From positions 53,830-117,829 of IMG/VR virus record IMGVR_UViG_3300021379_000006: a DNA stretch of 64,000 nucleotides, one strand, 5' to 3'. Position numbers and translations under genes: made by a program. The DNA is from a virus. Positions within the stretch are counted from its first letter, which is position 1; every line of letters begins with the position of its first letter. The notes under the pieces were generated by a model. The model ran no database searches. It saw nothing but the letters and a program-made list of their open reading frames with translations, and was not told the origin of the DNA. Shown here piece by piece: positions 1-64,000 of this stretch.

Positions 1-2985
1 AAAGAAAGCAGCGCCTCTTTCTACAATTGATTCATAGTTACCAGGATTAGCCATAAACTCAACAGCTTTATCATAAGCTCTTGTTCTATATTGTAGCTCA
101 CCATAGTCAACCATTTTCTTTAAGACCTCTTTTACTTTAGCTTTGTTTGCATAAGCTCCATTTTCTTCTGCTAAGAATTCAATGTAAGCAACAAATGCTT
201 TTTCTAAAGTTGATGTTTCAGTTGACTTAAGAATCTTTTCTCCATTAACTTCTTCAAGCTCACTTGCAATGGTTGTAAGACTACCAATCTTTCTTTTATC
301 AAATCTAGTTGCACCGTCTTTGCCTTTAGTTGATATTTGATTCTTGGGATCTGTTAATACCTTACGATAATTATTAAGGAGCTTAAGTTTCTTTTCTTTT
401 TTAGCCAACAACTCTGCATCAGCTTCAGATTCTTTTAATGCTATAATCTCCGCTTGTAGTAAAGAAATCTCTCTTTGTATAGTATCTGGATCCAGAAGAG
501 TTGTTAGATCACTTGCGCCTAACTTAGATATATTAATACCACCCTCTGTTCCAGGAACATATACTAAATCACTTGATGATAGTTCATTAGCAATTGTTTG
601 CATCCTTTTTAAAGAATCTTCAAATGCTGTTCTAGTAAACATTGCTAGGTATCTTGCATGATTCCAAGCTATTTGTTTGTATAACTCATTATTATACTCT
701 CTAGATCCTTTCTTATAAGCATTTGCATCATATGGATTTGGGAACTTATCATTAAGATCATTGTAGTTATCTTCTATCTTATATGATTTATCTAAGAAAT
801 CTTGCAATCTCTTTCTAACCTTACCACTCTTTGCATCTTTAGCTGCATTAGGAAAAGCTTGAGCAAGTTCTTCATCTGATAGGTTCATTAAATCTTTTAG
901 TTGTTTTCTAAAAGGTTCAATCATATCATTCTGCAGCAAAGATTCTAATTGAGCAAACTCTAAGTAATCTTGGTTATCTTTAAAACCAAGAGGATCTTGC
1001 TCATATGCAGATCTTTGTTGTTCTGCAGCAGCTTGTCTTACCTTAACAAAGTTTAAGTTTGCTGTATCAAATAAAGAATTTAGTTCTGCTTGTTGATCCC
1101 ATTTTTCATTTGCAGTCTTTACAAGAGTGTTTAAAAGATTTTCTCTATCCTGCTTGTTCTTCTGGAACTCCTCCTTATTAAAGATTCTATTATACGTATC
1201 TGGTACTGTATTATAGATAAGTTTAGATCCACCACCTAGGATACCCCCGGTAGCAAACCCAGACATAAAGACCTCAAAACCTTGAGCTGAGTATTGACTA
1301 TCAACAGCATTATTTAATGCAGCATTAAGTGCAACACGAGTGTCTGTTGCTGGATCCTTAAGCAGTTCGCTATAGTAATCTACAACACCAACTTGTAAAC
1401 CTTCTTGGTAAAGTTCCTGAACACCTTCTGCAATATTAGCTGCAAAGAATCTTAAAGCACCGTGGGCACCTTTCATCACATAATCCCCAAAACTATATGC
1501 ATTTCTTCTTTGTTGTCTACCAGCTTTGGTCCAAATGCTTTTCTTTACTTCAAAAGGACTTCTTGCTATCTTACCATCAACACCAACTGTTTTCTTAGTT
1601 TGGAGTATTTTTTTACCGAGTTTGCCAGTACTATTGTCAAGTGCTCTAGCCAATCCTCTACTAAAAGGACTAACAACAGCGCCTAAACTAATTCTATTAG
1701 TCAAATAAATTACAGGAGCGTTTGCCCAAGTTGTAGTTGAACTGGCTTTAACCGCTTGTTCTTGAATTGATGCAAGCTGAGCATCTGTTAGATTTTTTTG
1801 ACCTGTTCTATCTCTTTCAATTTGAATACCATTAGACATCATGGTATTATAAACAAACCCAGACTCAAGACGGCTTTCATCAAGAGCTAGATCAATCATT
1901 CTGATATCTCTGTAAAAACCACCAAAAGCAGCATACCCTTTACCAAGTTTATGTATTGCAGTACCTACATCTTTTGTTTTATCAAAGCTTCTTAGGGCTT
2001 GCATTGTTTCAGGTAAGAATATTCTTCCTGCTAGATTTTCTCCTGATTTAATTCCTGTCCAAAAATCACGGGCTTTATCAGTATTTCTTAAAGCACCAAC
2101 AATAGATCTCCCACCTTTAAAAGCTCTACCAATAGCAAATGCATCGCCCATTCTGTTAAACATCCTTGTAAGTCTGGCCATATTATAAGCAGTTCTTGCA
2201 GTTGAAGCTGCTGCTGCTCCTGCAGCTGCTACACCAGATGCGCCACCTGTTACAGGTGTTGCAGCAGCTAGTGCTGCCGTTCCTGCCCACATTGCAATTT
2301 CTTCTGCTGCAATGCTTGACATAATACTAATACTATATGCGGAGTTCAATGCAAATCTGTTAAATGCTGCACCAAATCCTTCACGAGTATCATTACCAAT
2401 TCTCAGGGCTTCTTCCATTTTTACAGCAGATTCTGTGTCTGGATCTCCATCAAATAAATCAAATACACCTTGATTATTATTATCAAACAGTGCATCTGAT
2501 AAACCAAAGAAACTAAAACCGGGTGAAAAGTTTTCACCAAATTGGCTCATTGCTCTACTAAAGTTATCATACCATGTAGAGTTCTCATTGTAATAAGTCT
2601 CATTGTCTCTATATGGATTAAAGCCTAAGTCTGCAAATTTTGGATGAGCATAAAAATGATCAAAGTTTGTTTCTCTAATACTAAAAGATGTTCTTGGCTT
2701 AATATCTCTTTGACTAGTTGGTTCAGAAAATGTTTGTTTAACATCAAACCACGTGTTCGCAAAATCTACAGGCTTTTGTTGAGGAACTCCTTGAGCAGAT
2801 CCAGGAACACCATTGATATAAGGACTTATGGTAGTAACCATATTAAGATACTCATCATCTACAGTTTGTAGATAATCAGGATCATATCCTAAATCTAAAA
2901 TATCAACTGGTTCATATTCTCTATTTGCTTGTGATGAATTTGAAAACCCCTGTTGATCTAGTGGTTTGTTTAAATTATTATCCAT
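1..2985 (-). CDS. N-terminal ~995 aa of a giant virion cargo/ejection protein (runs off the window; absent from the ORF track)
   Basis: ATG at 2985 (MDNNLNKPLDQQG...). Sampled segments read in frame to position 1 (...ERGAAFF). Ala/Gly-rich helices and NIAEGVQELYQEG resemble ejected proteins. Position matches the crAss-like cargo/virion RNAP block, but no RNAP motif was identified. Confidence 0.75.
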   Translation of the reverse strand, partial: MDNNLNKPLDQQGFSNSSQANREYEPVDILDLGYDPDYLQTVDDEYLNMVTTISPYINGVPGSAQGVPQQKPVDFANTWFDVKQTFSEPTSQRDIKPRTSFSIRETNFDHFYAHPKFADLGFNPYRDNETYYNENSTWYDNFSRAMSQFGENFSPGFSFFGLSDALFDNNNQGVFDLFDGDPDTESAVKMEEALRIGNDTREGFGAAFNRFALNSAYSISIMSSIAAEEIAMWAGTAALAAATPVTGGASGVAAAGAAAASTARTAYNMARLTRMFNRMGDAFAIGRAFKGGRSIVGALRNTDKARDFWTGIKSGENLAGRIFLPETMQALRSFDKTKDVGTAIHKLGKGYAAFGGFYRDIRMIDLALDESRLESGFVYNTMMSNGIQIERDRTGQKNLTDAQLASIQEQAVKASSTTTWANAPVIYLTNRISLGAVVSPFSRGLARALDNSTGKLGKKILQTKKTVGVDGKIARSPFEVKKSIWTKAGRQQRRNAYSFGDYVMKGAHGALRFFAANIAEGVQELYQEGLQVGVVDYYSELLKDPATDTRVALNAALNNAVDSQYSAQGFEVFMSGFATGGILGGGSKLIYNTVPDTYNRIFNKEEFQKNKQDRENLLNTLVKTANEKWDQQAELNSLFDTANLNFVKVRQAAAEQQRSAYEQDPLGFKDNQDYLEFAQLESLLQNDMIEPFRKQLKDLMNLSDEELAQAFPNAAKDAKSGKVRKRLQDFLDKSYKIEDNYNDLNDKFPNPYDANAYKKGSREYNNELYKQIAWNHARYLAMFTRTAFEDSLKRMQTIANELSSSDLVYVPGTEGGINISKLGASDLTTLLDPDTIQREISLLQAEIIALKESEADAELLAKKEKKLKLLNNYRKVLTDPKNQISTKGKDGATRFDKRKIGSLTTIASELEEVNGEKILKSTETSTLEKAFVAYIEFLAEENGAYANKAKVKEVLKKMVDYGELQYRTRAYDKAVEFMANPGNYESIVERGAAFF

Positions 2986-3003
2986 GCCTAGATATTATAT
3001 TCT

Positions 3004-6000
3004 TTATTTTTGTGTCTTGTTATATAAAGCTTCTGCAGCTTGATTTTTTTCTAAAATCTCCTGCATCTTTATAAACTCAATATAGTCAGCAATTTGTTGT
3101 ATTCCATTTGCTTTAACAGGTTGACCAGCTAATTCTCCGTATACAGATGGATCCATTGGATATCTTATCATTTCCATTGGGCGTGTTATTTCAACGTAAT
3201 GATTTTCTGTACCTGCAGTTGGATCAAATGATCTCTCTGTTAAAGTTGTATAATATACACCATTATTTCTCCAAATTTTAAATTCTCCTGCGCCAGGAAT
3301 TTCTCTGTGGTATTTACCATCAAATTGAATTTCAGTATCTACCATAGAATAATTATAATTGCTTTGTGAGTAACCACTTATATCTTGATCTGGATTTACC
3401 ATAAGTGTAATTGTAGAAAATTTATCTTTTTCTATTTTTTCAAGAATACCATAACCAGGATCATCTGTATCACCCGTTGCTAATTTCTTTAAATAATCTT
3501 GATCAAATGTAATTACATATGCCCCATCTTTTGAAGGGGAGTCTATTGCTCCATATGCATCTATATAGCTGACACTAAATAAAGCTTTATCTTTTATACT
3601 AGAACCTTGACTACCAGCATCAAGATCCATTAACGCTTGCCCAACAACACGTCTTGCTTTATCACCATCTTTTTCAACTTTTTTGGTAACGTCTGAACTT
3701 TCAAACTCTCTAACATCACCGGGGATATATTGAACACCACCTGTGCTAACTTGATTAATTAAATCAACAAGAACATTTTCTTGTTCTGTAGTTAAACCAT
3801 TAATGTTACTAGGAACAATAACCCCTGAGTTATATGAGTTAGACATAAATGCAGAACCATCTGACATATTTTTTACAGAACCACCTCTTAGAACTTGATA
3901 TACATCAAACACTTCATATGGTCTTTCTGCTCCAGCATCTGTATCTGCTTCAGTTGTAGCATAATAGTTATAGTATCCATTTAAGGTTCTATTTAGCACG
4001 TTATATTGTTTTTCATAAGCTTTAGTAGCTTCTTCTGTAACCCAGTCTTCATCAAGGGTTTCCTCCATATTGCCGCTCCATCCATAGGTACCCATAGGTG
4101 TAACCACACGCTCCGTACCTTTTGTATAGAAATCTTCATCAAGCCGTACCCAATCTGTATATTCTCTTCTTCTTGCTTTTTCTATGGCTACATCAATAAA
4201 TTCTTCTTTAGACAAAATCTTACCATCTTGAACAATGGATGGAGCACCATAACTCATATCATAAAGAACTTCTTCTACTCCAACCGCGTCTTTAAAGTTA
4301 AGTATCTGTCCCCAGTTAGCTACTGCTTTTGTTTCTAGTAACTCTCTACCACGCTCAGTTCGCATTGCTAAACCTTGCATATCGCTCATCCTATTTTTAA
4401 ACAAAGTAGCTTGAGCGTTTGTAATATTTGGTGCTTTCTCTGTCCTAGAGTCTTGAGTTGCAAGAGCTTCATCAATTTTCTCATATTCTTTTGCAACCCA
4501 CTCTTTATATTGAGGTTTTTGTAATTCTACTCTAGCTTCATCTAAAGTAAATACTTTATCACCACCTTGAGTTGGAAGAGTTATAGTTTCAGGAGTACCA
4601 GCTTGACCTCTACTTGCCTGGTCAATTTGATAGTAATCTAATACTACACCAACTGTTTCATTATAGATTTTGTCATCTGCATCTTTGAATTCTGTTTCTG
4701 CTAATTTTAGAGCATCAAAATCAGCTTGTGGTTCGCCATCTGCATTTGCAACATACGATACATCTTGTTGACCTGTACTAAGCTTACCCAAAGCATTACC
4801 TAATCTACTTTCAGGTGATAATAAACCTGCTTTTATTCTTGCAGCTTCTAGCTCATTTGCTCTGTTTAATGCATTTTGTTCAGCTCTAAATTTTCTATCT
4901 GCTGCATCACGGATCATATCAAGCTTGTGCTTTTCTATGTCTCTTTGAAAATCATTAATTTCAATATCTCTACTAGCACTTTGCATAGAATAACTTCTAG
5001 CTGCTGCTCTTAGATCATCATTAATATTCCAGTTCATTAACATAGCATAAGCTTTGTTAATCAATGCTTCTTCATCTGGGGTAGGTTGACTAACAGATCC
5101 CAATAAAGCTCTATTAGATTCTGTTTCTAACTCCATTTCTTCAAGAGCTAATACAACTTGCTCATAAGCAGATCTTTGAGCTGGTGATAATCTATCTTCT
5201 CCAACATCAGTAATTTTTGCTTCATGCTTCTCTCTTAGTTCTTTTAACTCTTTTAATTTTCCTTGTTGAGTTAATTCTAATTCTGCTGCTTTAAAGTTAA
5301 TATCTGCTATTAAACTTTGTGCCCATTGTACTCTACCTTCATTTATTGATTGATATTTACCAGCAGCTACACCATCTTCAGCATGTCTTCTTGCTTTTAC
5401 ATATGCATCAGCAGAATAGGCTCTTTGAACATTTGCATTATTAGCCAATGCTCTTCTGACTCTTTCAAATGATGCATCATATACAAGCTCACCATTCTTT
5501 TGTTTTATAATAAACTTGTTATCTTTTGTAAAATAAAAATCCTCAACTTCTAAACCCGATTCTTCCAAATAGTTTAATGCCATATCATATAGATTGACAT
5601 TAGGTATATAAGTAGGTAGAGGTTTATTTGCAGCGTCTTCGGGAGATGCTTCTATAAAATCTTGCATTTGATAGTTTAGGTAATCAATACCTGTCTGCCA
5701 ATACTTATTACTAGCATCTGAGTTTGGAGCATTTAATAAGCTTTGAGCTCGTTGTAATTCTCCTTTATATCTTGCTGTTCTATAGATATCCTGTTGAACT
5801 AGTTTATTTTCTATAAATGGATTAAAGACACCACGTGCTTGATCTACGTTTGCACCAATAGATAAATCTAATTCAGCTATTTGATTAATACGTGGAACCA
5901 ATTGCTGAGCAAATTGATCTCTAATTTGTTGAGTATCTTGTCTTGATAAATCTGCATAGACAACACTACCATACAAATCATTTATTGCTTTATAGTTTGT

Positions 6001-6111
6001 ATCGTATCTATCCTGACGTGTAGAAAGTACCGCTTGAGCAAATTTAAAATCTGGTTCAAACGGTTCATACGTGGGGATGTAACTATCTATTCCTGGTATA
6101 TAAGTTGCCAT
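3004..6111 (-). CDS. Large virion cargo/structural protein (1035 aa)
   Basis: Long ORF with coiled-coil middle, located in the cargo block. Confidence 0.7.
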   Translation of the reverse strand: MATYIPGIDSYIPTYEPFEPDFKFAQAVLSTRQDRYDTNYKAINDLYGSVVYADLSRQDTQQIRDQFAQQLVPRINQIAELDLSIGANVDQARGVFNPFIENKLVQQDIYRTARYKGELQRAQSLLNAPNSDASNKYWQTGIDYLNYQMQDFIEASPEDAANKPLPTYIPNVNLYDMALNYLEESGLEVEDFYFTKDNKFIIKQKNGELVYDASFERVRRALANNANVQRAYSADAYVKARRHAEDGVAAGKYQSINEGRVQWAQSLIADINFKAAELELTQQGKLKELKELREKHEAKITDVGEDRLSPAQRSAYEQVVLALEEMELETESNRALLGSVSQPTPDEEALINKAYAMLMNWNINDDLRAAARSYSMQSASRDIEINDFQRDIEKHKLDMIRDAADRKFRAEQNALNRANELEAARIKAGLLSPESRLGNALGKLSTGQQDVSYVANADGEPQADFDALKLAETEFKDADDKIYNETVGVVLDYYQIDQASRGQAGTPETITLPTQGGDKVFTLDEARVELQKPQYKEWVAKEYEKIDEALATQDSRTEKAPNITNAQATLFKNRMSDMQGLAMRTERGRELLETKAVANWGQILNFKDAVGVEEVLYDMSYGAPSIVQDGKILSKEEFIDVAIEKARRREYTDWVRLDEDFYTKGTERVVTPMGTYGWSGNMEETLDEDWVTEEATKAYEKQYNVLNRTLNGYYNYYATTEADTDAGAERPYEVFDVYQVLRGGSVKNMSDGSAFMSNSYNSGVIVPSNINGLTTEQENVLVDLINQVSTGGVQYIPGDVREFESSDVTKKVEKDGDKARRVVGQALMDLDAGSQGSSIKDKALFSVSYIDAYGAIDSPSKDGAYVITFDQDYLKKLATGDTDDPGYGILEKIEKDKFSTITLMVNPDQDISGYSQSNYNYSMVDTEIQFDGKYHREIPGAGEFKIWRNNGVYYTTLTERSFDPTAGTENHYVEITRPMEMIRYPMDPSVYGELAGQPVKANGIQQIADYIEFIKMQEILEKNQAAEALYNKTQK

Positions 6112-6170
6112 AAATCTAAATTACTAAAATTTTCTAAGTTTTAAAAGCTTTATGCTTACACTCTTTAAGT

Positions 6171-8966
6171 TTATGAACCCATCTTTCCTGTGTAAAAAGG
6201 CACTGCAAACTTCTTAATTTCTTTTCCTTTTTTTCCTTGACCATTTGCTAAACTCATTGTCGCAAGTACTTCTGGTGTAAGACCATACATTTCTGCATAA
6301 TTCCCACTAAGCATTGGATTCTCTGCTTGAGTTGTTCCTGAAGTATAGTAATCTATCATAGCTTTGTTGACACCATCTTCACCAAACATGTTATACAAAT
6401 CTTGTAGATCTTGCATACGTTGTTGTTTAGCAACTCTAGGATCTCCTTGCTTACTTGGAATAGGTCTTCTACCATTTACAAAATCAATGGTACCACCTGT
6501 TACAGGATTAATATTAAATTGATCATAAAGACTACTTAAATTGTAAGCGCCCACTGCATTTGTAAGAGCATCTGCCTGCCAGTTCATGAAATCATTCATG
6601 TCAGCATTCTTTTCATTATCATACATTTGCAATGTAGCTTGTGTTGCATCATACAATTGATCAGTTCTTTCAGCATTTAATCTGTTAACCGCAAAGTCTA
6701 ATTGAGCCTGACGTGTTAAACCAGAATTAACTGTATTAATATTTCTACCATGAACTCTTGCAAATGCGTTAGCGGCTTGCGTCATTGCATCACCAGACAT
6801 TTTACTTAACCTAGCACTTGTGCTTTGAGGACCCGCAAAAGCACCTACTGCCTGCGCAGCTATATTATATTTCTCATTTACATCTGCAAGCTGTCTTGTA
6901 GGTTCTTCTAGTACATAATCTATTCTTGGTCTTTCAATAGGCTGTCTGAACGGCATGTACATATTTCTATCTCTAAGAGCAATTGCTGCTCCCTTATATA
7001 GATCTTGTGTGTAGAAGTCAAGATCAGGATCTCTATATGTTTGTATATCTCCTGGTTCATCACAGCATTCTAATGAATATGTACCATCGGGACAAAGACA
7101 TCCTTCTTCTTCTTTTTCTTTTTCTGGTTCTGGCTCTGCTACTTGTAAGAATTGATTCAAAGTATTATTACCGTAGAATCCATCTTTCTTAGAAATCTTC
7201 TTATTTACAGCCCAGTTAGTATTTTGATTTGGTCCAGTTGCTGTATATGATAAGTATGGCTCAGCATTATCCTTATCTGCTATAGTAACAGCTTGGAAGA
7301 ATAATTGATTTAATTGTGTTGTTTTGTCATCAATGTTATAACCACCATAAAGATCTGGATAAAGTTCTGCTGCTCTATCAAATAAAGCTTGAGTGTTTTT
7401 ATTTTTTCTATCTCCTCTACCTCTATCTAACTCTTTTGCATATCTCATGTCTTCAGGCATAAGATCTGCAATCATATAGTTATTCTTTTGGTAGTCTAGG
7501 AATGTTTGAACCATCTCAGCCTTAGATGGGATATCAGATTCAGGAATACCTTGCGCCTTTGCGTTAGCAACAAAAGCAACATAAGCTCTATCAATTGTAG
7601 TTTCCCACATAGGATCACCAGAAGTAAATAGTCTTTCTAGTTCTTGATATTGTGAATAGTTATCACCTAACCCTCTACCACCTTCAATCTCTGAAACATC
7701 TAAGGTTGTTCTACCACCTCTTCTTGAAGCAGCAGGTGCCGCAGCAGGTGCCGCAGCAGGAGAAGGTGTAGGAGAAGGTGGTGCAGAAGCTCCAGCAGCT
7801 GAACCAGAAATAGTTGTAGCAGGAATAGTTGTAGCAGGAGGAGTAGGATCAAGAGGACCGGATGCTTTAACATATGCTTGTGCATCACCACTCCAAACCC
7901 AGCCTGCATTTTCCATTGTTGTATTATACTGAGTACCAGCATGTGGATTTCCTGTTGGAATAAGACTTCCTACAGGATTACCCTCTGTATCTACCGCATG
8001 TTTTCCTATTTCTACATACTTGCCGTTTGTAAATTGATATGCTGTACCGTTTGCTGGATTAAAATAATAAACACCTTCTTGAGCATCTGCTGTAAATGGT
8101 ATACCATATCTACCATTAGACATTTTTTGATATTCAATACCATTTTGGGCTCTTGGTAATTCCATACCATAAGCAGCCATAGGTTGTGACATTTGACCAG
8201 CTTGTTCCATTATCTGTCTTAATGCCATTACCTGAGCTTGTTGCTCTGGAGATAATCCTTCAAACATTCTTTGTGCAGCTTGCTCTCTTGTGATATTCTC
8301 TACTTTCTGAGTAAACTCAATAGGATTAATACCTTGAGAAATCAAATAAGGATGAGCAGTTGCTGGAACACCATCTGAAAATTGTTTCTTTGCTTCTTGT
8401 CCAAATGCTAATTTTGATAAACTCATTTGATTTTTATCTATCATTAATTCAGCACTTTTGGTTGTAATGTTATCTGCAAAAGGATCTGCCATTGCTCCTA
8501 TGTATTCATTGAGCTGGTATTTTTTAGAAACCTTAGCTGGAGTCATTTTCTTTCTTGATTCAATACCAAACTCTGCAAGCTCTTGTCTATTAAACTTCAT
8601 TTTAGCTGTATCAGAAAATACAAATGATTGCTCTGGCAAATACATTGGTACGCCACCACTACTGTGTCTAGGACCTTTAATGTCATACAAACCAAATCTA
8701 CCATCATTATTAAGATCTGTCAATACAGTCTCACCACCTTCTGCTTCTATATTAGCAACTTCTCTAGGTACGGATGATAAAGAGTATCTAACATCTACGT
8801 CATTGGTATTGTTAAATTGGTCATTACCAAAATTATAAGGAGATGTAACAAGACCATAACCAGATTGATCTCCGGTCATCATACCGCCATGTTTCATCTT
8901 TTTTGTAACCTTACCGTTTTTAATTTCAAAACCATCAGGTAATTTTTTTAATCTAATCTTTGCCAT
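6171..8966 (-). CDS. Virion cargo protein (931 aa) with Pro/Ala linker
   Basis: N-terminal NIEAEGGE...GPRHSSGGV motif typical of crAss-like cargo proteins; contains YGMELPRAQNG linker. Confidence 0.7.
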   Translation of the reverse strand: MAKIRLKKLPDGFEIKNGKVTKKMKHGGMMTGDQSGYGLVTSPYNFGNDQFNNTNDVDVRYSLSSVPREVANIEAEGGETVLTDLNNDGRFGLYDIKGPRHSSGGVPMYLPEQSFVFSDTAKMKFNRQELAEFGIESRKKMTPAKVSKKYQLNEYIGAMADPFADNITTKSAELMIDKNQMSLSKLAFGQEAKKQFSDGVPATAHPYLISQGINPIEFTQKVENITREQAAQRMFEGLSPEQQAQVMALRQIMEQAGQMSQPMAAYGMELPRAQNGIEYQKMSNGRYGIPFTADAQEGVYYFNPANGTAYQFTNGKYVEIGKHAVDTEGNPVGSLIPTGNPHAGTQYNTTMENAGWVWSGDAQAYVKASGPLDPTPPATTIPATTISGSAAGASAPPSPTPSPAAAPAAAPAASRRGGRTTLDVSEIEGGRGLGDNYSQYQELERLFTSGDPMWETTIDRAYVAFVANAKAQGIPESDIPSKAEMVQTFLDYQKNNYMIADLMPEDMRYAKELDRGRGDRKNKNTQALFDRAAELYPDLYGGYNIDDKTTQLNQLFFQAVTIADKDNAEPYLSYTATGPNQNTNWAVNKKISKKDGFYGNNTLNQFLQVAEPEPEKEKEEEGCLCPDGTYSLECCDEPGDIQTYRDPDLDFYTQDLYKGAAIALRDRNMYMPFRQPIERPRIDYVLEEPTRQLADVNEKYNIAAQAVGAFAGPQSTSARLSKMSGDAMTQAANAFARVHGRNINTVNSGLTRQAQLDFAVNRLNAERTDQLYDATQATLQMYDNEKNADMNDFMNWQADALTNAVGAYNLSSLYDQFNINPVTGGTIDFVNGRRPIPSKQGDPRVAKQQRMQDLQDLYNMFGEDGVNKAMIDYYTSGTTQAENPMLSGNYAEMYGLTPEVLATMSLANGQGKKGKEIKKFAVPFYTGKMGS

Positions 8967-8968
8967 AA

Positions 8969-11900
8969 TTATAACATTTCTATGTCTGCTCCAGCAGCTA
9001 TTAATGCAGCAAGAGTATCATTATCTACTTCTAGTTCTCCACCATATTCACGTTCTATCTTTCCTGCAGATGTATAACCTTGTCTAACAGCCTCAGTAAC
9101 TAAGGCCGCAGCTTCTTCTGGAGTATTTGTAGTTGCACCAATTATAGAACCCAAAAAGTTATTATACATATCCATTCCAGATTCCTTAGCCTTTGTCATA
9201 AAAGGTCTTTCATCCTTACCAAATGCGGAAGCTTCGTGACCGGCGCCCAAAATATTTGCACCAATAGCACCTATTATTTCATCATGAGGAAGATAATCTG
9301 AAAAAGGAATATAAGCTCCTGCTTTATCTGCTATTGTTTGAGCAGTAACAGCTGATGAATAACCATGTCTTAATGGATCTGAGTTTATATCTCTAAACTC
9401 CATCAAAGCTTCAAGACTCTTATAAGCATCAGAATTCTTTTTAGTTTCCCAAATTTCTGTTAAACGATTCAACTCTGCTATTTCTTCATCAGTAAATTTG
9501 CTTTTATCATAGTCATGTATACGCATTAACCTGTCTTCATATCTATATAACTCGTCTTGAGCGCCATCAATGTCATCTATTATCATTTGTTGTTCCTTCG
9601 TATATGGGAAGTCATAACGCATAGAACCAAGAGAATTATCTACTTGATCTTCTAAATATCCTAAAAGATTACCTTTATTGTATGCATATTTAAGATCAGA
9701 ATAATTTTCTTCTGGAGGATCTCCACCATTTTGCATTTCCTCTTTATGCAAATATCCCATCTTAGCCATTCTTTCATGATCAGCTGGTACTTTAGCTTTA
9801 TAACCTTTACCGCTTTCAGGATCATACATCATGTGTGGTTCAAACTCACCGCCTTTTTTATACATTTCTTTACCGTACATAGCAGGTGCATAATAATCAA
9901 CAAGATTGTCTGGTTCAGCTAATCCAGTGTTCACGTCAAATGTTCCTCTCTTATTTGCAGGATTTTCTACAGCTCTATAAATTCTATCAGCCATAGTAGA
10001 GTTTCTCAATTCATTTTTGTAGTTAAAGTAATCTTGCTCTGCAAAAAACTCATTAGCAAAGTTTGCTCCCATTACAGCAAAGTTTGAAACATCTCCATAT
10101 GCTTGCATGTATGGGTTATCTTGTATAAATGTAGATATCTGTTTTGGTATGTTTTTTAACTGTCTTCTTCTTGTTACAGTAGGTTGTTCTGTTGTTTGAT
10201 TTCCAGAGTATGCAGATAAATCTATATTTCTTAATTCTGGCATTGCTGCTTCAGAAGTTAATGATGAAAGATCAACTTCTTTAGGATTTAAACCAACAAC
10301 AGGCATTGCAAGTGGTCTATCAAATTCTTCTGCTACATCATCTAATGCTGTCTGATCAAAGTAAGCACCACCCATACCAGATCCACCTGACCAATTGTAT
10401 GGAGGACCAAATTGAGCTTTAGGTAATTCAGAGCCGTATTTTAATTCTGGAAAACTACCACCTTTATATACGTAGTCACTTAATTTTGGTTGAATTACTT
10501 CATGAGCTTCACCTTCAAAAGCATTAGTATCATCATATGGATCATATTCTTGCGCTGGATCCCGCCATTCCCTAAAGGCTCCTTTTCCAAAACGCAGAAG
10601 AGAGTTTAATGTGCCATCTCTTCTTATTTGCAAATTATGAGCTAGCTCATCAATTATCTTTTCTCTTATTTGCTCGTCAGTCATTCCTGCACGTCCTAAA
10701 TAAACTATATTGTCTCTATTTATTGGATTAACGTGAGCTCTGCGTCTATTAGATCCGGTTGCTGCATCTAACCATCCTGCATCACCATAAAAAGGCACAG
10801 AAAACCTTTCATTATCTAAACCAAGCGTCAAAGGTGGTTGACCTGCCCTTTGCCAAACCTCTCTATATCTTTTTGCTTCTTCATCTGAAAGACCTTTTGT
10901 TGCACGCTTTAAAAGTTCTTCAGTCTCATTATCTGGTGCTTCATCTTTATAGTTTGTTGTGTATCTTGTATCACCATAAAGAAAAGATTCACCTCTACCC
11001 AAATCATTTCTAGCTGCAGCAAATGCTTCATCTTTATCAGCGTATTGATTATAGTTGGGAAGAGATTCATATCCATCATCATCTGTCCATACCCAATTCT
11101 TAGGTGATGTTAATAGTGCACCTGCAGTTTCTAATTGTCTTTTTGTAGGTTTATTAAAAGTCAATTCATCAGGAATCAAACCTTCTTTGCCATCAAGCCA
11201 ACCATCATTCCAATAAGTGTCCGAGCCTCCTAAAGCTGAATTACCCCAATTTAATAAATCAACAAGACCATATTGAGCTTTGGGTAATGTAGAGCCTCCA
11301 TATTTAAATTGAGATTCCTGTTCGTATATCTGTCTTAGCTGAGCTTCATTTAAACCCATTAGTCTAGGGCTTGTAGCATTGGCAACATACCAATCTTTAA
11401 ATCCATCATTAGATCCCTCTTGCGTATCATCTACTGGTGGAATCTGAACAACACTTCTTTCAGGAGTATTAGAAGAAATCATTGCAGGGAGTGGTTGATC
11501 ATTCTCAGTTTCACCTAGCATTGTGCGTCTATACATATCGCTCAATGCTTTGTCTCCTGCTATATTATAGCTGCTGTATTGATTCCCTGTGTTAATTAAG
11601 CCTGTACCGCTTGGGTAGTCTTTTGCGCCAAGCAACATTTGTTTTTCTTCTAGATCCATGTTATCAATATTCTCCATGAATCTTGCCAATGATATACCAG
11701 AAACTCTATTGTTTTTTCCAATCATCTTTCTTTCAAGATCATTGGATGCAATTGCAGATTTATAATCATTTGCTTCTGGATCAAAATCAACCCTGCTGTT
11801 TAGTAAAAGATCATTTGTGTACTGGTCTCTTGTTCTAATATTTCCTTCAGCAAAATCATTGAAATTAACAACATAATTGCTTGGATCAAGATTACCATAA

Positions 11901-12583
11901 TCAACATCAAATGTTTTATTTAAATTTTGCTTACCCTTATATCTAGCCTTCTTAGCAGACCAGTCTCTAAAGGTTCCATCCATTAGACCATCTTCATTAG
12001 CATCTTGTTTACTAAAAAGCTTACCATATGCATCATCAAGTAAATATGCAGCGCCAAGTAAATTACCTCTTCTCGGTGTAGGTGGTAAATACAAAGCATG
12101 CGGTATATTATTTTCTTGACCAAAAAGAGGACCCGTTCCTTTGTTTACCCCACCATAAGCCATAGACGGCATTGCTTCAGATTGCATCAATTGTTGACCA
12201 GCTTGTTCTGCCATCATATCCAGTTCCTCTGGTGACATTTGTTGTTGACCCATTGGAGCTTGTGGCATCATAGCTTGTTGTGGTTGCTGAGCTTGCGCTT
12301 GTTGCTGAGCAACCATATCCTTTTCTAAAAGCTCAACTTTTTGAAATAATTCTACAACAGCATCTGGTGTAAATCCTAGATGCTCAAGAGCACTACTCAT
12401 ATCATTAGGTTGAACACCACCTTGGGACATGATTCTGTAGATAACCTCCTCTATGGCAGCACCTTCTGAGGCCATTGCTTCAATCTGGTTAAAGATTTCT
12501 CTAACCTCTGGGCTCATGGCTCTATCTCCTGACACTGAAGTTTGAGTATTTAAACTTTTTTTATTTGAATTTGTTGCTTGCAT
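8969..12583 (-). CDS. Modular virion cargo protein (1204 aa) with zincin-like and toxin-like modules
   Basis: GG/LPKAQ linkers; DELAH...FEGEAH segment; C-terminal DPLRH...HE...DMYNNFLG segment. Confidence 0.65.
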   Translation of the reverse strand: MQATNSNKKSLNTQTSVSGDRAMSPEVREIFNQIEAMASEGAAIEEVIYRIMSQGGVQPNDMSSALEHLGFTPDAVVELFQKVELLEKDMVAQQQAQAQQPQQAMMPQAPMGQQQMSPEELDMMAEQAGQQLMQSEAMPSMAYGGVNKGTGPLFGQENNIPHALYLPPTPRRGNLLGAAYLLDDAYGKLFSKQDANEDGLMDGTFRDWSAKKARYKGKQNLNKTFDVDYGNLDPSNYVVNFNDFAEGNIRTRDQYTNDLLLNSRVDFDPEANDYKSAIASNDLERKMIGKNNRVSGISLARFMENIDNMDLEEKQMLLGAKDYPSGTGLINTGNQYSSYNIAGDKALSDMYRRTMLGETENDQPLPAMISSNTPERSVVQIPPVDDTQEGSNDGFKDWYVANATSPRLMGLNEAQLRQIYEQESQFKYGGSTLPKAQYGLVDLLNWGNSALGGSDTYWNDGWLDGKEGLIPDELTFNKPTKRQLETAGALLTSPKNWVWTDDDGYESLPNYNQYADKDEAFAAARNDLGRGESFLYGDTRYTTNYKDEAPDNETEELLKRATKGLSDEEAKRYREVWQRAGQPPLTLGLDNERFSVPFYGDAGWLDAATGSNRRRAHVNPINRDNIVYLGRAGMTDEQIREKIIDELAHNLQIRRDGTLNSLLRFGKGAFREWRDPAQEYDPYDDTNAFEGEAHEVIQPKLSDYVYKGGSFPELKYGSELPKAQFGPPYNWSGGSGMGGAYFDQTALDDVAEEFDRPLAMPVVGLNPKEVDLSSLTSEAAMPELRNIDLSAYSGNQTTEQPTVTRRRQLKNIPKQISTFIQDNPYMQAYGDVSNFAVMGANFANEFFAEQDYFNYKNELRNSTMADRIYRAVENPANKRGTFDVNTGLAEPDNLVDYYAPAMYGKEMYKKGGEFEPHMMYDPESGKGYKAKVPADHERMAKMGYLHKEEMQNGGDPPEENYSDLKYAYNKGNLLGYLEDQVDNSLGSMRYDFPYTKEQQMIIDDIDGAQDELYRYEDRLMRIHDYDKSKFTDEEIAELNRLTEIWETKKNSDAYKSLEALMEFRDINSDPLRHGYSSAVTAQTIADKAGAYIPFSDYLPHDEIIGAIGANILGAGHEASAFGKDERPFMTKAKESGMDMYNNFLGSIIGATTNTPEEAAALVTEAVRQGYTSAGKIEREYGGELEVDNDTLAALIAAGADIEML

Positions 12584-12620
12584 AATATATTATTAATATA
12601 CAAATAATTCAGCAGAATGC

Positions 12621-15600
12621 CTAATTATCAGCGTCTTTCATCTTACTTAATACGTTGGTCATTATGTAATTAGGAATGCTCATTTTTGCATTCTTTGCTT
12701 CTCTATAATACTTTCTATTAATCTTATCATATAGCTTGCTTGCAGGTTTTTGCATGATAGTTCCATCATAAACCCCATCAATATAATCTTTATAAATCTG
12801 CAAATTATTAGCCATCTCACCACCTTGTTCCATTCTATCAAATTGATCAAAGGTTAAGAAACGCGCATTACTCTTTACTCTTGAAGCATAATTATCTCTC
12901 TTATTCCATTTTGTTGGAAGATAAGCCCACATGTCTTTCTTCTGAGAAGTTGTTAATTGTTCATTGTATCTAATACCAAGAACAGTTGCAGTTGCTATTG
13001 CAGCTTTTTCAGGATCTAAAAAATCCATATTAGATGTTATACCAAGCTCTGCTAATGCTTCTTTTTCTTTATCGTTTAGATAACTCCAACGCATTTGAGT
13101 ATAACCAACACTTCTAAAATCTTCACTAGCTCCATATGTGGTTGCTTTACTTACAACATCCGGAGAAGATGCATTTTTAGAGTCCATCGCTTTACCGGCT
13201 GCTCTCATAATATTACCTCCTGTAGAATGTGTATCACCAAAGTTGGATTCTGTTCCATATATACCGAATGCCATCCTTGCAATTTGATTATAAGTATCAC
13301 TTGATATTTGGGCAACCTTCATTATTCGTTGTTTATTATCTACAAGAGCATTAATAAAAGGTTTGGTTGTATTTGTAAGTTCTTCTTCATCTGTTGTATC
13401 TGAGGTAAGCAAATCACCTATTCCTGTTTCATTAAACACGTTCTCTCTAAATAATGACTCATCAAAATTTGCTTTGATTGGTTTATATGTTAATGTGTTA
13501 GTGCTGTAGTTAGCTCCTTGCCCTTTTTGTTCTCTACCTTTTTCATCTGTGTATTGTAAATAACTTTGTCTGTTATCTGCACTCACTCTTAAAACAGCTT
13601 TTCCATCTACAAGCTCAAAGTAATTCCCTTCATCTTCTGGTAAAATATATACAGGAGTTCCTATGGGAAGATCCATATTATATAATGCTTGTATATCTGT
13701 ACATTTACCATTAATACATCCGTTAGAACTTCTATTATCATCTAAAGTTTCATTATCAAAAAAAGGAATTCTGTAGTCAGGTGCTCCATGTAGTGCTGTA
13801 CCAACAACTTCACCGCGCTCATTCATTAATGTAAATGATGGCGCACTATTATAATATGCATCACTTGTTGGACTTGATGATGCTATTTTATATCTACCTG
13901 CACCTGTAGAAAGATTACCTTTGCTCCAATCTGTTTGCCAAGAACCGTTTACTTTGTCTGCATCTGTGATAATACCATCATTGTTTTTATCAACGGCTTT
14001 TGTTGTAGTTTGTGCATCTCCAGGATTAACTCCCATTTGTACTTCAAAATCCATAACAGGAGTATCTCCTTGATATAATTTTAGCCGTTGTGTTTTCTTA
14101 TCAATTACGACATACTGCTCATTAGGATTTTGCAATGCTTGAGCTTTGATGATTATATTCTCATCTGTTGTGCTGTTAATATCAGCTCTATTTGCTTCAA
14201 GCTTATCTATATCAATCCAAGATTCTTCTTTTAATGATTTTTCTTCAATGTAATTACTAGGCAATTGTAATTTTTGATTTACAATAATTAAGTTGGGATT
14301 ACTAATGTTATTTAACTTAGTAAGAACATCTACACTAGTACCATATTTTTTAGCAATCTTACCTAAAGTATCACCAGACTTAACTCTATAAAAATCATTA
14401 GAAGATTCTTTTTGTGTTTCTTGAGCTGCAGCTTGTTGTTCTACAATCTTTGGAACCTGAAGCTTTTGATTAATCTTAATAAAATTAGGATTAGATATGC
14501 TATTCAAAGCAGCAATGTCATTTACAGTAGATCCATATCTTTTAGCTATCTTACCAAGTGTGTCTCCGGATTTTACGGTGTAAGTATCATATTGTTCACC
14601 ACCATCTTGAAGAGTTCTGTAGCCGTTAAAGATTCCTTCGCGTTTTAATTTATTAGTGCTTTCACGGAAACTTTCTCTATCACCAGCCTTCTCAACATTC
14701 TTATGACCTTGTAACCAAAGATCTTCTAAAGACATTTTACCATCAGCAAAATCTTTAAGAACTGCTTTTGATTGAATTAAATTTACTAAGAACGCTGTGT
14801 ATTGTTGCTCTGGTGTTAATTGATCTGCAGAAGTTGCATTTAAAATACCAGGATCCACTTCAAGCCCCATAGAATCAGCTACAGTTTTATATCTATTTTT
14901 AAATGTCTTAAAAGCAGGACCTTCAAACTGGAACATTCCTCTAGCAGGACCATCTTGGGCCTGTTTCATTTTAGGATTCATTGTATGCCAAGATTCATGA
15001 TAAGCAACAGTATCAGCAGCCTCACCCCACATGTCTCTTGTGCCACCACGAGTTTGTACTAGATAATCTAATGTATTATTTAGATCTAATATATTACTCT
15101 TAGGTTTTTCTTTTTTAACTGGAGTAGGTGCAACTTCTGTAGTATATCTGTCTCCGTACCACATGAACTGATCTTTACCATCTTTTCTTGCTGCTGCAAA
15201 AGCTTGATCAAATGTTCCGGCATCATCATATGTATATACACCCCAGTTCATTGGGTTTGCATAATCAAGCCAAGATGTCTCACCTCTATTTTGATATGAA
15301 GGTAATTTACCACCTTTTTGTTCTTGTAATGCAGAAGCTCCTAATCCAGCAGCACTTATAGCAGGACCTATCATATTTTTAACTCCTTTAGTTAAACCTC
15401 TCAGAGCATTAAGACCACTAATTTTGTCAACACCTGCAAATTCAAAATTTGTATTAATAGGATCTATTTCACCAGGAAAAGCTCTACGCATTTGAGGACC
15501 TTCATACCTAGGAGCAGTAACTGTAGTTTCAGCTAGCATACCATCATAGTATATAGGATCTTCTTTTGGATACATATCTCTTACAGCAAGTGGTAAATAT

Positions 15601-18600
15601 TTACCACCTTGAGCTTTGGGTAGTGACCCGCCATATTTTTTATTTGCTCTTGCTTTTCTATAATTATCAATAGCGAGCCTGTTCTCTTTAACAAAAGCCG
15701 CATCTTCAGGTCCTATTTTTTTTCTAAAGTTTCCTTCTGAAGTCTCATATATGTATTCTCCAGTTTGTTGATTTAATATTCTACTATAAATATCCATAGT
15801 AGGTACTGGAGTAGCTTTTACAGTTTTAGTTACCTCTTCTTTTACTGGAGTATTTTCTACTACAGGTTTGGGTTGAGATGTAGGTTTAGTTGGTAAAGGA
15901 GCTACTGTTTTAGTTGCAGAAGGTTTAGTACCTGTAAATACAGGTTTTACAGTAGGACGTTCATATTGATATACTGTTATAGGATTTCCAGCCTCCCAAT
16001 TTGCTTCGGGATAATAGTCATAAGCATATACATTACCGTTCCCTCCTATATAATTACCTCTAGTACCTTGAGCTACTCCTTCACCTACATAATAATCATA
16101 ATTAGAAAGTACACTCGGTGGAGGAAAAAATGTTACTGAAGATATAGGAGTATTATCTTTGTTAATCAAAAGATAATCATTAAGACTTAAGGGAATTCTA
16201 TTTTTCTCTACTATATCAATATCAGAAACTTTATGAATAAATGAAGGAGTCTCCATAACATCTGATGCAAATGTACCCGTCATAGGAACAATGTCCCCCC
16301 TTTTATAAGATTTCCCGAAGTTAGCATCTGGATTATTAAATACGCTATCGTGCCCTTTACCCCAATCAAGTACAGTATTACCTTGACTCGGTAGACCATC
16401 AGAATATTCTGTTATATCTTTAGTATAAAGACTTGGATCATCTAATGCTTGAATTACGTCATAAAGATTTTGAGCACCCACCTGATGTGCCGCCAAACTA
16501 TCATTAAACATAGCATTACGATATTGATATTCATCCCAATCATCAAAACCTTTTTCACCATGGCTGTACAACATATTATTACCGGTCCAGGTACGAGTCC
16601 AGGTTGGACCTTTACCGCCGCTCTGAGCTTTAGGTAATTGACCGCCTGTTTTAAATAACTGTATGGTTTCCCAAATATTTTGTACTGGTATAGCACCATC
16701 TCCAGCAACACCTCTTTCATCGTATCCTTTAAAGTGTTTTCTTAAATTGCTGACATAACCATTTTGAATTTGCTTCAAAATATTTTTAGTTTTATTATCC
16801 AAACCTCTAAGCTGAGATATTTGCGCATCCGTAAATGTAGAAGCATTAGGTGGTGCTCCTAAAAGCGGAAGTTTATTTGCTAATTCATCATATTCAAAAT
16901 ATTCCTTATAAGTTAGATCAGGATATTTTTCTTTAAGTCTAAAGTAATTATCAAACCCAGCACTTACTTTCTCTGATTGTACTTCTGTAGGAGCTGCATA
17001 CCATGTTTGATCGTCAAATCTTCCTGGGTTTTTAGATTTTATTGGTTCTTTTAGATTTTTAAAAGTTAGATTTGCAGCTTTGTTTCTACGCAAGCCTTTC
17101 CAGTTATACGAATTTATTAAGCTTTGTATATCATCACTTTGAGAAAAATCAAAATTTTTATTTGCAAAATATGGAGAATAAAAAGGATGCGTATTATAAT
17201 TATAATCTAAATCAGGATCATATGTGATCATTCTATTCTTCCATCTTATTCCACCAGCAAGTCCTTTACCATCATTAGACATTATAGTCTTTTGTGGACC
17301 ACTATGACCAAATTCATGTGCAATAGTCTCTCCAATTGATTTAGGCTTTCTATAGTAAAAACCATAATTTCGCATAGTCATAGGACGCTCGCCATCTATA
17401 GCCACACCAGCATAAGTACCTCTATCAAAATTTAATGATTCTCGTTGTGCTGGTGTTAAATCAAAATTTCTTTTTCCAACTCTTGAGTCAGTTAATACAG
17501 GCTGTTCCCAAAATGCTTTTTTTGCATCTGGTGTTAATCTACGTTGTATTGGAAAATCAAACCACTTACTTGCATTATTTAAAAGACCTGGTCTTAAGTT
17601 AACACCATCAACGCTCATATAAGCTTTTGCAAAATCATCACCAATACGAGCCATTTCATCTTGTTTTGCTGCAATAGCTAATCTTTGACTTTTTGTAATA
17701 GGAAAAGTCTCAAAAAATGGACGTCCTGATCTAATATCTTTAATCCCTCTTTTTATTCCTGTTTTATAATCTAGAAGCCATGCATCTCCCAGAGCAGATT
17801 GCCTCTGCATCCATTCATCAAAACCCATTCTAGGTTGAGTTGGTCGTGGAACAAGTTGAGTGTTTATCCCAGATATAAATTGAGTTGGTGGTTTAATATA
17901 TTTAAGACCAAGAATATCTAATAAACCCGTACCTGCATTAAATGCAGCATCCGCGTATTCTCCTCTTTGAATCTGACCTGGTATCTCAGGAGCACGATTT
18001 AATGCAAAGTCTGTAGCAAAAGTGCCGCGCAATAAAGTATTTGCAGTTATACCAGGTACTGTTGTTGATCCTACAGTAAGTGGAGCGTTCAAAAGATTAC
18101 TTGCTGTAGTGCCCGCTCTTACCATAGTTGGAGTAGCTGCTCTATAGCCAGCAGCAAGACCTCCACCTATATTTCCAGCAACTCCTGCAACAGGTATAGT
18201 CATGACAGTAGCTAAAACAGGATCAACTATCCTGTGAACTTCATCAGCCATTGTAACTTTATCCTTACCTATCCTAGCTTTTCTACGTGCAGCTCTAGTC
18301 ATAATGGGAGCAGTCCAGCTATCCTTGCTAAAAAACTCACCGTAATTTGGTCCGGTTTGATTAAACCACTCTTTTTCTTGTTCAGTTAAATCGTTATAGT
18401 AAGGATATTTATTATAATCAACTCTACCATCAATTTCAACTGAGGGAAGAGTAATCCAAGGGTTGCCTGTTTGCGGATCAACATGAACTAAATTACCACT
18501 ATACTTAGCGGCGTTATACTCACGAGATCCTGGTTCTACAAGTTCTATCTCACCATTACCTTCTTGAGCCATTGGCACTTCAAATACAGCATTACCTGGG

Positions 18601-18794
18601 AATACATAATCATAACCCGGCATCATCAATTTGGTGTTGCCTAGGTTATCTGTCCCCATAACAGGAAAGTCTACGCCCTTCATTGTAATATTACCCGAAG
18701 GAATAATATTATATGGGTTGTTTACATCTGGAGAGTTTCTTTTGTAACCCTCTGTAGAAAACTTCTTACCTGTTTTTGTAATGTTCTTTTTCAT
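12621..18794 (-). CDS. Modular virion protein (2057 aa): zincin, lysozyme-like, 2x LysM, L,D-transpeptidase (YkuD), second lysozyme-like domain
   Basis: AHEFGH; YHES...ARGMFQF; [17 protein letters not shown] and [17 protein letters not shown]; [14 protein letters not shown]...LHG...SNGCIN; GTESNFG...VGYTQ. Confidence 0.8.
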
Positions 18795-21700
18795 TATCTA
18801 ACTGACATATTTAATTTGGTTCCAATAAGCTTTAACAGCATCTTTCTATCTCCAGACTTATTTTTTCTCAACAATACTTTATTATAAGCATGTCTAAATT
18901 TCTTATGTTGTATTTGTTGTTTATTGTAATTTAAGTTGGCAAGGTTTAAGTCTTTAATATAACCATTTATTTGTGTAATAAACTGACTTTGCTCTGCATT
19001 GCTAAACTCACCTCTATCTTTAGTAATGTCCCAGAATTGATTAAATCTATACTTCTGTTCTTCTTTAGAGTATAGTATTCTAATATCATTTGGCCCTACA
19101 ATAGGATATTGGATCATTGCATACGGATCTTCTTTTGGATTTAGCTCTAACTTAAGTAGACCAGATATTTGTTCTGAATTATATACGATAGCTTCATCAA
19201 AGTTAAAATCAAGATCATGCCATCTGTCATCAGCACAACCATTAATTAAATCTCCTTTGTATACATACGCCTCTAATTGATATTCTAAGTTTCTAAGAGT
19301 TGTTACACTTGCCCCTGTGTTTTCTATAATCTCAACTTCCCATGGATAATCTTTTCCATAGAAGTTGCTATACAAATCACATCTATAATTGTGTCTCCAA
19401 ATACCTCCTTTATCTGCAGCATCTGCACTTGTCTTAGTAGTAAAGAAATGATTGATGCTACCCATAACTAATTCTGGGTGCCAGTCATGGAATGAAATCC
19501 ATCCTCCAATCTTAGGATCATACGAAACTGTCCAAGAGGCATTTTCAAAATACCGTGGATCACCAATGTCAATTTGTACACCTCTGGCTTCTGGATTAGC
19601 TCTATACACAAATCCATCATTTTCAAATGATACTGTACCTCTTATTAAATCTTTAAGTTTAAAATCTTTCTTACTAAAGTATACTATATCAAAATTAGGA
19701 TCATAAATTGCCTGACAACCAATGCCAATAACTGGATTATCTGAAAGTTTACTTCCTTCTAATTCTGGATACTGACGTACTAAAACAGATGGTAAGTATT
19801 TATTAAACCATTGCTTCATTCCTTTATTTGCAATGTTTTCTAGCTTCCCTGTGTAGTGGAATATCTTACCCTGTGCTTGAGAAATATAGAATATACCAGA
19901 TGGTGTATTTACTACAGCACGTGCACTTTCGGATGAACCATATTCATTAGATGAATCTGAGTTAACAATATTTTGGAAAGGTTGACTAAATAGACCACCA
20001 TCACCTATTGTAAGTTTAGTACCAAGATCAGTTTGAAGTTGATCCACCCCTTGGAACATTTGAGGTGATTGATAAGGGAAGAAAACCAAAGCTCCATTCT
20101 TGCTAATTGGTTTAATCACATTAACCTTATTCTTGAAGTCTCTATAGTTATTCGGTAGGAATACTCTCCAAAAATCTTTCTTACCTTCTTCCTGAGCCTG
20201 TAAAGAGTATATCAAGCGTTTTGGATATTCTTGGTAACAGTTTTCTGCTATTGTAGGATCATAGTCTCTTGGTTGTACGCTACCAAATGAAGAAACCTGT
20301 GTCACAAATTTAGATATGCTTAGTGACAGATCATACTTGTAGAAGTTTCCTGCATTAATGATATCTGCATGGAACATATCATCCACATTTGTGTATTCGT
20401 ATTTATCATAGTGACGCTTATCATTACTATCATCCCAATCTCTTTGAGCCAAGTTGTATTCTGATTCTACAAAGAAATCTTGAATACCATTGACATGAGT
20501 ATACATATAGGCATACCTCATTGAAAATAAAGGATTTTTATCATCAATATTCATTGACTGAATACCAATTGCTGTAGGATAACAAGAACTATTACCTCTA
20601 TCTAAATAGAATAAATCATTTGGTAATATAGAATTCTGAGGATTATTAAATAATATATTGCTAGCCCCAAGCGTAGTTATTTGAGTGGCTAACTCTGTCA
20701 TATCAAATCTTCTAGTATCCATCCAATATCTAGGATATGGTATGTTTATATTTTGCAAATAATCAAAAACATATTCATCTGGTTGACCATTTAAGAAACG
20801 GGTGAATATTGGCATCACAGTTTTCTCTGTATACCTATTAATATAAGTATCACCAGCAAATATTGAACTAGAAGTAAATGTTGTATTTGGTGTGGTTGGA
20901 GAAACAAACTCAACACAACCTCTCATCTGAACTTGCTTTATACCATCAAGTTGGCCATATTGATTTTCAAACTCAAACTTAAGTGCACCATACAATGCAG
21001 AAATAGGTTTTACTTGCTGTTGTTCTGGTCTTAATAAATATTTATTACCAAAACTACCACCAGCATCACCACCAATTGTATATCTAGATTTATCTATGAC
21101 AGATGGATTGTCTAATTCTTCTTCTGTTCTTAATGCAACAGTCATTGGCCTAAACAAGTTATTAATCTTGTAGTCTTCAAACTGTTGAAAAGCGCTGCCT
21201 ATATAGTTAGAATTTAAATTCTTTGTTCTGAATAATTGAGAAGATAATCTCTTTTTATAGTTCTGATAAAAACCATGCGAGTTATGCTTAAATGCAAAGT
21301 TCTCCTCATCTACAAGATTATATATAAGGTCAACAATTTCATTACCACCTTGTATAATGTTGTATCTGGCTATCATAAGACCAAAGATACCTTGTATAAA
21401 CTTTGGTAAAGCTCCAGTAGGATCTTCAATACTATATCTTGTCATTAATTTACCAGAATCAATACCAGGAGAACTTTTTGCTATAATTCTATTTGCTCTT
21501 TGACCCGCCTCCATGTTTGCCCTAGTGCTAGCATTTCCAACAAGAAGATCACCTAAAGCAGCTGCATCATCAAGCAAAAAGTTTTGTATAAGATTCCAGA
21601 TACTACCACCAGCAAATGCAGCACCTATGGTACCACCAAAACCAGCGATACCTGCCAGCGAACTATACAGCGTTGCCCATGTACCACCGGTAAGATGTGG

Positions 21701-23890
21701 AACGCTTGAACCAACACCTGTACCCAATGCACCACCTTCAGCATAATTTTCAGCAACAAGATTCATATTAACACTTGTTCCTGTAAGTTCATTAGATTCA
21801 TTACCTCTAATTCTAGATATAGCATATCCAACACCAATAATGCTAGAAATAAAAGCAGTAAAGTTTCTTAGTAGTTTATGCTTAGGATGATTTTCTGATT
21901 CAATAAAATGCCCTAAAGATTGACCATCAAGTTCACCATATATTCTAGTTTCATATGCATTTAAGAATGGTCTTCTAAACATTAATTCAGGAGAATGGAA
22001 TGTAAAATAATCTTTTGTGTATCCTCTCAGTGGTTCAAAATCATTAAGTGATTGTGTAAAAGTATCACAACCATCTGTTCTATGTGTATCTGGATCTGCT
22101 TCTCCGTCATGGAAGTATACATCCGCTCTAAGATCATTGTAAGGATAGTTTGGATATAAACCTTTATCATTACCTAAAGTCTGACCACCATCTGGTATAT
22201 CATAAACACGCATGTTTCTAAATATACCTTTAGCAAGAATAGACTTATGACCTTCCCTTGATCCTCTCAATATTTCGTATCCTACAATATTTTCAATAAG
22301 ATTTCCATCATTGTCTACAGGTGGTTTAATATCATAAAATTCAACACCTAGTATTCTAATTTTAGAACCATTATCTGCAGAAATTTCTAATTGAGATCCA
22401 ACTTCTTCTGTTGGCATCTTATGATGTCTAATATATTTACCACAAAGATTACCCCATATTTCAGGTTCTGTTGCTGGATATTTTTCTGTTGATTGCCAAT
22501 AAGCCATCTCACCTTTTGCAATAATTGTCCCTCCATCTCCAGTTGGTATATTTAAACCAAGCTGTGTAATAGATGCTGTATTATATACTTGGAAATTTTG
22601 CTCATCTGAGCTTAATGCATTATCACTAAGATTTGTTGCTGTTTCGTTTATGACATTACCCCATGGAGTTATACCATTTGTTTTAGGTGGTCTACCCGGA
22701 ATATGATATGAACTAGATCTTTCACCTGTATTATATATCCATCTAATAAAAAATGCATACTGTTCATCACGCATGAATCCTGTTTTATTACCACCTTTAT
22801 AGTAGTATTCAGAATCGTACTCTGCAACAACCCATCTAGATCTTATTTGATTGGCTAGAGGTTGATAGTTAAAATCAAATTGTTCAACCGGTCCTTGTCT
22901 AATTAAGTAATCATTCACAACATACATTGCTTCAGACTTCTCATAAGCAGGAGATCTTAATGGTAAAACATTTAGTGGCACACTGGTCAAAGATTGATCT
23001 ATGTAATCAATTTCAATATCAGATTGCTCTGTACTGTATAAACCTATTTTTTTGGCTACTTGTTGTTCTTGATTGTTACTTAAGATTACTAGCTCGTAGT
23101 ATTCAAACTCTTTATCAAGATTACTAAGAGTTATTCTTAAAGAACCAGAAGTACCATTATGATCAAATAATGACTGAACATTAGAAATACCAATATAGTC
23201 TGTGACTTTTTGCTCATTGACTGTATATGCAATAAAGGCTTGGTAAGAACCATTTCTCAATTGACCACCACTTTCAGATTTTGCTAGCGTAACACAAGGT
23301 GTATCTAATAACGGAGCAAGTCTTAATTTCTCACAATCTAATTCGTTAGTGTCTTCATATATAATACAGTCATCACCACGGTCAGATACAATAATTTGCT
23401 TCCACGGAACATTATCAATATTCATTGTTCTTGATGGGTTGTGACCATCATCCCAATATATTTGCCAAGTACAATCAAAATTTTCTTTTGCTGCACCTGT
23501 AATAAGGTGTTTTCTGTTAAAGCCTAGACAAGGATCATTTACTAAAGTTGTATACTCACACTTACTATCATCAAATAAACCAATCTCAGAATTAGTGTCA
23601 TCTGTACTATAAATAACCCACTGGTCTCCATATCTATGTATTGCTCCTATAATTGTGTATGGAGCAGATGCACACAATAGATTTCCTGGTTCATTTCCTA
23701 TGGTTGCTAAATCACCATCAACTGAATTATTAATGGCATTGCGGGCGTGAAACCAATTTTCTTTTGTATGAAGAGAGGCATTAGTATCCTTTACCATCCC
23801 TTTAATAAACATTCTTACATCAGTTGATGAAGTGTTTTGAAAGCGTGGTTGTTTTGATTTTCGTGACGTAGCTCTTCTTTTCTTTGCCAT
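18794..23890 (-). CDS. Tail muzzle/stabilisation protein (P22 gp10-like in crAss-like phages)
   Basis: 1698 aa beta-rich; KGMVKD N-terminus and WTVSYDP...WISFHDW motif; follows two ring genes. Confidence 0.75.
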
Positions 23891-23894
23891 GGTC

Positions 23895-24776
23895 TTATCC
23901 TAATGTAGGTCTGCTTTTAAACATATTGTAATACTTGTGGTATTGCGCTTTTCTATTAACTTCCCACATTTTTCTCAATTCTTCAAAGTCTGGTGTATTG
24001 ATAAAACTTAATGCATTGTTTCTCGCAGCTCTGAGTCTCTGTTCTATTAATCCCATTTGATTACCAACGGGCTCTCCAGCAAATAACATATTTTCTAGTA
24101 TGCGTTGCTTAAGAGCATATTCATAATATTCATTGCAATATGGGTGATCCAATACTAAAAGATTACCTTCAGTATCTTCCATAGCGCCTTGGTAATTAAT
24201 ATATACTTTACCAGTCTTAAAATTGGTTTTTAGAAATCCATCTTTGATTTCAGCAATCATATCAGACCTAACATTCAAGTTAGGACAATCACAAGTTTGA
24301 TCATTAACGGTTGTAATACGTAATGGAGCAAACGCAGTGTAAGTTCTGTATTCAGAAGATCCTGTTTTTTGTACAAGCTTATACTCCACATTATCATCAC
24401 AGTTAGTAAGAACACAAACATTATCACAATTTGGATCTGATTGCAAACCTTTCATACCAGGGTCTGGTACATAGTCTACAGATACATCTTCAATGTGAGT
24501 GCCAGATGGCATCTTTTGTTCAATAGTATATTCACTGCAGATAAAAGCATAGTTTAAAGAAGCAAAGTCGTGCGGCAATCTTGCCTTGTTATGTTCTATA
24601 TCAAGAACAACTTGTTTAGTTCTGTTAATTCTAAGACCTAAATCATAATTAACTCTTGTTGCTACTTTAATTAGTTGTGCAGGATCTATCATACCCTCTA
24701 GAGCATAACTAGCAAAGTCAATGGAAACATCTTCCATCAAACTGTCAAACGTTCTATATTTATGTGATACTGCCAT
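23895..24776 (-). CDS. Tail ring/tubular protein
   Basis: Synteny; ARLPHDF and LLVLDHPYCNEYYEYALK resemble adaptor/ring proteins. Confidence 0.65.
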   Translation of the reverse strand: MAVSHKYRTFDSLMEDVSIDFASYALEGMIDPAQLIKVATRVNYDLGLRINRTKQVVLDIEHNKARLPHDFASLNYAFICSEYTIEQKMPSGTHIEDVSVDYVPDPGMKGLQSDPNCDNVCVLTNCDDNVEYKLVQKTGSSEYRTYTAFAPLRITTVNDQTCDCPNLNVRSDMIAEIKDGFLKTNFKTGKVYINYQGAMEDTEGNLLVLDHPYCNEYYEYALKQRILENMLFAGEPVGNQMGLIEQRLRAARNNALSFINTPDFEELRKMWEVNRKAQYHKYYNMFKSRPTLG

Positions 24777-25447
24777 TATCTATGTATATTAATTTTATTA
24801 TCAGAATCTTCAGGTGGTATTCTTAAAGCGGTGCCCATAGTAATAAGAACTTGCTGTTCTATTTCAGCAAACAATGCTTCTGGAATATTTATCTCTTGTT
24901 CATGTCTTACAACACATTGATCTTTGGTTTCACACAACCAATCAGATATATCATCATCAAATACACCTTCTAGTTTTACAGCGTCCCATTCTAAATCAGG
25001 AAAGTATAAGTAACCATTCAAGTACCAGAAGTACTTTTGATTATTGTACCTAAATGACGTTGTTTTAGTAAGTGATGTGTAAGTACCCGGATGAGTTGCT
25101 TTAAGCTCTCTAGAGCCATCTATGGAGCTCACCGTTCTAATTAGAGGCCCCCAATAACCTTGCATCATATTTGGGAGCTTATGTTTTGTTCTTTTGATTG
25201 TACAGCCTGATTTAATTCCTGTACATTCTGCCTCTACTTTGTCTACTTCAATAAGCTCTATGAAAGGTAGAGTCTTCCATATAGCATTAAACTTCATTAG
25301 CTTGTTAGCATTATCTTGTCTTCTGATTAATAGCTGAGCAAACTTTTGAATTAAACTGTAAATATATCTATCAGTAACAAAGGCATCTTGTACCTCTGCC
25401 TTTACCTGACCCCTGATTCTTGATATTACTGATCCTATGGTTGTCAT
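24776..25447 (-). CDS. Tail ring protein
   Basis: Synteny; YFWYLNGYLY motif; 1-nt overlap with the next gene. Confidence 0.6.
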   Translation of the reverse strand: MTTIGSVISRIRGQVKAEVQDAFVTDRYIYSLIQKFAQLLIRRQDNANKLMKFNAIWKTLPFIELIEVDKVEAECTGIKSGCTIKRTKHKLPNMMQGYWGPLIRTVSSIDGSRELKATHPGTYTSLTKTTSFRYNNQKYFWYLNGYLYFPDLEWDAVKLEGVFDDDISDWLCETKDQCVVRHEQEINIPEALFAEIEQQVLITMGTALRIPPEDSDNKINIHR

Positions 25448-25452
25448 GATGT

Positions 25453-26019
25453 TTATGTTTCAAATTCATCATAGTCCTTTAGTGTTTTGTTAGTATTATC
25501 AGCGTTGGGATCATATAGATGAGAGACTTTCATTTTGTTCTGCATCTTTATGTACTTTGTCCAGTTCTGAGGATATTCTTTAGCAACCGTTCTCTTAAAA
25601 TCTCTACATGCTACAAATGACCAAAGCTCTCTGTTTTTGAATCTATACTTTGTAGACCAGTTTGTATAAAATATCTTACCTATGTTGCCGTCCGTATCCC
25701 AGTTTTTATTTCTTAACACTTTCCCATATTCATTAGACTTTGAGTAATCAATGTTTACATTCTTTGCCGGAGGGCAGGTTCCTATAAACAAATAACCTAA
25801 TGAGTCTGGTAACTCTACACCGTCTCTATGTTTTATGACTCCTTCCCACAGTGCCCTATTATATAGTTTTATAATCTCTCTTAGCTTATTATTGTCTATA
25901 TGAGAGTATAGTGGTCTCTTGTCTTTAAATTCCTTAAATGTTTCTTTATTCAGTAAGCCTAACGTTTTTCTCCTATATCTAGGAGCTTTTAGATCAGGCT
26001 TTTTGAAATTACTAATCAT
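25453..26019 (-). CDS. Divergent IHF/HU-like protein
   Basis: Basic; helix followed by GVELPDSLGYLFI and ...FVACRDFKR; usual crAss-like position before ring genes. Confidence 0.55.
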   Translation of the reverse strand: MISNFKKPDLKAPRYRRKTLGLLNKETFKEFKDKRPLYSHIDNNKLREIIKLYNRALWEGVIKHRDGVELPDSLGYLFIGTCPPAKNVNIDYSKSNEYGKVLRNKNWDTDGNIGKIFYTNWSTKYRFKNRELWSFVACRDFKRTVAKEYPQNWTKYIKMQNKMKVSHLYDPNADNTNKTLKDYDEFET

Positions 26020-26078
26020 AGTTTACATTATTAATTTACAAAAAAAACAGCACTTATAAAAGTTTAAATTGCTGTTCT

Positions 26079-27305
26079 TTAGATTGCCTGATACGTTAGT
26101 TCACATACATTACCCATTTCAGAATCTTGTAATTCTATTTTACCTGATCTTCTATTACCAACATATTTATTGTGATAGTGGTAATAATCAGTTTTACAAA
26201 GACTCGGTAAGGTCTTATGAATAAACCCAGTATTCTCAGATGTAGTTATATATTCTACTTTTTTATTGCCATGAAAATGGCCAGTAAATAGAGTTCTATT
26301 TTTAGTTGTACCCCATAACAAAGGATACTCAGTTGCGTAAACTAAAGGTGTATTTTTTGCAGGTACATCTCCATGTTCAAAAGCGTTAAAGTTTTTACCC
26401 CAAACATGTACTTTTCTTTCTGCATATTCAATATCCCACGTGATGTTTTCATCTTCAATGGACTTAGATAATGCATGTGCTAAATGAAATGATGATAATC
26501 TATCATGATTACCTGGAATATAAACCACAACAAGTTTGTTACAGAATTGCTTGATATAGTTTATACCCCAATGCATAGCATCAAATGCTTGCATATAGGC
26601 TTCAGTAGCTGTACTACAATTATCTAATACTGTACCGCTAGTTGTTGTTCCATTAAATGTGTCCATGTTAATTAAATCACCACCAACAACAAAGTATAAT
26701 GTTTCTATATAGTGAGCAGAACTTGCTCTAGGTAAAAGATTCTTTAGAGTATCTTCAAAGTCTTTATCTATTGTTTCATTCCCTTCTTTACCAAAGTGAA
26801 TATCTTGTAGTGACATTATACCACAAACTTCTTGCTTATCTTTCTTAAGAAGCTTTATATCAGTCTTTTGTACTTTAAACTTCTTAGGCGTCCAGTTATC
26901 TATAAGATCTTTAAGATACTGTTCTTCAGAATTTTTAAGTCTGCTTACAAGTGCAGATACTCTCCAGTGGTCTCCCATCTGTTTATTCCAATACTGAGAA
27001 AGTTTCCAAACGGATGTGTCTATTTTTAATAGATCAATTATTTCTTCAGCTGATTTGGGCTCATGATCAAATGTCCCTGAAATCTTTCCTTCTCCTTTGT
27101 CAAGGTCAATAGCTTCTGCTATTTCTGCATTCTTAGATGCAATGCCAAAAAATTTGCGTTTGTTTCTATCTACCCTTCTTTCAGATAGTATTTGATTTTT
27201 TACTTTGATATATTCCTTTTCAGTAATACCAAGTTTTGCAGAACAATATGACGGGTTCTTTTTCCATTTTAAAGATTCCGCTACTCTTTGTTTAAGATTA
27301 GCCAT
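26079..27305 (-). CDS. Calcineurin-like metallophosphoesterase with N-terminal HTH-like segment
   Basis: Motifs DIHFG, GGD, GNHD, HGD, GHFH in canonical order. Confidence 0.85.
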   Translation of the reverse strand: MANLKQRVAESLKWKKNPSYCSAKLGITEKEYIKVKNQILSERRVDRNKRKFFGIASKNAEIAEAIDLDKGEGKISGTFDHEPKSAEEIIDLLKIDTSVWKLSQYWNKQMGDHWRVSALVSRLKNSEEQYLKDLIDNWTPKKFKVQKTDIKLLKKDKQEVCGIMSLQDIHFGKEGNETIDKDFEDTLKNLLPRASSAHYIETLYFVVGGDLINMDTFNGTTTSGTVLDNCSTATEAYMQAFDAMHWGINYIKQFCNKLVVVYIPGNHDRLSSFHLAHALSKSIEDENITWDIEYAERKVHVWGKNFNAFEHGDVPAKNTPLVYATEYPLLWGTTKNRTLFTGHFHGNKKVEYITTSENTGFIHKTLPSLCKTDYYHYHNKYVGNRRSGKIELQDSEMGNVCELTYQAI

Positions 27306-27351
27306 AATAAAAAATTAAAGGTTTACCAAATCTAATAAAAAAAAATTAAAT

Positions 27352-27380
27352 AAAAAAAGAAGGTCCCCGTAGGGACCCTC
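27352..27380 (-). terminator. Intrinsic terminator
   Basis: GAGGGTCCC-TACG-GGGACCTTC followed by T7 on the minus strand. Confidence 0.85.
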
Positions 27381-27390
27381 TCCAACGTCT

Positions 27391-27416
27391 GTGACAGAAA
27401 ACCAACAAACTACCAC
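27391..27416 (-). ncRNA. Hairpin with loop UUUGUUGGUUUU (candidate 3'UTR-derived antisense sRNA)
   Basis: Stem GTGGTAG/CTGTCAC pairs fully only on the minus strand (two G-U pairs); sits just before the terminator. Confidence 0.45.
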
Positions 27417-27425
27417 TTCTTGTTG

Positions 27426-27989
27426 TTATGCTGATAAAGTAGTTACCAAAATCTCAACTGAATCACATGTAGCAGATCCAAAAGTTGATACTACTTTTAT
27501 TTTATATTCTGTTGCTGGGCTAAGTTCACTAACGGTATAATTAGTAATTGCTGTAGCCAAAGCGTTTGTGTTTGCTTGAGTCCAACCAGATGGTGTATCT
27601 ACAGTATCATAGAATACAGCAAAGCTTTCACTTAATGATGAAATGCCATCCCAAACAATATCAATAGTTGTACTTGTAATTTTATCTGCGTATAGATTAT
27701 AAGGCGCATGGTGTACATTATCTGCAGTACATACGTCAATTCCATTAGCAATCATCAAAGCAAATTTTTGTAAAATTTGATCCAACCTTTCTCCTGATTC
27801 AACCTTCAATATACCAGAAGGAGTTTCAATTCTAAATGTAGATCCACAATAAGAAACACACTCTGTACATTGAACATCATTACAACGCTCATTACCAACA
27901 CCACACTCAGTATAAGCACATGGTGTTGTTAAACTAGTGTCCTTACATCCACAAGGATCTGAATTACATTTACTACAATTACAAGCCAT
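27426..27989 (-). CDS. Cys-rich virion protein with C-terminal fibronectin type III domain
   Basis: Cys-rich N-terminus; APYNL...IVWD...LSPATEYKIKV FN3 signature. Confidence 0.75.
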   Translation of the reverse strand: MACNCSKCNSDPCGCKDTSLTTPCAYTECGVGNERCNDVQCTECVSYCGSTFRIETPSGILKVESGERLDQILQKFALMIANGIDVCTADNVHHAPYNLYADKITSTTIDIVWDGISSLSESFAVFYDTVDTPSGWTQANTNALATAITNYTVSELSPATEYKIKVVSTFGSATCDSVEILVTTLSA

Positions 27990-28002
27990 CTTATTTTATT
28001 TA

Positions 28003-29862
28003 TTAATTACATATACCAAGTTGAGTGATTGTTGCACTTCCCGAAACTGCAGTAAAGTATGGTTGAGTAGTTGAACAAATTGTAAATGTTGTTACGCCAA
28101 CAACAGCTGTTGAAGCAGACAAACCAGTTGAACAATCTGTATATTCTACATCTCCATCATTATTCACATCATTACTTGTTATTCTATATGATAGACACTG
28201 AGTACTACAATCTATACAGTCTGTATAAACAGTATTTATAGTTGTAGTAGATGGCGCAGTACTTGTTCCAATTACTTCCCAACAGTCTGCACCACTATCA
28301 TGAGATATCCTAACAGATTGAGCTGTAGTTAATGTACCACTTGAATAAGATCCAATAAGGACATCTCCTGGATTATTACATGATTGCAATCGATAATTAG
28401 TTGCAGCTGCTTCACCTGTTGTTATAGATGAAGAAAAGTCACATGTTCTTGTTCTACCACCAATACCTACTTCAATAGAAACAAGATATGTTGTTCCTGC
28501 AGTTAAACCTGTTAATGTAGTTGATACAGAAACTCCAGGATTAGTAATAGTATTAGATGCAGTAAGAGATCCAGTAGATACATTAGTTGCTCTTACTACA
28601 TATATAGCGGTAGATCCAATCCAGTTATTGAAAGAAACATCTATTGTGGTTGTTGTAGCTGTTTGAGTCATGCTTCCAGGACATGGTATTTCTGAAGCAA
28701 CTGTGGTTGACAATGTTTCACTACAAGTGTTTACGCCATCTGTTGTACAAAAATCTACGCTTACTGTAAAGTCATCATATAGATACAATCCTGTTAAAGC
28801 AAGGAACAATCCACTAGATGAGCTTTGTAAAGAAGCTATACTAAATACACTGCTAATAGATGCACCATTACCGTCTGTAATAGTTACAGTACTTGACCCA
28901 GAACAATCATTATATGACGCAGGAACAGAAGAACCTGTAAATAAAGCGGTAATTCCAGTTGGAATATTATCTCCAGTTGTATTTAAACTAGCAGTAAATG
29001 CATATACAATAGAATCACAAGCACCAGGACAACAATCTGTTTGTATGGTTTGAATAGCAGCATACATATCACAAAGAACAACCCATGCGTTTTGTACGGC
29101 ATGGGATAATGTTGAAGGATTGTTTACCCAGTTTGTAAGTGAACCATATGTACCCGTTCCTGATAATACCGTTGTAGACCCTGTAATACAGCTTGAAGCA
29201 TTAATAGCATTAGTAATCAATGCTGGTACACCTACTGCTGATTCTAAATCACAGAATCTAGTTTCTAAAGCAAGTGTTAATACAGAATGAGCTACCGTTT
29301 GATCTTGAAAAATACAAGAAGATAAAACATTTACTTCTTGAGCTGAGCTACTACATGGTAGTACACAGTTTTCTAGTATCACAATTCTTGATTCATGATC
29401 TAAGATTTGAGAATTAATTAATTCAATACTTGAAAGAATATCACAAATCTTATTTGCTAACATAGTAGCAAATTGATCTAAAGGAAGTGTAGTAATAGGA
29501 TTGCCTAAAGAATCTTCAAGATCAAAACAAGAAGGTACATTCATGTCAGGTAGTGTATAATCACCACCTACACTAAGATCACATACATAATCAATAATAA
29601 GTTGGATAGTATCTGTAATTGTATCTGGAGCAGTTTGTCCACTTGGGAGAACACACAATAAATCCAAACCTGATAAATCTGGTTCAGCTGTTGTTGTTTG
29701 GCTTACTATGTCACAAAGCTGTTCTGCAAGCTTTGCAACAACTTCACTAACTGTGTCTCCGCTACATAAGCTTATACATGGAATGTCTGGTCCTTGCCAA
29801 ACAACACAGTTTGAAGATATATTAGAGCAGGGTGATGTTTCCCCATTATTGATTGGTAACAT
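28003..29862 (-). CDS. Cys-rich tail/hub-associated protein with FN3-like domain
   Basis: SSNCVVWQGPDIPC N-terminus; LTGLTAGTTYLVSI FN3 signature; many Cys. Confidence 0.7.
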   Translation of the reverse strand: MLPINNGETSPCSNISSNCVVWQGPDIPCISLCSGDTVSEVVAKLAEQLCDIVSQTTTAEPDLSGLDLLCVLPSGQTAPDTITDTIQLIIDYVCDLSVGGDYTLPDMNVPSCFDLEDSLGNPITTLPLDQFATMLANKICDILSSIELINSQILDHESRIVILENCVLPCSSSAQEVNVLSSCIFQDQTVAHSVLTLALETRFCDLESAVGVPALITNAINASSCITGSTTVLSGTGTYGSLTNWVNNPSTLSHAVQNAWVVLCDMYAAIQTIQTDCCPGACDSIVYAFTASLNTTGDNIPTGITALFTGSSVPASYNDCSGSSTVTITDGNGASISSVFSIASLQSSSSGLFLALTGLYLYDDFTVSVDFCTTDGVNTCSETLSTTVASEIPCPGSMTQTATTTTIDVSFNNWIGSTAIYVVRATNVSTGSLTASNTITNPGVSVSTTLTGLTAGTTYLVSIEVGIGGRTRTCDFSSSITTGEAAATNYRLQSCNNPGDVLIGSYSSGTLTTAQSVRISHDSGADCWEVIGTSTAPSTTTINTVYTDCIDCSTQCLSYRITSNDVNNDGDVEYTDCSTGLSASTAVVGVTTFTICSTTQPYFTAVSGSATITQLGICN

Positions 29863-29993
29863 AAAAAATCCTATTTTACAACTAATAAAACTTACTAGTA
29901 TACACTATAATATACAAAAGTTTTTGTAATCAAACAAGAAGTTTAATTACTATTAAGTTGCAAAATAGGATTATAAGAAACCTAAGTTGAAAT

Positions 29994-30287
29994 TTAATCA
30001 ACTACAGCTTCTAGCTTGGGCTCTTCAGTTTTTTCAACTTCTGAAATTGTGCCGTCTGCAAGTGAAATATTAACTTCTCCATACTTTTCTTGGAGACTTA
30101 ATGAAAACTCTTGCATTCTAGCTCTCATTGCTGCATGATCATTTAATAGTTCATACTTTGCAATCTCAATGTTTGCAAGATTATTGACCGCATTGCCAAT
30201 AGCTTGCTGCAAACCTTGTAATTGTTCTAGCTCTTCAGCAGTGATCTTTTTTTCAGCTGCTGCTTTCTTTGTTGATTTTTTTGCCAT
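29994..30287 (-). CDS. Small coiled-coil protein (possible fibre assembly chaperone)
   Basis: 97 aa helical ORF with its own TATATTTG promoter-like motif. Confidence 0.65.
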   Translation of the reverse strand: MAKKSTKKAAAEKKITAEELEQLQGLQQAIGNAVNNLANIEIAKYELLNDHAAMRARMQEFSLSLQEKYGEVNISLADGTISEVEKTEEPKLEAVVD

Positions 30288-30385
30288 GACGTTTAATTAA
30301 TTAATTAATACAAATATATATGTTTTGTCTTTGATATCAAATATATAAAAAAATATTATTTGCCGCAAGGTGCAGTTCAAAGTTA

Positions 30386-30616
30386 TCAGATTAAAAAAAG
30401 TTCTTCATCTGTCAACTCCCAATCACGAATATTTTCCTCTGAATACTTCCAATTCTTGACTTCTGCCTTGGTAGTAAATTCTATTTCGTAAGACTCAATA
30501 TTAATGTTGTTATCGTTATGAGCAATACATTTGCTGCCATCTAAAGACCACGCTGGTAAATGACTCAATAAGTCAGATATTAAACTATGCTGTTCTTTTG
30601 TAAGTAAGTAATACAT
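30386..30616 (-). CDS. Hypothetical protein coupled to the lectin gene
   Basis: TAATG overlap with the upstream gene. Confidence 0.65.
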   Translation of the reverse strand: MYYLLTKEQHSLISDLLSHLPAWSLDGSKCIAHNDNNINIESYEIEFTTKAEVKNWKYSEENIRDWELTDEELFLI

Positions 30617-31584
30617 TATGGACTAGTTATAAAGGTTGCACCGTTGTTAGTCATGCTACTAATGCTGTTTTCATCAGTAACATCATTCTCCATGCGCCAT
30701 GCAGTCTCAAAATTGGTAGTAAATACATTTTCACTATCTCTACCATAGCCATAGATCGTACTTACATTGCTTGAGGAAAGCATAGCATCGTAGAGGTACA
30801 CCTCATCTATAACCCCATCCCAGATGGTATTAGGCGCAGTATTCCCATAGTTACCACCTATCTCTAGGTAATTGTGAGTTACCTCCGCAGTAGTAAAGTG
30901 TGAGTTATTACCCACACTATAAGTAAGCTCAGTGCCGTTCCAGTATGTTTTAATGCCATCGGTACTAAGGCTCTTGGTTTGATCAATACACACCATCAAA
31001 TGCGTAAAGCCATCACTATCAGTGTTACCTCTTTGTGAGCTTACCCATCCAGTACCTGAGTTTGACACGCCACTTGTTGTACTATTGGTACTATCATGCA
31101 GGGGGTATGCTCTTTGGTATGTTCTATTTACGCCATTAATGCGTTTCAAAAACTGCACTATCAAACGGTTAAAACTAGCATTGTAAAACCACAAAAACCT
31201 ACCATTAATAGCATTGTTTTCTGTATGCACCGTACAGTACAAGGCCATATTTCGTTTTGAGCTTTCATCATTCCTTACCCACATACTAATGCTAAACTTT
31301 TGAGATGGGTGAGAGCTTAGCGAGCCTCTAACGTAGTCATTAACACCATCGTAGTCTAAGGCATAGTCATTATTCCATGAGCTTAATGTATGATTATAAC
31401 TGTAAAATTCACTTATAGCATGAGGCGCACTTCCGTCTGGTCTATCAGCAGCTGCATTCGCTGTATTAATAGCCGCTATAGTTCCATCAGAAGCACTTTT
31501 AAGAGTAATTTCTCTTCCAGGCTGTAGTCCAAATTCTGTATTTAATTCGGACATTTTAATCTGTCCACTACTTTGTAATGCCAT
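30616..31584 (-). CDS. Concanavalin A-like/LamG lectin-domain receptor-binding protein
   Basis: ALDYDGVNDYV, FSISMWV, WDGVIDEVYLYD LamG signatures; MALQSSGQI fibre-tip-type N-terminus. Confidence 0.8.
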   Translation of the reverse strand: MALQSSGQIKMSELNTEFGLQPGREITLKSASDGTIAAINTANAAADRPDGSAPHAISEFYSYNHTLSSWNNDYALDYDGVNDYVRGSLSSHPSQKFSISMWVRNDESSKRNMALYCTVHTENNAINGRFLWFYNASFNRLIVQFLKRINGVNRTYQRAYPLHDSTNSTTSGVSNSGTGWVSSQRGNTDSDGFTHLMVCIDQTKSLSTDGIKTYWNGTELTYSVGNNSHFTTAEVTHNYLEIGGNYGNTAPNTIWDGVIDEVYLYDAMLSSSNVSTIYGYGRDSENVFTTNFETAWRMENDVTDENSISSMTNNGATFITSP

Positions 31585-31586
31585 AA

Positions 31587-31970
31587 TTAAGGATTAAATA
31601 TGTTTGAGAATGCAATTACATCACCCTTCATATGTAAATCTCCATCTGCCTCAATTCGAGCAACCCATACACCACTAATATAGAAGTCAATGCTGTTGTT
31701 GTTGTCAGCGTCAATAGCAATGTAGTTACTTGTATCTTTACCTATTTTAGTAATACCATCTCTTAAGTCTGATTCAATACTAAATGTCGTTCCACTTAAG
31801 TCTAATCCGCTACCCGCTGAATACGTAGTATTGGTGTTTACTACAGTTTCAGTAGCAGTAGCAATACCCGTAACGTGTCCATTGGAATCAACAGTAATGT
31901 CTTGAATGTATGTACGACCAGAGTTATTAGAACTACTTGCAGCGGTAATGTTAGGGTGAGCTGTTAAGTA
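31587..31970 (-). pseudogene. Out-of-frame 127-aa C-terminal continuation of the long tail fibre
   Basis: Reads YLTAHPNITAASSSNNSGRTYIQDIT...GDLHMKGDVIAFSNIFNP*, has no start of its own, and is a paralogous repeat of 32220-32345. Confidence 0.85.
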
Positions 31971-34900
31971 CCAGCATCATTATTAAAACCACCTACTGGT
32001 ATTTCAGATTGATCACCGCTAAGGTCAGCCCAACCCAATCCAGTGATATATCCAGCACCGTTAGTTAACTGATTATTGTTTGTAGGTATTGTAGTGCTAT
32101 TAAACGCATTAGATCCAAATGTGTAAGTCTGATTAGTAGCACCGCTTACGGCAAACGTAAGGGTATTACCAGACCTTGTAATACCATTAAGGTAATAGTT
32201 TGTGTCTGAGTTAGTAACCGTTTCTGTAGCGGAGGTTATTGCTGTTACATGGCCGTTAGAGTCAAGCGTAATGTCTTGAATATAAGTACGTCCAGAATTG
32301 TTTACAGAACTAGCGGCTGTAATGCTTGGGTGAGCTGTAAGGTATCCAGCACTTGAATGGTCACCCCAACCATATGCAGTTTTAAAGTTTTGAATGTTAG
32401 TCTTGGTAAGTGTTTCACCATCTAATGTAAGTTGATCACCTCTTAAATATGCAGTTTTTCTTGCTGCCCATCCACCAGACCAGTTACCTGTTTCAGAATT
32501 AATTTCAAGACCTTGTTCTGCATTTAAGTAAATATATTCTGCAGTCTGACCTGTAGCATAAGAATGACTTTCACCAGCACTAAGAATTAATTGTTGACCA
32601 TTACCTTTAATGTATCCATTAATTGTAAGAGCGCCTGTAAAAGTATCATTAGCATTACTTCTTAAAAATGCAGTACTATCAAGACCATCAAGTAAATTTG
32701 AATCCGCAGCCTTGCCAGAAGTTGTAAGATATCCACTAAACGTAGGTAATACTTCATTGTCTATTCTGTCATCTGTATGACTTATTGCATCAGCCAAAGC
32801 ACTAGCTGCACTACCAGCTGGATCAAATGCAGAAGTATCCTGATATGCAGCTGAACCAAATATTTCAGCAAATCTTTTTCTGCGTTCTGCACCATTGTCA
32901 AGAAGAATTAATTCATCCACTCCTGTATCAACTGCTGCAGTCATATCTGTAAACTCAGATAAATCAAGTGTAATGTTTGGTGTTGTAGTTCCGTTTGAAA
33001 TATCAAGACCCGTACCCACTGTCACGGAAGTTACTGTACCACTTGTTGTTGTGTATCCAGCATCATTAGTCCACTGGGATATATTACCGGACTTATTAGT
33101 TAGTGTATCTGTAGAAGACGCAGTTATAAAACCATAAGTATTATTCCAACCAGTATTACCATCTGTAATATAACCAGCACTTGCATGATCTCCCCAAGAA
33201 TATGCTGTGTTCCAGTTTGTAGAGTTGCCACCTGTAGTTACAATTTCACCCGTTATTGTTATACCGGTAGACGTTGTTGTAAGCTTCTGCCCGGCATTGT
33301 GGTATAATCTGACACCTGCATTTTCAGTCCATTGAATCAGCCAATCAGCATTTTGATCGTCATAAATACCTCCTGTTGTTCCATCGCCCATTAATGAGAA
33401 TATGAACTCATTAGATGTATTGCCTATTTGAAGACCACCCCAACTAGAGGTGTTGCTATTGATATATAGCAAATCAGCCCTATCTGAAGATTCAGTTAGT
33501 GTAACTTTAGAACCAATGTTAATTGTATTTGTGCTAAATGAAGAAGGAACTCCAGTAATATACCCAGCACCATTGGTTAGCTGGTTGTTATTTGTAGGAA
33601 TAGCTGGCAACACTTCATTGTCAATACGTTGATCAACTGCATCAGCAGATCCCGCTGCATCAAATCTACTATCTAAATCTCTAGTACCTACTGCAGTAAC
33701 GTGACCATATCCATCTACAGTAATATCTTCTATAACAATTCCGTTATTACTACCTCCATAAGCACCAGATAAAGTAGATGTATCATCATGGCTAATACTA
33801 ATAGTTACGTTACTAGAAGCATTAGCTGTAAATGTACCAGATCCTCCAAGAGCACCCGTACCTTGTACAGTAAGAGTTGCATTATTAACTGTAGGAATAT
33901 TAGATGTAAGAGCTACAGTACCAGAAGCATTTGGTAAAGTATAAGTTCTATCAGCTGTTAAAGTGCTGGCTAATAATAATCCTTCATATGCATCTGCTGC
34001 ACTACCTTCAAACAAAATACCGTTTGATGTAGAAACAACTTCAACTTGATCAGTAACCGTTGTACCTGTAACAGTAAGATTACCATTAATGGTCATACCT
34101 GCAAATGATGGAGAGTCAGATGTTCTTAAATGTTGATTAAGTGCATCAGCATATCCGTTATCTGTAAATCTTCCATCTAGATCAACGGTAAGATCTCCAA
34201 GACCTTGCCTTGTTAATGTAAGTACACCGTTGCTTGTACTAAAACTAGCACCTGTTATATAGTTGTTCGTATTGGTATCTGAAGATGAAATTTCTAGTGT
34301 ATTTGTTCCAGCATCATAACTAACACCAGTAGCACCAGCACCTGTTACAATTAATGTATCACCAGATGCAATAACCTCAGTCGCAGAACCATCACTAATT
34401 CTCCAACCACCATAATTATCAGCAGTTGCAGATCCTGTATATCCTAAGTTTGCAAGAGTAAGTGTTCTAGTGCTATGTGATGTAATAACACCATCGGTCA
34501 TATAAATATTATCAACTACTGTTGCACCTGAAGTAATAATATCAGAATCAGTACCAATTACAGTATTACCGCTAGATGTTACATAACCTGCAGCAGCGTG
34601 ATCGCCCCAACCATATGCAGTATTCCAATTTGAAATGTTAGTTGCTGTAATACCAGCTGCAGCAGAAGCACTAAATATAGGATCTGTTTCTGTGTATGAT
34701 GTTAGATATCTGCCATCAAGATCTACAGATGCTCCAGCATTACCAACACCAGTTAATGATAAAATACCATTACCCGTATTAAATGAAGCACCATTAATAT
34801 AATCTATATCATTAGTGTCTGTATTTGTGTCTGTGGAGGTAATTGTTACTGTACCTCCAGCACTGTAGCTGAGGGAAACATTTGAACCTGCCACCAGGTT

Positions 34901-35233
34901 TAAGTCTCCCCCAGACTGTACAGTTGTTCTTTGAGTCCCATTAGTTTTGAGATTCCAAGAACCATAGTTATCGTAATTATGAACATGGCTAGATAAAGCA
35001 TATCTACCATCAAGATCAACAGTCTGATCTGTAGCACCGGACACAGTTAAGGTTAAAACACCATTTCCTGTGTTAAAAGAGGCACCACTCAAATAATAAT
35101 TAGAGGAAGCTGTAACACTTTGAAATGTTACATTTCCATTACCGTCAGTTGTCAATACTTGACCATTGGAGCCATCAACTGTTGGCAGCTGATATGCTCC
35201 GTGGTCTATAGCAGATAAAAATTTAATAGCCAT
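31964..35233 (-). CDS. Long tail fibre protein (apparently truncated by a 1-nt frameshift)
   Basis: Thr/Gly/Ser-rich with repeats DLDGRY/F x3, TAY(G/S)WGDH x3, IPTNNNQLTNGAGYIT x2. Confidence 0.8.
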   Translation of the reverse strand: MAIKFLSAIDHGAYQLPTVDGSNGQVLTTDGNGNVTFQSVTASSNYYLSGASFNTGNGVLTLTVSGATDQTVDLDGRYALSSHVHNYDNYGSWNLKTNGTQRTTVQSGGDLNLVAGSNVSLSYSAGGTVTITSTDTNTDTNDIDYINGASFNTGNGILSLTGVGNAGASVDLDGRYLTSYTETDPIFSASAAAGITATNISNWNTAYGWGDHAAAGYVTSSGNTVIGTDSDIITSGATVVDNIYMTDGVITSHSTRTLTLANLGYTGSATADNYGGWRISDGSATEVIASGDTLIVTGAGATGVSYDAGTNTLEISSSDTNTNNYITGASFSTSNGVLTLTRQGLGDLTVDLDGRFTDNGYADALNQHLRTSDSPSFAGMTINGNLTVTGTTVTDQVEVVSTSNGILFEGSAADAYEGLLLASTLTADRTYTLPNASGTVALTSNIPTVNNATLTVQGTGALGGSGTFTANASSNVTISISHDDTSTLSGAYGGSNNGIVIEDITVDGYGHVTAVGTRDLDSRFDAAGSADAVDQRIDNEVLPAIPTNNNQLTNGAGYITGVPSSFSTNTINIGSKVTLTESSDRADLLYINSNTSSWGGLQIGNTSNEFIFSLMGDGTTGGIYDDQNADWLIQWTENAGVRLYHNAGQKLTTTSTGITITGEIVTTGGNSTNWNTAYSWGDHASAGYITDGNTGWNNTYGFITASSTDTLTNKSGNISQWTNDAGYTTTSGTVTSVTVGTGLDISNGTTTPNITLDLSEFTDMTAAVDTGVDELILLDNGAERRKRFAEIFGSAAYQDTSAFDPAGSAASALADAISHTDDRIDNEVLPTFSGYLTTSGKAADSNLLDGLDSTAFLRSNANDTFTGALTINGYIKGNGQQLILSAGESHSYATGQTAEYIYLNAEQGLEINSETGNWSGGWAARKTAYLRGDQLTLDGETLTKTNIQNFKTAYGWGDHSSAGYLTAHPSITAASSVNNSGRTYIQDITLDSNGHVTAITSATETVTNSDTNYYLNGITRSGNTLTFAVSGATNQTYTFGSNAFNSTTIPTNNNQLTNGAGYITGLGWADLSGDQSEIPVGGFNNDAGT

Positions 35234-35277
35234 GTCTTAATATTCAGATTTATACAAATCTAATAATTATTCTAAAA

Positions 35278-37218
35278 TTATGCTCCCGCATACATTATAG
35301 AAACAAAAATGTCATTAGCATGTGGTCCAGCTAATCTTGCTTCTACATCATCAATTGATACTTGAACAGTGTCAATCATCAATTGCTCTCCAGTTACAGT
35401 ATCAAAGTAACTTACAATAATAGGAGCAGCAGCACCTTGGCTTACACCAAATGCAGTACCAAAGCCATGAGCAATGGCCTGTACCGGAGTACCAGCAGGA
35501 ATAACATCATTTACTCTTACTCTTGATTGTCTGTCAGCAACCATGTCGCTAGCAGCTTTAGGAGTAACAGCACGTGAAGTATCAGTACCAGTAATTGCTT
35601 CAGCAGAAGTTGCTAATTCAACAACACCTTTTGCACTAGTAGTAGCATTATCACCAGAAATAGTAATAGCTGCAGTTTCAGAACCCGAACCAGTTACAGA
35701 AATACCATTAGAACCAGATGCAGTAGCAACGTAGTTACCAGTAGTATCAGTACCAAGAGCAACAGAGTTAGCTTGTACACCATCAACACTTACAGTAAGA
35801 GTTACGTTAGCAGAACCATCAATAGATACAGAACCAGAAGCATCACCACCAAGAGTAATAGTTCTAGCTGTTGCCCAGGCTGAGGCTGTATCAGCATTTC
35901 CTTCTAAATCACCAATAAATGCATTAGCACGTACATCATAACTAGCACCAAAATCCCATCTATCAATAGCTTCATCCCAAACTAAACTTACATTAGCAGA
36001 TGTACCACGCTCAACTTCAAAACCTGCATTTTGAGAAGGAGCACCTGTCTCATCAGAATTTAAAGTAATAATTGCATCACCAATATTAACTTGATTTGAG
36101 TTAACAGTAGTTGTAGTACCATTTACAGTCAAGTTACCAGGAATAATAACGGTAGATGTACCACCAGCAAGAGTCAAGCTATTTGCACCAATAGAAGCAC
36201 CAATAGTTCTGTTACCGGCAGCAAAATCTAATTCAGTTAAACCAGCAATAGAAGTTGAAGTACCACCTAAAGCTACAGTTGTAGAACCAAATGTTACGTC
36301 ATTGTTTGCAAGTGCACTATTAGGTACGTTTGATAAACCAAGAGTGATTGTTCCACTTGTAGTAATAGGAGATCCTGAATCTACATCAATACCATCTGTA
36401 CCAGCAATAGCTACAGAAGTAACAGTACCAGTAGTAGCAGTAAATGGTAAATCACTAATTGCAAAACGTTCTGCATTTCCTGAGTCATTATTAGAAACAA
36501 GGAAAGACCAATCTGGTTGTATAGCAATACCTCTTGAGTCTGTGGCAGCAACAACAACGTTATCTGTACCTAGGTAATCAACATTTAATGTTACACTACT
36601 ACCCAATGCTACAGTACCGCCATCCTGCAAACCTTTACCAGCAATAATTTCAACTGAGTCATTAGCTAATGAACTGTTAGGAACGTTAGAAAGACCAATT
36701 GCAATAGTACCTGAAGTAGTAATAGGGCTACCAGAAATAGTAACACCGCCAGAACCAGAAGCAGCAACGCTTGTTACAGTACCAGAGTTGTTAGAGAATG
36801 GTAAGTCAGCAACAAGACCTTTCTTAACATTATTGTCTGTTGCATCGTGGTATACAATAGTATCTTCATAACTAATATCTGTACCTTCAAGGTCTGTAGC
36901 AGAATCAATAAAGTTGTTTGTGCCAGCATAATCAAGAGAGATAGTACCAGATACTGCACCTGAAGTACCAGAAGCACTACCAGTAAGACCAGTACCACTT
37001 GATACAGATACAGAAGTAATATCACCTGACGCAGAAACCCATCCCGATCCATCAAATACTTCTAACGAACCCGTTGATGAGTTGTAAATAATCTGACCCG
37101 CTGTAGGACTTGCAGGTCTTGTTGCAGTGGTAAGAGTATGTATTACAGCATTCTGTAACTCGTACCCTTGCATGTCAATGTTTAATGTCTCTAAATGAGA
37201 CAAATACTTAAGAGCCAT
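35278..37218 (-). CDS. Tail fibre protein
   Basis: GTVTSV repeats, GNLTVNGTTTTVNS, TARTITLGGDASGS, KGVVELAT fibre motifs. Confidence 0.8.
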   Translation of the reverse strand: MALKYLSHLETLNIDMQGYELQNAVIHTLTTATRPASPTAGQIIYNSSTGSLEVFDGSGWVSASGDITSVSVSSGTGLTGSASGTSGAVSGTISLDYAGTNNFIDSATDLEGTDISYEDTIVYHDATDNNVKKGLVADLPFSNNSGTVTSVAASGSGGVTISGSPITTSGTIAIGLSNVPNSSLANDSVEIIAGKGLQDGGTVALGSSVTLNVDYLGTDNVVVAATDSRGIAIQPDWSFLVSNNDSGNAERFAISDLPFTATTGTVTSVAIAGTDGIDVDSGSPITTSGTITLGLSNVPNSALANNDVTFGSTTVALGGTSTSIAGLTELDFAAGNRTIGASIGANSLTLAGGTSTVIIPGNLTVNGTTTTVNSNQVNIGDAIITLNSDETGAPSQNAGFEVERGTSANVSLVWDEAIDRWDFGASYDVRANAFIGDLEGNADTASAWATARTITLGGDASGSVSIDGSANVTLTVSVDGVQANSVALGTDTTGNYVATASGSNGISVTGSGSETAAITISGDNATTSAKGVVELATSAEAITGTDTSRAVTPKAASDMVADRQSRVRVNDVIPAGTPVQAIAHGFGTAFGVSQGAAAPIIVSYFDTVTGEQLMIDTVQVSIDDVEARLAGPHANDIFVSIMYAGA

Positions 37219-37257
37219 AATTGTTTTTTTTATTTATTACTTAATTTTTTGTTGCTA

Positions 37258-37779
37258 TTAATTCAAGTAAGCTGTCCCAGCAACAGGAATAGCAAACTGT
37301 ATTCTTACCGTATTGTTATTTGTGTAATCAATCTCACCCATAATATCTGCCCCTGTAAGATCTTCTAGTCTTACTGAAGGTTTTTTATTTAGATTATGAT
37401 TGATAATCCATGTTGTACTTGCTGTTGGTTGATCATGTACGTAACTAAGATCTTTTTCATCTTCTAATGCAGTAGTTTCAAGAATCTCAATTCTTTTAAT
37501 TAATGCATCAATGTCAGCGCTTGTCCAAGAAGTTACACCATTCTCTGTAGGAGTTTGGCAAACAATTATACTTTCTGTTGTTGTTTTCAATTCTTCACTA
37601 GCTGTTTTAACTACAAGTTTTAGATCATCCCAATCACACAATTCTTTATCTATAGTAGCAGACTCCATGTCAAGTAGACAACATGGGTCCATACCATATC
37701 TAAGAGATACAAAGTTTTTGTATACAGCATTAGCAAACTTTTTTTCTATCTCTATCTTTTTAATTAAAGCTGTGTCCAT
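37258..37779 (-). CDS. Virion structural protein (fibre-associated)
   Basis: C-terminal WIINHNLNKKPSV...GTAYLN beta domain common in phage fibre proteins. Confidence 0.65.
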   Translation of the reverse strand: MDTALIKKIEIEKKFANAVYKNFVSLRYGMDPCCLLDMESATIDKELCDWDDLKLVVKTASEELKTTTESIIVCQTPTENGVTSWTSADIDALIKRIEILETTALEDEKDLSYVHDQPTASTTWIINHNLNKKPSVRLEDLTGADIMGEIDYTNNNTVRIQFAIPVAGTAYLN

Positions 37780-37780
37780 T

Positions 37781-37912
37781 TTACTTTTTTGTTGCAGTCT
37801 GCAGAGTAGCTTCGTATTGACTCAAACATGTTTTATGAACAGTTGAACCATCTGATGCTTTAGTCTTTTGACATCCGCAGCTAAACGCTTTGTTACATTT
37901 CTTACAAGTCAT
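37781..37912 (-). CDS. 43-aa Cys/His-rich protein (not in ORF track)
   Basis: MTCKKCNKAFSCGCQKTKASDGSTVHKTCLSQYEATLQTATKK; fills the gap exactly; AAACCAAC leader. Confidence 0.75.
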   Translation of the reverse strand: MTCKKCNKAFSCGCQKTKASDGSTVHKTCLSQYEATLQTATKK

Positions 37913-37932
37913 AATGTTGGTTTATTTATAGT

Positions 37933-38484
37933 TTAACATCCTACAGTCTTACATGAAATCTTTTGAAGTCTTTTCTTTGCATAACTATACAAAGCCATAC
38001 CTTCATCTGGACTATTACAGTATTCTGTTTTTGCAACAGCTGCATCTATAACAGTTCTGATATATTTCATTTCATCAATAAGATCTTTTCTTTCACTATG
38101 AGGTTCGCACGCTTTAACATCAATGTCACATAATGTGTTGTAGTATAATGTTAGTAAGTTAGTGATTCTCAAATGGTTATATTCCACATATACTTTATCT
38201 CCAGGAGATACGCTATATTTTATGATATAAATACCATCTGCTAATGCTGTTCTCATTGTACCACAATTTTCTGTTTGTGTACCCAAAAGACAACCATTTA
38301 AATTTAGATCAAACTGAGGATCAACTTTAATAAGAACAGGAGCATTGTACCCCGGTGATGTAACCAATAGCTCACCACAATCTACATCTAACTTAGATGT
38401 GTATTGGCTAGTATCTTTAATGCTTAGAATCTCACAATTAGCTACTGTGGGAACTTCTAAACTTAATATATGCTTATCGGCCAT
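37933..38484 (-). CDS. Conserved structural protein (crAss-like gene 73 position)
   Basis: LADGIYIIKYSV motif; synteny. Confidence 0.55.
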   Translation of the reverse strand: MADKHILSLEVPTVANCEILSIKDTSQYTSKLDVDCGELLVTSPGYNAPVLIKVDPQFDLNLNGCLLGTQTENCGTMRTALADGIYIIKYSVSPGDKVYVEYNHLRITNLLTLYYNTLCDIDVKACEPHSERKDLIDEMKYIRTVIDAAVAKTEYCNSPDEGMALYSYAKKRLQKISCKTVGC

Positions 38485-38552
38485 AATATTTCTAATTAAA
38501 TAAATAATGTACTACATAGATAATATACTAAAAAAAGCTGACATTATAAAAT

Positions 38553-38582
38553 AAAAAGGGTGAGAGATTTCTCCCCCACCCT
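38553..38582 (-). terminator. Intrinsic terminator
   Basis: AGGGTGGGGG-loop-CTCTCACCCT plus T-tract on the minus strand. Confidence 0.75.
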
Positions 38583-38605
38583 TCTATATCTATGGTCAGT
38601 GTTTC

Positions 38606-39832
38606 TTACTGATCAATTGAAGTTTCTCTAGCAATTGGATTACCAGAAGAATTTGCCGCGGTCACCAATGCATCTAACAAGGCTTCAACTTGACCTTGTG
38701 TTTCTGCATCATCACATCTAACAAAAATCTCGTATACATACTGATCATTGTCAAATACGCTTGTTGCATTATTCAAACGTGGAATGCTGTGTTGTACGTA
38801 GTAAGTTTTGTACAAAGCGCTACGGTCTACAGCAGAAATGATTTCCTCAGACCCTTCAATCTCACGCATACGGAAAGCATCCATGTTTCCTTGGTGGAAA
38901 GGAGCTTGACCGTAAGACTCAGTCAATAAAAGTTGTCTCAATACACTTTCACCTTGAGTTTGTTTCATTGTACCAGGAGTAGCTTCAGCAACACCACAGT
39001 CATTACAAGGATCACCAGTTTCATCAAGCAAAGAAGCTACCAATTGGATAGGCTCTTTACCGTAGTAATCACGAGTATCAAAAGTACAATCACCAAACTT
39101 AGTGTCAACGTAAGCACCTTCAAACATAATCTTAGCAGAAACATCGTCACCTACTGGATCAGTTGAAGCAACGTAAGTACCGTCTAATACGTCAGCAATG
39201 CTGTAAACAGTTACAACACCAGCAACAGATACAGAGATACCACCGCCAGTTTTTTCTTTAACAAAAGGAGCAATGATTGGGTCAGCCAAAAGCATTTTAC
39301 CCATCTTAGCAAGTGCTACTGCAGGATCAAGGTATTCTTGACCATCTACACAACACAATCCAGGTACATCACCGTCAGCAGCGTCACCAGCAGAATCACC
39401 AATAGCGTAAGCATTGTGGTTCAAGAAACGCAAAGCAGGAGCACCTTTAACGTCCAAACGGAGCATTAAAACACTACCACATGGGTGACACTTAGGACCA
39501 ACTTCAATAGAAGCAGTTGCAGCTGTAGCATCAACACAGCTAGACTCCCATACTCTTGTCAAGTATTTTGGGTTGATTCCTTTTGATTTTACAGATTCTC
39601 CATAACCACCATGGTGTTTGTTACCACCAATAGTGTCACTTGAATGAAGAGAACCTTGTACTAAATAAGCCATTCCAGGTACAGGGAAAGCACCAGCTGC
39701 ATGAGCAGTCCAGTCATCACCATCTACCAAGGCCAATTGACCTGCAGCTAAATCTGCAGTCTTAGTTCCATCAGCAGCATCAGCTGATACCGCTAAAAAG
39801 CTTTTATAAAAAGCATGATTAAAATAAGCCAT
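38606..39832 (-). CDS. Abundant structural protein (crAss-like gene 74 / auxiliary capsid position)
   Basis: Own promoter motif and terminator; codon bias similar to the major capsid gene. Confidence 0.6.
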   Translation of the reverse strand: MAYFNHAFYKSFLAVSADAADGTKTADLAAGQLALVDGDDWTAHAAGAFPVPGMAYLVQGSLHSSDTIGGNKHHGGYGESVKSKGINPKYLTRVWESSCVDATAATASIEVGPKCHPCGSVLMLRLDVKGAPALRFLNHNAYAIGDSAGDAADGDVPGLCCVDGQEYLDPAVALAKMGKMLLADPIIAPFVKEKTGGGISVSVAGVVTVYSIADVLDGTYVASTDPVGDDVSAKIMFEGAYVDTKFGDCTFDTRDYYGKEPIQLVASLLDETGDPCNDCGVAEATPGTMKQTQGESVLRQLLLTESYGQAPFHQGNMDAFRMREIEGSEEIISAVDRSALYKTYYVQHSIPRLNNATSVFDNDQYVYEIFVRCDDAETQGQVEALLDALVTAANSSGNPIARETSIDQ

Positions 39833-39914
39833 TTTTAAAAAAATTTAGGTTTAACAAATAAATACTGTGCTTAGTGCACACATATAATATACAATATTTC
39901 TTTTATTATTCCAA

Positions 39915-40391
39915 TTAACTGAGAAATAATAGTTTATACTTAGCTGTATTTATCTGATCTTTTATTAGATCTAGATTATTTACAACTTCTGTATGAGGCA
40001 TTACCTTCTGCAAATCTGCAATCTGCATTGACAATGTTCTCATATATTCTACTGCTCCATCTACACTCAATAGTCTTACAGGAGCTTTATCTGGATAATT
40101 AAGCAGAACCTCACAAGCACCTTGATATCCTTCTGCAATTGTGTCTGCTAAACCAGGTAATGCATCATAGATTTCATTCAGTGCAATATGCTGAGCGTAA
40201 GATCCATCTCCTGTAACTTGTAAATGTAGTTTATGAAAGCTGGTAGCAGCATTCATAATTTCAACAACTAAATCAGCTGTCATTCCATCTACCTCTTTCA
40301 TTTCAGCTGATCTTTCTTTCATAGCCATTTTAGTAGCCGGTCTAGATAAACCTTTAGAAGCTTCTTTTCTTAATGTTCTTTTATTTTCCAT
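39915..40391 (-). CDS. Ferritin/Dps-like four-helix protein
   Basis: HKLHLQ...SYAQHIALNEIYD...DTIAEGYQG ferroxidase-like pattern. Confidence 0.75.
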   Translation of the reverse strand: MENKRTLRKEASKGLSRPATKMAMKERSAEMKEVDGMTADLVVEIMNAATSFHKLHLQVTGDGSYAQHIALNEIYDALPGLADTIAEGYQGACEVLLNYPDKAPVRLLSVDGAVEYMRTLSMQIADLQKVMPHTEVVNNLDLIKDQINTAKYKLLFLS

Positions 40392-41092
40392 TAGTTATTT
40401 CTTTCAGCAGATTGTTGATTAATTGAATACTGATTAAAGTTTTCAATATCACCAGCAATTAAGGAAGCAGTTTCATCTAATAATAATTCTACAATGTCAT
40501 CTTTAAACTCACATTCTACATCCACAAGTGTTTGAGCACCGGTGTAGGGGTTTTGACAACCCGCTATTTCTATATTAACGGGTTGTCTATAGTAAGTTAA
40601 AATAACATCTGTAATATCAAACTCTCTTCTATATACTCTTACATTATTACCCAACCATGTACAGAATGTCTCACCCCAATCATAATCAGGTCTTTTAAGA
40701 GGATCTCTCATTATTAAATCAACATTAGCTTCTTCAGACAAATAAACAGTCATTGATCTTGGATCAGGACAACACTCACTTGTAGCATAGGCAGAAATTC
40801 TTTTGTATTCCATATAATTATCTGGAATACTGCTAGATTCAAAATACCTATCTTCTTGAGAACCAGGTAAGTTAGATTCTTCTAAAAGAATTTGTAAATC
40901 ATCAATTCTTCTTTTAGACATCTCATCACCTTCACGGTATAAATTATTTCCGTGTAATTGACGCCTTACCCATTCAATCTGAGCTTTGTTAAATGCCTCT
41001 ACAATTTGCCAGCATTCTATATTATCATAGTCATTACTAGCAAGCTTGTTAAGCCTTTGTTTTAATTTAATTTGTAGAGTTTGATTATTCAT
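40391..41092 (-). CDS. Head-tail ring/adaptor protein
   Basis: FNKAQ, IPDNYMEY, LTYYRQP motifs; synteny. Confidence 0.65.
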   Translation of the reverse strand: MNNQTLQIKLKQRLNKLASNDYDNIECWQIVEAFNKAQIEWVRRQLHGNNLYREGDEMSKRRIDDLQILLEESNLPGSQEDRYFESSSIPDNYMEYKRISAYATSECCPDPRSMTVYLSEEANVDLIMRDPLKRPDYDWGETFCTWLGNNVRVYRREFDITDVILTYYRQPVNIEIAGCQNPYTGAQTLVDVECEFKDDIVELLLDETASLIAGDIENFNQYSINQQSAERNN

Positions 41093-41103
41093 TATCTAAT
41101 GTG

Positions 41104-42120
41104 TTATGTATTCCAGTATGGTTCTACTTTGGACATTAAGCTCATTAGAGTATCTTCATTTGCAGGATCTTTTAGATATTCAATTGCTTCATTAGGTCTC
41201 TTACCTAACTTTTCTGAACTATCTACGGTTTCAATCCAACCTGAAGACTTTGGTACTAAGAATCTATAGAACAGTGCATCTTTAACCAATGCTCTAATTT
41301 TTAGATTCTCCATTGAGTCTTTAGAAGCATCTAAGAAATTCTGAGCTGCTCTTTTTTTGTTAGACTCTGTACCTTCACCATTAATGAACGCATCCATATT
41401 TTCATACATGATATCATTTGGAGTTGACTTTGTGTATTGAATGCTATCTACATCAACACTCTTAGCCACATACATCAACTTCGTTGTATCAGTATCATAT
41501 AACTTTTGCAACTCAACCAAAGCTTTGTTCTTTAGTTTTGTGTACTGTGTTCTTTCACTGATGGTTTCTTCAATTTGATCTAAGTAAAACTTAGGTGGAT
41601 TAACCGCTTTCTTTGCATCCTTTAATGACTTTGCTACTATAGAAAAGCCGCCTGCATTGATGGCATAAATCTTAATCAAATCATATGGATCCTTTGAAGG
41701 ATCAAGATAAACTGGATCATTGCCACATCTTAAACTGATGCGTGACCAAAATTTATCATTATCTGGTTTTAATAAACTTACTTTGTTCCAGAAGTCTTTG
41801 TCTTCAGGATCAATTACATTAGCTGCTAGTTCAGCTTCAAGCTGTGCTACCACCTGTCTAATTTCTTTTACTTTCACCTCACGTTCTCCAGGTGATAGTC
41901 TTTTTACATCAGGTGCAAATTCATTAAGACCTGTAACATATCTTTTAACACCGTTTATTTCTAAACAGGCTAAAGATTCTTCATGCCACACTCCTTCGTG
42001 AAGTGCCATTCCATATTGCTCTAATCCCATGTTTTGTTTGCTAGGATCAAAGAAAGGACGTATAGCAATTGCTTGATTTTTGCTTTGCTGATACTTTTCT
42101 ACAATAGTGTAATCACTCAT
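41104..42120 (-). CDS. Conserved late protein (crAss-like gene 75 position)
   Basis: 338 aa ORF directly downstream of the capsid unit. Confidence 0.6.
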   Translation of the reverse strand: MSDYTIVEKYQQSKNQAIAIRPFFDPSKQNMGLEQYGMALHEGVWHEESLACLEINGVKRYVTGLNEFAPDVKRLSPGEREVKVKEIRQVVAQLEAELAANVIDPEDKDFWNKVSLLKPDNDKFWSRISLRCGNDPVYLDPSKDPYDLIKIYAINAGGFSIVAKSLKDAKKAVNPPKFYLDQIEETISERTQYTKLKNKALVELQKLYDTDTTKLMYVAKSVDVDSIQYTKSTPNDIMYENMDAFINGEGTESNKKRAAQNFLDASKDSMENLKIRALVKDALFYRFLVPKSSGWIETVDSSEKLGKRPNEAIEYLKDPANEDTLMSLMSKVEPYWNT

Positions 42121-42250
42121 TCTAATTGGTTTTTAAAAATTAATAATATTTAGTTGTTTACTCAAAAATAGACACATGTCTATATTTATTATTAATATTT
42201 CTAATGCTGGTTTCCCAGCAAAAGTTATTTGAGAAATAACAACTTAATCA

Positions 42251-42409
42251 TCAAGGATTTTGTTCAAGAACTTGTATTCTTTGTTCTAAAGAGTTAATAT
42301 ATTCAACTACTTCATTTAAGTGAGCAAATCTGGCCATGCCATGCTCTGATCTTGACGCTTTGTCAAGAACCTCATCACGGTTTTTTTGTTTGAATTTATC
42401 AAGTGCCAT
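42251..42409 (-). CDS. 52-aa protein downstream of the capsid gene (not in ORF track)
   Basis: MALDKFKQKNRDEVLDKASRSEHGMARFAHLNEVVEYINSLEQRIQVLEQNP; A-rich leader; C-terminal heptad pattern. Confidence 0.7.
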   Translation of the reverse strand: MALDKFKQKNRDEVLDKASRSEHGMARFAHLNEVVEYINSLEQRIQVLEQNP

Positions 42410-42423
42410 GGTATATTTTTTTT

Positions 42424-42459
42424 AAAAAAAAGGGAGGAGGTTTTACCCACCTCCCCTTT
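42424..42459 (-). terminator. Intrinsic terminator after the major capsid gene
   Basis: GGGGAGGTGG-GTAAAA-CCTCCTCCC plus T8 on the minus strand. Confidence 0.8.
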
Positions 42460-42479
42460 CTGGTTATAAAATTATGTTA

Positions 42480-44096
42480 TTAGAATGAACCTCCAGTTAC
42501 AGGGTTTCTCATAACAATTTTCAATACTTTGGTTGGATCTTTCACCCATACAGCTGGCATGGTTTGAGTCATGTAAACTCTGTAACCATTAAAGTTACCA
42601 GAAGAAGCAAAGCCTTGAGTACGTCCCATGTAGTCCATAGTACCATTTTGGTAGAACCACTTCAATTGGTTATCCCAAGACAACTTCAACAAGTGAATGT
42701 TATCGTTACCATTTTCAGTCACATCAAAGATGATGAAGCTGTAAGAGCTCAATGGACGTCCATCAATCAATGGATTCTCAACATCATTAGTGTGAAGGTT
42801 ATCAAATGCTGGGTTCAATACAAACTTAACATTTGCCAAGAAAGGAATAGTAAAGCTTGTGTAAGCAAAACCAAAGTCTAGATCCATACCTTGTCCAGTT
42901 ACAGCACCAATTTCAGATGCATTCTGTACAAGACCTGAACCGTAAACTTCATCAGCAATAGCTTTGTTAATTAGCTGCATACCACCGATACCAGTTTGTA
43001 CAACTAATTGACGCTGTGGGTCTGGTCCTTTGAACTCAACTTTACCTTGGTAGAAGTTGTAGAGTTCAGACTTAAACATATCTAGAGAGAAAGCAGACTT
43101 GTTGTAAACTCTCTTGAAAGAGTTATCCAACTGAGACCAAAGACCTACAGACAATCTGATATCATCCGGTCCGTCTTGCTTAATTCTACCACCCTTACCC
43201 CACATTAGGTAAGTTTCAATGTCATTAGCAATTTTGCTAAGGTGAGCTGCTTCCATATTAGTAACGAAAGTTCTGCTCAATCTACCTTCTTCAAATGCTT
43301 GACGTGCACCAGATTTACCCATGCTAGCTACTAATTCTTCAATAGAAGAAACAGAAGGGTTACCGCTGTCATCAAAGTTTCTCCAGATTTCCGTTACAGG
43401 CACAGTACCATCAGCATTCAAACCACCTTTGATCATAAGATCAGCGCGGCTAGATACAGAGTAGTGTACGTGTGCTTCAGCTCCACCAACAAAGTTGTAG
43501 AACTCACGGAATCCAGAACCAGTTTCAATGTCAGAGAATCTTTCTCCGTACTCACCACGTGCAGAACCTTTTCTGAAGTACTTAGTTCCAGCAGCCAAGT
43601 AAGAGTTATCCAAAGAAACAGCACTGTTGTTGTTTACCAACTGAACAGTGTAGATGAATCCGTCACCAGCAGGGATAATGTCATCAGCAGTGATGTACAT
43701 TTCCAAGCCATTGTACTTGTCATAAGTAATGATATCACCGTGACCGAAAGCTCTCTTAGAAAGCTTGATCTTAAAGGTAGTACCATCAACACCTTTTGCA
43801 TCATTTGCTGGCTCAATGTCAGCTATAACAAAAGGTAAATCTTGAGCGATTGGAGTTTGCCATTTATACTCACCACGTGCGTTGTCTACTAAGATTGTAT
43901 TCTTTCCACCAAAAGAAGCCATTTGATAAAGAGGCATTTCAACTTTTTGAGTCATTGCCCACAAATCAACTGGTCCCATATCCATAGGCTCGGCAGAACC
44001 AAGCATCTGGGTAAGGTGATAAGAATCAACATGAGAACTTGCTTTGTAGGCAGTATCTCTTAGGAAAATTCCATTGTTTAAAACAGGAGTTGCCAT
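42480..44096 (-). CDS. Major capsid protein
   Basis: 538 aa; follows terminase-portal-scaffold; strong codon bias; strong terminator. Confidence 0.85.
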   Translation of the reverse strand: MATPVLNNGIFLRDTAYKASSHVDSYHLTQMLGSAEPMDMGPVDLWAMTQKVEMPLYQMASFGGKNTILVDNARGEYKWQTPIAQDLPFVIADIEPANDAKGVDGTTFKIKLSKRAFGHGDIITYDKYNGLEMYITADDIIPAGDGFIYTVQLVNNNSAVSLDNSYLAAGTKYFRKGSARGEYGERFSDIETGSGFREFYNFVGGAEAHVHYSVSSRADLMIKGGLNADGTVPVTEIWRNFDDSGNPSVSSIEELVASMGKSGARQAFEEGRLSRTFVTNMEAAHLSKIANDIETYLMWGKGGRIKQDGPDDIRLSVGLWSQLDNSFKRVYNKSAFSLDMFKSELYNFYQGKVEFKGPDPQRQLVVQTGIGGMQLINKAIADEVYGSGLVQNASEIGAVTGQGMDLDFGFAYTSFTIPFLANVKFVLNPAFDNLHTNDVENPLIDGRPLSSYSFIIFDVTENGNDNIHLLKLSWDNQLKWFYQNGTMDYMGRTQGFASSGNFNGYRVYMTQTMPAVWVKDPTKVLKIVMRNPVTGGSF

Positions 44097-44136
44097 AATT
44101 GATTGTTATTATTGATTGTTATTATTTGTTTTATTA

Positions 44137-45417
44137 TTAAAACCTTTTAAATATGTTATTGCTTCTTTGAATCTTTCTCTTAGAAGAACGTTGTTTTGTA
44201 TCTTCTTCACGCTCTTGTACTCCAAGAGATGATCCACCAGCATTAGCTTGTTCAGTCTTAAGCTTTCTTACCGTTTTCTCAACACTTTTCTGCGCACCTT
44301 TCTCCATGATCTTGGATTTGTATCCATCAGGATCAGATAACAACCACAGTGCCTCTGAAATCAGTGTATAGTTTGGTTCAACAAACTGATACTTTTCAAG
44401 CAAGTGACCTAACAAGTTTGTATTTCTACCACTTACTGAAGGGTAATTAGGTTGTACTAAACCATTGTATAGCATAGACTGTGTCTTTCTATCAACTTTA
44501 ATATCACCTAAACTTCCTTCCTTAAGAGTATTATACACGTTTTGCATGTATTGCTGTGATGCTTGTTCTTGTTGTCTTTTGCGCATTTCTTGCTCTTGCA
44601 ATTTTTGCGCAACAATCTTTTCTTGCATCTTATCTAATTTTGGTTTGAACTTAGCAGCTTGTTGTTCAAGCTTTCCTAAGTCTTTCCAAATTTCAATTTC
44701 TTCAGCAATCTCTTCAGCTGTTCCGTAACCAGTTGCCTGGAGGTAATCTCTAATAATAGCCTCTTGATCTCTTTCATTTTTAACATCCAAACTTCTGGTT
44801 TCTTCAGTTTGAGCTAATGTTGAAAATAGACCTTTAAGGTCTGTACCTCCATCTGCTACATAACGGGCAGCTATTTGGAGTTCTTGCGGTAAACTTTCAA
44901 AGAACTGTTTGGGTGTCTCTCTTCTAACTTGTTGAGCTCTCTCTTCCAAATTAGCTTCAATGAGTTCTTCCCAGTCTTTTGCCGTATATTCTTCTAACGG
45001 CTTATCATCATCAAAAGGAACAATTTTATCATCTTTTATAAGCTTGTTAAATACATCACTTATTCCAGAAATCTTTTTTCTTCCTCTTTTTTCTTTTTTC
45101 TCTTCTACCTCATCCTCTTCATCACCTTCATCAAGTGCAGCAAATACATCTTCTGCACTTTCTTTAGGTTCTGCTGGAGTCTCTTCTTCAGCTGTTGCTT
45201 CTGTTTCAACTTCTTCTTTAGCTTGTTCTTCTTCAGAATCTGGTTCTGTAAAAGAGAAATCAGCTTCTACTGTTGGTTTACTAAATACTGATTTAGGTGT
45301 ATTTTCTTCTTGTGGAACTGTTACACTATCTGCGCCTGCAGCACCATCAAATAAAGAATCTAAATCAATGTTTTCTTGAGTAACTTTACTCTCAACTGTT
45401 TTAGTTTCTGTTGCCAT
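44137..45417 (-). CDS. Scaffold-like protein (probable start ATG 45417, MATETK)
   Basis: Acidic disordered N-terminus and coiled coil between portal and capsid; a promoter motif overlaps the track's TTG start. Confidence 0.7.
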   Translation of the reverse strand: MATETKTVESKVTQENIDLDSLFDGAAGADSVTVPQEENTPKSVFSKPTVEADFSFTEPDSEEEQAKEEVETEATAEEETPAEPKESAEDVFAALDEGDEEDEVEEKKEKRGRKKISGISDVFNKLIKDDKIVPFDDDKPLEEYTAKDWEELIEANLEERAQQVRRETPKQFFESLPQELQIAARYVADGGTDLKGLFSTLAQTEETRSLDVKNERDQEAIIRDYLQATGYGTAEEIAEEIEIWKDLGKLEQQAAKFKPKLDKMQEKIVAQKLQEQEMRKRQQEQASQQYMQNVYNTLKEGSLGDIKVDRKTQSMLYNGLVQPNYPSVSGRNTNLLGHLLEKYQFVEPNYTLISEALWLLSDPDGYKSKIMEKGAQKSVEKTVRKLKTEQANAGGSSLGVQEREEDTKQRSSKRKIQRSNNIFKRF

Positions 45418-45516
45418 AATATGTTGGTTTTTGTAATTACTAATTCTTACATATACAATATACAAAACATTTTTAGGAATAAACTTACAAAATGCAACTT
45501 ATGGTTTTGATTTTGT

Positions 45517-45534
45517 GCAGTATATAGCTATCTA
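45517..45534 (-). promoter_or_regulatory. TAGATAGCTATATACTGC motif (copy 1)
   Basis: 17/18 identical to 59861-59878; intergenic, upstream of the scaffold/capsid promoter. Confidence 0.6.
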
Positions 45535-45567
45535 TGTTTTTGCTTATATTAATTATATTAATAAAGT

Positions 45568-48333
45568 TTAGTCCTTGCTATCTTTTTTGGATTCAGAACT
45601 CTTCACATCATATCTGTTTTTGTTTTCTCTAGCAATCTGAAGTTGTTTATCAGCAACCTCTCTTTGAGCTGCTAATTTTTCTCTTTCAATCTGCATTTTA
45701 GAGTTTTCCATAGAGTTCTTTATAGATGCTTGTTCTCTTTTGAAACTGAAGTCTTCTCTTCTTTCGTTAGATCTTCTCATTTCTTTCATAGCATCTTGAT
45801 AGTCTGATATTTTATTTTCATTAATATCAACAGTAGCACCGTAACCAGCCGCTCTAATCTCAGCAACTTGAACATCTTTTTGTCTTTCTTTATCAGCTTC
45901 AGCTGCTTCAAACTGCATCTTCATCTGTTGCTCTTGAGCTTTAGCTTGAAGTTGTTGTTCTTGCATTTCTCTTTGCTGCTGCATTTCTTGTTCTCTCATT
46001 TGCATTTGTTTAGATTCTGCATCTTTCAAGATATCAGAAACCTCTGCAATAGAGTCTGCTTTGATTATATTACCGAGATCATAAATACTTGCACCAGATG
46101 TATTATTCTGAATTGCTAACTGTTTTAATTGATCTAAAATATTTCTATGATTTGTTTTGGTTGTAGCAAATACATTAAAGTCTCTCAATAATAAATCTGT
46201 TCCGTTTATTACAAAGTTTACTTTTTCTGCTTCAGATGAAATATAAGATAGTCTAACGCTTGGATTAGTGCTGTAGTAATACTGAGCAAGATCAGTACGC
46301 ATCTGATGCACCCTAGGCATTAAATGATCTGAGTGCTGCGTAAAATAAATTTCAGTCTGAGCATAAGATTGATTCAATGCTTGAGTAACTCCAGTTGCTG
46401 TCTCATTACCCATTGGTGCACCCAAACGTTGTGGATTCACACCAATAGCATCAAATGCTTGTTGCTTAAAGTAATTTGCTAATTGAATACGCGACATCAA
46501 TCTATTAGTCTGCTCCATATTTAGAGTTTGATAATGATTGAAGTTAGTTGCATTCTCCGTATTTGTAATAGAAGTATCAAGTGGTAGCATTTGGAAATCT
46601 TTCATTGCCACAAATGCTTTGGCATAATTTCCTTTACCCCAATCTTCTCCCATTGAATGTCTAGGAAGTGCATTCTGATCAAACATAATTACAGTACCTA
46701 GCTCATCTACTAGAATATCTGCAATCTGATTGTTTACCATGTTGTATCCAACTTGATACGCTTTCATAAGATCAACAAGTGATGTAGATCTAGTGTTGCG
46801 GTCAGAGAATACTCTTCCTTCTACAGGTAGTTTACATCCATATAAAGAATTATCTCCTTTAAACTGGAATGGTATTTTACCTGGTTTTTGTCTATTAATA
46901 CCTAAATAAATAGGATTAATATTATTGCTTGCATCTGATTTCCAAAATGCAGGTAAGTTTGGTCCAATCTTAACACCACCCCATACTTCATTAATCCAAA
47001 TCCAATCAATATGTTCTCCTTGAACCAGATTGTCTTTAGATTTATTTTTAAATATGGTGGTATCATACATTGGTTTTTCTGTAACCTTAAAGGTTTCATC
47101 AATGATCTCCTGAATTACCTCCCCTTCTTCTGTGATCTTAGTAAGGTGTCCAACTTTACGCTGAGTTTTCCAATAGACTGTGGTTACTCTCATTAAGGAC
47201 CCTTCCCCCCAATTAGGTAAATCATCCCCCTCATTAAGAATAGAACTGACGATATCACCCCCATATTCAGGAGAACTGTTCCAATTACTTACAAATTGTC
47301 TATAAGCTAAACTTGGTGAATTAGTATTCCACTCATGAGATTTAGTAGGATCATAGTATGCACCATCATTCTGATAGCCGGATATTTGATACCTTCCTGA
47401 TTTAGCAGGATAAATCTCTTGCAAAGACTCTAATTGTTTTTGATTCATTAGATACCCATACTTATCAATCACATCAGCTACGGTCATAAGATCCATCTTA
47501 CCTGCATAGTTAGATTGAGATATATATCTAGCATCAGGTGATTTCTGATAGAATGTAAGCACAGGATTCCAAAGTTCTAGCTCATAATCATCTTCAAGCA
47601 TTCTAAAATGCCAGAACTCTCTATCTGTGATAAGCATGTCTCTAAAAGCACGCTCCTCTAGCTCTTGCATTTTAAAACGTTCCTCATCAACATTTAATTG
47701 ATGAGAAGCCCATTCTTCTACTAGTGATCTATAATCTTTACTAAAGAAGTCTTGAATTTCAGGGAGGGTTTTAATATTCTCTGGTGCTAGTTGTTGTTGA
47801 AACTGCTCATCATTAGGATCAGCACCCATTTCAATCATCTTAAGCATTAACTTGTTTGAAGCATCCCTTAAAAGATTCTCTTCAATCATTAGTCTTTTTT
47901 GCTCTAGCATTTCATTGTAAGACAAATCATCTACAGCTCTAAATTGAACCTTTGAAAATCTTTTTGAAAATTCTCCAGATAATACATTTACAACATTGGG
48001 AATAATAGGATAGAATTTAAGTTCTAATGCTGATTCATCTTCTTTGGTAAGTACATCAACAAGATCTTTGTATTCGTTATCTTCTTCAACTATATAGTCA
48101 GTTTTGTCAATAATACCTTTTGCTAACTTATAATTCTTAAGAAGTTTTCTGGCATTTTGTCTAAGAAATTGCATACCCTGCAATTCTAACCAATCTAAAT
48201 TCCAAGCGGCCCAGTTTTCATCTTTCTTTTTAGCAGAAAGAAACTGAACTGGTTGAGTTAGACTAGACGTGGTTGGGTACCCGCTATCTGCTTTGGCACC
48301 ATTCTTTAATTGCATTGCATTAAATACCTTCAT
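45568..48333 (-). CDS. Portal protein
   Basis: 921 aa after terminase; YPIIPNVVNVLSGE motif; C-terminal Gln-rich barrel coiled coil. Confidence 0.85.
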   Translation of the reverse strand: MKVFNAMQLKNGAKADSGYPTTSSLTQPVQFLSAKKKDENWAAWNLDWLELQGMQFLRQNARKLLKNYKLAKGIIDKTDYIVEEDNEYKDLVDVLTKEDESALELKFYPIIPNVVNVLSGEFSKRFSKVQFRAVDDLSYNEMLEQKRLMIEENLLRDASNKLMLKMIEMGADPNDEQFQQQLAPENIKTLPEIQDFFSKDYRSLVEEWASHQLNVDEERFKMQELEERAFRDMLITDREFWHFRMLEDDYELELWNPVLTFYQKSPDARYISQSNYAGKMDLMTVADVIDKYGYLMNQKQLESLQEIYPAKSGRYQISGYQNDGAYYDPTKSHEWNTNSPSLAYRQFVSNWNSSPEYGGDIVSSILNEGDDLPNWGEGSLMRVTTVYWKTQRKVGHLTKITEEGEVIQEIIDETFKVTEKPMYDTTIFKNKSKDNLVQGEHIDWIWINEVWGGVKIGPNLPAFWKSDASNNINPIYLGINRQKPGKIPFQFKGDNSLYGCKLPVEGRVFSDRNTRSTSLVDLMKAYQVGYNMVNNQIADILVDELGTVIMFDQNALPRHSMGEDWGKGNYAKAFVAMKDFQMLPLDTSITNTENATNFNHYQTLNMEQTNRLMSRIQLANYFKQQAFDAIGVNPQRLGAPMGNETATGVTQALNQSYAQTEIYFTQHSDHLMPRVHQMRTDLAQYYYSTNPSVRLSYISSEAEKVNFVINGTDLLLRDFNVFATTKTNHRNILDQLKQLAIQNNTSGASIYDLGNIIKADSIAEVSDILKDAESKQMQMREQEMQQQREMQEQQLQAKAQEQQMKMQFEAAEADKERQKDVQVAEIRAAGYGATVDINENKISDYQDAMKEMRRSNERREDFSFKREQASIKNSMENSKMQIEREKLAAQREVADKQLQIARENKNRYDVKSSESKKDSKD

Positions 48334-48335
48334 AT

Positions 48336-50525
48336 CTATCTATAATTTTTAAAAGGGGATCTTTTTATTTTATGACCTCCAATGCTAGTTTTACCACGTC
48401 CTAAATTTTTAAACGGACTATACTTTAATTTACGTAAATCTTTTGAATTATCCAAAGAAACATCAGCATCTGCTTCTCTCCTTTTTAAATATCCTCTATT
48501 TGACTCTTGGATCTTTGCAAATGCCACTAATGCTGAGAAAGCCACTAGTCTATCCACGTTAAGACCAGGGTAGTATGCTAACATTTCTTTCAATAGCATT
48601 GGATCTGGTATTCTTTCAATACCTAGTGTTGTTGATAATACATTTCCATCTTGATCTGTTTCTACGTCTATCTCTTCCCTTAAGAACTCAATTGCGTAAG
48701 AAATCAAATGACTCTTGAAAAGAGTACCTGTGTTTTTCCAACCATACTCTTGATATACAGTTCTGTTACTACCTAGATCTTTTAAGAACAAAATTTGTTG
48801 TTTAGGTACAAGATATTTTTGTTTCTTCTTAGCAATCATATGCTGTATAAAAAGAGATATGTTATTCTCAACAAGAGTCCAAGCATTATACCATTCTATA
48901 ATTAATTCTAATTGCTCATGTGTTTTGTTGATATCATCATATCTACCACACCATGCAGCTACAATCTTAGCTGGTTCTATGAAGTGCTCAAGACCATTTG
49001 CTGTTTCTCTTGTTATCTCTACAGAATTTTTATAGACAAAAATACTACACAAAGAGTCTGATGTAGTTGTCTTACCCTCTGATACGGGGTCAATAGAAGC
49101 ATAATAAGCACCAAACTCTGGATTGGCTATAGGTCTTTCCCAAACAACCAAACAACCGGTCTTATCTTGAGCCTTTTTGTTTACAGGAAATTCTGAAATA
49201 GGTAGCTTATTAGATCTTTTAGCCATAATTCCATCTTGAACTCTTTCAAGTTCTATATGTTCATATGCATATTCTTTTTCTTCTATCTTCTTCATTTGCT
49301 TAGATAGAATACCTTGAGGGAATACAGATTCTTTTCTATATGCAAATGCTTCTGCAATATTTGTTGGTTTTTGAGAAATACGTAATTGATATTGCTCTGG
49401 ATTAAGATCTGCTTTCCATTTTTCTCTTTCTAATCTAATAGCTTCTAAAGCTTCTTCTATAAGTGAATTACCATATTCATCAATATGGGGTGGCATAGAC
49501 CATTGCTCAGGTATAAATAACCCAGCTAAGCCTATTGTACCATCCTTGTCCATTAGATTGGTTTCTACAGCATATATATCATTTGATGTAGGATTTAGGA
49601 TCATTTCTTTCAATGGTTCACACTGATCCAAATCACCCACAGAACCTGCTGCTATGAACATACCCGTAGTAACCATACCAGAAGACATTGCAGGACGCAA
49701 GTACTCATATGTTTGCATCATCTTAGGTGCAATACCTGCCTCCTCATGGAAGAAATAAGTTGTTGGACCCCCTACACCCGTTGTAGCATTTTTCTCAAAA
49801 GAGGCACCTTGTATTTTAGATTTAAGACCTCTAGATGTTTTCCTATTACCAACCTTAACTTCAATCTGCTGTTGCCATAGCAATACCTTCTCTGGATTGC
49901 TGGGTCTGTACCAAGCGGTATGTTCATTAAGGAATGTTTTGTACTCATCTAAAAACTTCCATGAACCTTTATCATTAATGTAGTCTTTTAGTGACGCACC
50001 AATCTTACATGTGCTACCTTCTTCAAACCAATAAGTATTGATAATCTTACCCATGTGAAAGTAAGAAGATGCAATCTGACGTTTTTTTAGAATGGCAGAA
50101 TGCTTGTAATTTAGTTCTGCTAATAGTTCATAAAGAGCCATATGATACTGAGCATCTCTAACTTTAGCAAAGCCATACTTCTTTTCTTCTTTATCATAGA
50201 TAGGTAAGAAGTTTAACCACATGTAATAATCTCTGGTAAGATACCATGTATTATCACGGTCTTTGTATATAGCACCTACGCGACATTTATCTTTTTGATC
50301 ATTCCAGTAATTTATAAAATCTCTAGATCTAAAGGGAGCAGCACAATAAAAACCGTCTTTATTAAACTTTCTAGCCTCAGCATTAAATTGAAATGATGTT
50401 TCATTAAAGTTATAAAAACCGGGTTCCTTAAATACAGATAAGATAAAGTCTAAAAAATCTTCTCTTGTTTCAAACTCTGTCTTGGACCATAGGCCATTCT
50501 GATATGTAGGTACGGATATAAACAC
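48336..50525 (-). CDS. terL: Terminase large subunit
   Basis: Walker A-like LKKRQIASS, Walker B FFHEEAG, nuclease motifs ASIDPV, VENN, NVDRLVA. Confidence 0.9.
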   Translation of the reverse strand: MFISVPTYQNGLWSKTEFETREDFLDFILSVFKEPGFYNFNETSFQFNAEARKFNKDGFYCAAPFRSRDFINYWNDQKDKCRVGAIYKDRDNTWYLTRDYYMWLNFLPIYDKEEKKYGFAKVRDAQYHMALYELLAELNYKHSAILKKRQIASSYFHMGKIINTYWFEEGSTCKIGASLKDYINDKGSWKFLDEYKTFLNEHTAWYRPSNPEKVLLWQQQIEVKVGNRKTSRGLKSKIQGASFEKNATTGVGGPTTYFFHEEAGIAPKMMQTYEYLRPAMSSGMVTTGMFIAAGSVGDLDQCEPLKEMILNPTSNDIYAVETNLMDKDGTIGLAGLFIPEQWSMPPHIDEYGNSLIEEALEAIRLEREKWKADLNPEQYQLRISQKPTNIAEAFAYRKESVFPQGILSKQMKKIEEKEYAYEHIELERVQDGIMAKRSNKLPISEFPVNKKAQDKTGCLVVWERPIANPEFGAYYASIDPVSEGKTTTSDSLCSIFVYKNSVEITRETANGLEHFIEPAKIVAAWCGRYDDINKTHEQLELIIEWYNAWTLVENNISLFIQHMIAKKKQKYLVPKQQILFLKDLGSNRTVYQEYGWKNTGTLFKSHLISYAIEFLREEIDVETDQDGNVLSTTLGIERIPDPMLLKEMLAYYPGLNVDRLVAFSALVAFAKIQESNRGYLKRREADADVSLDNSKDLRKLKYSPFKNLGRGKTSIGGHKIKRSPFKNYR

Positions 50526-50806
50526 TATTCAATTGTCTGAATTACAGCAAAAACATCTCCAGCATTAATTAGCAAATGTGTCTCACCTTCATGTTTCATT
50601 TCAGTTGGAACACAGTAATCAGCGTATTGAATTAAATCACCAGAATTTATTTCTTCTACTTCAGCGCCAACTGCAACAACAAATCCTTGATAGATCTTTT
50701 CCAACGCTGTATCTGGAATAATGATATTTGTACCAGGTATTGTTCTTTGTGCTTCTTTAGGTTTTATTAGAACCTTTTTTCCTACGGGAATTATTTTTGT
50801 TTTCAT
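50525..50806 (-). CDS. groES: GroES-like co-chaperonin
   Basis: IIPVGKKVLIK...IIIPDTA...GFVVAVG...GD...LLINAGDVFAVI cpn10 pattern. Confidence 0.9.
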   Translation of the reverse strand: MKTKIIPVGKKVLIKPKEAQRTIPGTNIIIPDTALEKIYQGFVVAVGAEVEEINSGDLIQYADYCVPTEMKHEGETHLLINAGDVFAVIQTIE

Positions 50807-50882
50807 TCTCTTTTTTATTTGGTTTTAAATTTAAGGGTTCATCCCAGTAACAGAAGACCCAGTTTTCTTTTTTGTTTGTCAT
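50757..50882 (-). CDS. Possible 41-aa peptide (MTNKKENWVFCYWDEP...)
   Basis: TAATG-coupled to the upstream gene; overlaps the GroES start. Confidence 0.4.
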   Translation of the reverse strand: MTNKKENWVFCYWDEPLNLKPNKKENENKNNSRRKKGSNKT

Positions 50883-51400
50883 TACATTTGATCATAAGCT
50901 AAACCTGCACCACCTCGCACTTGACTTTCTTGTTCTTCCTTCATATCACTAAAGGCTCCTTTGTAAGAATTTCTAATTTGCTCAAACTTGGCTGCAGCAT
51001 TTACAAGAGAGTTAATATTACCATCACGTCCATGCTCAATTTGAGTAGTCTCCATGTACCTAGCTAATCTATCAAGCATTGATTTAATACCTACGTATGC
51101 TCTATAAGTTGGTGTCTCATAAAGCTTTCTACACATATCCAAAGAGTATCTTATTTTAGAATCCTCTGTTGATTCTTCTAGTCCAACCTGTTCTACTATA
51201 ATATCTTCTTTTTCATGTTCTGGTAAATTAAAAAATGGATTTAGATCAGGGTTAGGACAAGACATGTAAAATAAATATTGATACACACTCATATATGTGT
51301 CAGGATATTCTTCCATCAAGTCTTTTAAAAATTCTAAAGTGTAGCAGTGTTCAGTTGGAATCACCTTACCATTTTGCACGTCAAATAATCTAACTATCAT
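50882..51400 (-). CDS. Conserved hypothetical protein upstream of terminase
   Basis: 172 aa ORF in a coupled operon. Confidence 0.65.
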   Translation of the reverse strand: MIVRLFDVQNGKVIPTEHCYTLEFLKDLMEEYPDTYMSVYQYLFYMSCPNPDLNPFFNLPEHEKEDIIVEQVGLEESTEDSKIRYSLDMCRKLYETPTYRAYVGIKSMLDRLARYMETTQIEHGRDGNINSLVNAAAKFEQIRNSYKGAFSDMKEEQESQVRGGAGLAYDQM

Positions 51401-52212
51401 TTCTTATTGTCTTTAAACCACATTATTAGACTATTAACTTCATCCTTCAAATACGGTAAATTATACATCTTAACCTCTTCTATCACTGGTTCTCCATTGA
51501 TGTGTTCATTAATTGGATAACCATTCTTATCTGTGCCGATCTGCTTGAATTTAACATGTTGAATAGTTAAATCACCTATCTTCAGTTTAGGGTTGTGCTT
51601 TTTAATAATATACGCATAAATACTGAGTTGTAGGTTATAATGATTCAAATTACAGTCATCTAAATGACTAACTGGGTTGTACATTTTAGATGTTATCCCT
51701 TCCCAATTAGTAAATCCTTTCTCTTTAATTTCTTTATTGGTTTTATAATCTGTAATGTTAATGTATCCATTTACAACCTCAACCAAATCAGCTTGACCAC
51801 ATAGTCCAACAGACTTTAAGTAAACTAAATGTTCTGGATATACACCATCTTTTAGTTTTTGGTTGGAAGCAATCTTGACACCGTTTTCATTTACAAGTGG
51901 TTTTACAATAGGTAGCTCTACACCATGTCTTTCAATGGTCTTAAAGTCAAGCATATCTGCTTCTCTTTGGTTATGATACCAATTACCTAATCCAATTGCT
52001 CTTTCTGTTTCCGCATCCCAAGCAGCAAGTATTTCTTTTTGGGTCATACCATACCACTTAGAACGTTTATTCTTAGCTGATTTCTTTGCTTGTGCTTTAG
52101 CATCAAACTTAGGTTTAAACATTCCAATGAAGGAAGTTACACTAGTCCAGTTTATTTTATCCTGGTCTACACTTTCATAAACATGCCCATCTTCTTTAAA
52201 AATAATTGCCAT
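51397..52212 (-). CDS. PD-(D/E)XK exonuclease-like protein
   Basis: SVTS, G-x-x-x-H, E...GQADLV...ITDYKT, YNLQLSIY motifs. Confidence 0.85.
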   Translation of the reverse strand: MAIIFKEDGHVYESVDQDKINWTSVTSFIGMFKPKFDAKAQAKKSAKNKRSKWYGMTQKEILAAWDAETERAIGLGNWYHNQREADMLDFKTIERHGVELPIVKPLVNENGVKIASNQKLKDGVYPEHLVYLKSVGLCGQADLVEVVNGYINITDYKTNKEIKEKGFTNWEGITSKMYNPVSHLDDCNLNHYNLQLSIYAYIIKKHNPKLKIGDLTIQHVKFKQIGTDKNGYPINEHINGEPVIEEVKMYNLPYLKDEVNSLIMWFKDNKK

Positions 52213-52213
52213 A

Positions 52214-52402
52214 TTATCTTAGTTTAATATCTGCTGTAGTATTCGTAACCCACATACCTAAATCATCTTGAGTATATGTTGAGTTAGTACTATTCATCCT
52301 GTATGCAATTGCATCAGCTTCAGCTCTTAGTAAAACTACAGCTGCTTCTTCTGTGATCATTTTGTATTTCAAAAGATCTTTAACTATTTCTTTAACAGTC
52401 AT
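52214..52402 (-). CDS. Hypothetical protein (probable start MTVKEIV)
   Basis: ATG 2 nt after the upstream stop. Confidence 0.6.
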   Translation of the reverse strand: MTVKEIVKDLLKYKMITEEAAVVLLRAEADAIAYRMNSTNSTYTQDDLGMWVTNTTADIKLR

Positions 52403-52404
52403 AA

Positions 52405-52707
52405 TTATAAATTTAATTGTTCTTCTTGCTCTTCTGTCATTAGTGCGCCCCACTTACCTTGTGGACATTCTGATGATAATGAGCGTGTTTTAAAATGTAA
52501 ACTGCAACCACAATCACCACAACATGGTTGAGTACCAGGAGCAAAACATTTATCTCCTTGAGTATCAAGTAGTTGGCAATCATTGCAAATTTTCATTCTT
52601 TCTTGTGCAACTATTTCCACTTCTTTTTTAGTAAAAATAGATCTATAGACACCCTCTCCTATCTTATCTATATTTTTAAATGCTTCTATTAGTTGCTTAA
52701 AATTCAT
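52405..52707 (-). CDS. Small Cys-rich (Zn-binding) protein
   Basis: RMKICNDC...CCGDCGC...CPQGKW. Confidence 0.7.
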   Translation of the reverse strand: MNFKQLIEAFKNIDKIGEGVYRSIFTKKEVEIVAQERMKICNDCQLLDTQGDKCFAPGTQPCCGDCGCSLHFKTRSLSSECPQGKWGALMTEEQEEQLNL

Positions 52708-53063
52708 TTCTTTTTGCTTTTGAATTCCTTTTTCTCTCTTTCAATCTCTTCTACCATTTCCTTGGCCTTCTCTAACCTTTCTAATTTTTCACTAACACCT
52801 ACATGTTTTTCATATCCATCGTATGTGTTTTTCAAAAGATTACCTAAAATGCTTTTATTCTTCTTAATGCTTTTATTTAATACACCTTTTCTAATATGAA
52901 AAGTACCTAAACCAGTTACATTTATACTTGGATAAGTTAAATTAGATAAATTCTTTCTAAGCTTAGAATAATAAAAGGTTATAAACTCATCCACTAATTC
53001 TGGATGTACGCCCACCTTTTCTGCTATACCTTCTTTAAAATCTTTATGACTCTTCGGATTCAA
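52704..53063 (-). CDS. HU/IHF-like DNA-binding protein
   Basis: IAEKVGV...INVTGLGTFHIR HU signature. Confidence 0.7.
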   Translation of the reverse strand: MNPKSHKDFKEGIAEKVGVHPELVDEFITFYYSKLRKNLSNLTYPSINVTGLGTFHIRKGVLNKSIKKNKSILGNLLKNTYDGYEKHVGVSEKLERLEKAKEMVEEIEREKKEFKSKKK

Positions 53064-53415
53064 TGCCTAAAATTTTATAGTCTAACAGAACAGTTCCAGA
53101 TGTCTGTACATTCATCTCTTTGTTTAAGAATATCTTCTTTCTATTCTTGCCATCTTTAACAACAAGATCTTTTTTACTTGCCTTTGTAATTGCATTACGT
53201 GCTGACTGAGGACTTTTAAAAATCCCCAGATCAGTCACGTGAAGGCAGAAAAAAGTAAGTTCAACCTCTCCTATCTTTGCAAGCTCAGCTAAACATTTTA
53301 AATCTGAATTGCTTATCTGCAAATTATTGAAGAAGCAGTATGTAACAATTTGATACTGGATTGTTGTATCCAGATCTACTTTTGCTTTTTGATCTACTTT
53401 ATTTACTATTGCCAT
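53044..53415 (-). CDS. Hypothetical protein, possibly winged-helix
   Basis: SPQSARNAITKASKKDLVVK helix plus wing pattern. Confidence 0.55.
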   Translation of the reverse strand: MAIVNKVDQKAKVDLDTTIQYQIVTYCFFNNLQISNSDLKCLAELAKIGEVELTFFCLHVTDLGIFKSPQSARNAITKASKKDLVVKDGKNRKKIFLNKEMNVQTSGTVLLDYKILGIESEES

Positions 53416-53416
53416 A

Positions 53417-54334
53417 TTATAAACTTAACAGCATATCTATCAAGTCAGGATGCGGATAACAATCAAACTTATCTCTTCTAACATTAGTGTGTGTTAAAAG
53501 ACCTTTGACCTTACCATAGTAAGCATCCTCTTGGAATTCAAATGCTTTTGTTGGTCCATATTTTTTAATCCATTGTACTAAACCAATTCGGATATCAATG
53601 TTATCACGTTCAGCAATAAACTTCAACCACTTCTCCAGTTCTTGGATTTGTTTTTCTGAATAGTTATGCCAATGAACATAACCCTTAAATGGTTCTTTTA
53701 ATGTACATACTTGAGATTCATGTGCTGTTTGACCAGCATATGTTTTTAAATCTTTAGTTAAATAGCCAAAGTTATTAATCTCAATACCTAAAGAATGACG
53801 GTTCATAAAACCGCTTCCTGTCTTACCAAGGTGCCATCCATAACCTCCTTCAGGAAATGCTTGTACCATAACACCATCATAGTCTGCATTACCATCTGTA
53901 ATTTTTTGACCCCCTAATACAAATTCAGTGGCTACACGCCCTCTGCTATCTCTACCCCAGTGATCAATTGTTTTATATGGATTGTGCCATCCTGCTGTAT
54001 GATGTAAAAAGACATAATCATTCTTGATTGGTCCTTCAATGTACTCACCCTTTGGTAAGAAGTGTCTGTGAATAGTTTGATTGTAAGGAGTGACAAAGTA
54101 TTGAGCCATTATATCCGTATCTTCATCAATAGCTTCAGTCTCTGGTCCTCTGGTAAGTAGTAGAGTCCATGTGTCATTTCCAACAATACCATCTGCTGCT
54201 AATCCAGCACCTAATTGAAATCTAATCACAGCTTTTTTAGTGCCGGGACCAAAGATACCGTCTGCTTGAATCTTTAAAGCTTTTTGTAGATCGCGTACAG
54301 CTTGACCCCTTGAGCCTTCTTTTAACATTTCCAT
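53417..54334 (-). CDS. Endolysin: peptidoglycan-binding domain plus N-acetylmuramoyl-L-alanine amidase
   Basis: LQKAL..ADGIFGPGT...FQ...LAADGIVG..TW; LHHTAG, SLGIEI, THTNVRRDKFDC. Confidence 0.9.
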   Translation of the reverse strand: MEMLKEGSRGQAVRDLQKALKIQADGIFGPGTKKAVIRFQLGAGLAADGIVGNDTWTLLLTRGPETEAIDEDTDIMAQYFVTPYNQTIHRHFLPKGEYIEGPIKNDYVFLHHTAGWHNPYKTIDHWGRDSRGRVATEFVLGGQKITDGNADYDGVMVQAFPEGGYGWHLGKTGSGFMNRHSLGIEINNFGYLTKDLKTYAGQTAHESQVCTLKEPFKGYVHWHNYSEKQIQELEKWLKFIAERDNIDIRIGLVQWIKKYGPTKAFEFQEDAYYGKVKGLLTHTNVRRDKFDCYPHPDLIDMLLSL

Positions 54335-54636
54335 TAGCTACGTTTTAGAGTTCTACGAGGTTCTTCTTCACCAGCCATAGCTGCTTCAAAATCTTCACGA
54401 GCTTCGTCCATGCCTTCTGACATTTCCTCTTCTTGACCAGCCCCATAAGCTTGTGCCAAGAACATTTGAGATTGTACACGTTCAGCACGTGCCTTCTCAA
54501 TATCTCTTAAAAGTTCTTCATACTCTTTCTGAACTTTGAGATGTTTGATGTTTTCCTTGTAGAAAGCAGTGATCTCTTCTCTGCGTTTCTTCAACTCTTC
54601 TTTAGAGAGTTCTTGAGGTGTTTCTTGTTCTGACAT
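54334..54636 (-). CDS. Small coiled-coil protein
   Basis: 100 aa ORF with its own promoter motif. Confidence 0.7.
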   Translation of the reverse strand: MSEQETPQELSKEELKKRREEITAFYKENIKHLKVQKEYEELLRDIEKARAERVQSQMFLAQAYGAGQEEEMSEGMDEAREDFEAAMAGEEEPRRTLKRS

Positions 54637-54710
54637 AATTGTTGATTTTATATGTTCTCCAACAAATATAACAAATCAAGTTTAAATACAAAAAGTTTAA
54701 AGGATTATTT

Positions 54711-55160
54711 TTATAGTACGGCTTTTACCCCGACATGGATATAATTTAGATTACGATTTACTTGCAATACACTAAACGTACTATACAGATTCTTATACAA
54801 CCTATAATCTGCGCCTATTCTACCTATTAATAATCTAGGATCATGATTTAATCTATATATAGGCCCACCATAAATTCTCAATTCGCGAATCAAGAACTCA
54901 TACTGCAAAAAAGAGTATGACGCACCGTGGTGTCCCTCACCCATAGCTAGTATACCCACAAACATTCTATCATATCCCACTTCTGCTACAACACCTCTTG
55001 CGTGAAAGCATGCTACATAACCTACAGCTGCAGATTTATTCTTATCTAGTTGCCAGTTCTTGGGTGTTTGGTAAGGATTGCACTCTTGAGCATAGGTAAT
55101 ATTGCATATCGCAATAAGCAATATGACCACTAATTTATATAGTCTGGTATATAAAAACAT
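54711..55160 (-). CDS. Putative secreted/outer-membrane beta-barrel protein (probable start ATG 55160)
   Basis: Signal-peptide-like N-terminus ending TYA-Q; about 8 amphipathic strands; ends YIHVGVKAVL; TGATG coupling. Confidence 0.55.
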   Translation of the reverse strand: MFLYTRLYKLVVILLIAICNITYAQECNPYQTPKNWQLDKNKSAAVGYVACFHARGVVAEVGYDRMFVGILAMGEGHHGASYSFLQYEFLIRELRIYGGPIYRLNHDPRLLIGRIGADYRLYKNLYSTFSVLQVNRNLNYIHVGVKAVL

Positions 55161-55474
55161 CAAGGATAAAGCATCTTGTGCAGCACAGCACATTTCTCAT
55201 ATTCCTCTTTTTCCTGAAAGTATAAAATTATATTTTCGAGATCTTCCTTGCTAGGACCGTCTTCAACGTCATGCGCCACGGTTGTAACGCCATCAATACT
55301 ACCATTATTACGAATAAGCAACTCATCAAAGGTGATCTCCCTAGTAATAATACTATAAGAGTTATTAAAGGCTTGATCAAACAACTCATCTTCTTTCTCC
55401 ATCTGTTCTAACTCAGAAAGCCCATCAAAAAGGGATCCTTCCATATCGTCAAACTCATCATCATTGAAATCCAT
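55160..55474 (-). CDS. Acidic protein with C-terminal UvrB/UvrC (UVR) motif
   Basis: FQEKEEYEKCAVLHK; start MDFND placed downstream of the promoter motif at 55503-55513. Confidence 0.65.
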   Translation of the reverse strand: MDFNDDEFDDMEGSLFDGLSELEQMEKEDELFDQAFNNSYSIITREITFDELLIRNNGSIDGVTTVAHDVEDGPSKEDLENIILYFQEKEEYEKCAVLHKMLYP

Positions 55475-55652
55475 AATATACCATTTAAAGATCCTACATA
55501 TATAAGATACAAATTTTTTTACCCCTAGAAAACCCATGTACTCTGTTTCTATACCAAGAGATATTATTTGTTCTGTCCCCGGACCTGCAAAAATTCTGTG
55601 TTTGGCATTGGCAGTACCCCATAATGTACGGCTCCCCTCCTAAAATTTGACA

Positions 55653-55666
55653 GGGGGGCACCCCCC
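55653..55666. repeat. G6-CA-C6 inverted repeat at the strand switch
   Basis: GGGGGGCACCCCCC in AT-rich divergent intergenic DNA. Confidence 0.7.
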
Positions 55667-55692
55667 ATATGTATAACTTAAATTAATTTGTC

Positions 55693-56037
55693 ATGACTGA
55701 AAATTCAGTTTTTTTCCGCAAGCTGCTTATCAATGAGAACACAAAGAATGTGACTCTCTATGTGACAAGCAAACCACTTTCAACGCAAGAAGTAGACTTC
55801 ATGGGTATGAAAGTGCAAGTTCGTGTCCAAGATACTATTGTATCTGGCCAACTCAACATGGTAGACCCTTCAACTGGGACCAGTATGAAGAGTGACCATG
55901 CAATTGTAAAGAAGCTCAAGACCCTCAAGCCGGGCACAGAGCTTAAAGGCTTTACAATCAACACAGATGCACCAGTGCGTGACCTGGAAACAGGCGAGCC
56001 ACTGCGCAATCTGTACTGGGTTGAGGCTGCACAATAG
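55693..56037 (+). CDS. First early gene, beta-rich hypothetical protein
   Basis: 114 aa ORF, higher GC than neighbours, A/T-rich leader. Confidence 0.75.
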   Translation: MTENSVFFRKLLINENTKNVTLYVTSKPLSTQEVDFMGMKVQVRVQDTIVSGQLNMVDPSTGTSMKSDHAIVKKLKTLKPGTELKGFTINTDAPVRDLETGEPLRNLYWVEAAQ

Positions 56038-56232
56038 TGCAGTTCTCACCCAATTAGTGGATGAGCATTGTTACGTCCACTACAAGGATTCAAACTTGTT
56101 ACTGATTCCTAATTGATTGTAATTTTTTATTTATTTGTGTGTTGCATTGTGTGTGAGTGGTCTAAATCACCACATATACCCACTTTGTAACACTCAGATA
56201 CTTTCTACTCACCTAAATATATAAATATAGCT

Positions 56233-56433
56233 ATGAATAATAATAGCCCTAAGGTTTACACACCTATAGATGAACTCACTGATTATGTTAACTCTATACA
56301 TGAGTTATATAAGAATCTATCTCCTTATGCTCATAACCTACATAGAGCATGTGGTGGTAATCAGTCTTTGTTATTATATATTAATTCCTTTAAGCAGGTA
56401 GTATATAATAACCCGGATAAAGAGAAGTTGTAA
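56233..56433 (+). CDS. Hypothetical protein
   Basis: 66 aa ORF preceded by the TCACCTAA leader motif. Confidence 0.55.
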   Translation: MNNNSPKVYTPIDELTDYVNSIHELYKNLSPYAHNLHRACGGNQSLLLYINSFKQVVYNNPDKEKL

Positions 56434-56950
56434 TAGTATATCTGATGCGGAAATACGAAAGTATACCAGTCGTTGTACCAGTGAACTCCTAATTTGCAAT
56501 AAGGATAGTAGACGGGCGTGGTGAAGATATATTATTATGCACCTAAGCATGTGTCTAAACTGCTTTATCATAATGCTCTCATCCAATTGTAGGAATGGAA
56601 GGTGACTGCTTCCTAAGCAATGAGTTAATTCTGAGTGGAACAAGATACATATAGTGTATTCTTAGTAGTGTGTTTCAGGAATTGCTAATAAGTTCAAGGG
56701 TTACAACCTTGTGGGAGTATTTATTTATTAACCCGTTTCCTGGAATCAAACACTGTTATTATGATGTGAGCCTTAATCCAGGGCACAAGGTAGGTACCTA
56801 CTGTGTAAGGCAATTAATAATATGTGGAGTGAAAGAAGTCAAACACTTCCATAACAAAAAATACAGACCATGTGGCTGGGATAGAGAACACGTTAAATAA
56901 CTATCCAACATTAAAATATACCTGAGCATGTATTCAAACTGCTCTTTTTT
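56434..56950 (+). ncRNA. Long structured non-coding region
   Basis: Successive multi-stem elements and three small H-type pseudoknots; no credible ORF. Confidence 0.5.
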
Positions 56951-56971
56951 ATTCACCTAAACTTATAACAA

Positions 56972-57145
56972 ATGATTAATAGAATACTTATATGGGTGCT
57001 TACAATATTCGTATCCGTAAACATATTAAGAGCAGCTCATCATGCGTTAAACAATGATGATTGGCAAGTGGCTGTTCTATTCGTAATACTTGCCTACTTT
57101 ACTACATACATTCCTTTAATACTTAGAAAACATGAAGACAACTAA
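56972..57145 (+). CDS. 57-aa two-helix membrane protein (not in ORF track)
   Basis: MINRILIWVLTIFVSVNIL...WQVAVLFVILAYFTTYIPLIL; TCACCTAAAC leader. Confidence 0.65.
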   Translation: MINRILIWVLTIFVSVNILRAAHHALNNDDWQVAVLFVILAYFTTYIPLILRKHEDN

Positions 57146-57335
57146 ACTCATGCTTATAGGGATTGCAACCTTTATTGCTACATGGTTAGCATTATCAACC
57201 TTGATATGGTTATGTGCAGAATTTGTTACTTTTAGATACATTGCAACAAATCCTATAGTTCTTATTATAATGACAGTGGTTGGCTGGTTACCAGCAGCTG
57301 TAGTTGTGAATGATTATAATGAGCTTTATGAGTAG
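57132..57335 (+). CDS. 67-aa two-helix membrane protein
   Basis: Two hydrophobic stretches; overlaps neighbours. Confidence 0.7.
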   Translation: MKTTKLMLIGIATFIATWLALSTLIWLCAEFVTFRYIATNPIVLIIMTVVGWLPAAVVVNDYNELYE

Positions 57336-57447
57336 TCTTATACCAACAACCAAGTGGGATAGATACATTATTCGTATTATTAAGTTATCTGCTCTGTTAT
57401 TAATCCTAAAACTGCTATATCATGCGTGTATTTTTATCACATCCTGA
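57328..57447 (+). CDS. 39-aa membrane peptide
   Basis: MSSLIPTTKWDRYIIRIIKLSALLLILKLLYHACIFITS; bridges adjacent ORFs. Confidence 0.45.
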   Translation: MSSLIPTTKWDRYIIRIIKLSALLLILKLLYHACIFITS

Positions 57448-57721
57448 TCTATTTGCTAAGCATCTACATCAGATCGTTACATTAGTTCCTAATTCACCTG
57501 GTCACTTTGGTGATTATAGTGTGATTCGTAATCAAAATGGAGATTATAAGCGTATCAAAACTGATTCACTTAGCTTTGAGCTAACAGAAGCAGAAATCAT
57601 AGGGGAATTACTTAGCAATAGTTCATTGCGTGAAGTAGCCTTTGAAGATAACTTGATTGAAGTAGGAGACTACCATCAAGATGATGTGTCTTATTTAAAC
57701 TATACTCTTTTGTGGAGATAA
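57422..57721 (+). CDS. Hypothetical protein
   Basis: 99 aa ORF followed by a hairpin. Confidence 0.65.
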   Translation: MRVFLSHPDLFAKHLHQIVTLVPNSPGHFGDYSVIRNQNGDYKRIKTDSLSFELTEAEIIGELLSNSSLREVAFEDNLIEVGDYHQDDVSYLNYTLLWR

Positions 57722-57728
57722 TATTTGA

Positions 57729-57757
57729 CAGGTAGAGTTGTAATAATTCTACCTGTT
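57729..57757 (+). terminator. Hairpin, probable terminator or processing site
   Basis: ACAGGTAGAGTT-GTAAT-AATTCTACCTGT. Confidence 0.55.
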
Positions 57758-57785
57758 ACTTATCTTTATCAAAAACATTTTAATT

Positions 57786-57935
57786 ATGGAAGATAAGGAA
57801 TGCGTTTACTTGTACTACAGAGATGGTTCACAATTCATCACACCATCCTTAGATCATGCAATTGAAAGAACAGATGAGAAAAAACTCATCATTAAATGTC
57901 AAGATGGTGAATCCAGAGAAATAGAATTGAAATGA
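57786..57935 (+). CDS. 49-aa hypothetical protein
   Basis: MEDKECVYLYYRDGSQFITPS...; ATGA-coupled to the next ORF. Confidence 0.6.
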   Translation: MEDKECVYLYYRDGSQFITPSLDHAIERTDEKKLIIKCQDGESREIELK

Positions 57936-58045
57936 AAGAATTTGTAATCAACCTTTTAAGAGTAGCTCCAGTAGCTGCTCTTTTTGTTTTAGCACTATCC
58001 GCTTTAATCCTTACTTTTTATAACCTCGTAAATGAATTACTATGA
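57932..58045 (+). CDS. 37-aa single-helix membrane peptide
   Basis: ATGA overlaps at both ends; hydrophobic core. Confidence 0.55.
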   Translation: MKEFVINLLRVAPVAALFVLALSALILTFYNLVNELL

Positions 58046-58164
58046 GAAATCTAAATTTTGAACTTACATGGGCATCCTTTATAGGTGCTGGTGTAGCATG
58101 GCAACGGAATCGTTGTGCCATATGTATACCTTTTGTTATGCTTGAGATCTCATGGAAAAGCTAA
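58042..58164 (+). CDS. 40-aa hydrophobic peptide
   Basis: MRNLNFELTWASFIGAGVAW...CIPFVMLEISWKS; ATGA coupling. Confidence 0.5.
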   Translation: MRNLNFELTWASFIGAGVAWQRNRCAICIPFVMLEISWKS

Positions 58165-58745
58165 TTAACCAGTTATTCCAGGAGATTTTACCTGGTGATG
58201 AGGAAAAAAGACTACCTCATACTTTTCCAATGCAGAAAACCATATGCAAGTTTAATAAGAACCAGCTGTTTAAAGGTCATTCAGGTAGTATTGTCTATGG
58301 TATGTATGAAGATAAGACTTCTTATATTAGAATTTTCAACCAGTATCATGACACACATGTGTATTACAACTACAACTTTGATACTGATAAGAGTAGTATG
58401 AACGTACGCATTATAGCAGAGGCGCCAAAGTATATGCAAGCATTCTTTGACAAGATATCTGAGAATGGTAAGTATACTATATGTACGCCAAATCCTAAAT
58501 CTATCTATGAGAATCACATTGATATCTTTCTAGATACAACAATAGACATAGAGTACAGTGTATTCTATGATGGTTTCAAAACATTTGGTCACTTTGAGAA
58601 CATACAACTGGCAAAAGAAGCCAGAAACAGAATTAAAATGTTTAAATCTCTTATCCGTGAACATGGTAAGAGTGATGAGTTCTGTAATAATGTTACAATG
58701 AAAGACGGAGATAAGATTTATCTAGCACAATCATTGTTTTCTTAA
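58152..58745 (+). CDS. Hypothetical protein
   Basis: 197 aa ORF. Confidence 0.75.
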   Translation: MEKLINQLFQEILPGDEEKRLPHTFPMQKTICKFNKNQLFKGHSGSIVYGMYEDKTSYIRIFNQYHDTHVYYNYNFDTDKSSMNVRIIAEAPKYMQAFFDKISENGKYTICTPNPKSIYENHIDIFLDTTIDIEYSVFYDGFKTFGHFENIQLAKEARNRIKMFKSLIREHGKSDEFCNNVTMKDGDKIYLAQSLFS

Positions 58746-58752
58746 TTAAATC

Positions 58753-58826
58753 CGCACTATAGTTCGTACTAACAGTACCAGTATATTATTATTATATATA
58801 CTATGTTATAACGCACTATAGTTCGT
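58753..58826. promoter_or_regulatory. Two exact 15-bp near-palindromic repeats CGCACTATAGTTCGT flanking an AT-rich promoter-like spacer
   Basis: Copies at 58753-58767 and 58812-58826; GTATATTA at 58781. Confidence 0.7.
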
Positions 58827-58834
58827 TTTTTAGT

Positions 58835-58945
58835 ATGTTTAGGTGATGAAGAAGAGTTTGCTCCTTACCCGGTTTTTTGGTTTGGTTAAGGGTGTTAACG
58901 TAAAGGATGAAAACTGTTTCTTGCAGGTAAGCTCTTCTTCTTTTT
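58835..58945 (+). ncRNA. Candidate small regulatory RNA
   Basis: 14-bp closing stem 58848-58861/58927-58940 plus T5; inner stem exposing GGUUUUUUGGUUUGGUUAA; 5' tail GUUUAGGUGA. Confidence 0.5.
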
Positions 58946-58951
58946 AAATTA

Positions 58952-59512
58952 ATGCATATGTCTAATAGGGTAACAGATAAAACATTTTATTACATCCTTA
59001 AGAATGCTATGGATGATAAGACTAATCAGAACTATGGTCATGCACTACGTTTGATCAAAGCCAATCTAACTACAGAAGCATTAGAGCTGTTGTTAGATGT
59101 GTTAAGTTCTGAGTCTTTATATGAGCCATTACAAGCAGGTGATTATGTTATGGTTGAGATGGATAGTTATCATGCTAAGACTTATTTCAACTATGATACA
59201 CTAAAAGAAATGGGTTTAGTATGTCCTAAAACAGATATGGTCTATGCTAAAATTCTTAGTGATGGCTCTTGGAGTTCTGGTTTTAATCCTTATTATGGTA
59301 CAATGAAGGTTGAATATCTATATCATGATGATGAAGGTAAACTAAAATACCATGAACATCTTGTAAACACAGTAAGTGTAACTAAAATAGATAAACTTGA
59401 TATACCATATTTTAAAAATTTAAACCATGGCAAGAATATCCAAAGACTTATTAAGGACAGAGATAAAAAACTGGGGGACATTGAAGAGAATGTTTCACAG
59501 ACAAGTTCATAA
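58952..59512 (+). CDS. Hypothetical protein (possible SH3-like barrel)
   Basis: 186 aa ORF; LQAGDYVMVE pattern. Confidence 0.7.
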   Translation: MHMSNRVTDKTFYYILKNAMDDKTNQNYGHALRLIKANLTTEALELLLDVLSSESLYEPLQAGDYVMVEMDSYHAKTYFNYDTLKEMGLVCPKTDMVYAKILSDGSWSSGFNPYYGTMKVEYLYHDDEGKLKYHEHLVNTVSVTKIDKLDIPYFKNLNHGKNIQRLIKDRDKKLGDIEENVSQTSS

Positions 59513-59624
59513 CTTTGGCAGTTATATGAACAAGCGGTATCACATGAGAGATACTGAGTTGGCTGAGGCTTTCAATAATGTAACAGCCATCAGAATACTT
59601 CTTGATAAACATGTCGTACAATAA
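59427..59624 (+). CDS. Hypothetical protein
   Basis: 65 aa ORF bridging neighbours. Confidence 0.55.
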   Translation: MARISKDLLRTEIKNWGTLKRMFHRQVHNFGSYMNKRYHMRDTELAEAFNNVTAIRILLDKHVVQ

Positions 59625-59859
59625 AAAGTTTGGCATTGTAGGTCAAGATGTTTTACAAGACCCTGAATTAAGTATTCAAGCTAAAGGTCTTTACAGTTTA
59701 ATATGTACTTATGCTGATAAAAATAGAGAGTGTTTTCCTTCAATAAATACACTAGCAGATCACTGCAACATGTCAACAAGAACAATAGATAAACTGATAA
59801 AAGAACTAAAAGAAAAGAAATATTTAAGAAGAAGTGGCAGAAAAATAATTTTAAGATAA
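59602..59859 (+). CDS. Winged helix-turn-helix protein (replication-initiator N-terminal type)
   Basis: LSIQAKGLY...CFPSINTLADHCNMSTRTIDKLIKELKEKKYL. Confidence 0.85.
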   Translation: MINMSYNKKFGIVGQDVLQDPELSIQAKGLYSLICTYADKNRECFPSINTLADHCNMSTRTIDKLIKELKEKKYLRRSGRKIILR

Positions 59860-59860
59860 A

Positions 59861-59878
59861 TAGTTAGCTATATACTGC
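59861..59878 (+). promoter_or_regulatory. TAGTTAGCTATATACTGC motif (copy 2)
   Basis: 17/18 identical to the reverse complement of 45517-45534. Confidence 0.6.
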
Positions 59879-59970
59879 TAATTATTTGTTGATCTTACAC
59901 CTTTAACTCTTAATTATACTTCTATAATACTGTTTATATAATTAAATTTACAACTAGCGTTGTATTAAAA

Positions 59971-60255
59971 ATGATATATCAGTTACCAAATGGACGTATA
60001 ATTGAACTTTCTGTAGAGCAGTTCCTAGAACTGGATGATATAGAGGTTAGAGAGCTTAATGGTTTAAGTTCAGCATATAGTCTTGAGTGTAGCAATCCCT
60101 TTTATAATTTATATTCAACCGGATCAAGTTATGATAAGAAAATAGTAGAAGAACTCCTACATGATGATGAGTTTGAACCAGATCTATTTGATATGATTAA
60201 CCTAGATCCTGAAGAAAAGTTAGAAGATGATTACTTTCACCCAGATGACATCTAA
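59971..60255 (+). CDS. Acidic hypothetical protein
   Basis: 94 aa ORF. Confidence 0.75.
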   Translation: MIYQLPNGRIIELSVEQFLELDDIEVRELNGLSSAYSLECSNPFYNLYSTGSSYDKKIVEELLHDDEFEPDLFDMINLDPEEKLEDDYFHPDDI

Positions 60256-60281
60256 GTTTAACCTTTTATAATTTAAAAAAA

Positions 60282-60851
60282 ATGCAAAACAAAGTTCAAA
60301 TTGTCCCTGATGAGTTAGGGAACGTAATCCGTGTGTCTCAAAACAACGATGAATATGGCCACGTAAGACTAGAACAAGAACGTGTAACCTTTGGCAATAC
60401 TGGCTGGGTTAACCGTAAGATGGTAAGTACACTACTACATGGTAAAGTACAAGACCTACGTGATATGGGTATCCATAACATGAAAGAACTAACTGGTAAG
60501 ATTGTAGTTCGTGAATCATTGGAACCATTCAATAGTAATGATCCAGATCGTGATCTTAAAATTGCCGGTAGTACTGGTATCATTTGTTGCCAAGACGGAC
60601 AACCTATTTATAGGAAAACAGTATTCTCTGCTGATCTTACAGCAGAAGATGTACTGGTAGCTCACACTAATGGTGATGCAATCCGTGAGGCAAATCAAAA
60701 TGAATCTTCTACAGCAACTACTGCTACAGCAGCAGAAGCTTTTGAAACAGAAGATAATCAAGTAGACTTAGAAGATTCTATTGCTGAAGTACAAGCTGAA
60801 GCAATTGAAGAAGAGTTAGAAGAAGTAGAAGACTCTACCTTTGAACTGTAA
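60282..60851 (+). CDS. Putative ssDNA-binding protein
   Basis: Beta-rich core, long acidic tail ending ...DSTFEL, followed by a strong terminator. Confidence 0.55.
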   Translation: MQNKVQIVPDELGNVIRVSQNNDEYGHVRLEQERVTFGNTGWVNRKMVSTLLHGKVQDLRDMGIHNMKELTGKIVVRESLEPFNSNDPDRDLKIAGSTGIICCQDGQPIYRKTVFSADLTAEDVLVAHTNGDAIREANQNESSTATTATAAEAFETEDNQVDLEDSIAEVQAEAIEEELEEVEDSTFEL

Positions 60852-60919
60852 GAGTTTGTTCCGCTTCCCACCAACTGTTTAAATAACAGGGAACAGCGCG
60901 CTTAGAACAAACATTTTAT

Positions 60920-60953
60920 GAGGGCTAGTAGAAATACTGGCCCTCTTTTTTTT
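60920..60953 (+). terminator. Intrinsic terminator
   Basis: GAGGGCTAGTA-GAAA-TACTGGCCCTC plus T8. Confidence 0.9.
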
Positions 60954-60974
60954 CACCTAATAATATACTTAAAC

Positions 60975-61487
60975 ATGCTTTCTAATGAACAAAAACAAAT
61001 ACTTAAGCTTGAGAAGCAAATAGCTGAATTACAAGCACGTAAACAACGTTATGAATACTTAGGTATTCTAAGTGAGTATCAGACGCAACCAGAGGTTATC
61101 TCTCAGCGTTTGGACTACACTAAACTCAATCCAACACAACACTTTTTATTTAAGAGAGTGTTACATGGTCTAAATGTTTATACTCCAGAACAACGGAGTA
61201 AACTTCACTGGGATAAGAAAAGAAGAATCAAAAAAGTATGGCAGCGTGGTCAAAGAGAAGTAAATGCTTGGAAACAAGTGATTACTAATAAAAAAGCTAT
61301 GCAAATTTTTAGTATCTTTAAAGGCACCAGGTTAGCGGATGAAATAAATGCTTTACCTGTTGATGATATAGATCCAACTTACATCAACAAGCTGACATTC
61401 AAAGAACTAGGTATTACTTATGAAGATTTAATTCTTTTTTACATGAAGAAAGGCTTATTGCCTAAAAACTTTTTGACTATCAAATGA
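60975..61487 (+). CDS. Hypothetical protein (probable start MLSNEQK)
   Basis: The track's start lies inside the terminator; ATG 60975 follows the TCACCTAA leader. Confidence 0.7.
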   Translation: MLSNEQKQILKLEKQIAELQARKQRYEYLGILSEYQTQPEVISQRLDYTKLNPTQHFLFKRVLHGLNVYTPEQRSKLHWDKKRRIKKVWQRGQREVNAWKQVITNKKAMQIFSIFKGTRLADEINALPVDDIDPTYINKLTFKELGITYEDLILFYMKKGLLPKNFLTIK

Positions 61488-61885
61488 TTGAGAAGAAAAA
61501 GAAACTGTGCAACAATTGCAATACTGAACAATTTATCTGGAAAAATGATAAAGGAAGTCGGTATTGCAAGAGTTGCTGGTATAAGTATAAGCAAGATAAT
61601 AAACCACTTAAAAGAAAACCAATCAACAAGAAGTCTAAGACAATGCAGATCATTGATTTAGCCTACACTAAACTTAGAAAAAAGTTTATGGAGGAGAAAC
61701 CAATGTGTGAAGCTGCATTACCTGGATGTACAGGACAATCAACAGATGTTCATCATAAAAAAGGTAGGGGTCAGTATCATCTTATGGTTAGCACTTGGTT
61801 ATCCGTATGTAGACACTGTCACACCTATATAGAAGAACATCCAGCTGAAGCTATAGAATTAGGATTCTCAGAAAAGAGAACTTAA
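61484..61885 (+). CDS. HNH/NinG-like endonuclease with N-terminal Zn finger
   Basis: CNNC...CKSC; CEAALPGC...DVHHKKGRG...VCRHCH. Confidence 0.8.
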   Translation: MIEKKKKLCNNCNTEQFIWKNDKGSRYCKSCWYKYKQDNKPLKRKPINKKSKTMQIIDLAYTKLRKKFMEEKPMCEAALPGCTGQSTDVHHKKGRGQYHLMVSTWLSVCRHCHTYIEEHPAEAIELGFSEKRT

Positions 61886-61902
61886 TTCAGACCATTATTC
61901 AT

Positions 61903-61976
61903 GGCCTCATAGCTCAATTGGATAGAGCAACAGCCTTCTAAGCTGTAGGTTCAAGGTTCGAGTCCTTGTGGGGTCA
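61903..61976 (+). tRNA. trnR: tRNA-Arg (TCT)
   Basis: Cloverleaf; anticodon arm ACAGC-CTTCTAA-GCTGT; GGTTCGAGTCC T-arm; CCA not encoded. Confidence 0.95.
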
Positions 61977-61982
61977 CTAGAT

Positions 61983-62068
61983 GGCCGGATGATGGAAGTG
62001 GTAGACATGACAGACTTAAAATCTGTTGGGTAGTAATACCCGTGTGGGTTCAAGTCCCACTCCGGCTA
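61983..62068 (+). tRNA. trnL: tRNA-Leu (TAA)
   Basis: Anticodon arm ACAGA-CTTAAAA-TCTGT; long variable arm; GGTTCAAGTCC. Confidence 0.93.
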
Positions 62069-62072
62069 CTTA

Positions 62073-62146
62073 GCTCTCTTAGCTCAGTTGGTCAGAGCAA
62101 CTGACTCATAATCAGTAGGTCACAGGTTCAAGCCCTGTAGGGAGCA
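62073..62146 (+). tRNA. tRNA with CAT anticodon (Ile2 or elongator Met)
   Basis: ACTGA-CTCATAA-TCAGT; paired G1-C72 and no GGG/CCC anticodon stem, so not initiator. Confidence 0.9.
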
Positions 62147-62165
62147 CCTATTAAATCAAAGATTT

Positions 62166-62360
62166 ATGAAAGATTATTTAAGAAAAAAAAGACATTTGAG
62201 ATTTATTAAAAGATATCTAAGTGATTTACACTGGGATACAATAAACACAGTTATAGCTGCTAGCAGTACAGAATGGACAGATAAGACTACAGAACATTTA
62301 ATGAATAATGGTAATCTTATCCGTAAGTATGAACGTAGAAGAAGATGGTTAAGTTTCTAG
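62166..62360 (+). CDS. Basic hypothetical protein
   Basis: 64 aa ORF abutting the helicase. Confidence 0.65.
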   Translation: MKDYLRKKRHLRFIKRYLSDLHWDTINTVIAASSTEWTDKTTEHLMNNGNLIRKYERRRRWLSF

Positions 62361-62361
62361 T

Positions 62362-63459
62362 ATGACAAGAAGAGAGATTGTACAGTCTAAAGCATTAGAA
62401 GTTACAGAAAAGCATAACCGTTGTGGATTAGGTATCTCTATGGGTGTTGGTAAGACAAGAATTGCAATCCAACATTTTCAAAAGAATTATGATCCATTTA
62501 TAAAAGCTCTGGTTGTAATACCAAAACTATCTGTTAAAGAAGCCTGGCTTACAGAACTTGAAAAGATGGGTCTTGAACATTTACAACCACACTTTACCTT
62601 TACAACTTATTTATCTATCAACAAGCAAAATCCTATGGAGTATCAGCTTGTTTATTTAGATGAGTGTCACAGTTTACTAGAGAACCATGAAGCTTTCTTA
62701 TCTGCATATTCAGGTAAGATACTTGGTCTCACTGGTACACCACCAGTACGTAAGGGTACAGAAAAGTATAGGATGGTAGAAAAATACTGTCCTATTAAAT
62801 ATGAGTTCTCTGTAGATGATGCTACTGATAACAATATTTTAAATGATTATAAAATTATAGTTCACTACCTTCTTCTAGATAAGAGAATGACTTATAAGAA
62901 GAAGAATAAAAAAGGCGGTCATTGGTTTACATCAGAATACAAAGACTATCTTTATGTGGATAACAGAGTTAAAGAAGCTAATACAGCAAAGCAGAGACAA
63001 TTTGCTTCTATTATGCGGATGAGAGCTCTTATGGACTATACAAGCAAAGAGGCGTATGTCAAATCTATTCTATCCAACATTAGTTCTAAATGTATTGTAT
63101 TTGCAAACACCCAGGACCAAGCAGATAGAATCTGCAGACATTCCTATCATTCTAACAATCCTCAGTCTGAAGAAAACTTTCAGTTATTCAGTGATGGACG
63201 TATAGATCAGATGTCTTGTGTATTGCAGCTTAGTGAAGGTGTTACTATACCTAATCTAAAGCAGGGAATTATCATGCATGCGTATGGTAATGAGAGAAAG
63301 ACGGCACAACGTATTGGCCGTTTGTTAAGATTAAATCCAACAGAGACAGCTACTTGTCATGTACTATGTTATAAAGGTACACAAGATGAGTATTGGGTGC
63401 AAAAGGCTCTAAAGGGATTTGATCAGAGTAAGATTAAATATTATAACCCTTTAGAGTAA
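62362..63459 (+). CDS. Superfamily 2 DNA helicase
   Basis: MGVGKT, LDECH, GLTGT, LSEGVTIP, QRIGRLLR. Confidence 0.9.
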   Translation: MTRREIVQSKALEVTEKHNRCGLGISMGVGKTRIAIQHFQKNYDPFIKALVVIPKLSVKEAWLTELEKMGLEHLQPHFTFTTYLSINKQNPMEYQLVYLDECHSLLENHEAFLSAYSGKILGLTGTPPVRKGTEKYRMVEKYCPIKYEFSVDDATDNNILNDYKIIVHYLLLDKRMTYKKKNKKGGHWFTSEYKDYLYVDNRVKEANTAKQRQFASIMRMRALMDYTSKEAYVKSILSNISSKCIVFANTQDQADRICRHSYHSNNPQSEENFQLFSDGRIDQMSCVLQLSEGVTIPNLKQGIIMHAYGNERKTAQRIGRLLRLNPTETATCHVLCYKGTQDEYWVQKALKGFDQSKIKYYNPLE

Positions 63460-63674
63460 TGATGGGAAGAATGAAAGAGCTCTTTATAGAAGAGCAACAA
63501 AAAGAAAGTATGGATCTACAGAATATGTATGATGTATATCCTGTATACAAAACAAATGAACTGTGCCCTAATTGCACAGAGTCAACACTTATTCAAATGT
63601 CAAAGCATAACTATTCATGTGATAGATGTGCACAAGACTTTGTATTAGTAGAAGGAAGTTTAAGATTTAAATGA
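63459..63674 (+). CDS. Zn-ribbon protein
   Basis: CPNC...CDRC. Confidence 0.7.
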   Translation: MMGRMKELFIEEQQKESMDLQNMYDVYPVYKTNELCPNCTESTLIQMSKHNYSCDRCAQDFVLVEGSLRFK

Positions 63675-63814
63675 TGGATTGGATATTATTGTTAATGATT
63701 GCAGTAGCAGGAGGCTTGTCAACCTTTGGGATGATAAGCTTCCTACACTACATGCATGACAAGGAAGAAGTAAAAGATGAACAACCAAGTAATTGGGACA
63801 AAGATTTTTTATAA
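63671..63814 (+). CDS. 47-aa single-helix membrane peptide
   Basis: MMDWILLLMIAVAGGLSTFGMISFLHY...; ATGA coupling. Confidence 0.55.
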   Translation: MMDWILLLMIAVAGGLSTFGMISFLHYMHDKEEVKDEQPSNWDKDFL

Positions 63815-63822
63815 AATGTAGT

Positions 63823-63880
63823 AAAATAAGGGTAAAACCTGACGATATAGTACACAAAGTAAGGGTAAAGCCTGACAATA
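63823..63880. repeat. Two 25-bp imperfect direct repeats
   Basis: AAAATAAGGGTAAAACCTGACGATA and AAAGTAAGGGTAAAGCCTGACAATA. Confidence 0.7.
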
Positions 63881-63892
63881 AAAATAATCAAG

Positions 63893-64000
63893 ATGACAAA
63901 TAGAGAGATACTACTTGAAATGTACGAGAAACTTTGGAACGCTGACAAGGACAAGTGGGCTTGGAATGTGATACTGAAGGATACGCTTGAGAAATTAGAA
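63893..64000 (+). CDS. Start of a hypothetical protein (cut by window end)
   Basis: MTNREILLEMYEKLWNADKDKWAWNVILKDTLEKLE, open to the end. Confidence 0.6.
   Translation, partial: MTNREILLEMYEKLWNADKDKWAWNVILKDTLEKLE

Follow-up and report, generated by a model that had tools for sequence, protein, structure and literature searches.

A short hairpin with a G/U-rich loop lies on the minus strand of an uncultured crAss-related phage genome, between the stop codon of a tail-protein gene and the terminator of that gene, and raises the question of what such a structure does at the end of a tail-module transcript. The window, i.e., the whole 64,000-nucleotide stretch of DNA analysed here, corresponds to bases 53830-117829 of an IMG/VR virus record (117,829 bp; complete according to CheckV). 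By PHROG and Pfam, the phage encodes a head module of the crAss type (a portal of 921 aa, the large terminase, GroES and a Crass_capsid major capsid protein, 112 bits), tail-fibre genes, and giant proteins of up to 4,988 aa. The largest is a single minus-strand ORF (G000, 41848-56814) that extends into window positions 1-2985 and has orthologues of 4,374-4,761 aa in complete relatives. The nearest cultured phage, as judged from the portal, is Leptolyngbya phage Lbo-JY46 (34.6% identity), and the gut crAss-like phages stand at ~23%.

The gene that precedes the hairpin codes for a 187-aa protein with an FN3 domain (Pfam fn3, 27.6 bits against a cut-off of 25), which matches PHROG 4971, a tail-protein C-terminus. 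Between the portal and capsid genes lies a gene whose product is very acidic and has 426 aa; no family match was found for it, and the label putative scaffold used here denotes position and composition only. Cultured phages returned no match when searched with this protein, or at the DNA level with the hairpin locus.

A conserved hairpin beside a terminator

The hairpin occupies minus-strand positions 27425-27383, and an intrinsic terminator lies directly 3′ of it (Table 1). The preliminary description had placed a GTGGTAG/CTGTCAC stem with a 12-nt loop between the FN3 stop codon and its terminator, and the structure was found at that place. Read on the minus strand, the TAA stop of the 187-aa gene is followed by CAACAAGAA, GTGGTAG, TTTGTTGGTTTT, CTGTCAC and AGACGTTGG, and the terminator reads AGAGGGTCCC-TACG-GGGACCTTCT, followed by a T run. 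The RNA after the stop codon is then CAAC AAGAA GUGGUAG UUUGUUGGUUUU CUGUCAC AGAC GUUG G, the terminator hairpin, and a U run. Its minimum-energy (MFE) fold has four parts, namely a 4-bp outer helix (CAAC/GUUG), an internal loop, the inner stem of seven pairs (two adjacent G-U pairs among them) with the 12-nt loop, and the terminator. The G+C-rich hairpin plus U run that defines an intrinsic terminator is present in the downstream hairpin only, not in the seed hairpin, and the two are separated by 8-10 nt. The inner stem alone is weak in the window genome (-2.5 kcal/mol, versus -5.5 to -6.7 kcal/mol for the folded hairpins of four relatives), and in the ensemble the 5′ flank CAACAAG partly pairs with UUUGUUG, the 5′ half of the loop. 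Read by eye, the outer helix is swapped to GCG/CGC in locus L038 and to UUAAC/GUUGA in locus L037. A pseudoknot between the upstream CAACAA and the loop UUGUUG was set aside, because the L038 swap favours the CAAC/GUUG helix. A promoter hairpin, a replication origin and a pac site were rejected on position, as the element lies directly before a terminator, in single copy and in mid-genome.

Table 1. Coordinates of the hairpin, its terminator and the leader words complementary to its loop in the window genome
Feature	Position	Strand	Basis or remark
187-aa FN3-domain gene	27426..27989	-	ORF call; hairpin in its 3′UTR
CAAC, 5′ arm of the 4-bp outer helix	27422..27425	-	MFE structures; alternative partner is loop UUGUUG
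GUGGUAG, 5′ arm of the inner stem	27410..27416	-	fold and covariation
UUUGUUGGUUUU, 12-nt loop, proposed seed	27398..27409	-	invariance; predicted unpaired
CUGUCAC, 3′ arm of the inner stem	27391..27397	-	fold and covariation
GUUG, 3′ arm of the outer helix, within conserved ACGUUGG	27383..27386	-	fold and alignment
Intrinsic terminator (11-bp G+C-rich stem, tetraloop, T run)	27350..27382	-	
AAAACCAACA, 5′UTR of the putative scaffold gene (ATG at 45417)	45422..45431	-	perfect 10-nt loop complement
AAAACCAA, 5′UTR of the 338-aa gene downstream of the capsid gene	42126..42133	-	8-nt complement
AAACCAACA, leader of the 43-aa Cys-rich ORF (37781-37912)	37915..37923	-	9-nt complement
AAAACCAA, GroES leader	50819..50826	-	8-nt complement; site not conserved
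AAAATCAACAA, leader of the 100-aa gene (54636)	54639..54649	-	11 nt including one G-U; site not conserved

No convincing internal promoter for a discrete hairpin RNA was seen at the locus. A processive antitermination RNA (nut/put type), which acts downstream of a promoter and carries polymerase past later terminators into promoterless genes, was also considered: the hairpin is followed by a terminator at 8-10 nt, but the next gene has its own promoter-like TAnnTTTG box in most relatives. Such boxes precede many genes (e.g., TAGATTTG before the exonuclease gene and TACTTTTG before the 338-aa gene), and they are also found before genes in cyanophage Lbo-JY46; therefore, the machinery that reads them may be the phage's and not the host's.

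The conservation of the locus was analysed in 80 related loci, which were fetched via the downstream 408-aa exonuclease gene (58-95% protein identity) and, with the window included, represent 59 unique sequences. In 80 out of 80 the core TTGTTGGTTT was found no more than 400 nt upstream of the exonuclease gene, and the loop core UUGUUGGUUU was present in all of them. The order of stop codon, hairpin and terminator on the sense strand was likewise kept in 80/80 loci, which bears out the claim that the element has the layout of a 3′UTR-derived sRNA, placed between a stop codon and the gene's own terminator.

The arms of the inner stem vary among relatives (GUGGUGG/CUACUAC, GUGAUGG/CUAUCAC, GUAGUGG/CUACUGC and GUGGCGG/CUGUCAC), and pairing is retained. 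In a 42-sequence alignment (A2), 98% of the 294 inner-stem cells were paired, a value reached by none of 500 shuffles, and shifting the 3′ partner by up to 3 columns either way left only 28-81% of the pairing. Changes on both sides were observed at two stem pairs (11 cells), GC↔AU in nine sequences and UA↔CG in two. The loop columns of the same alignment were invariant, except for one inserted T (U) in two rows. The neighbouring terminator stem covaries strongly and freely while the loop stays constant, so the invariance of the loop does not merely reflect low divergence. A loop not kept where the stem is had been named beforehand as a refuting result, and the test came out in favour of the proposal: the loop stays constant while the stem changes. 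The loop is also predicted to be unpaired (median probability 0.91-0.93, and above 0.5 in 55-57 of the 59 unique sequences), as is required of a conserved single-stranded seed. All 15 sequences whose folds were compared share the same three-part architecture.

A covariance model gave one hit of 65-70 bits per genome in six complete genomes, the next best scoring 19 bits. At gathering thresholds, Rfam found only three tRNAs in the 64-kb window and no family for the hairpin; a permissive scan of 27300-27480 reached 20.4 bits at best, where 58.7 and 70 would have been needed. At least 120 IMG/VR stretches contain the exact 16-mer GGTTTGTTGGTTTTCT, and among the 80 matches listed ~46 have the hairpin-terminator context and ~34 are unrelated occurrences. 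No clade with an altered loop core was found, and when the L037 exonuclease served as query for intermediate clades, the main clade came up again. We conclude that the hairpin is a conserved structured RNA, far beyond chance.

About 45-60 nt upstream of the hairpin, the last FN3 codons of many relatives (L007-L081) read TGTAAACCAAT(A/T)GAAAT, encoding C-K-P-I-E, which puts AAACCAAU in cis near the loop; the word is absent from the window's own subclade. This is probably a coding coincidence, although the word could mask the seed.

A second hairpin with the UUGGUUU loop, at 58877 on the plus strand, had been taken as added support. The covariance model did not find it (E≤5), and among five complete relatives UUGGUUU occurs in the 150 nt before the orthologous gene in G002 alone. 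When relatives of the gene on its downstream side were sought, two distant loci were all that was found. It was rejected as a homologue, being neither homologous nor conserved. It lies within a strongly structured intergenic stretch that ends in a T run (58840-58945, plus strand), whose closing stem shows a compensatory difference between the window genome (GAAGAAGAGTTTGC/GTAAGCTCTTCTTC) and G002 (GAAAGATAACTTG/CAAGTTATCTTTC); the structure is not conserved in G001 or G003-G005.

Complementary words in the leaders of head-module genes

All five complementarities between loop and leaders that had been listed previously are present in the window genome, with 10, 9, 8, 8 and 11 nt (the last with one G-U pair). 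As counts within one genome they are at chance level: with 220 control loops of the same composition (U9G3), 114 reached the observed three leaders with an 8-nt match and 23 equalled the single 10-nt match. U-rich loops easily find partners here, because the leaders of the window genome are A-rich. For this purpose within-genome enrichment was also discarded (AACCAA is 3.9-fold enriched in leaders, but generic A-rich 6-mers are enriched 4-8-fold), as were extra AAACCAACA sites inside genes, which are not conserved between genomes. One site that is perfectly complementary to the loop over 12 nt, AAAACCAACAAA, is located in the large-terminase coding sequence (49360-49371, plus strand, the gene's sense strand being minus) and is not conserved in five complete relatives.

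It is the comparison among relatives, rather than the within-genome counts, that indicates that the element and three of the five proposed targets are non-random. For the putative scaffold gene, 80 loci were fetched around the gene and their leaders compared. AAACCAA[C/T] was present in 39/39 unique leaders, and positions t2-t8 of this tag (AAACCAA) were invariant in 45/45. Position t9 was C in 40 and U in 5, t10 was A in 42 and G in 3, and conservation decayed past t10. All eight leaders that vary at t9-t10 carry C>U or A>G changes, which still pair with a G or U of the loop, so that nine contiguous loop-tag pairs can be formed in 45/45 leaders. RNA pairing would predict just such an asymmetry, with a G/U regulator that does not vary and an A/C target in which only transitions accumulate; the independent events behind it are few. 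The distance of the tag to the ATG varies, and so does that to an upstream promoter-like word, TATATT[GA]TATATGTAAG (0 to ~17 nt for the latter). This word, or TGTATATTAT, is conserved upstream of the scaffold and 183-aa genes (45440-45462 and 38485-38560, both minus strand; L112-L191). The scaffold 5′UTR of L140 has three tandem copies of the tag (AACCAAT TATT AAAACCAAC TATT AAAACCAACAA).

The tag is also conserved before two other genes. AACCAA was found in 29/31 unique leaders of the 338-aa gene that follows the capsid gene, and the two untagged leaders look like mis-called starts. The 43-aa Cys-rich ORF has AAACCAA in 25/27 unique leaders, and 22 of these place its first C 7-11 nt ahead of the ATG; over the three genes this C is mostly 7-12 nt upstream of the start codon, and up to 18 nt in a few leaders. 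The 43-aa ORF itself lies between the 183-aa and 173-aa genes, has a zinc-ribbon-like pattern (M.CKKCNK.F.CGCQK...DG..VHK.C) and occurs in most relatives; ORF lists with a minimum of 50 aa or more do not include it. Across six complete genomes the tag was present before the scaffold gene in 6/6, the 338-aa gene in 6/6 and the 43-aa ORF in 5/5, and before any other gene group in at most two of the six (baseline 38/734 ORFs). Conserved complementary sites are thus present at the initiation regions of three genes, as is the case for sRNA targets. The tag was found in 0/32 capsid, 1/50 portal and 0/52 terminase unique leaders, and hence it is not a general expression signal. Two other leaders, which had been counted among the targets, do not share this conservation: AACCAA occurs in 8/37 unique GroES leaders (2/4 genomes) and in 7/33 unique leaders of the 54636 gene (1/6 genomes, with a wobble form in 3/6).

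In 17 ortholog groups with at least 20 unique leaders each, the only 7-8-mers present in at least 80% of the leaders were AAAACCAA(C), before two genes, and promoter-like AT words. Only 4 of the 220 same-composition loops would match conserved leader words equally well, and these four are expected to represent the same core in a shifted register. When duplexes were predicted with ~100 leaders per genome, the scaffold leader was among the top five in 6/6 genomes and first in three. Its median ΔG was -12.4 kcal/mol, all other groups being at -7.2 kcal/mol or weaker; one of 60 control loops reached -12.4 kcal/mol, and it was a register-shifted copy of the same core. The target 5′UTRs are unstructured, their MFE values of -2.8 and -2.5 kcal/mol being no lower than those of shuffled sequences.

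The exact 16-nt complement AGAAAACCAACAAACC was also observed ~12 nt upstream of the ATG in small IMG/VR contigs (L243, L247, L253, L256, L277, L281, L204 and L209), whose proteins start with MAEERR or MVEERR and whose match has no hairpin-terminator context. Leaders with this A/C-rich character may occur more widely.

Genome G006 is an outlier whose loop lacks one U (UUGUUGGUUU, followed by the C of the stem). Its scaffold leader, GAAACCAACA, is a perfect 10-nt match to its own shortened loop, and its 338-aa leader reads AAACCAACA. This is the one compensatory change between loop and target that was seen, and a weak one, loop and tag being otherwise nearly invariant. A second outlier, G008, has a longer loop (U7GUUGGUUUUAA) and has kept the tag before the scaffold gene only, as AACCAAUAAAAACCAAAU. 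In the distant, cultured phage Lbo-JY46 there is a syntenic hairpin, AUAUAAA-UUUGUUGGUUG-UUUAUAU, with a terminator, ~340 nt upstream of the exonuclease homologue. The chance of the 10-mer occurring at that place and on that strand was estimated at ~1e-3, and therefore the hairpin is likely homologous to that of the window. No tag was found before the Lbo-JY46 gene in the scaffold position, and AACCAACA was not enriched in that genome (6 occurrences versus 10 for a control word). Its best predicted target, a 73-aa gene, reached only -10.4 kcal/mol. If the two hairpins are homologous, the conservation of the loop is older than scaffold pairing. Lbo-JY46 is the strongest argument that the loop may be kept by something other, or older, than pairing with the scaffold leader.

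Possible functions of the hairpin

As judged from the sequences, the hairpin is probably a phage-made RNA that controls the translation of three head-assembly genes. The more specific reading, a base-pairing RNA embedded in a 3′UTR that blocks translation initiation on these genes, has in our estimate about an even chance of being correct. A structured RNA would be carried at the 3′ end of the tail-fibre/FN3 transcript, its 3′ end being set by the abutting terminator. The loop, either within the mRNA 3′ end or after processing, would pair in trans with the A/C-rich tag AAACCAA(CAA), forming 9-12 pairs with the scaffold leader, 8 with that of the 338-aa gene and 7-9 with that of the 43-aa ORF. 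Pairing from a few to ~20 nt upstream of the ATG would block 30S binding and lower translation, and the output of the head genes would thereby be tied to the level of the tail-module transcript. The target 5′UTRs being unstructured, pairing more plausibly blocks initiation than opens a structure. Between the head genes and the hairpin lie strong terminators on the minus strand (42456-42434 and 38585-38554). The tail-fibre/FN3 unit therefore has the hairpin at its end, and any action on the head mRNAs could only be in trans. The accumulation of the RNA, the duplex in vivo, and the sign and timing of the effect are what we infer from these features. Counted against pairing are the predicted duplexes, which are short and A/U-rich (-8 to -12.4 kcal/mol), the marginal inner stem in the window genome, and the predicted masking of half of the loop by the 5′ flank. 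The tag, moreover, lies at the position of a ribosome-binding signal and could have its own, independent reason for conservation.

The main rival, which we consider unlikely, is that the hairpin is a binding site for a phage protein or for a host single-stranded G/U-binding protein (e.g., an RRM-type Rbp). Once bound, such a protein would influence the tail-module mRNA in cis, through its stability, termination or translation, and the complementarity to the leaders would be incidental or secondary. A run of 16 invariant bases (GGUUUGUUGGUUUUCU) displayed by a covarying stem is how a protein operator usually looks, the word GUUGG is repeated (once in the loop, once in the conserved 3′ flank ACGUUGG), and the look-alike hairpin of Lbo-JY46 exists in a phage whose scaffold leader has no tag. 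However, no candidate protein was identified. A protein site also leaves unexplained that the sole conserved motif of head-module leaders is the exact complement of the loop, before three genes, and that all substitutions in the scaffold tag are wobble-compatible.

Less probable still is a purely cis-acting 3′-end module, in which two hairpins would improve termination or protect the mRNA and AAACCAA would be an independent translation or processing signal of the three genes. As expected of such a module, hairpin and terminator are always adjacent, and a promoter-like box of its own precedes the next gene. Likewise, the first C of the tag sits at a Shine-Dalgarno (SD)-like position in 22/27 leaders of the 43-aa ORF, and exact 16-mer complements are also present in the leaders of unrelated small contigs. 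A stabiliser, however, requires a stem and not an invariant 12-nt loop (the adjoining terminator stems vary freely), and a general signal does not fit capsid, portal and terminase leaders that have no tag. Finally, a double-strand DNA-binding regulator reading AAACCAAC/GTTGGTTT in either orientation at the three leaders and the terminator is very improbable: the same word is on both strands and the tags are near promoter-like motifs, but the stem covariation and the fixed hairpin-terminator arrangement indicate a single-stranded nucleic acid, the spacing between tag and promoter-like motif varies, and the tag is always on the mRNA strand.

Under the preferred reading, that of a base-pairing RNA, the proposal in the preliminary description that the tail-fibre transcript may feed back on head assembly is supported for the three conserved leaders and not for GroES, the 54636 gene or the 58877 hairpin. 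Its broadest form is a family-wide, phage-intrinsic regulon, in which an anti-leader RNA at the 3′ end of the tail operon sets the translation of the scaffold and two head proteins through the AAACCAA tag, with no known chaperone, as a tail-to-head feedback old enough to have a look-alike in Lbo-JY46. This wider proposal is offered tentatively, and we would place it somewhat below an even chance.

Comparison with known systems

No description of such an RNA in crAss-like phages turned up in a literature search, nor any paper that names Lbo-JY46. In a 2025 review of phage-derived sRNAs, a term search found that capsid, scaffold, structural genes and crAss are all absent. As far as these sources go, RNAs by which virulent phages control their own morphogenesis genes in trans appear to be essentially undescribed. 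If the pairing is real, the hairpin would be a simple and testable example of head-protein stoichiometry controlled by an RNA, would give a new RNA family to the annotation of crAss-related marine phages, and would provide a natural seed-and-tag pair working on leaders that have no SD sequence. SD-less translation is described for Bacteroidetes (PMC6847099 and PMC7797042), a group that may or may not include the host of the window phage.

The 3′UTR-derived or -embedded base-pairing sRNAs of bacteria are a class reviewed in PMC9438474, and CisR is reported to act on a CTXphi mRNA (PMC13250501). The hairpin resembles the bacterial 3′UTR sRNAs in lying between a stop codon and the intrinsic terminator of the mRNA, in its short single-stranded seed, and in predicted targets that are the translation-initiation regions of several mRNAs. 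It also differs from them: neither sequence nor Rfam links it to the class, its seed is presented in a hairpin loop instead of a linear stretch, and both regulator and targets are in the genome of a virulent-looking crAss-related phage.

Closer in some respects are phage antisense RNAs. The c4 RNA of P1/P7 and the CI RNA of P4 are immunity RNAs whose loop sequences face repeated leader words, and they control immunity or early operons of temperate phages from within the same operon as their targets. The hairpin described here is, like them, a phage-encoded structured RNA with a loop complementary to short words upstream of phage genes, and its loop stays constant while the stems vary. Unlike them, it is predicted to act on three head-module genes that lie 10-18 kb away and belong to other transcription units, and its sequence is unrelated to that of the P1 and P4 RNAs. 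The antisense RNAs of plasmids and toxin-antitoxin systems have recognition loops with YUNR U-turn motifs, and they are cis-encoded and fully complementary to their targets. The present loop is also G/U-rich, contains UUUG and UUGG, both of which fit YUNR, and sits on a short stem of the kind suited to fast pairing, whereas its predicted pairing covers 8-12 nt and would take place in trans. In phage P22 the synthesis of the scaffolding protein is autoregulated post-transcriptionally, the effector being the scaffold protein itself. The scaffold gene would likewise be singled out for post-transcriptional control in the crAss-related phage, but unlike in P22 the predicted effector is an RNA.

What the first reader, a model, noticed from the sequence alone, without database searches (positions are those of the whole stretch)
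58835..58945. Candidate dual-seed phage sRNA complementary to two families of 5' leader motifs
Seen: an intergenic plus-strand element folds into a 14-bp closing stem (G-U pairs favour this strand) ending in U5. Its 5' tail GUUUAGGUGA (58837-58846) is the exact complement of TCACCTAAAC (56953-56962). TCACCTAA also precedes starts at 56233 (56209) and 60975 (60953). Its inner loop GGUUUUUUGGUUUGGUUAA complements AAACCAA, which lies just upstream of late-gene starts at 45417 (scaffold), 42120, 37912 and 50806 (GroES). Inference: one trans-acting RNA could control translation of early and late gene sets, in a host phylum that largely lacks Shine-Dalgarno initiation. I know of no description of this in crAss-like phages. 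The seeds are short and AT-rich, so chance is not excluded.
Basis: partly seen in the sequence, partly recalled or inferred. Interest (0 to 1): 0.82.

Follow-up and report, generated by a model that had tools for sequence, protein, structure and literature searches.

The report
Conserved structured leader RNA in phage
An uncultured marine crAss-like phage carries a small folded RNA, kept in shape by evolution, just ahead of its DNA-replication genes; it most likely works as a built-in stop signal or leader, and the proposed role as a two-target regulator is only half supported.

Summary
The fold is real. Six distinct orthologues from related phage contigs, plus a paralogue, keep a three-way junction: P1 of 14 bp, P2 and P3. 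Of the pair cells, 98-99% are paired, and 9-12 of 22 pairs changed on both sides. None of 500 shuffles reached this. All wobble pairs fit the plus strand only. Rfam has no match.

The 33-codon ORF is not conserved. The 5' box TTTAGGTGAT is invariant in all six orthologues. Its complement, CACCTAA, recurs in early leaders more often than most controls give. The second seed (GGUUU loop against AAACCAA) is no better than chance.

P1 plus the U-run ends 7 nt before the next ORF's ATG. The element lies downstream of a single-copy promoter core flanked by two operator-like palindromes. Complete relatives that keep the operon lack the element. The paralogue lacks the box.

Best reading: a promoter-proximal terminator or leader RNA that also releases a small RNA. 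Pairing of the box with early transcripts is plausible but unproven. No expression data were available.

The parts
58753..58766 (.). Operator-like palindrome O1 (CGCACTATAGTTCG)
   Evidence: The 13-mer is repeated exactly at 58754 and 58813; 0 of 100 shuffles gave as many matches. Both copies change together by lineage and stay palindromic.
58769..58789 (+). Promoter core. Invariant 17-mer CTAACAGTACCAGTATA (58769-58785) overlapping a -10-like GTATATTAT (58781-58789).
   Evidence: The 17-mer is identical in relatives whose flanks differ and is single-copy in this genome. GTATATTAT occurs 13 times in the genome; 6 are intergenic and in sense upstream of genes. Promoter function is inferred.
58812..58825 (.). 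Operator-like palindrome O2, second copy of O1, 59 bp downstream of it
58837..58847 (+).
   Evidence: Columns 3-13 of A2 are identical in 6 of 6 orthologues. The box is absent from the paralogue. It is complementary to CACCTAA boxes.
58848..58861 (+). P1 5' arm
   Evidence: 14 pairs, 100% of cells paired; 7 (A2) or 8 (A3) pairs changed on both sides.
58862..58907 (+).
   Evidence: P2 pairs are conserved. The insert has indels and little identity beyond GGTTT. The loop pairs with leaders no better than the null.
58914..58926 (+). P3 hairpin (CTG/CAG here; CTGG/CCAG or CTAG/CTAG in relatives)
   Evidence: G-C to A-U compensatory change; 100% of cells paired.
58927..58945 (+). P1 3' arm (58927-58940) and U5 (58941-58945), terminator-like
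   Evidence: A U-rich tail follows P1 in all orthologues but is interrupted (TATTT) in L003/L034.
58952..59512 (+). First ORF of the downstream operon (186 aa, no family). Its ATG lies 7 nt after the U-run.
   Evidence: The operon is shared at 65-75% nucleotide identity with relatives that lack the element.
56209..56216 (+). TCACCTAA box 16 nt before the ATG at 56233; 12-bp complementarity to the tail (-15.1 kcal/mol)
   Evidence: Kept in L004; TCACTTAA in L003 and CCACTTAA in L010.
56540..56546 (+). CACCTAA within the early non-coding stretch (GCACCTAAGCAT); -15.6 kcal/mol with the tail
56953..56962 (+). TCACCTAAAC box after a terminator-like hairpin and T-run, 9 nt before the ATG at 56972
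60953..60960 (+). TCACCTAA box right after terminator 60920-60945, 14 nt before the ATG at 60975
59611..59859 (+). 82-aa HTH_36 (replication-initiator-like winged helix) protein, candidate binder of O1/O2
   Evidence: Pfam PF13730, E 7e-17. Its putative recognition-helix segment differs by lineage in step with the palindromes. Binding is inferred.

Best explanation
The element is a previously undescribed, conserved structured RNA transcribed on the plus strand as the 5' leader of the phage's replication-gene operon.

Inferred transcription: a single-copy promoter (invariant 17-mer plus a -10-like box), bracketed by two lineage-specific palindromic operators, would start the transcript about 40-55 nt upstream of P1.

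Shown structure: the RNA forms a three-way junction whose 14-bp closing stem is followed by a U-run.

Inferred mechanism: this is an intrinsic, promoter-proximal terminator placed 7 nt before the first ATG, so the operon can only be expressed by read-through. The element would therefore act mainly in cis, as a checkpoint or attenuator, and possibly as a structural cap on the leader. Each termination event would release a stable RNA of about 105-150 nt.

The invariant single-stranded box UUUAGGUGAU of that RNA is complementary to CACCUAA boxes in early leaders and in the early non-coding RNA region. It may pair with them as a secondary, trans role that is plausible but not shown.

The GGUUU loop (the 'second seed') and the 33-codon ORF are not functional features.
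For: Structure:
- RNAalifold gives P1/P2/P3.
- On 6 distinct orthologues, 98.4% of cells are paired and 9 of 22 pairs changed on both sides. No shuffle of 500 reached this. Slid controls gave 40-53% paired and 1-2 such pairs.
- With the paralogue added (8 rows, alignment fitted to the model), 12 of 22 pairs changed on both sides.
- Sixteen wobble cells in P1 fit only the plus strand. The plus-strand MFE is -30.2 kcal/mol against -20.8 for the minus strand.

Leader position:
- The U-run ends at 58945 and the ATG is at 58952, so there is no room for a promoter.
- In orthologues the ATG follows P1 by 12-22 nt, and in the paralogue by 39 nt.

Same promoter, other leaders:
- The 17-mer heads the homologous operon in other phage groups.
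- Two of those groups carry unrelated strong hairpins or a canonical terminator at the same place: L014 (z -4.9) and L018.

The core is the fold, not the seeds:
- The paralogue keeps P1-P3 and the junction sequence, but not the box.

Box pairing:
-.
Against: - No transcript data exist. No run on record as RNA was listed, so the start, the end and termination itself are inferred.
- A plain terminator needs neither a 65-nt conserved interior nor an invariant upstream box.
- I found no alternative (antiterminator) fold and no antiterminator protein.
- The U-run is interrupted in L003/L034 (TATTT) and in the paralogue.
- Complete relatives G002 and G003 lack the element. G002 keeps the promoter and operon with an unstructured leader, so the element is dispensable.
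- Only about four independent lineages carry it, so the covariation counts rest on few events.
Confidence: 0.5

Rival explanations
1. The primary function is a trans-acting, single-seed base-pairing sRNA. It would be made from a middle-type promoter. Its invariant 5' box would pair with CACCUAA boxes 11-16 nt upstream of early start codons and in the early non-coding RNA, shutting off or destabilising early transcripts.
For: - The box is invariant in 6 of 6 orthologues next to a fast-evolving stem.
- The best three of 112 leaders are exactly the three TCACCTAA leaders, at -15.1, -14.8 and -11.2 kcal/mol. Shuffled tails matched this 0 of 100 times and same-GC 13-mers 0 of 200 times.
- Of 7 non-self sites genome-wide at <= -13.5 kcal/mol, 3 lie in 760 nt of the early sense strand.
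- Exact CACCTAA leader boxes number 3, 3, 2 and 1 in the four element-bearing lineages, and none in the L019, L018 and L014 loci.
- L004's tail (A instead of G before TTTAGG) matches TCACCTAAAT at its sites, where the window has TCACCTAAAC.
- The -10-like box is shared with late or middle gene promoters.
Against: - 14 of 400 random genomic 13-mers do as well.
- Leaders are not enriched over coding windows at -10 or -12 kcal/mol.
- The motif test is post hoc: about 0.76 of 1007 8-mers are expected at that P value.
- The paralogue lacks the box.
- TCACCT-like boxes persist at the homologous site in phages without the element: TCACCTTT in L019 and TCACTTAA in L014.
- The co-occurrence is confounded by relatedness.
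- Seed and targets are both invariant, so there is only one weak covariation event.
Confidence: 0.25
2. One reading: one sRNA controls both early genes (tail) and late genes (GGUUU loop against AAACCAA).
For: - AAACCAA occurs in 4 of 112 leaders against 0.71 expected (P 0.006, uncorrected).
- GGTTT is the only invariant stretch of the insert.
Against: - The loop's pairing to leaders is ordinary: 110 of 400 random and 71 of 200 same-GC 19-mers do as well, and 27 of 40 shuffled interiors do as well on the top-3 mean.
- The loop region has indels. In L004/L033 it is reduced to CGGTTTC.
- AAACC-type motifs are a mild general feature of leaders: 9 against 3.7 expected.
Confidence: 0.05
3. DNA-level reading. 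CACCTAA would be a DNA signal: an early promoter or cassette-boundary element placed after terminators, as in the T4-type PeSL promoter-terminator cassettes. The box at the element would then be an inverted copy, a leftward promoter or a protein site. P1 would serve as a terminator or insulator.
For: - Boxes follow hairpin plus T-run and precede small, variable early ORFs.
- L033 and L034 share a near-identical paralogue but diverge right after TCACCT, which looks like a recombination breakpoint.
- Similarity between sites extends a few bases past the 8-mer.
- PeSL papers PMC2839356 and PMC4122927 (search listing and start of abstract only).
Against: - There is no minus-strand ORF to the left of the box.
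- On the minus strand P1 would carry A.C mismatches: 2 in the window and 5 in L010.
- No T-run precedes the inverted box.
- The phi14:2 preprint found no common motif at early promoters (passages).
Confidence: 0.12
4. Origin-associated RNA. O1/O2 would be initiator-binding dyads around an AT-rich unwinding region, and the structured transcript would prime or activate replication.
For: - A unique site, with two dyads flanking 45 bp of AT-rich DNA.
- The operon encodes a replication-initiator-like HTH_36 protein and a helicase.
- The HTH helix varies with the palindromes.
Against: - There is no direct evidence.
- The GC-skew turn lies at about 55.5 kb, not here.
- Relatives with the same site lack the RNA.
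Confidence: 0.06
5. The conserved feature is the small ORF (MKKSLLL..., 58846-58947), as a micro-protein or leader peptide.
For: The ATG is kept in 5 of 6 orthologues. Open frames are 33, 40 and 36 codons in the window, L003 and L034.
Against: - The frame is 9 codons in L004/L033.
- In L010 the ATG is ATA and a 1-nt insertion shifts the frame.
- The peptides are not alike.
- Substitutions are paired across the stem, not synonymous.
Confidence: 0.02

Closest known systems
Promoter-proximal intrinsic terminators and attenuator leaders of phages and plasmids (lambda pR'-tR' '6S' transcript with Q antitermination; pT181/pIP501 rep-leader attenuation). Recalled, not checked in papers here.
   Same: A regulated promoter is followed within about 150 nt by a stem plus U-run. 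This lies immediately upstream of the first gene, so expression needs read-through and a short terminated RNA is a by-product.
   Different: The closing stem encloses a conserved 65-nt two-hairpin interior. No antiterminator, countertranscript or alternative fold was identified. Termination was not measured.
Trans-acting base-pairing sRNAs with a 5' single-stranded seed and a terminator 3' end (enterobacterial and Bacteroides sRNAs; recalled)
   Same: A conserved unpaired 5' box, a structured body and a U-tail, with complementarity to regions just upstream of start codons.
   Different: It sits as the leader of an operon. The host phylum lacks SD-led initiation and, as I recall, Hfq. No transcript or target effect has been shown. 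The paralogue has no seed.
Early long non-coding RNAs of crAss-like phage phi14:2 (bioRxiv 10.1101/2020.03.07.982082; passages read)
   Same: Abundant rightward non-coding transcripts from intergenic regions of the early or replicative module of a crAss-like phage of a marine flavobacterium. Their function is unknown.
   Different: No sequence relationship was tested or found, and phi14:2 is a distant relative: the best phage-collection matches to the helicase listed are about 28% identical. Those RNAs are described as long. This element is about 110 nt and lies behind a host-type -10 box.
PeSL promoter-terminator cassettes of T4-type phages (PMC2839356, PMC4122927; search listing and start of abstract only)
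   Same: A stem-loop plus a short conserved motif recurs at the boundaries of small variable early ORFs and at apparent recombination breakpoints. This applies to the TCACCTAA boxes, not to the RNA fold.
   Different: Unrelated phages and motif. That TCACCTAA acts as a promoter is not shown.

Membership tests
Any Rfam 15 family | Score at or above the family's gathering threshold | tested here: not met
   Only three tRNAs (61903-62148) pass in the window. In 58740-58960 the best matches score 10-19 bits against thresholds of 46-94.
tRNA / tmRNA | ARAGORN detection | tested here: not met
   Only the three tRNAs at 61903-62148 were found.
Intrinsic (Rho-independent) terminator | Stable stem directly followed by a U-run on the transcribed strand | tested here: met
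   A 14-bp P1 followed by U5. A U-rich tail follows in all orthologues, weaker in L003/L034.
Intrinsic (Rho-independent) terminator | Short hairpin loop (3-8 nt), simple stem-loop | tested here: not met
   P1 encloses 65 nt holding P2 and P3. The consensus terminator scan does not list it.
Intrinsic (Rho-independent) terminator | RNA 3' ends at the U-run | not testable with these tools
   No run on record as RNA was listed.
Trans-acting base-pairing sRNA | Conserved unpaired seed | tested here: met
   TTTAGGTGAT is invariant in 6 of 6 orthologues and lies outside all helices. It is absent from the paralogue.
Trans-acting base-pairing sRNA | Complementary sites at translation-initiation regions beyond chance | tested here: inconclusive
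   - Seed 1: 0 of 100 shuffles and 0 of 200 same-GC 13-mers do as well, but 14 of 400 random 13-mers do, and there is no excess over coding windows.
- Seed 2: at the null level.
Trans-acting base-pairing sRNA | Seed-target covariation | tested here: inconclusive
   One position changes: G:C in the window against A:U in L004. At one site the box is shifted by 7 nt.
Trans-acting base-pairing sRNA | Discrete transcript and effect on targets | not testable with these tools
   No RNA data.
Riboswitch / switching attenuator | Mutually exclusive terminator and antiterminator folds, or a ligand pocket | tested here: inconclusive
   No competing fold stands out in the MFE or centroid structures or in the alignment. 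This was not searched exhaustively.
Small protein / leader peptide | Reading frame and peptide conserved in relatives | tested here: not met
   9 codons in L004/L033; ATG lost and frame shifted in L010.
crAss-like phage (context) | Giant virion protein with the DFDxD RNA-polymerase motif; relatives among crAss-like phages | tested here: met
   - DFDID lies at residue 3779 of the 4988-aa ORF. The motif is as described in the phi14:2 preprint.
- Helicase tblastn hits are to Flavobacterium, Bacteroides (Kehishuvirus), Cellulophaga and IAS phages, all below 60% identity.
- No formal classification was done.

The most novel reading that the evidence does not exclude
The element would be the first base-pairing regulatory RNA of a crAss-like phage. 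It would be a middle-stage RNA, released by promoter-proximal termination. Its invariant UUUAGGUGAU box would anneal to CACCUAA boxes in early mRNA leaders, and to the 5' arms of early terminators in the non-coding region. This would switch off or re-route early expression in a host phylum that lacks Shine-Dalgarno-led initiation and (as I recall) Hfq.
Probability: 0.2. Interest if true: 0.75.

Novelty: new member of a known kind. Interest (0 to 1): 0.5.

Why it matters
Gene regulation in crAss-like phages is almost unknown. The one transcriptome paper I read (phi14:2 preprint) reports abundant early non-coding RNAs of unknown function and no early promoter motif.

This finding supplies three things:
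- a covariation-supported RNA fold;
- a unique operator-flanked promoter shared across diverged marine relatives;
- a short box/anti-box pair.

Each can be tested with simple reporters in Flavobacterium. If the box pairs with early leaders, that would show RNA-based temporal control in a host group that initiates translation without Shine-Dalgarno pairing. If it does not, the element is still a new leader or terminator motif, useful for annotating these uncultured genomes.

Tried and rejected
- Rfam, gathering and permissive thresholds: no family.
- ARAGORN: not a tRNA or tmRNA.
- GenBank phage collection: no match to 2 kb around the element by blastn, nor to either flanking protein by tblastn.
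- Pfam and PHROGs: nothing for the flanking ORFs. The ESM Atlas gave nothing informative for the 186-aa protein (best feature score 0.78, TM below 0.4).
- Expression: no RNA holder listed. The two listed runs are of unknown kind and held 0.21-0.26 of the sampled words. I did not lay reads, because contigs of such runs cannot show RNA ends.
- Sigma-70 consensus scan: 30 sites against 29.4 expected, so uninformative.
- Wider homologue hunts:
  - The core-junction pattern in IMG/VR returned only known loci.
  - The paralogue pattern returned nothing.
  - The promoter-plus-box pattern in metagenomes gave 8 element loci and 11 unrelated matches.
  - In GTDB genomes it gave 5 matches, all inside open reading frames, so chance.
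  - Five of the 16 IMG/VR loci with the 17-mer looked like coding-sequence chance matches by eye and were not used.
- Second seed: rejected as at chance.
- Small ORF: rejected.
- A TCACCTAA site in L014 lies antisense inside an ORF, so it is chance.
- The box and the palindromes loosely recall halves of a T7-family phage promoter (recalled only). No T7-like RNA polymerase (PF00940) was found in the genome, although the tool's control genomes were also silent. I dropped the idea.
- Unbiased 8-mer enrichment in leaders is dominated by AT-rich words. Among words with 3 or more G/C, TCACCTAA ranks second, at a P value expected about 0.76 times by chance.
- Supplementary tables of the phi14:2 preprint (promoter and transcript lists) were not seen and might bear on early-promoter motifs.
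- My ORF map is a simple longest-ATG-ORF caller (112 ORFs, with one start moved from 60918 to 60975). Leader counts depend on it.

Full report
CONTEXT

The window is the right-hand 64 kb of a 117,829-bp virus contig. Late and structural genes lie on the minus strand up to 55537. They include portal, terminase and GroES. Small early and replication genes lie on the plus strand from 55693.

A 4988-aa ORF carries DFDID. The phi14:2 preprint gives this as the catalytic motif of the crAss-like virion RNA polymerase (passages). The helicase at 62362-63459 finds only distant matches in GenBank phages: 61 records, all below 60% identity, mostly Flavobacterium, Bacteroides and Cellulophaga phages. Leaders are A/T-rich, with almost no Shine-Dalgarno sequences.

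THE OBSERVATION

The intergenic region 58746-58951 lies between two ORFs of unknown family, 58152-58745 and 58952-59512.

The single-sequence fold is only mildly unusual. MFE is -30.2 kcal/mol with z -2.39, and 5 of 200 shuffles do as well. The minus strand gives -20.8.

THE FOLD IS CONSERVED

A helicase-anchored search gave ten related loci. A promoter 17-mer search and a promoter-plus-box pattern search in metagenomes added more. Together they hold six distinct versions of the element: window, L010, L003, L034, L004 and L033.

RNAalifold predicts a three-way junction:
- P1, 14 bp;
- P2, UCC/GGA, closing a variable insert;
- P3, CUGG/CCAG.

On the MAFFT alignment, 98.4% of 129 cells are paired and 9 of 22 pairs changed on both sides. 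No shuffle of 500 reached any of four of the five measures. Sliding the partners by 1-3 columns gives 40-53% paired and 1-2 such pairs.

A covariance model finds one copy in this genome. It also finds a diverged paralogue in L033 and L034, at 44 and 41 bits. With these added, 12 of 22 pairs changed on both sides. That alignment is fitted to the model, which flatters the count.

All 16 wobble cells in P1 would be A.C mismatches on the other strand. The structure therefore belongs to a plus-strand transcript. About four independent lineages underlie these counts, so the number of evolutionary events is small. The pattern is nonetheless consistent across all three helices.

NOT A PROTEIN GENE AND NOT A KNOWN RNA

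The ORF is 33, 40 and 36 codons in the window, L003 and L034, but 9 codons in L004/L033. In L010 the ATG is ATA and a 1-nt insertion shifts the frame. The peptides are not alike. Rfam and ARAGORN give nothing.

WHERE IT SITS

Upstream lie two exact copies of a 13-mer near-palindrome, 59 bp apart. They flank an AT-rich stretch that begins with CTAACAGTACCAGTATA.

That 17-mer is identical in relatives whose palindromes differ: GGAACTATAGTTCC in L003/L010, GCAATATATTGC in L004, and others in L019, L014 and L018. Within each genome both copies change together. The 17-mer is single-copy here.

The 17-mer overlaps GTATATTAT. This word occurs 13 times in the genome, and 6 of those are intergenic and in sense upstream of genes, five of them late or middle genes. 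I read it as a -10-like box. The phi14:2 preprint reports host-polymerase -35/-10-like middle promoters.

The operon behind the promoter encodes an 82-aa HTH_36 replication-initiator-like protein, an HNH nuclease, three tRNAs and a helicase. The most variable segment of the HTH protein is its putative recognition helix. That segment is similar in lineages with similar palindromes. It is my candidate operator binder, by inference.

CIS READING

P1 plus the U-run ends 7 nt before the ATG at 58952. In orthologues the gap from P1 to the ATG is 12-22 nt. There is no room for a promoter, so the operon must be expressed by read-through.

The same promoter heads the homologous operon (65-75% identity) in three other phage groups:
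- L014 has an unrelated leader with an 18-bp hairpin (z -4.9).
- L018 has a canonical terminator.
- L019 has no structure.

Complete genomes G002 (L019 type) and G003 have no copy of the element. A structured, terminator-like leader is thus a recurrent but replaceable and dispensable feature at this promoter. That fits a promoter-proximal terminator or attenuator better than an essential trans regulator.

Against a plain terminator stand the conserved interior (the P2/P3 junction, GGACGCAAGCU-like) and the invariant box.

SEED 1

TTTAGGTGAT is invariant in all six orthologues, although 9 of 14 P1 pairs vary.

Evidence for a link to early transcripts:
- Among 112 leaders, the three best predicted partners of the 13-nt tail are exactly the TCACCTAA leaders, at -15.1, -14.8 and -11.2 kcal/mol.
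- The top-3 mean was reached by 0 of 100 shuffled tails, 14 of 400 random genomic 13-mers and 0 of 200 same-GC 13-mers.
- TCACCTAA occurs 13 times in the genome. Three of these are in 30-nt leaders, against 0.14 expected.
- Genome-wide, 7 non-self sites reach -13.5 kcal/mol. Three of them lie on the sense strand within 56206-56963.
- Exact CACCTAA leader boxes number 3, 3, 2 and 1 in the four element-bearing lineages, and none in the L019, L018 and L014 loci.
- L004's tail has A where the window has G, and its boxes read ...AAAT where the window's 56953 box reads ...AAAC.

Evidence against:
- The enrichment is post hoc. About 0.76 such 8-mers are expected by chance.
- Leaders are not richer than coding windows at -10 or -12 kcal/mol.
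- The paralogue has no box.
- The homologous site before the 60975 gene keeps TCACCTTT in L019 and TCACTTAA in L014, both without the element.
- Co-occurrence follows relatedness.

The boxes also sit right after hairpin plus T-run modules. L033 and L034 share the paralogue but diverge immediately after TCACCT. The boxes may therefore be DNA-level cassette boundaries or promoters, as in the T4-type PeSLs (listing only), with the tail being an inverted copy.

I judge a real link between tail and boxes likely (about 50%) and RNA-RNA pairing the more probable form of it, but unproven.

SEED 2

AAACCAA is mildly enriched in leaders: 4 against 0.71 expected, P 0.006 uncorrected. But the loop pairs with leaders no better than random sequence: 110 of 400 random and 71 of 200 same-GC 19-mers do as well, and 27 of 40 shuffled interiors do as well on the top-3 mean. 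The loop is also the least conserved part of the RNA. I reject the late-gene arm of the model.

COMPARISON AND VERDICT

By position and anatomy, the element works most like a promoter-proximal terminator leader that releases a short RNA. It has the outward anatomy of a seed-bearing sRNA as well. The two roles are not exclusive.

It belongs to no described RNA family. My literature searches found no described small regulatory RNA in crAss-like phages. They found only the uncharacterised early non-coding RNAs of phi14:2.

It is a new member of a known kind. Interest is moderate, and higher if the box-to-early-leader pairing proves real.

Noticed in passing
window 58753-58825; L003, L004, L010, L014, L018, L019 homologous sites: A single-copy promoter or origin-like site. 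An invariant 17-mer (CTAACAGTACCAGTATA) is flanked by two palindromes that differ between phage lineages but match each other within each genome. The 17-mer is identical in phages whose helicases are only about 53-95% identical to this one.
   Followed up: partly
window 59611-59859: An 82-aa HTH_36 replication-initiator-like protein. Its putative recognition-helix segment is its most variable part and groups by palindrome type: L003, L010 and L019 are alike, while the window, L004, L018 and L014 each differ. It is a candidate operator or iteron binder.
   Followed up: partly
window 56209, 56953, 60953; L033:2500-2540(-); L034:7290-7330(-): TCACCTAA/TCACCT boxes sit directly after hairpin plus T-run modules and 9-16 nt before the ATGs of small early ORFs. 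L033 and L034 share an identical upstream module but diverge right after the box, which looks like a cassette boundary or recombination breakpoint.
   Followed up: partly
window 29907, 38520, 39884, 45453 (minus strand); 58781 (plus); genome 30226 and 33304: A GTATATT(A/G)T -10-like box preceded by a T-run lies 36-52 nt upstream of several late or middle gene starts. It is probably the phage's middle/late promoter class.
   Followed up: partly
window 56434-56950: A long early non-coding stretch. Its duplicated motif, ACCT(A/G)AGCATGT..T..AAACTGC at about 56541 and 56921, is also complementary to the element's tail with wobble pairs. The second copy forms the 5' arm of the terminator before 56972. 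In L033/L034 the paralogous three-way-junction element occupies the corresponding place.
   Followed up: partly
window 60918-60975: The longest ORF start at 60918 lies inside a strong terminator (60920-60945). The real start is probably the ATG at 60975, which is conserved in relatives (MLSNEQKQ...).
   Followed up: partly
genome 41848-56814 (window up to 2985), minus strand: A 4988-aa ORF carries the crAss-type DFDID polymerase motif at residue 3779. The virion RNA polymerase here is embedded in a far larger protein than the 2180-aa gp66 of phi14:2.
   Followed up: no
whole genome, coding strands: TCACCT is strongly strand-biased in coding regions, with 11 sense against 51 antisense occurrences. 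This may only reflect purine-rich codon usage.
   Followed up: no
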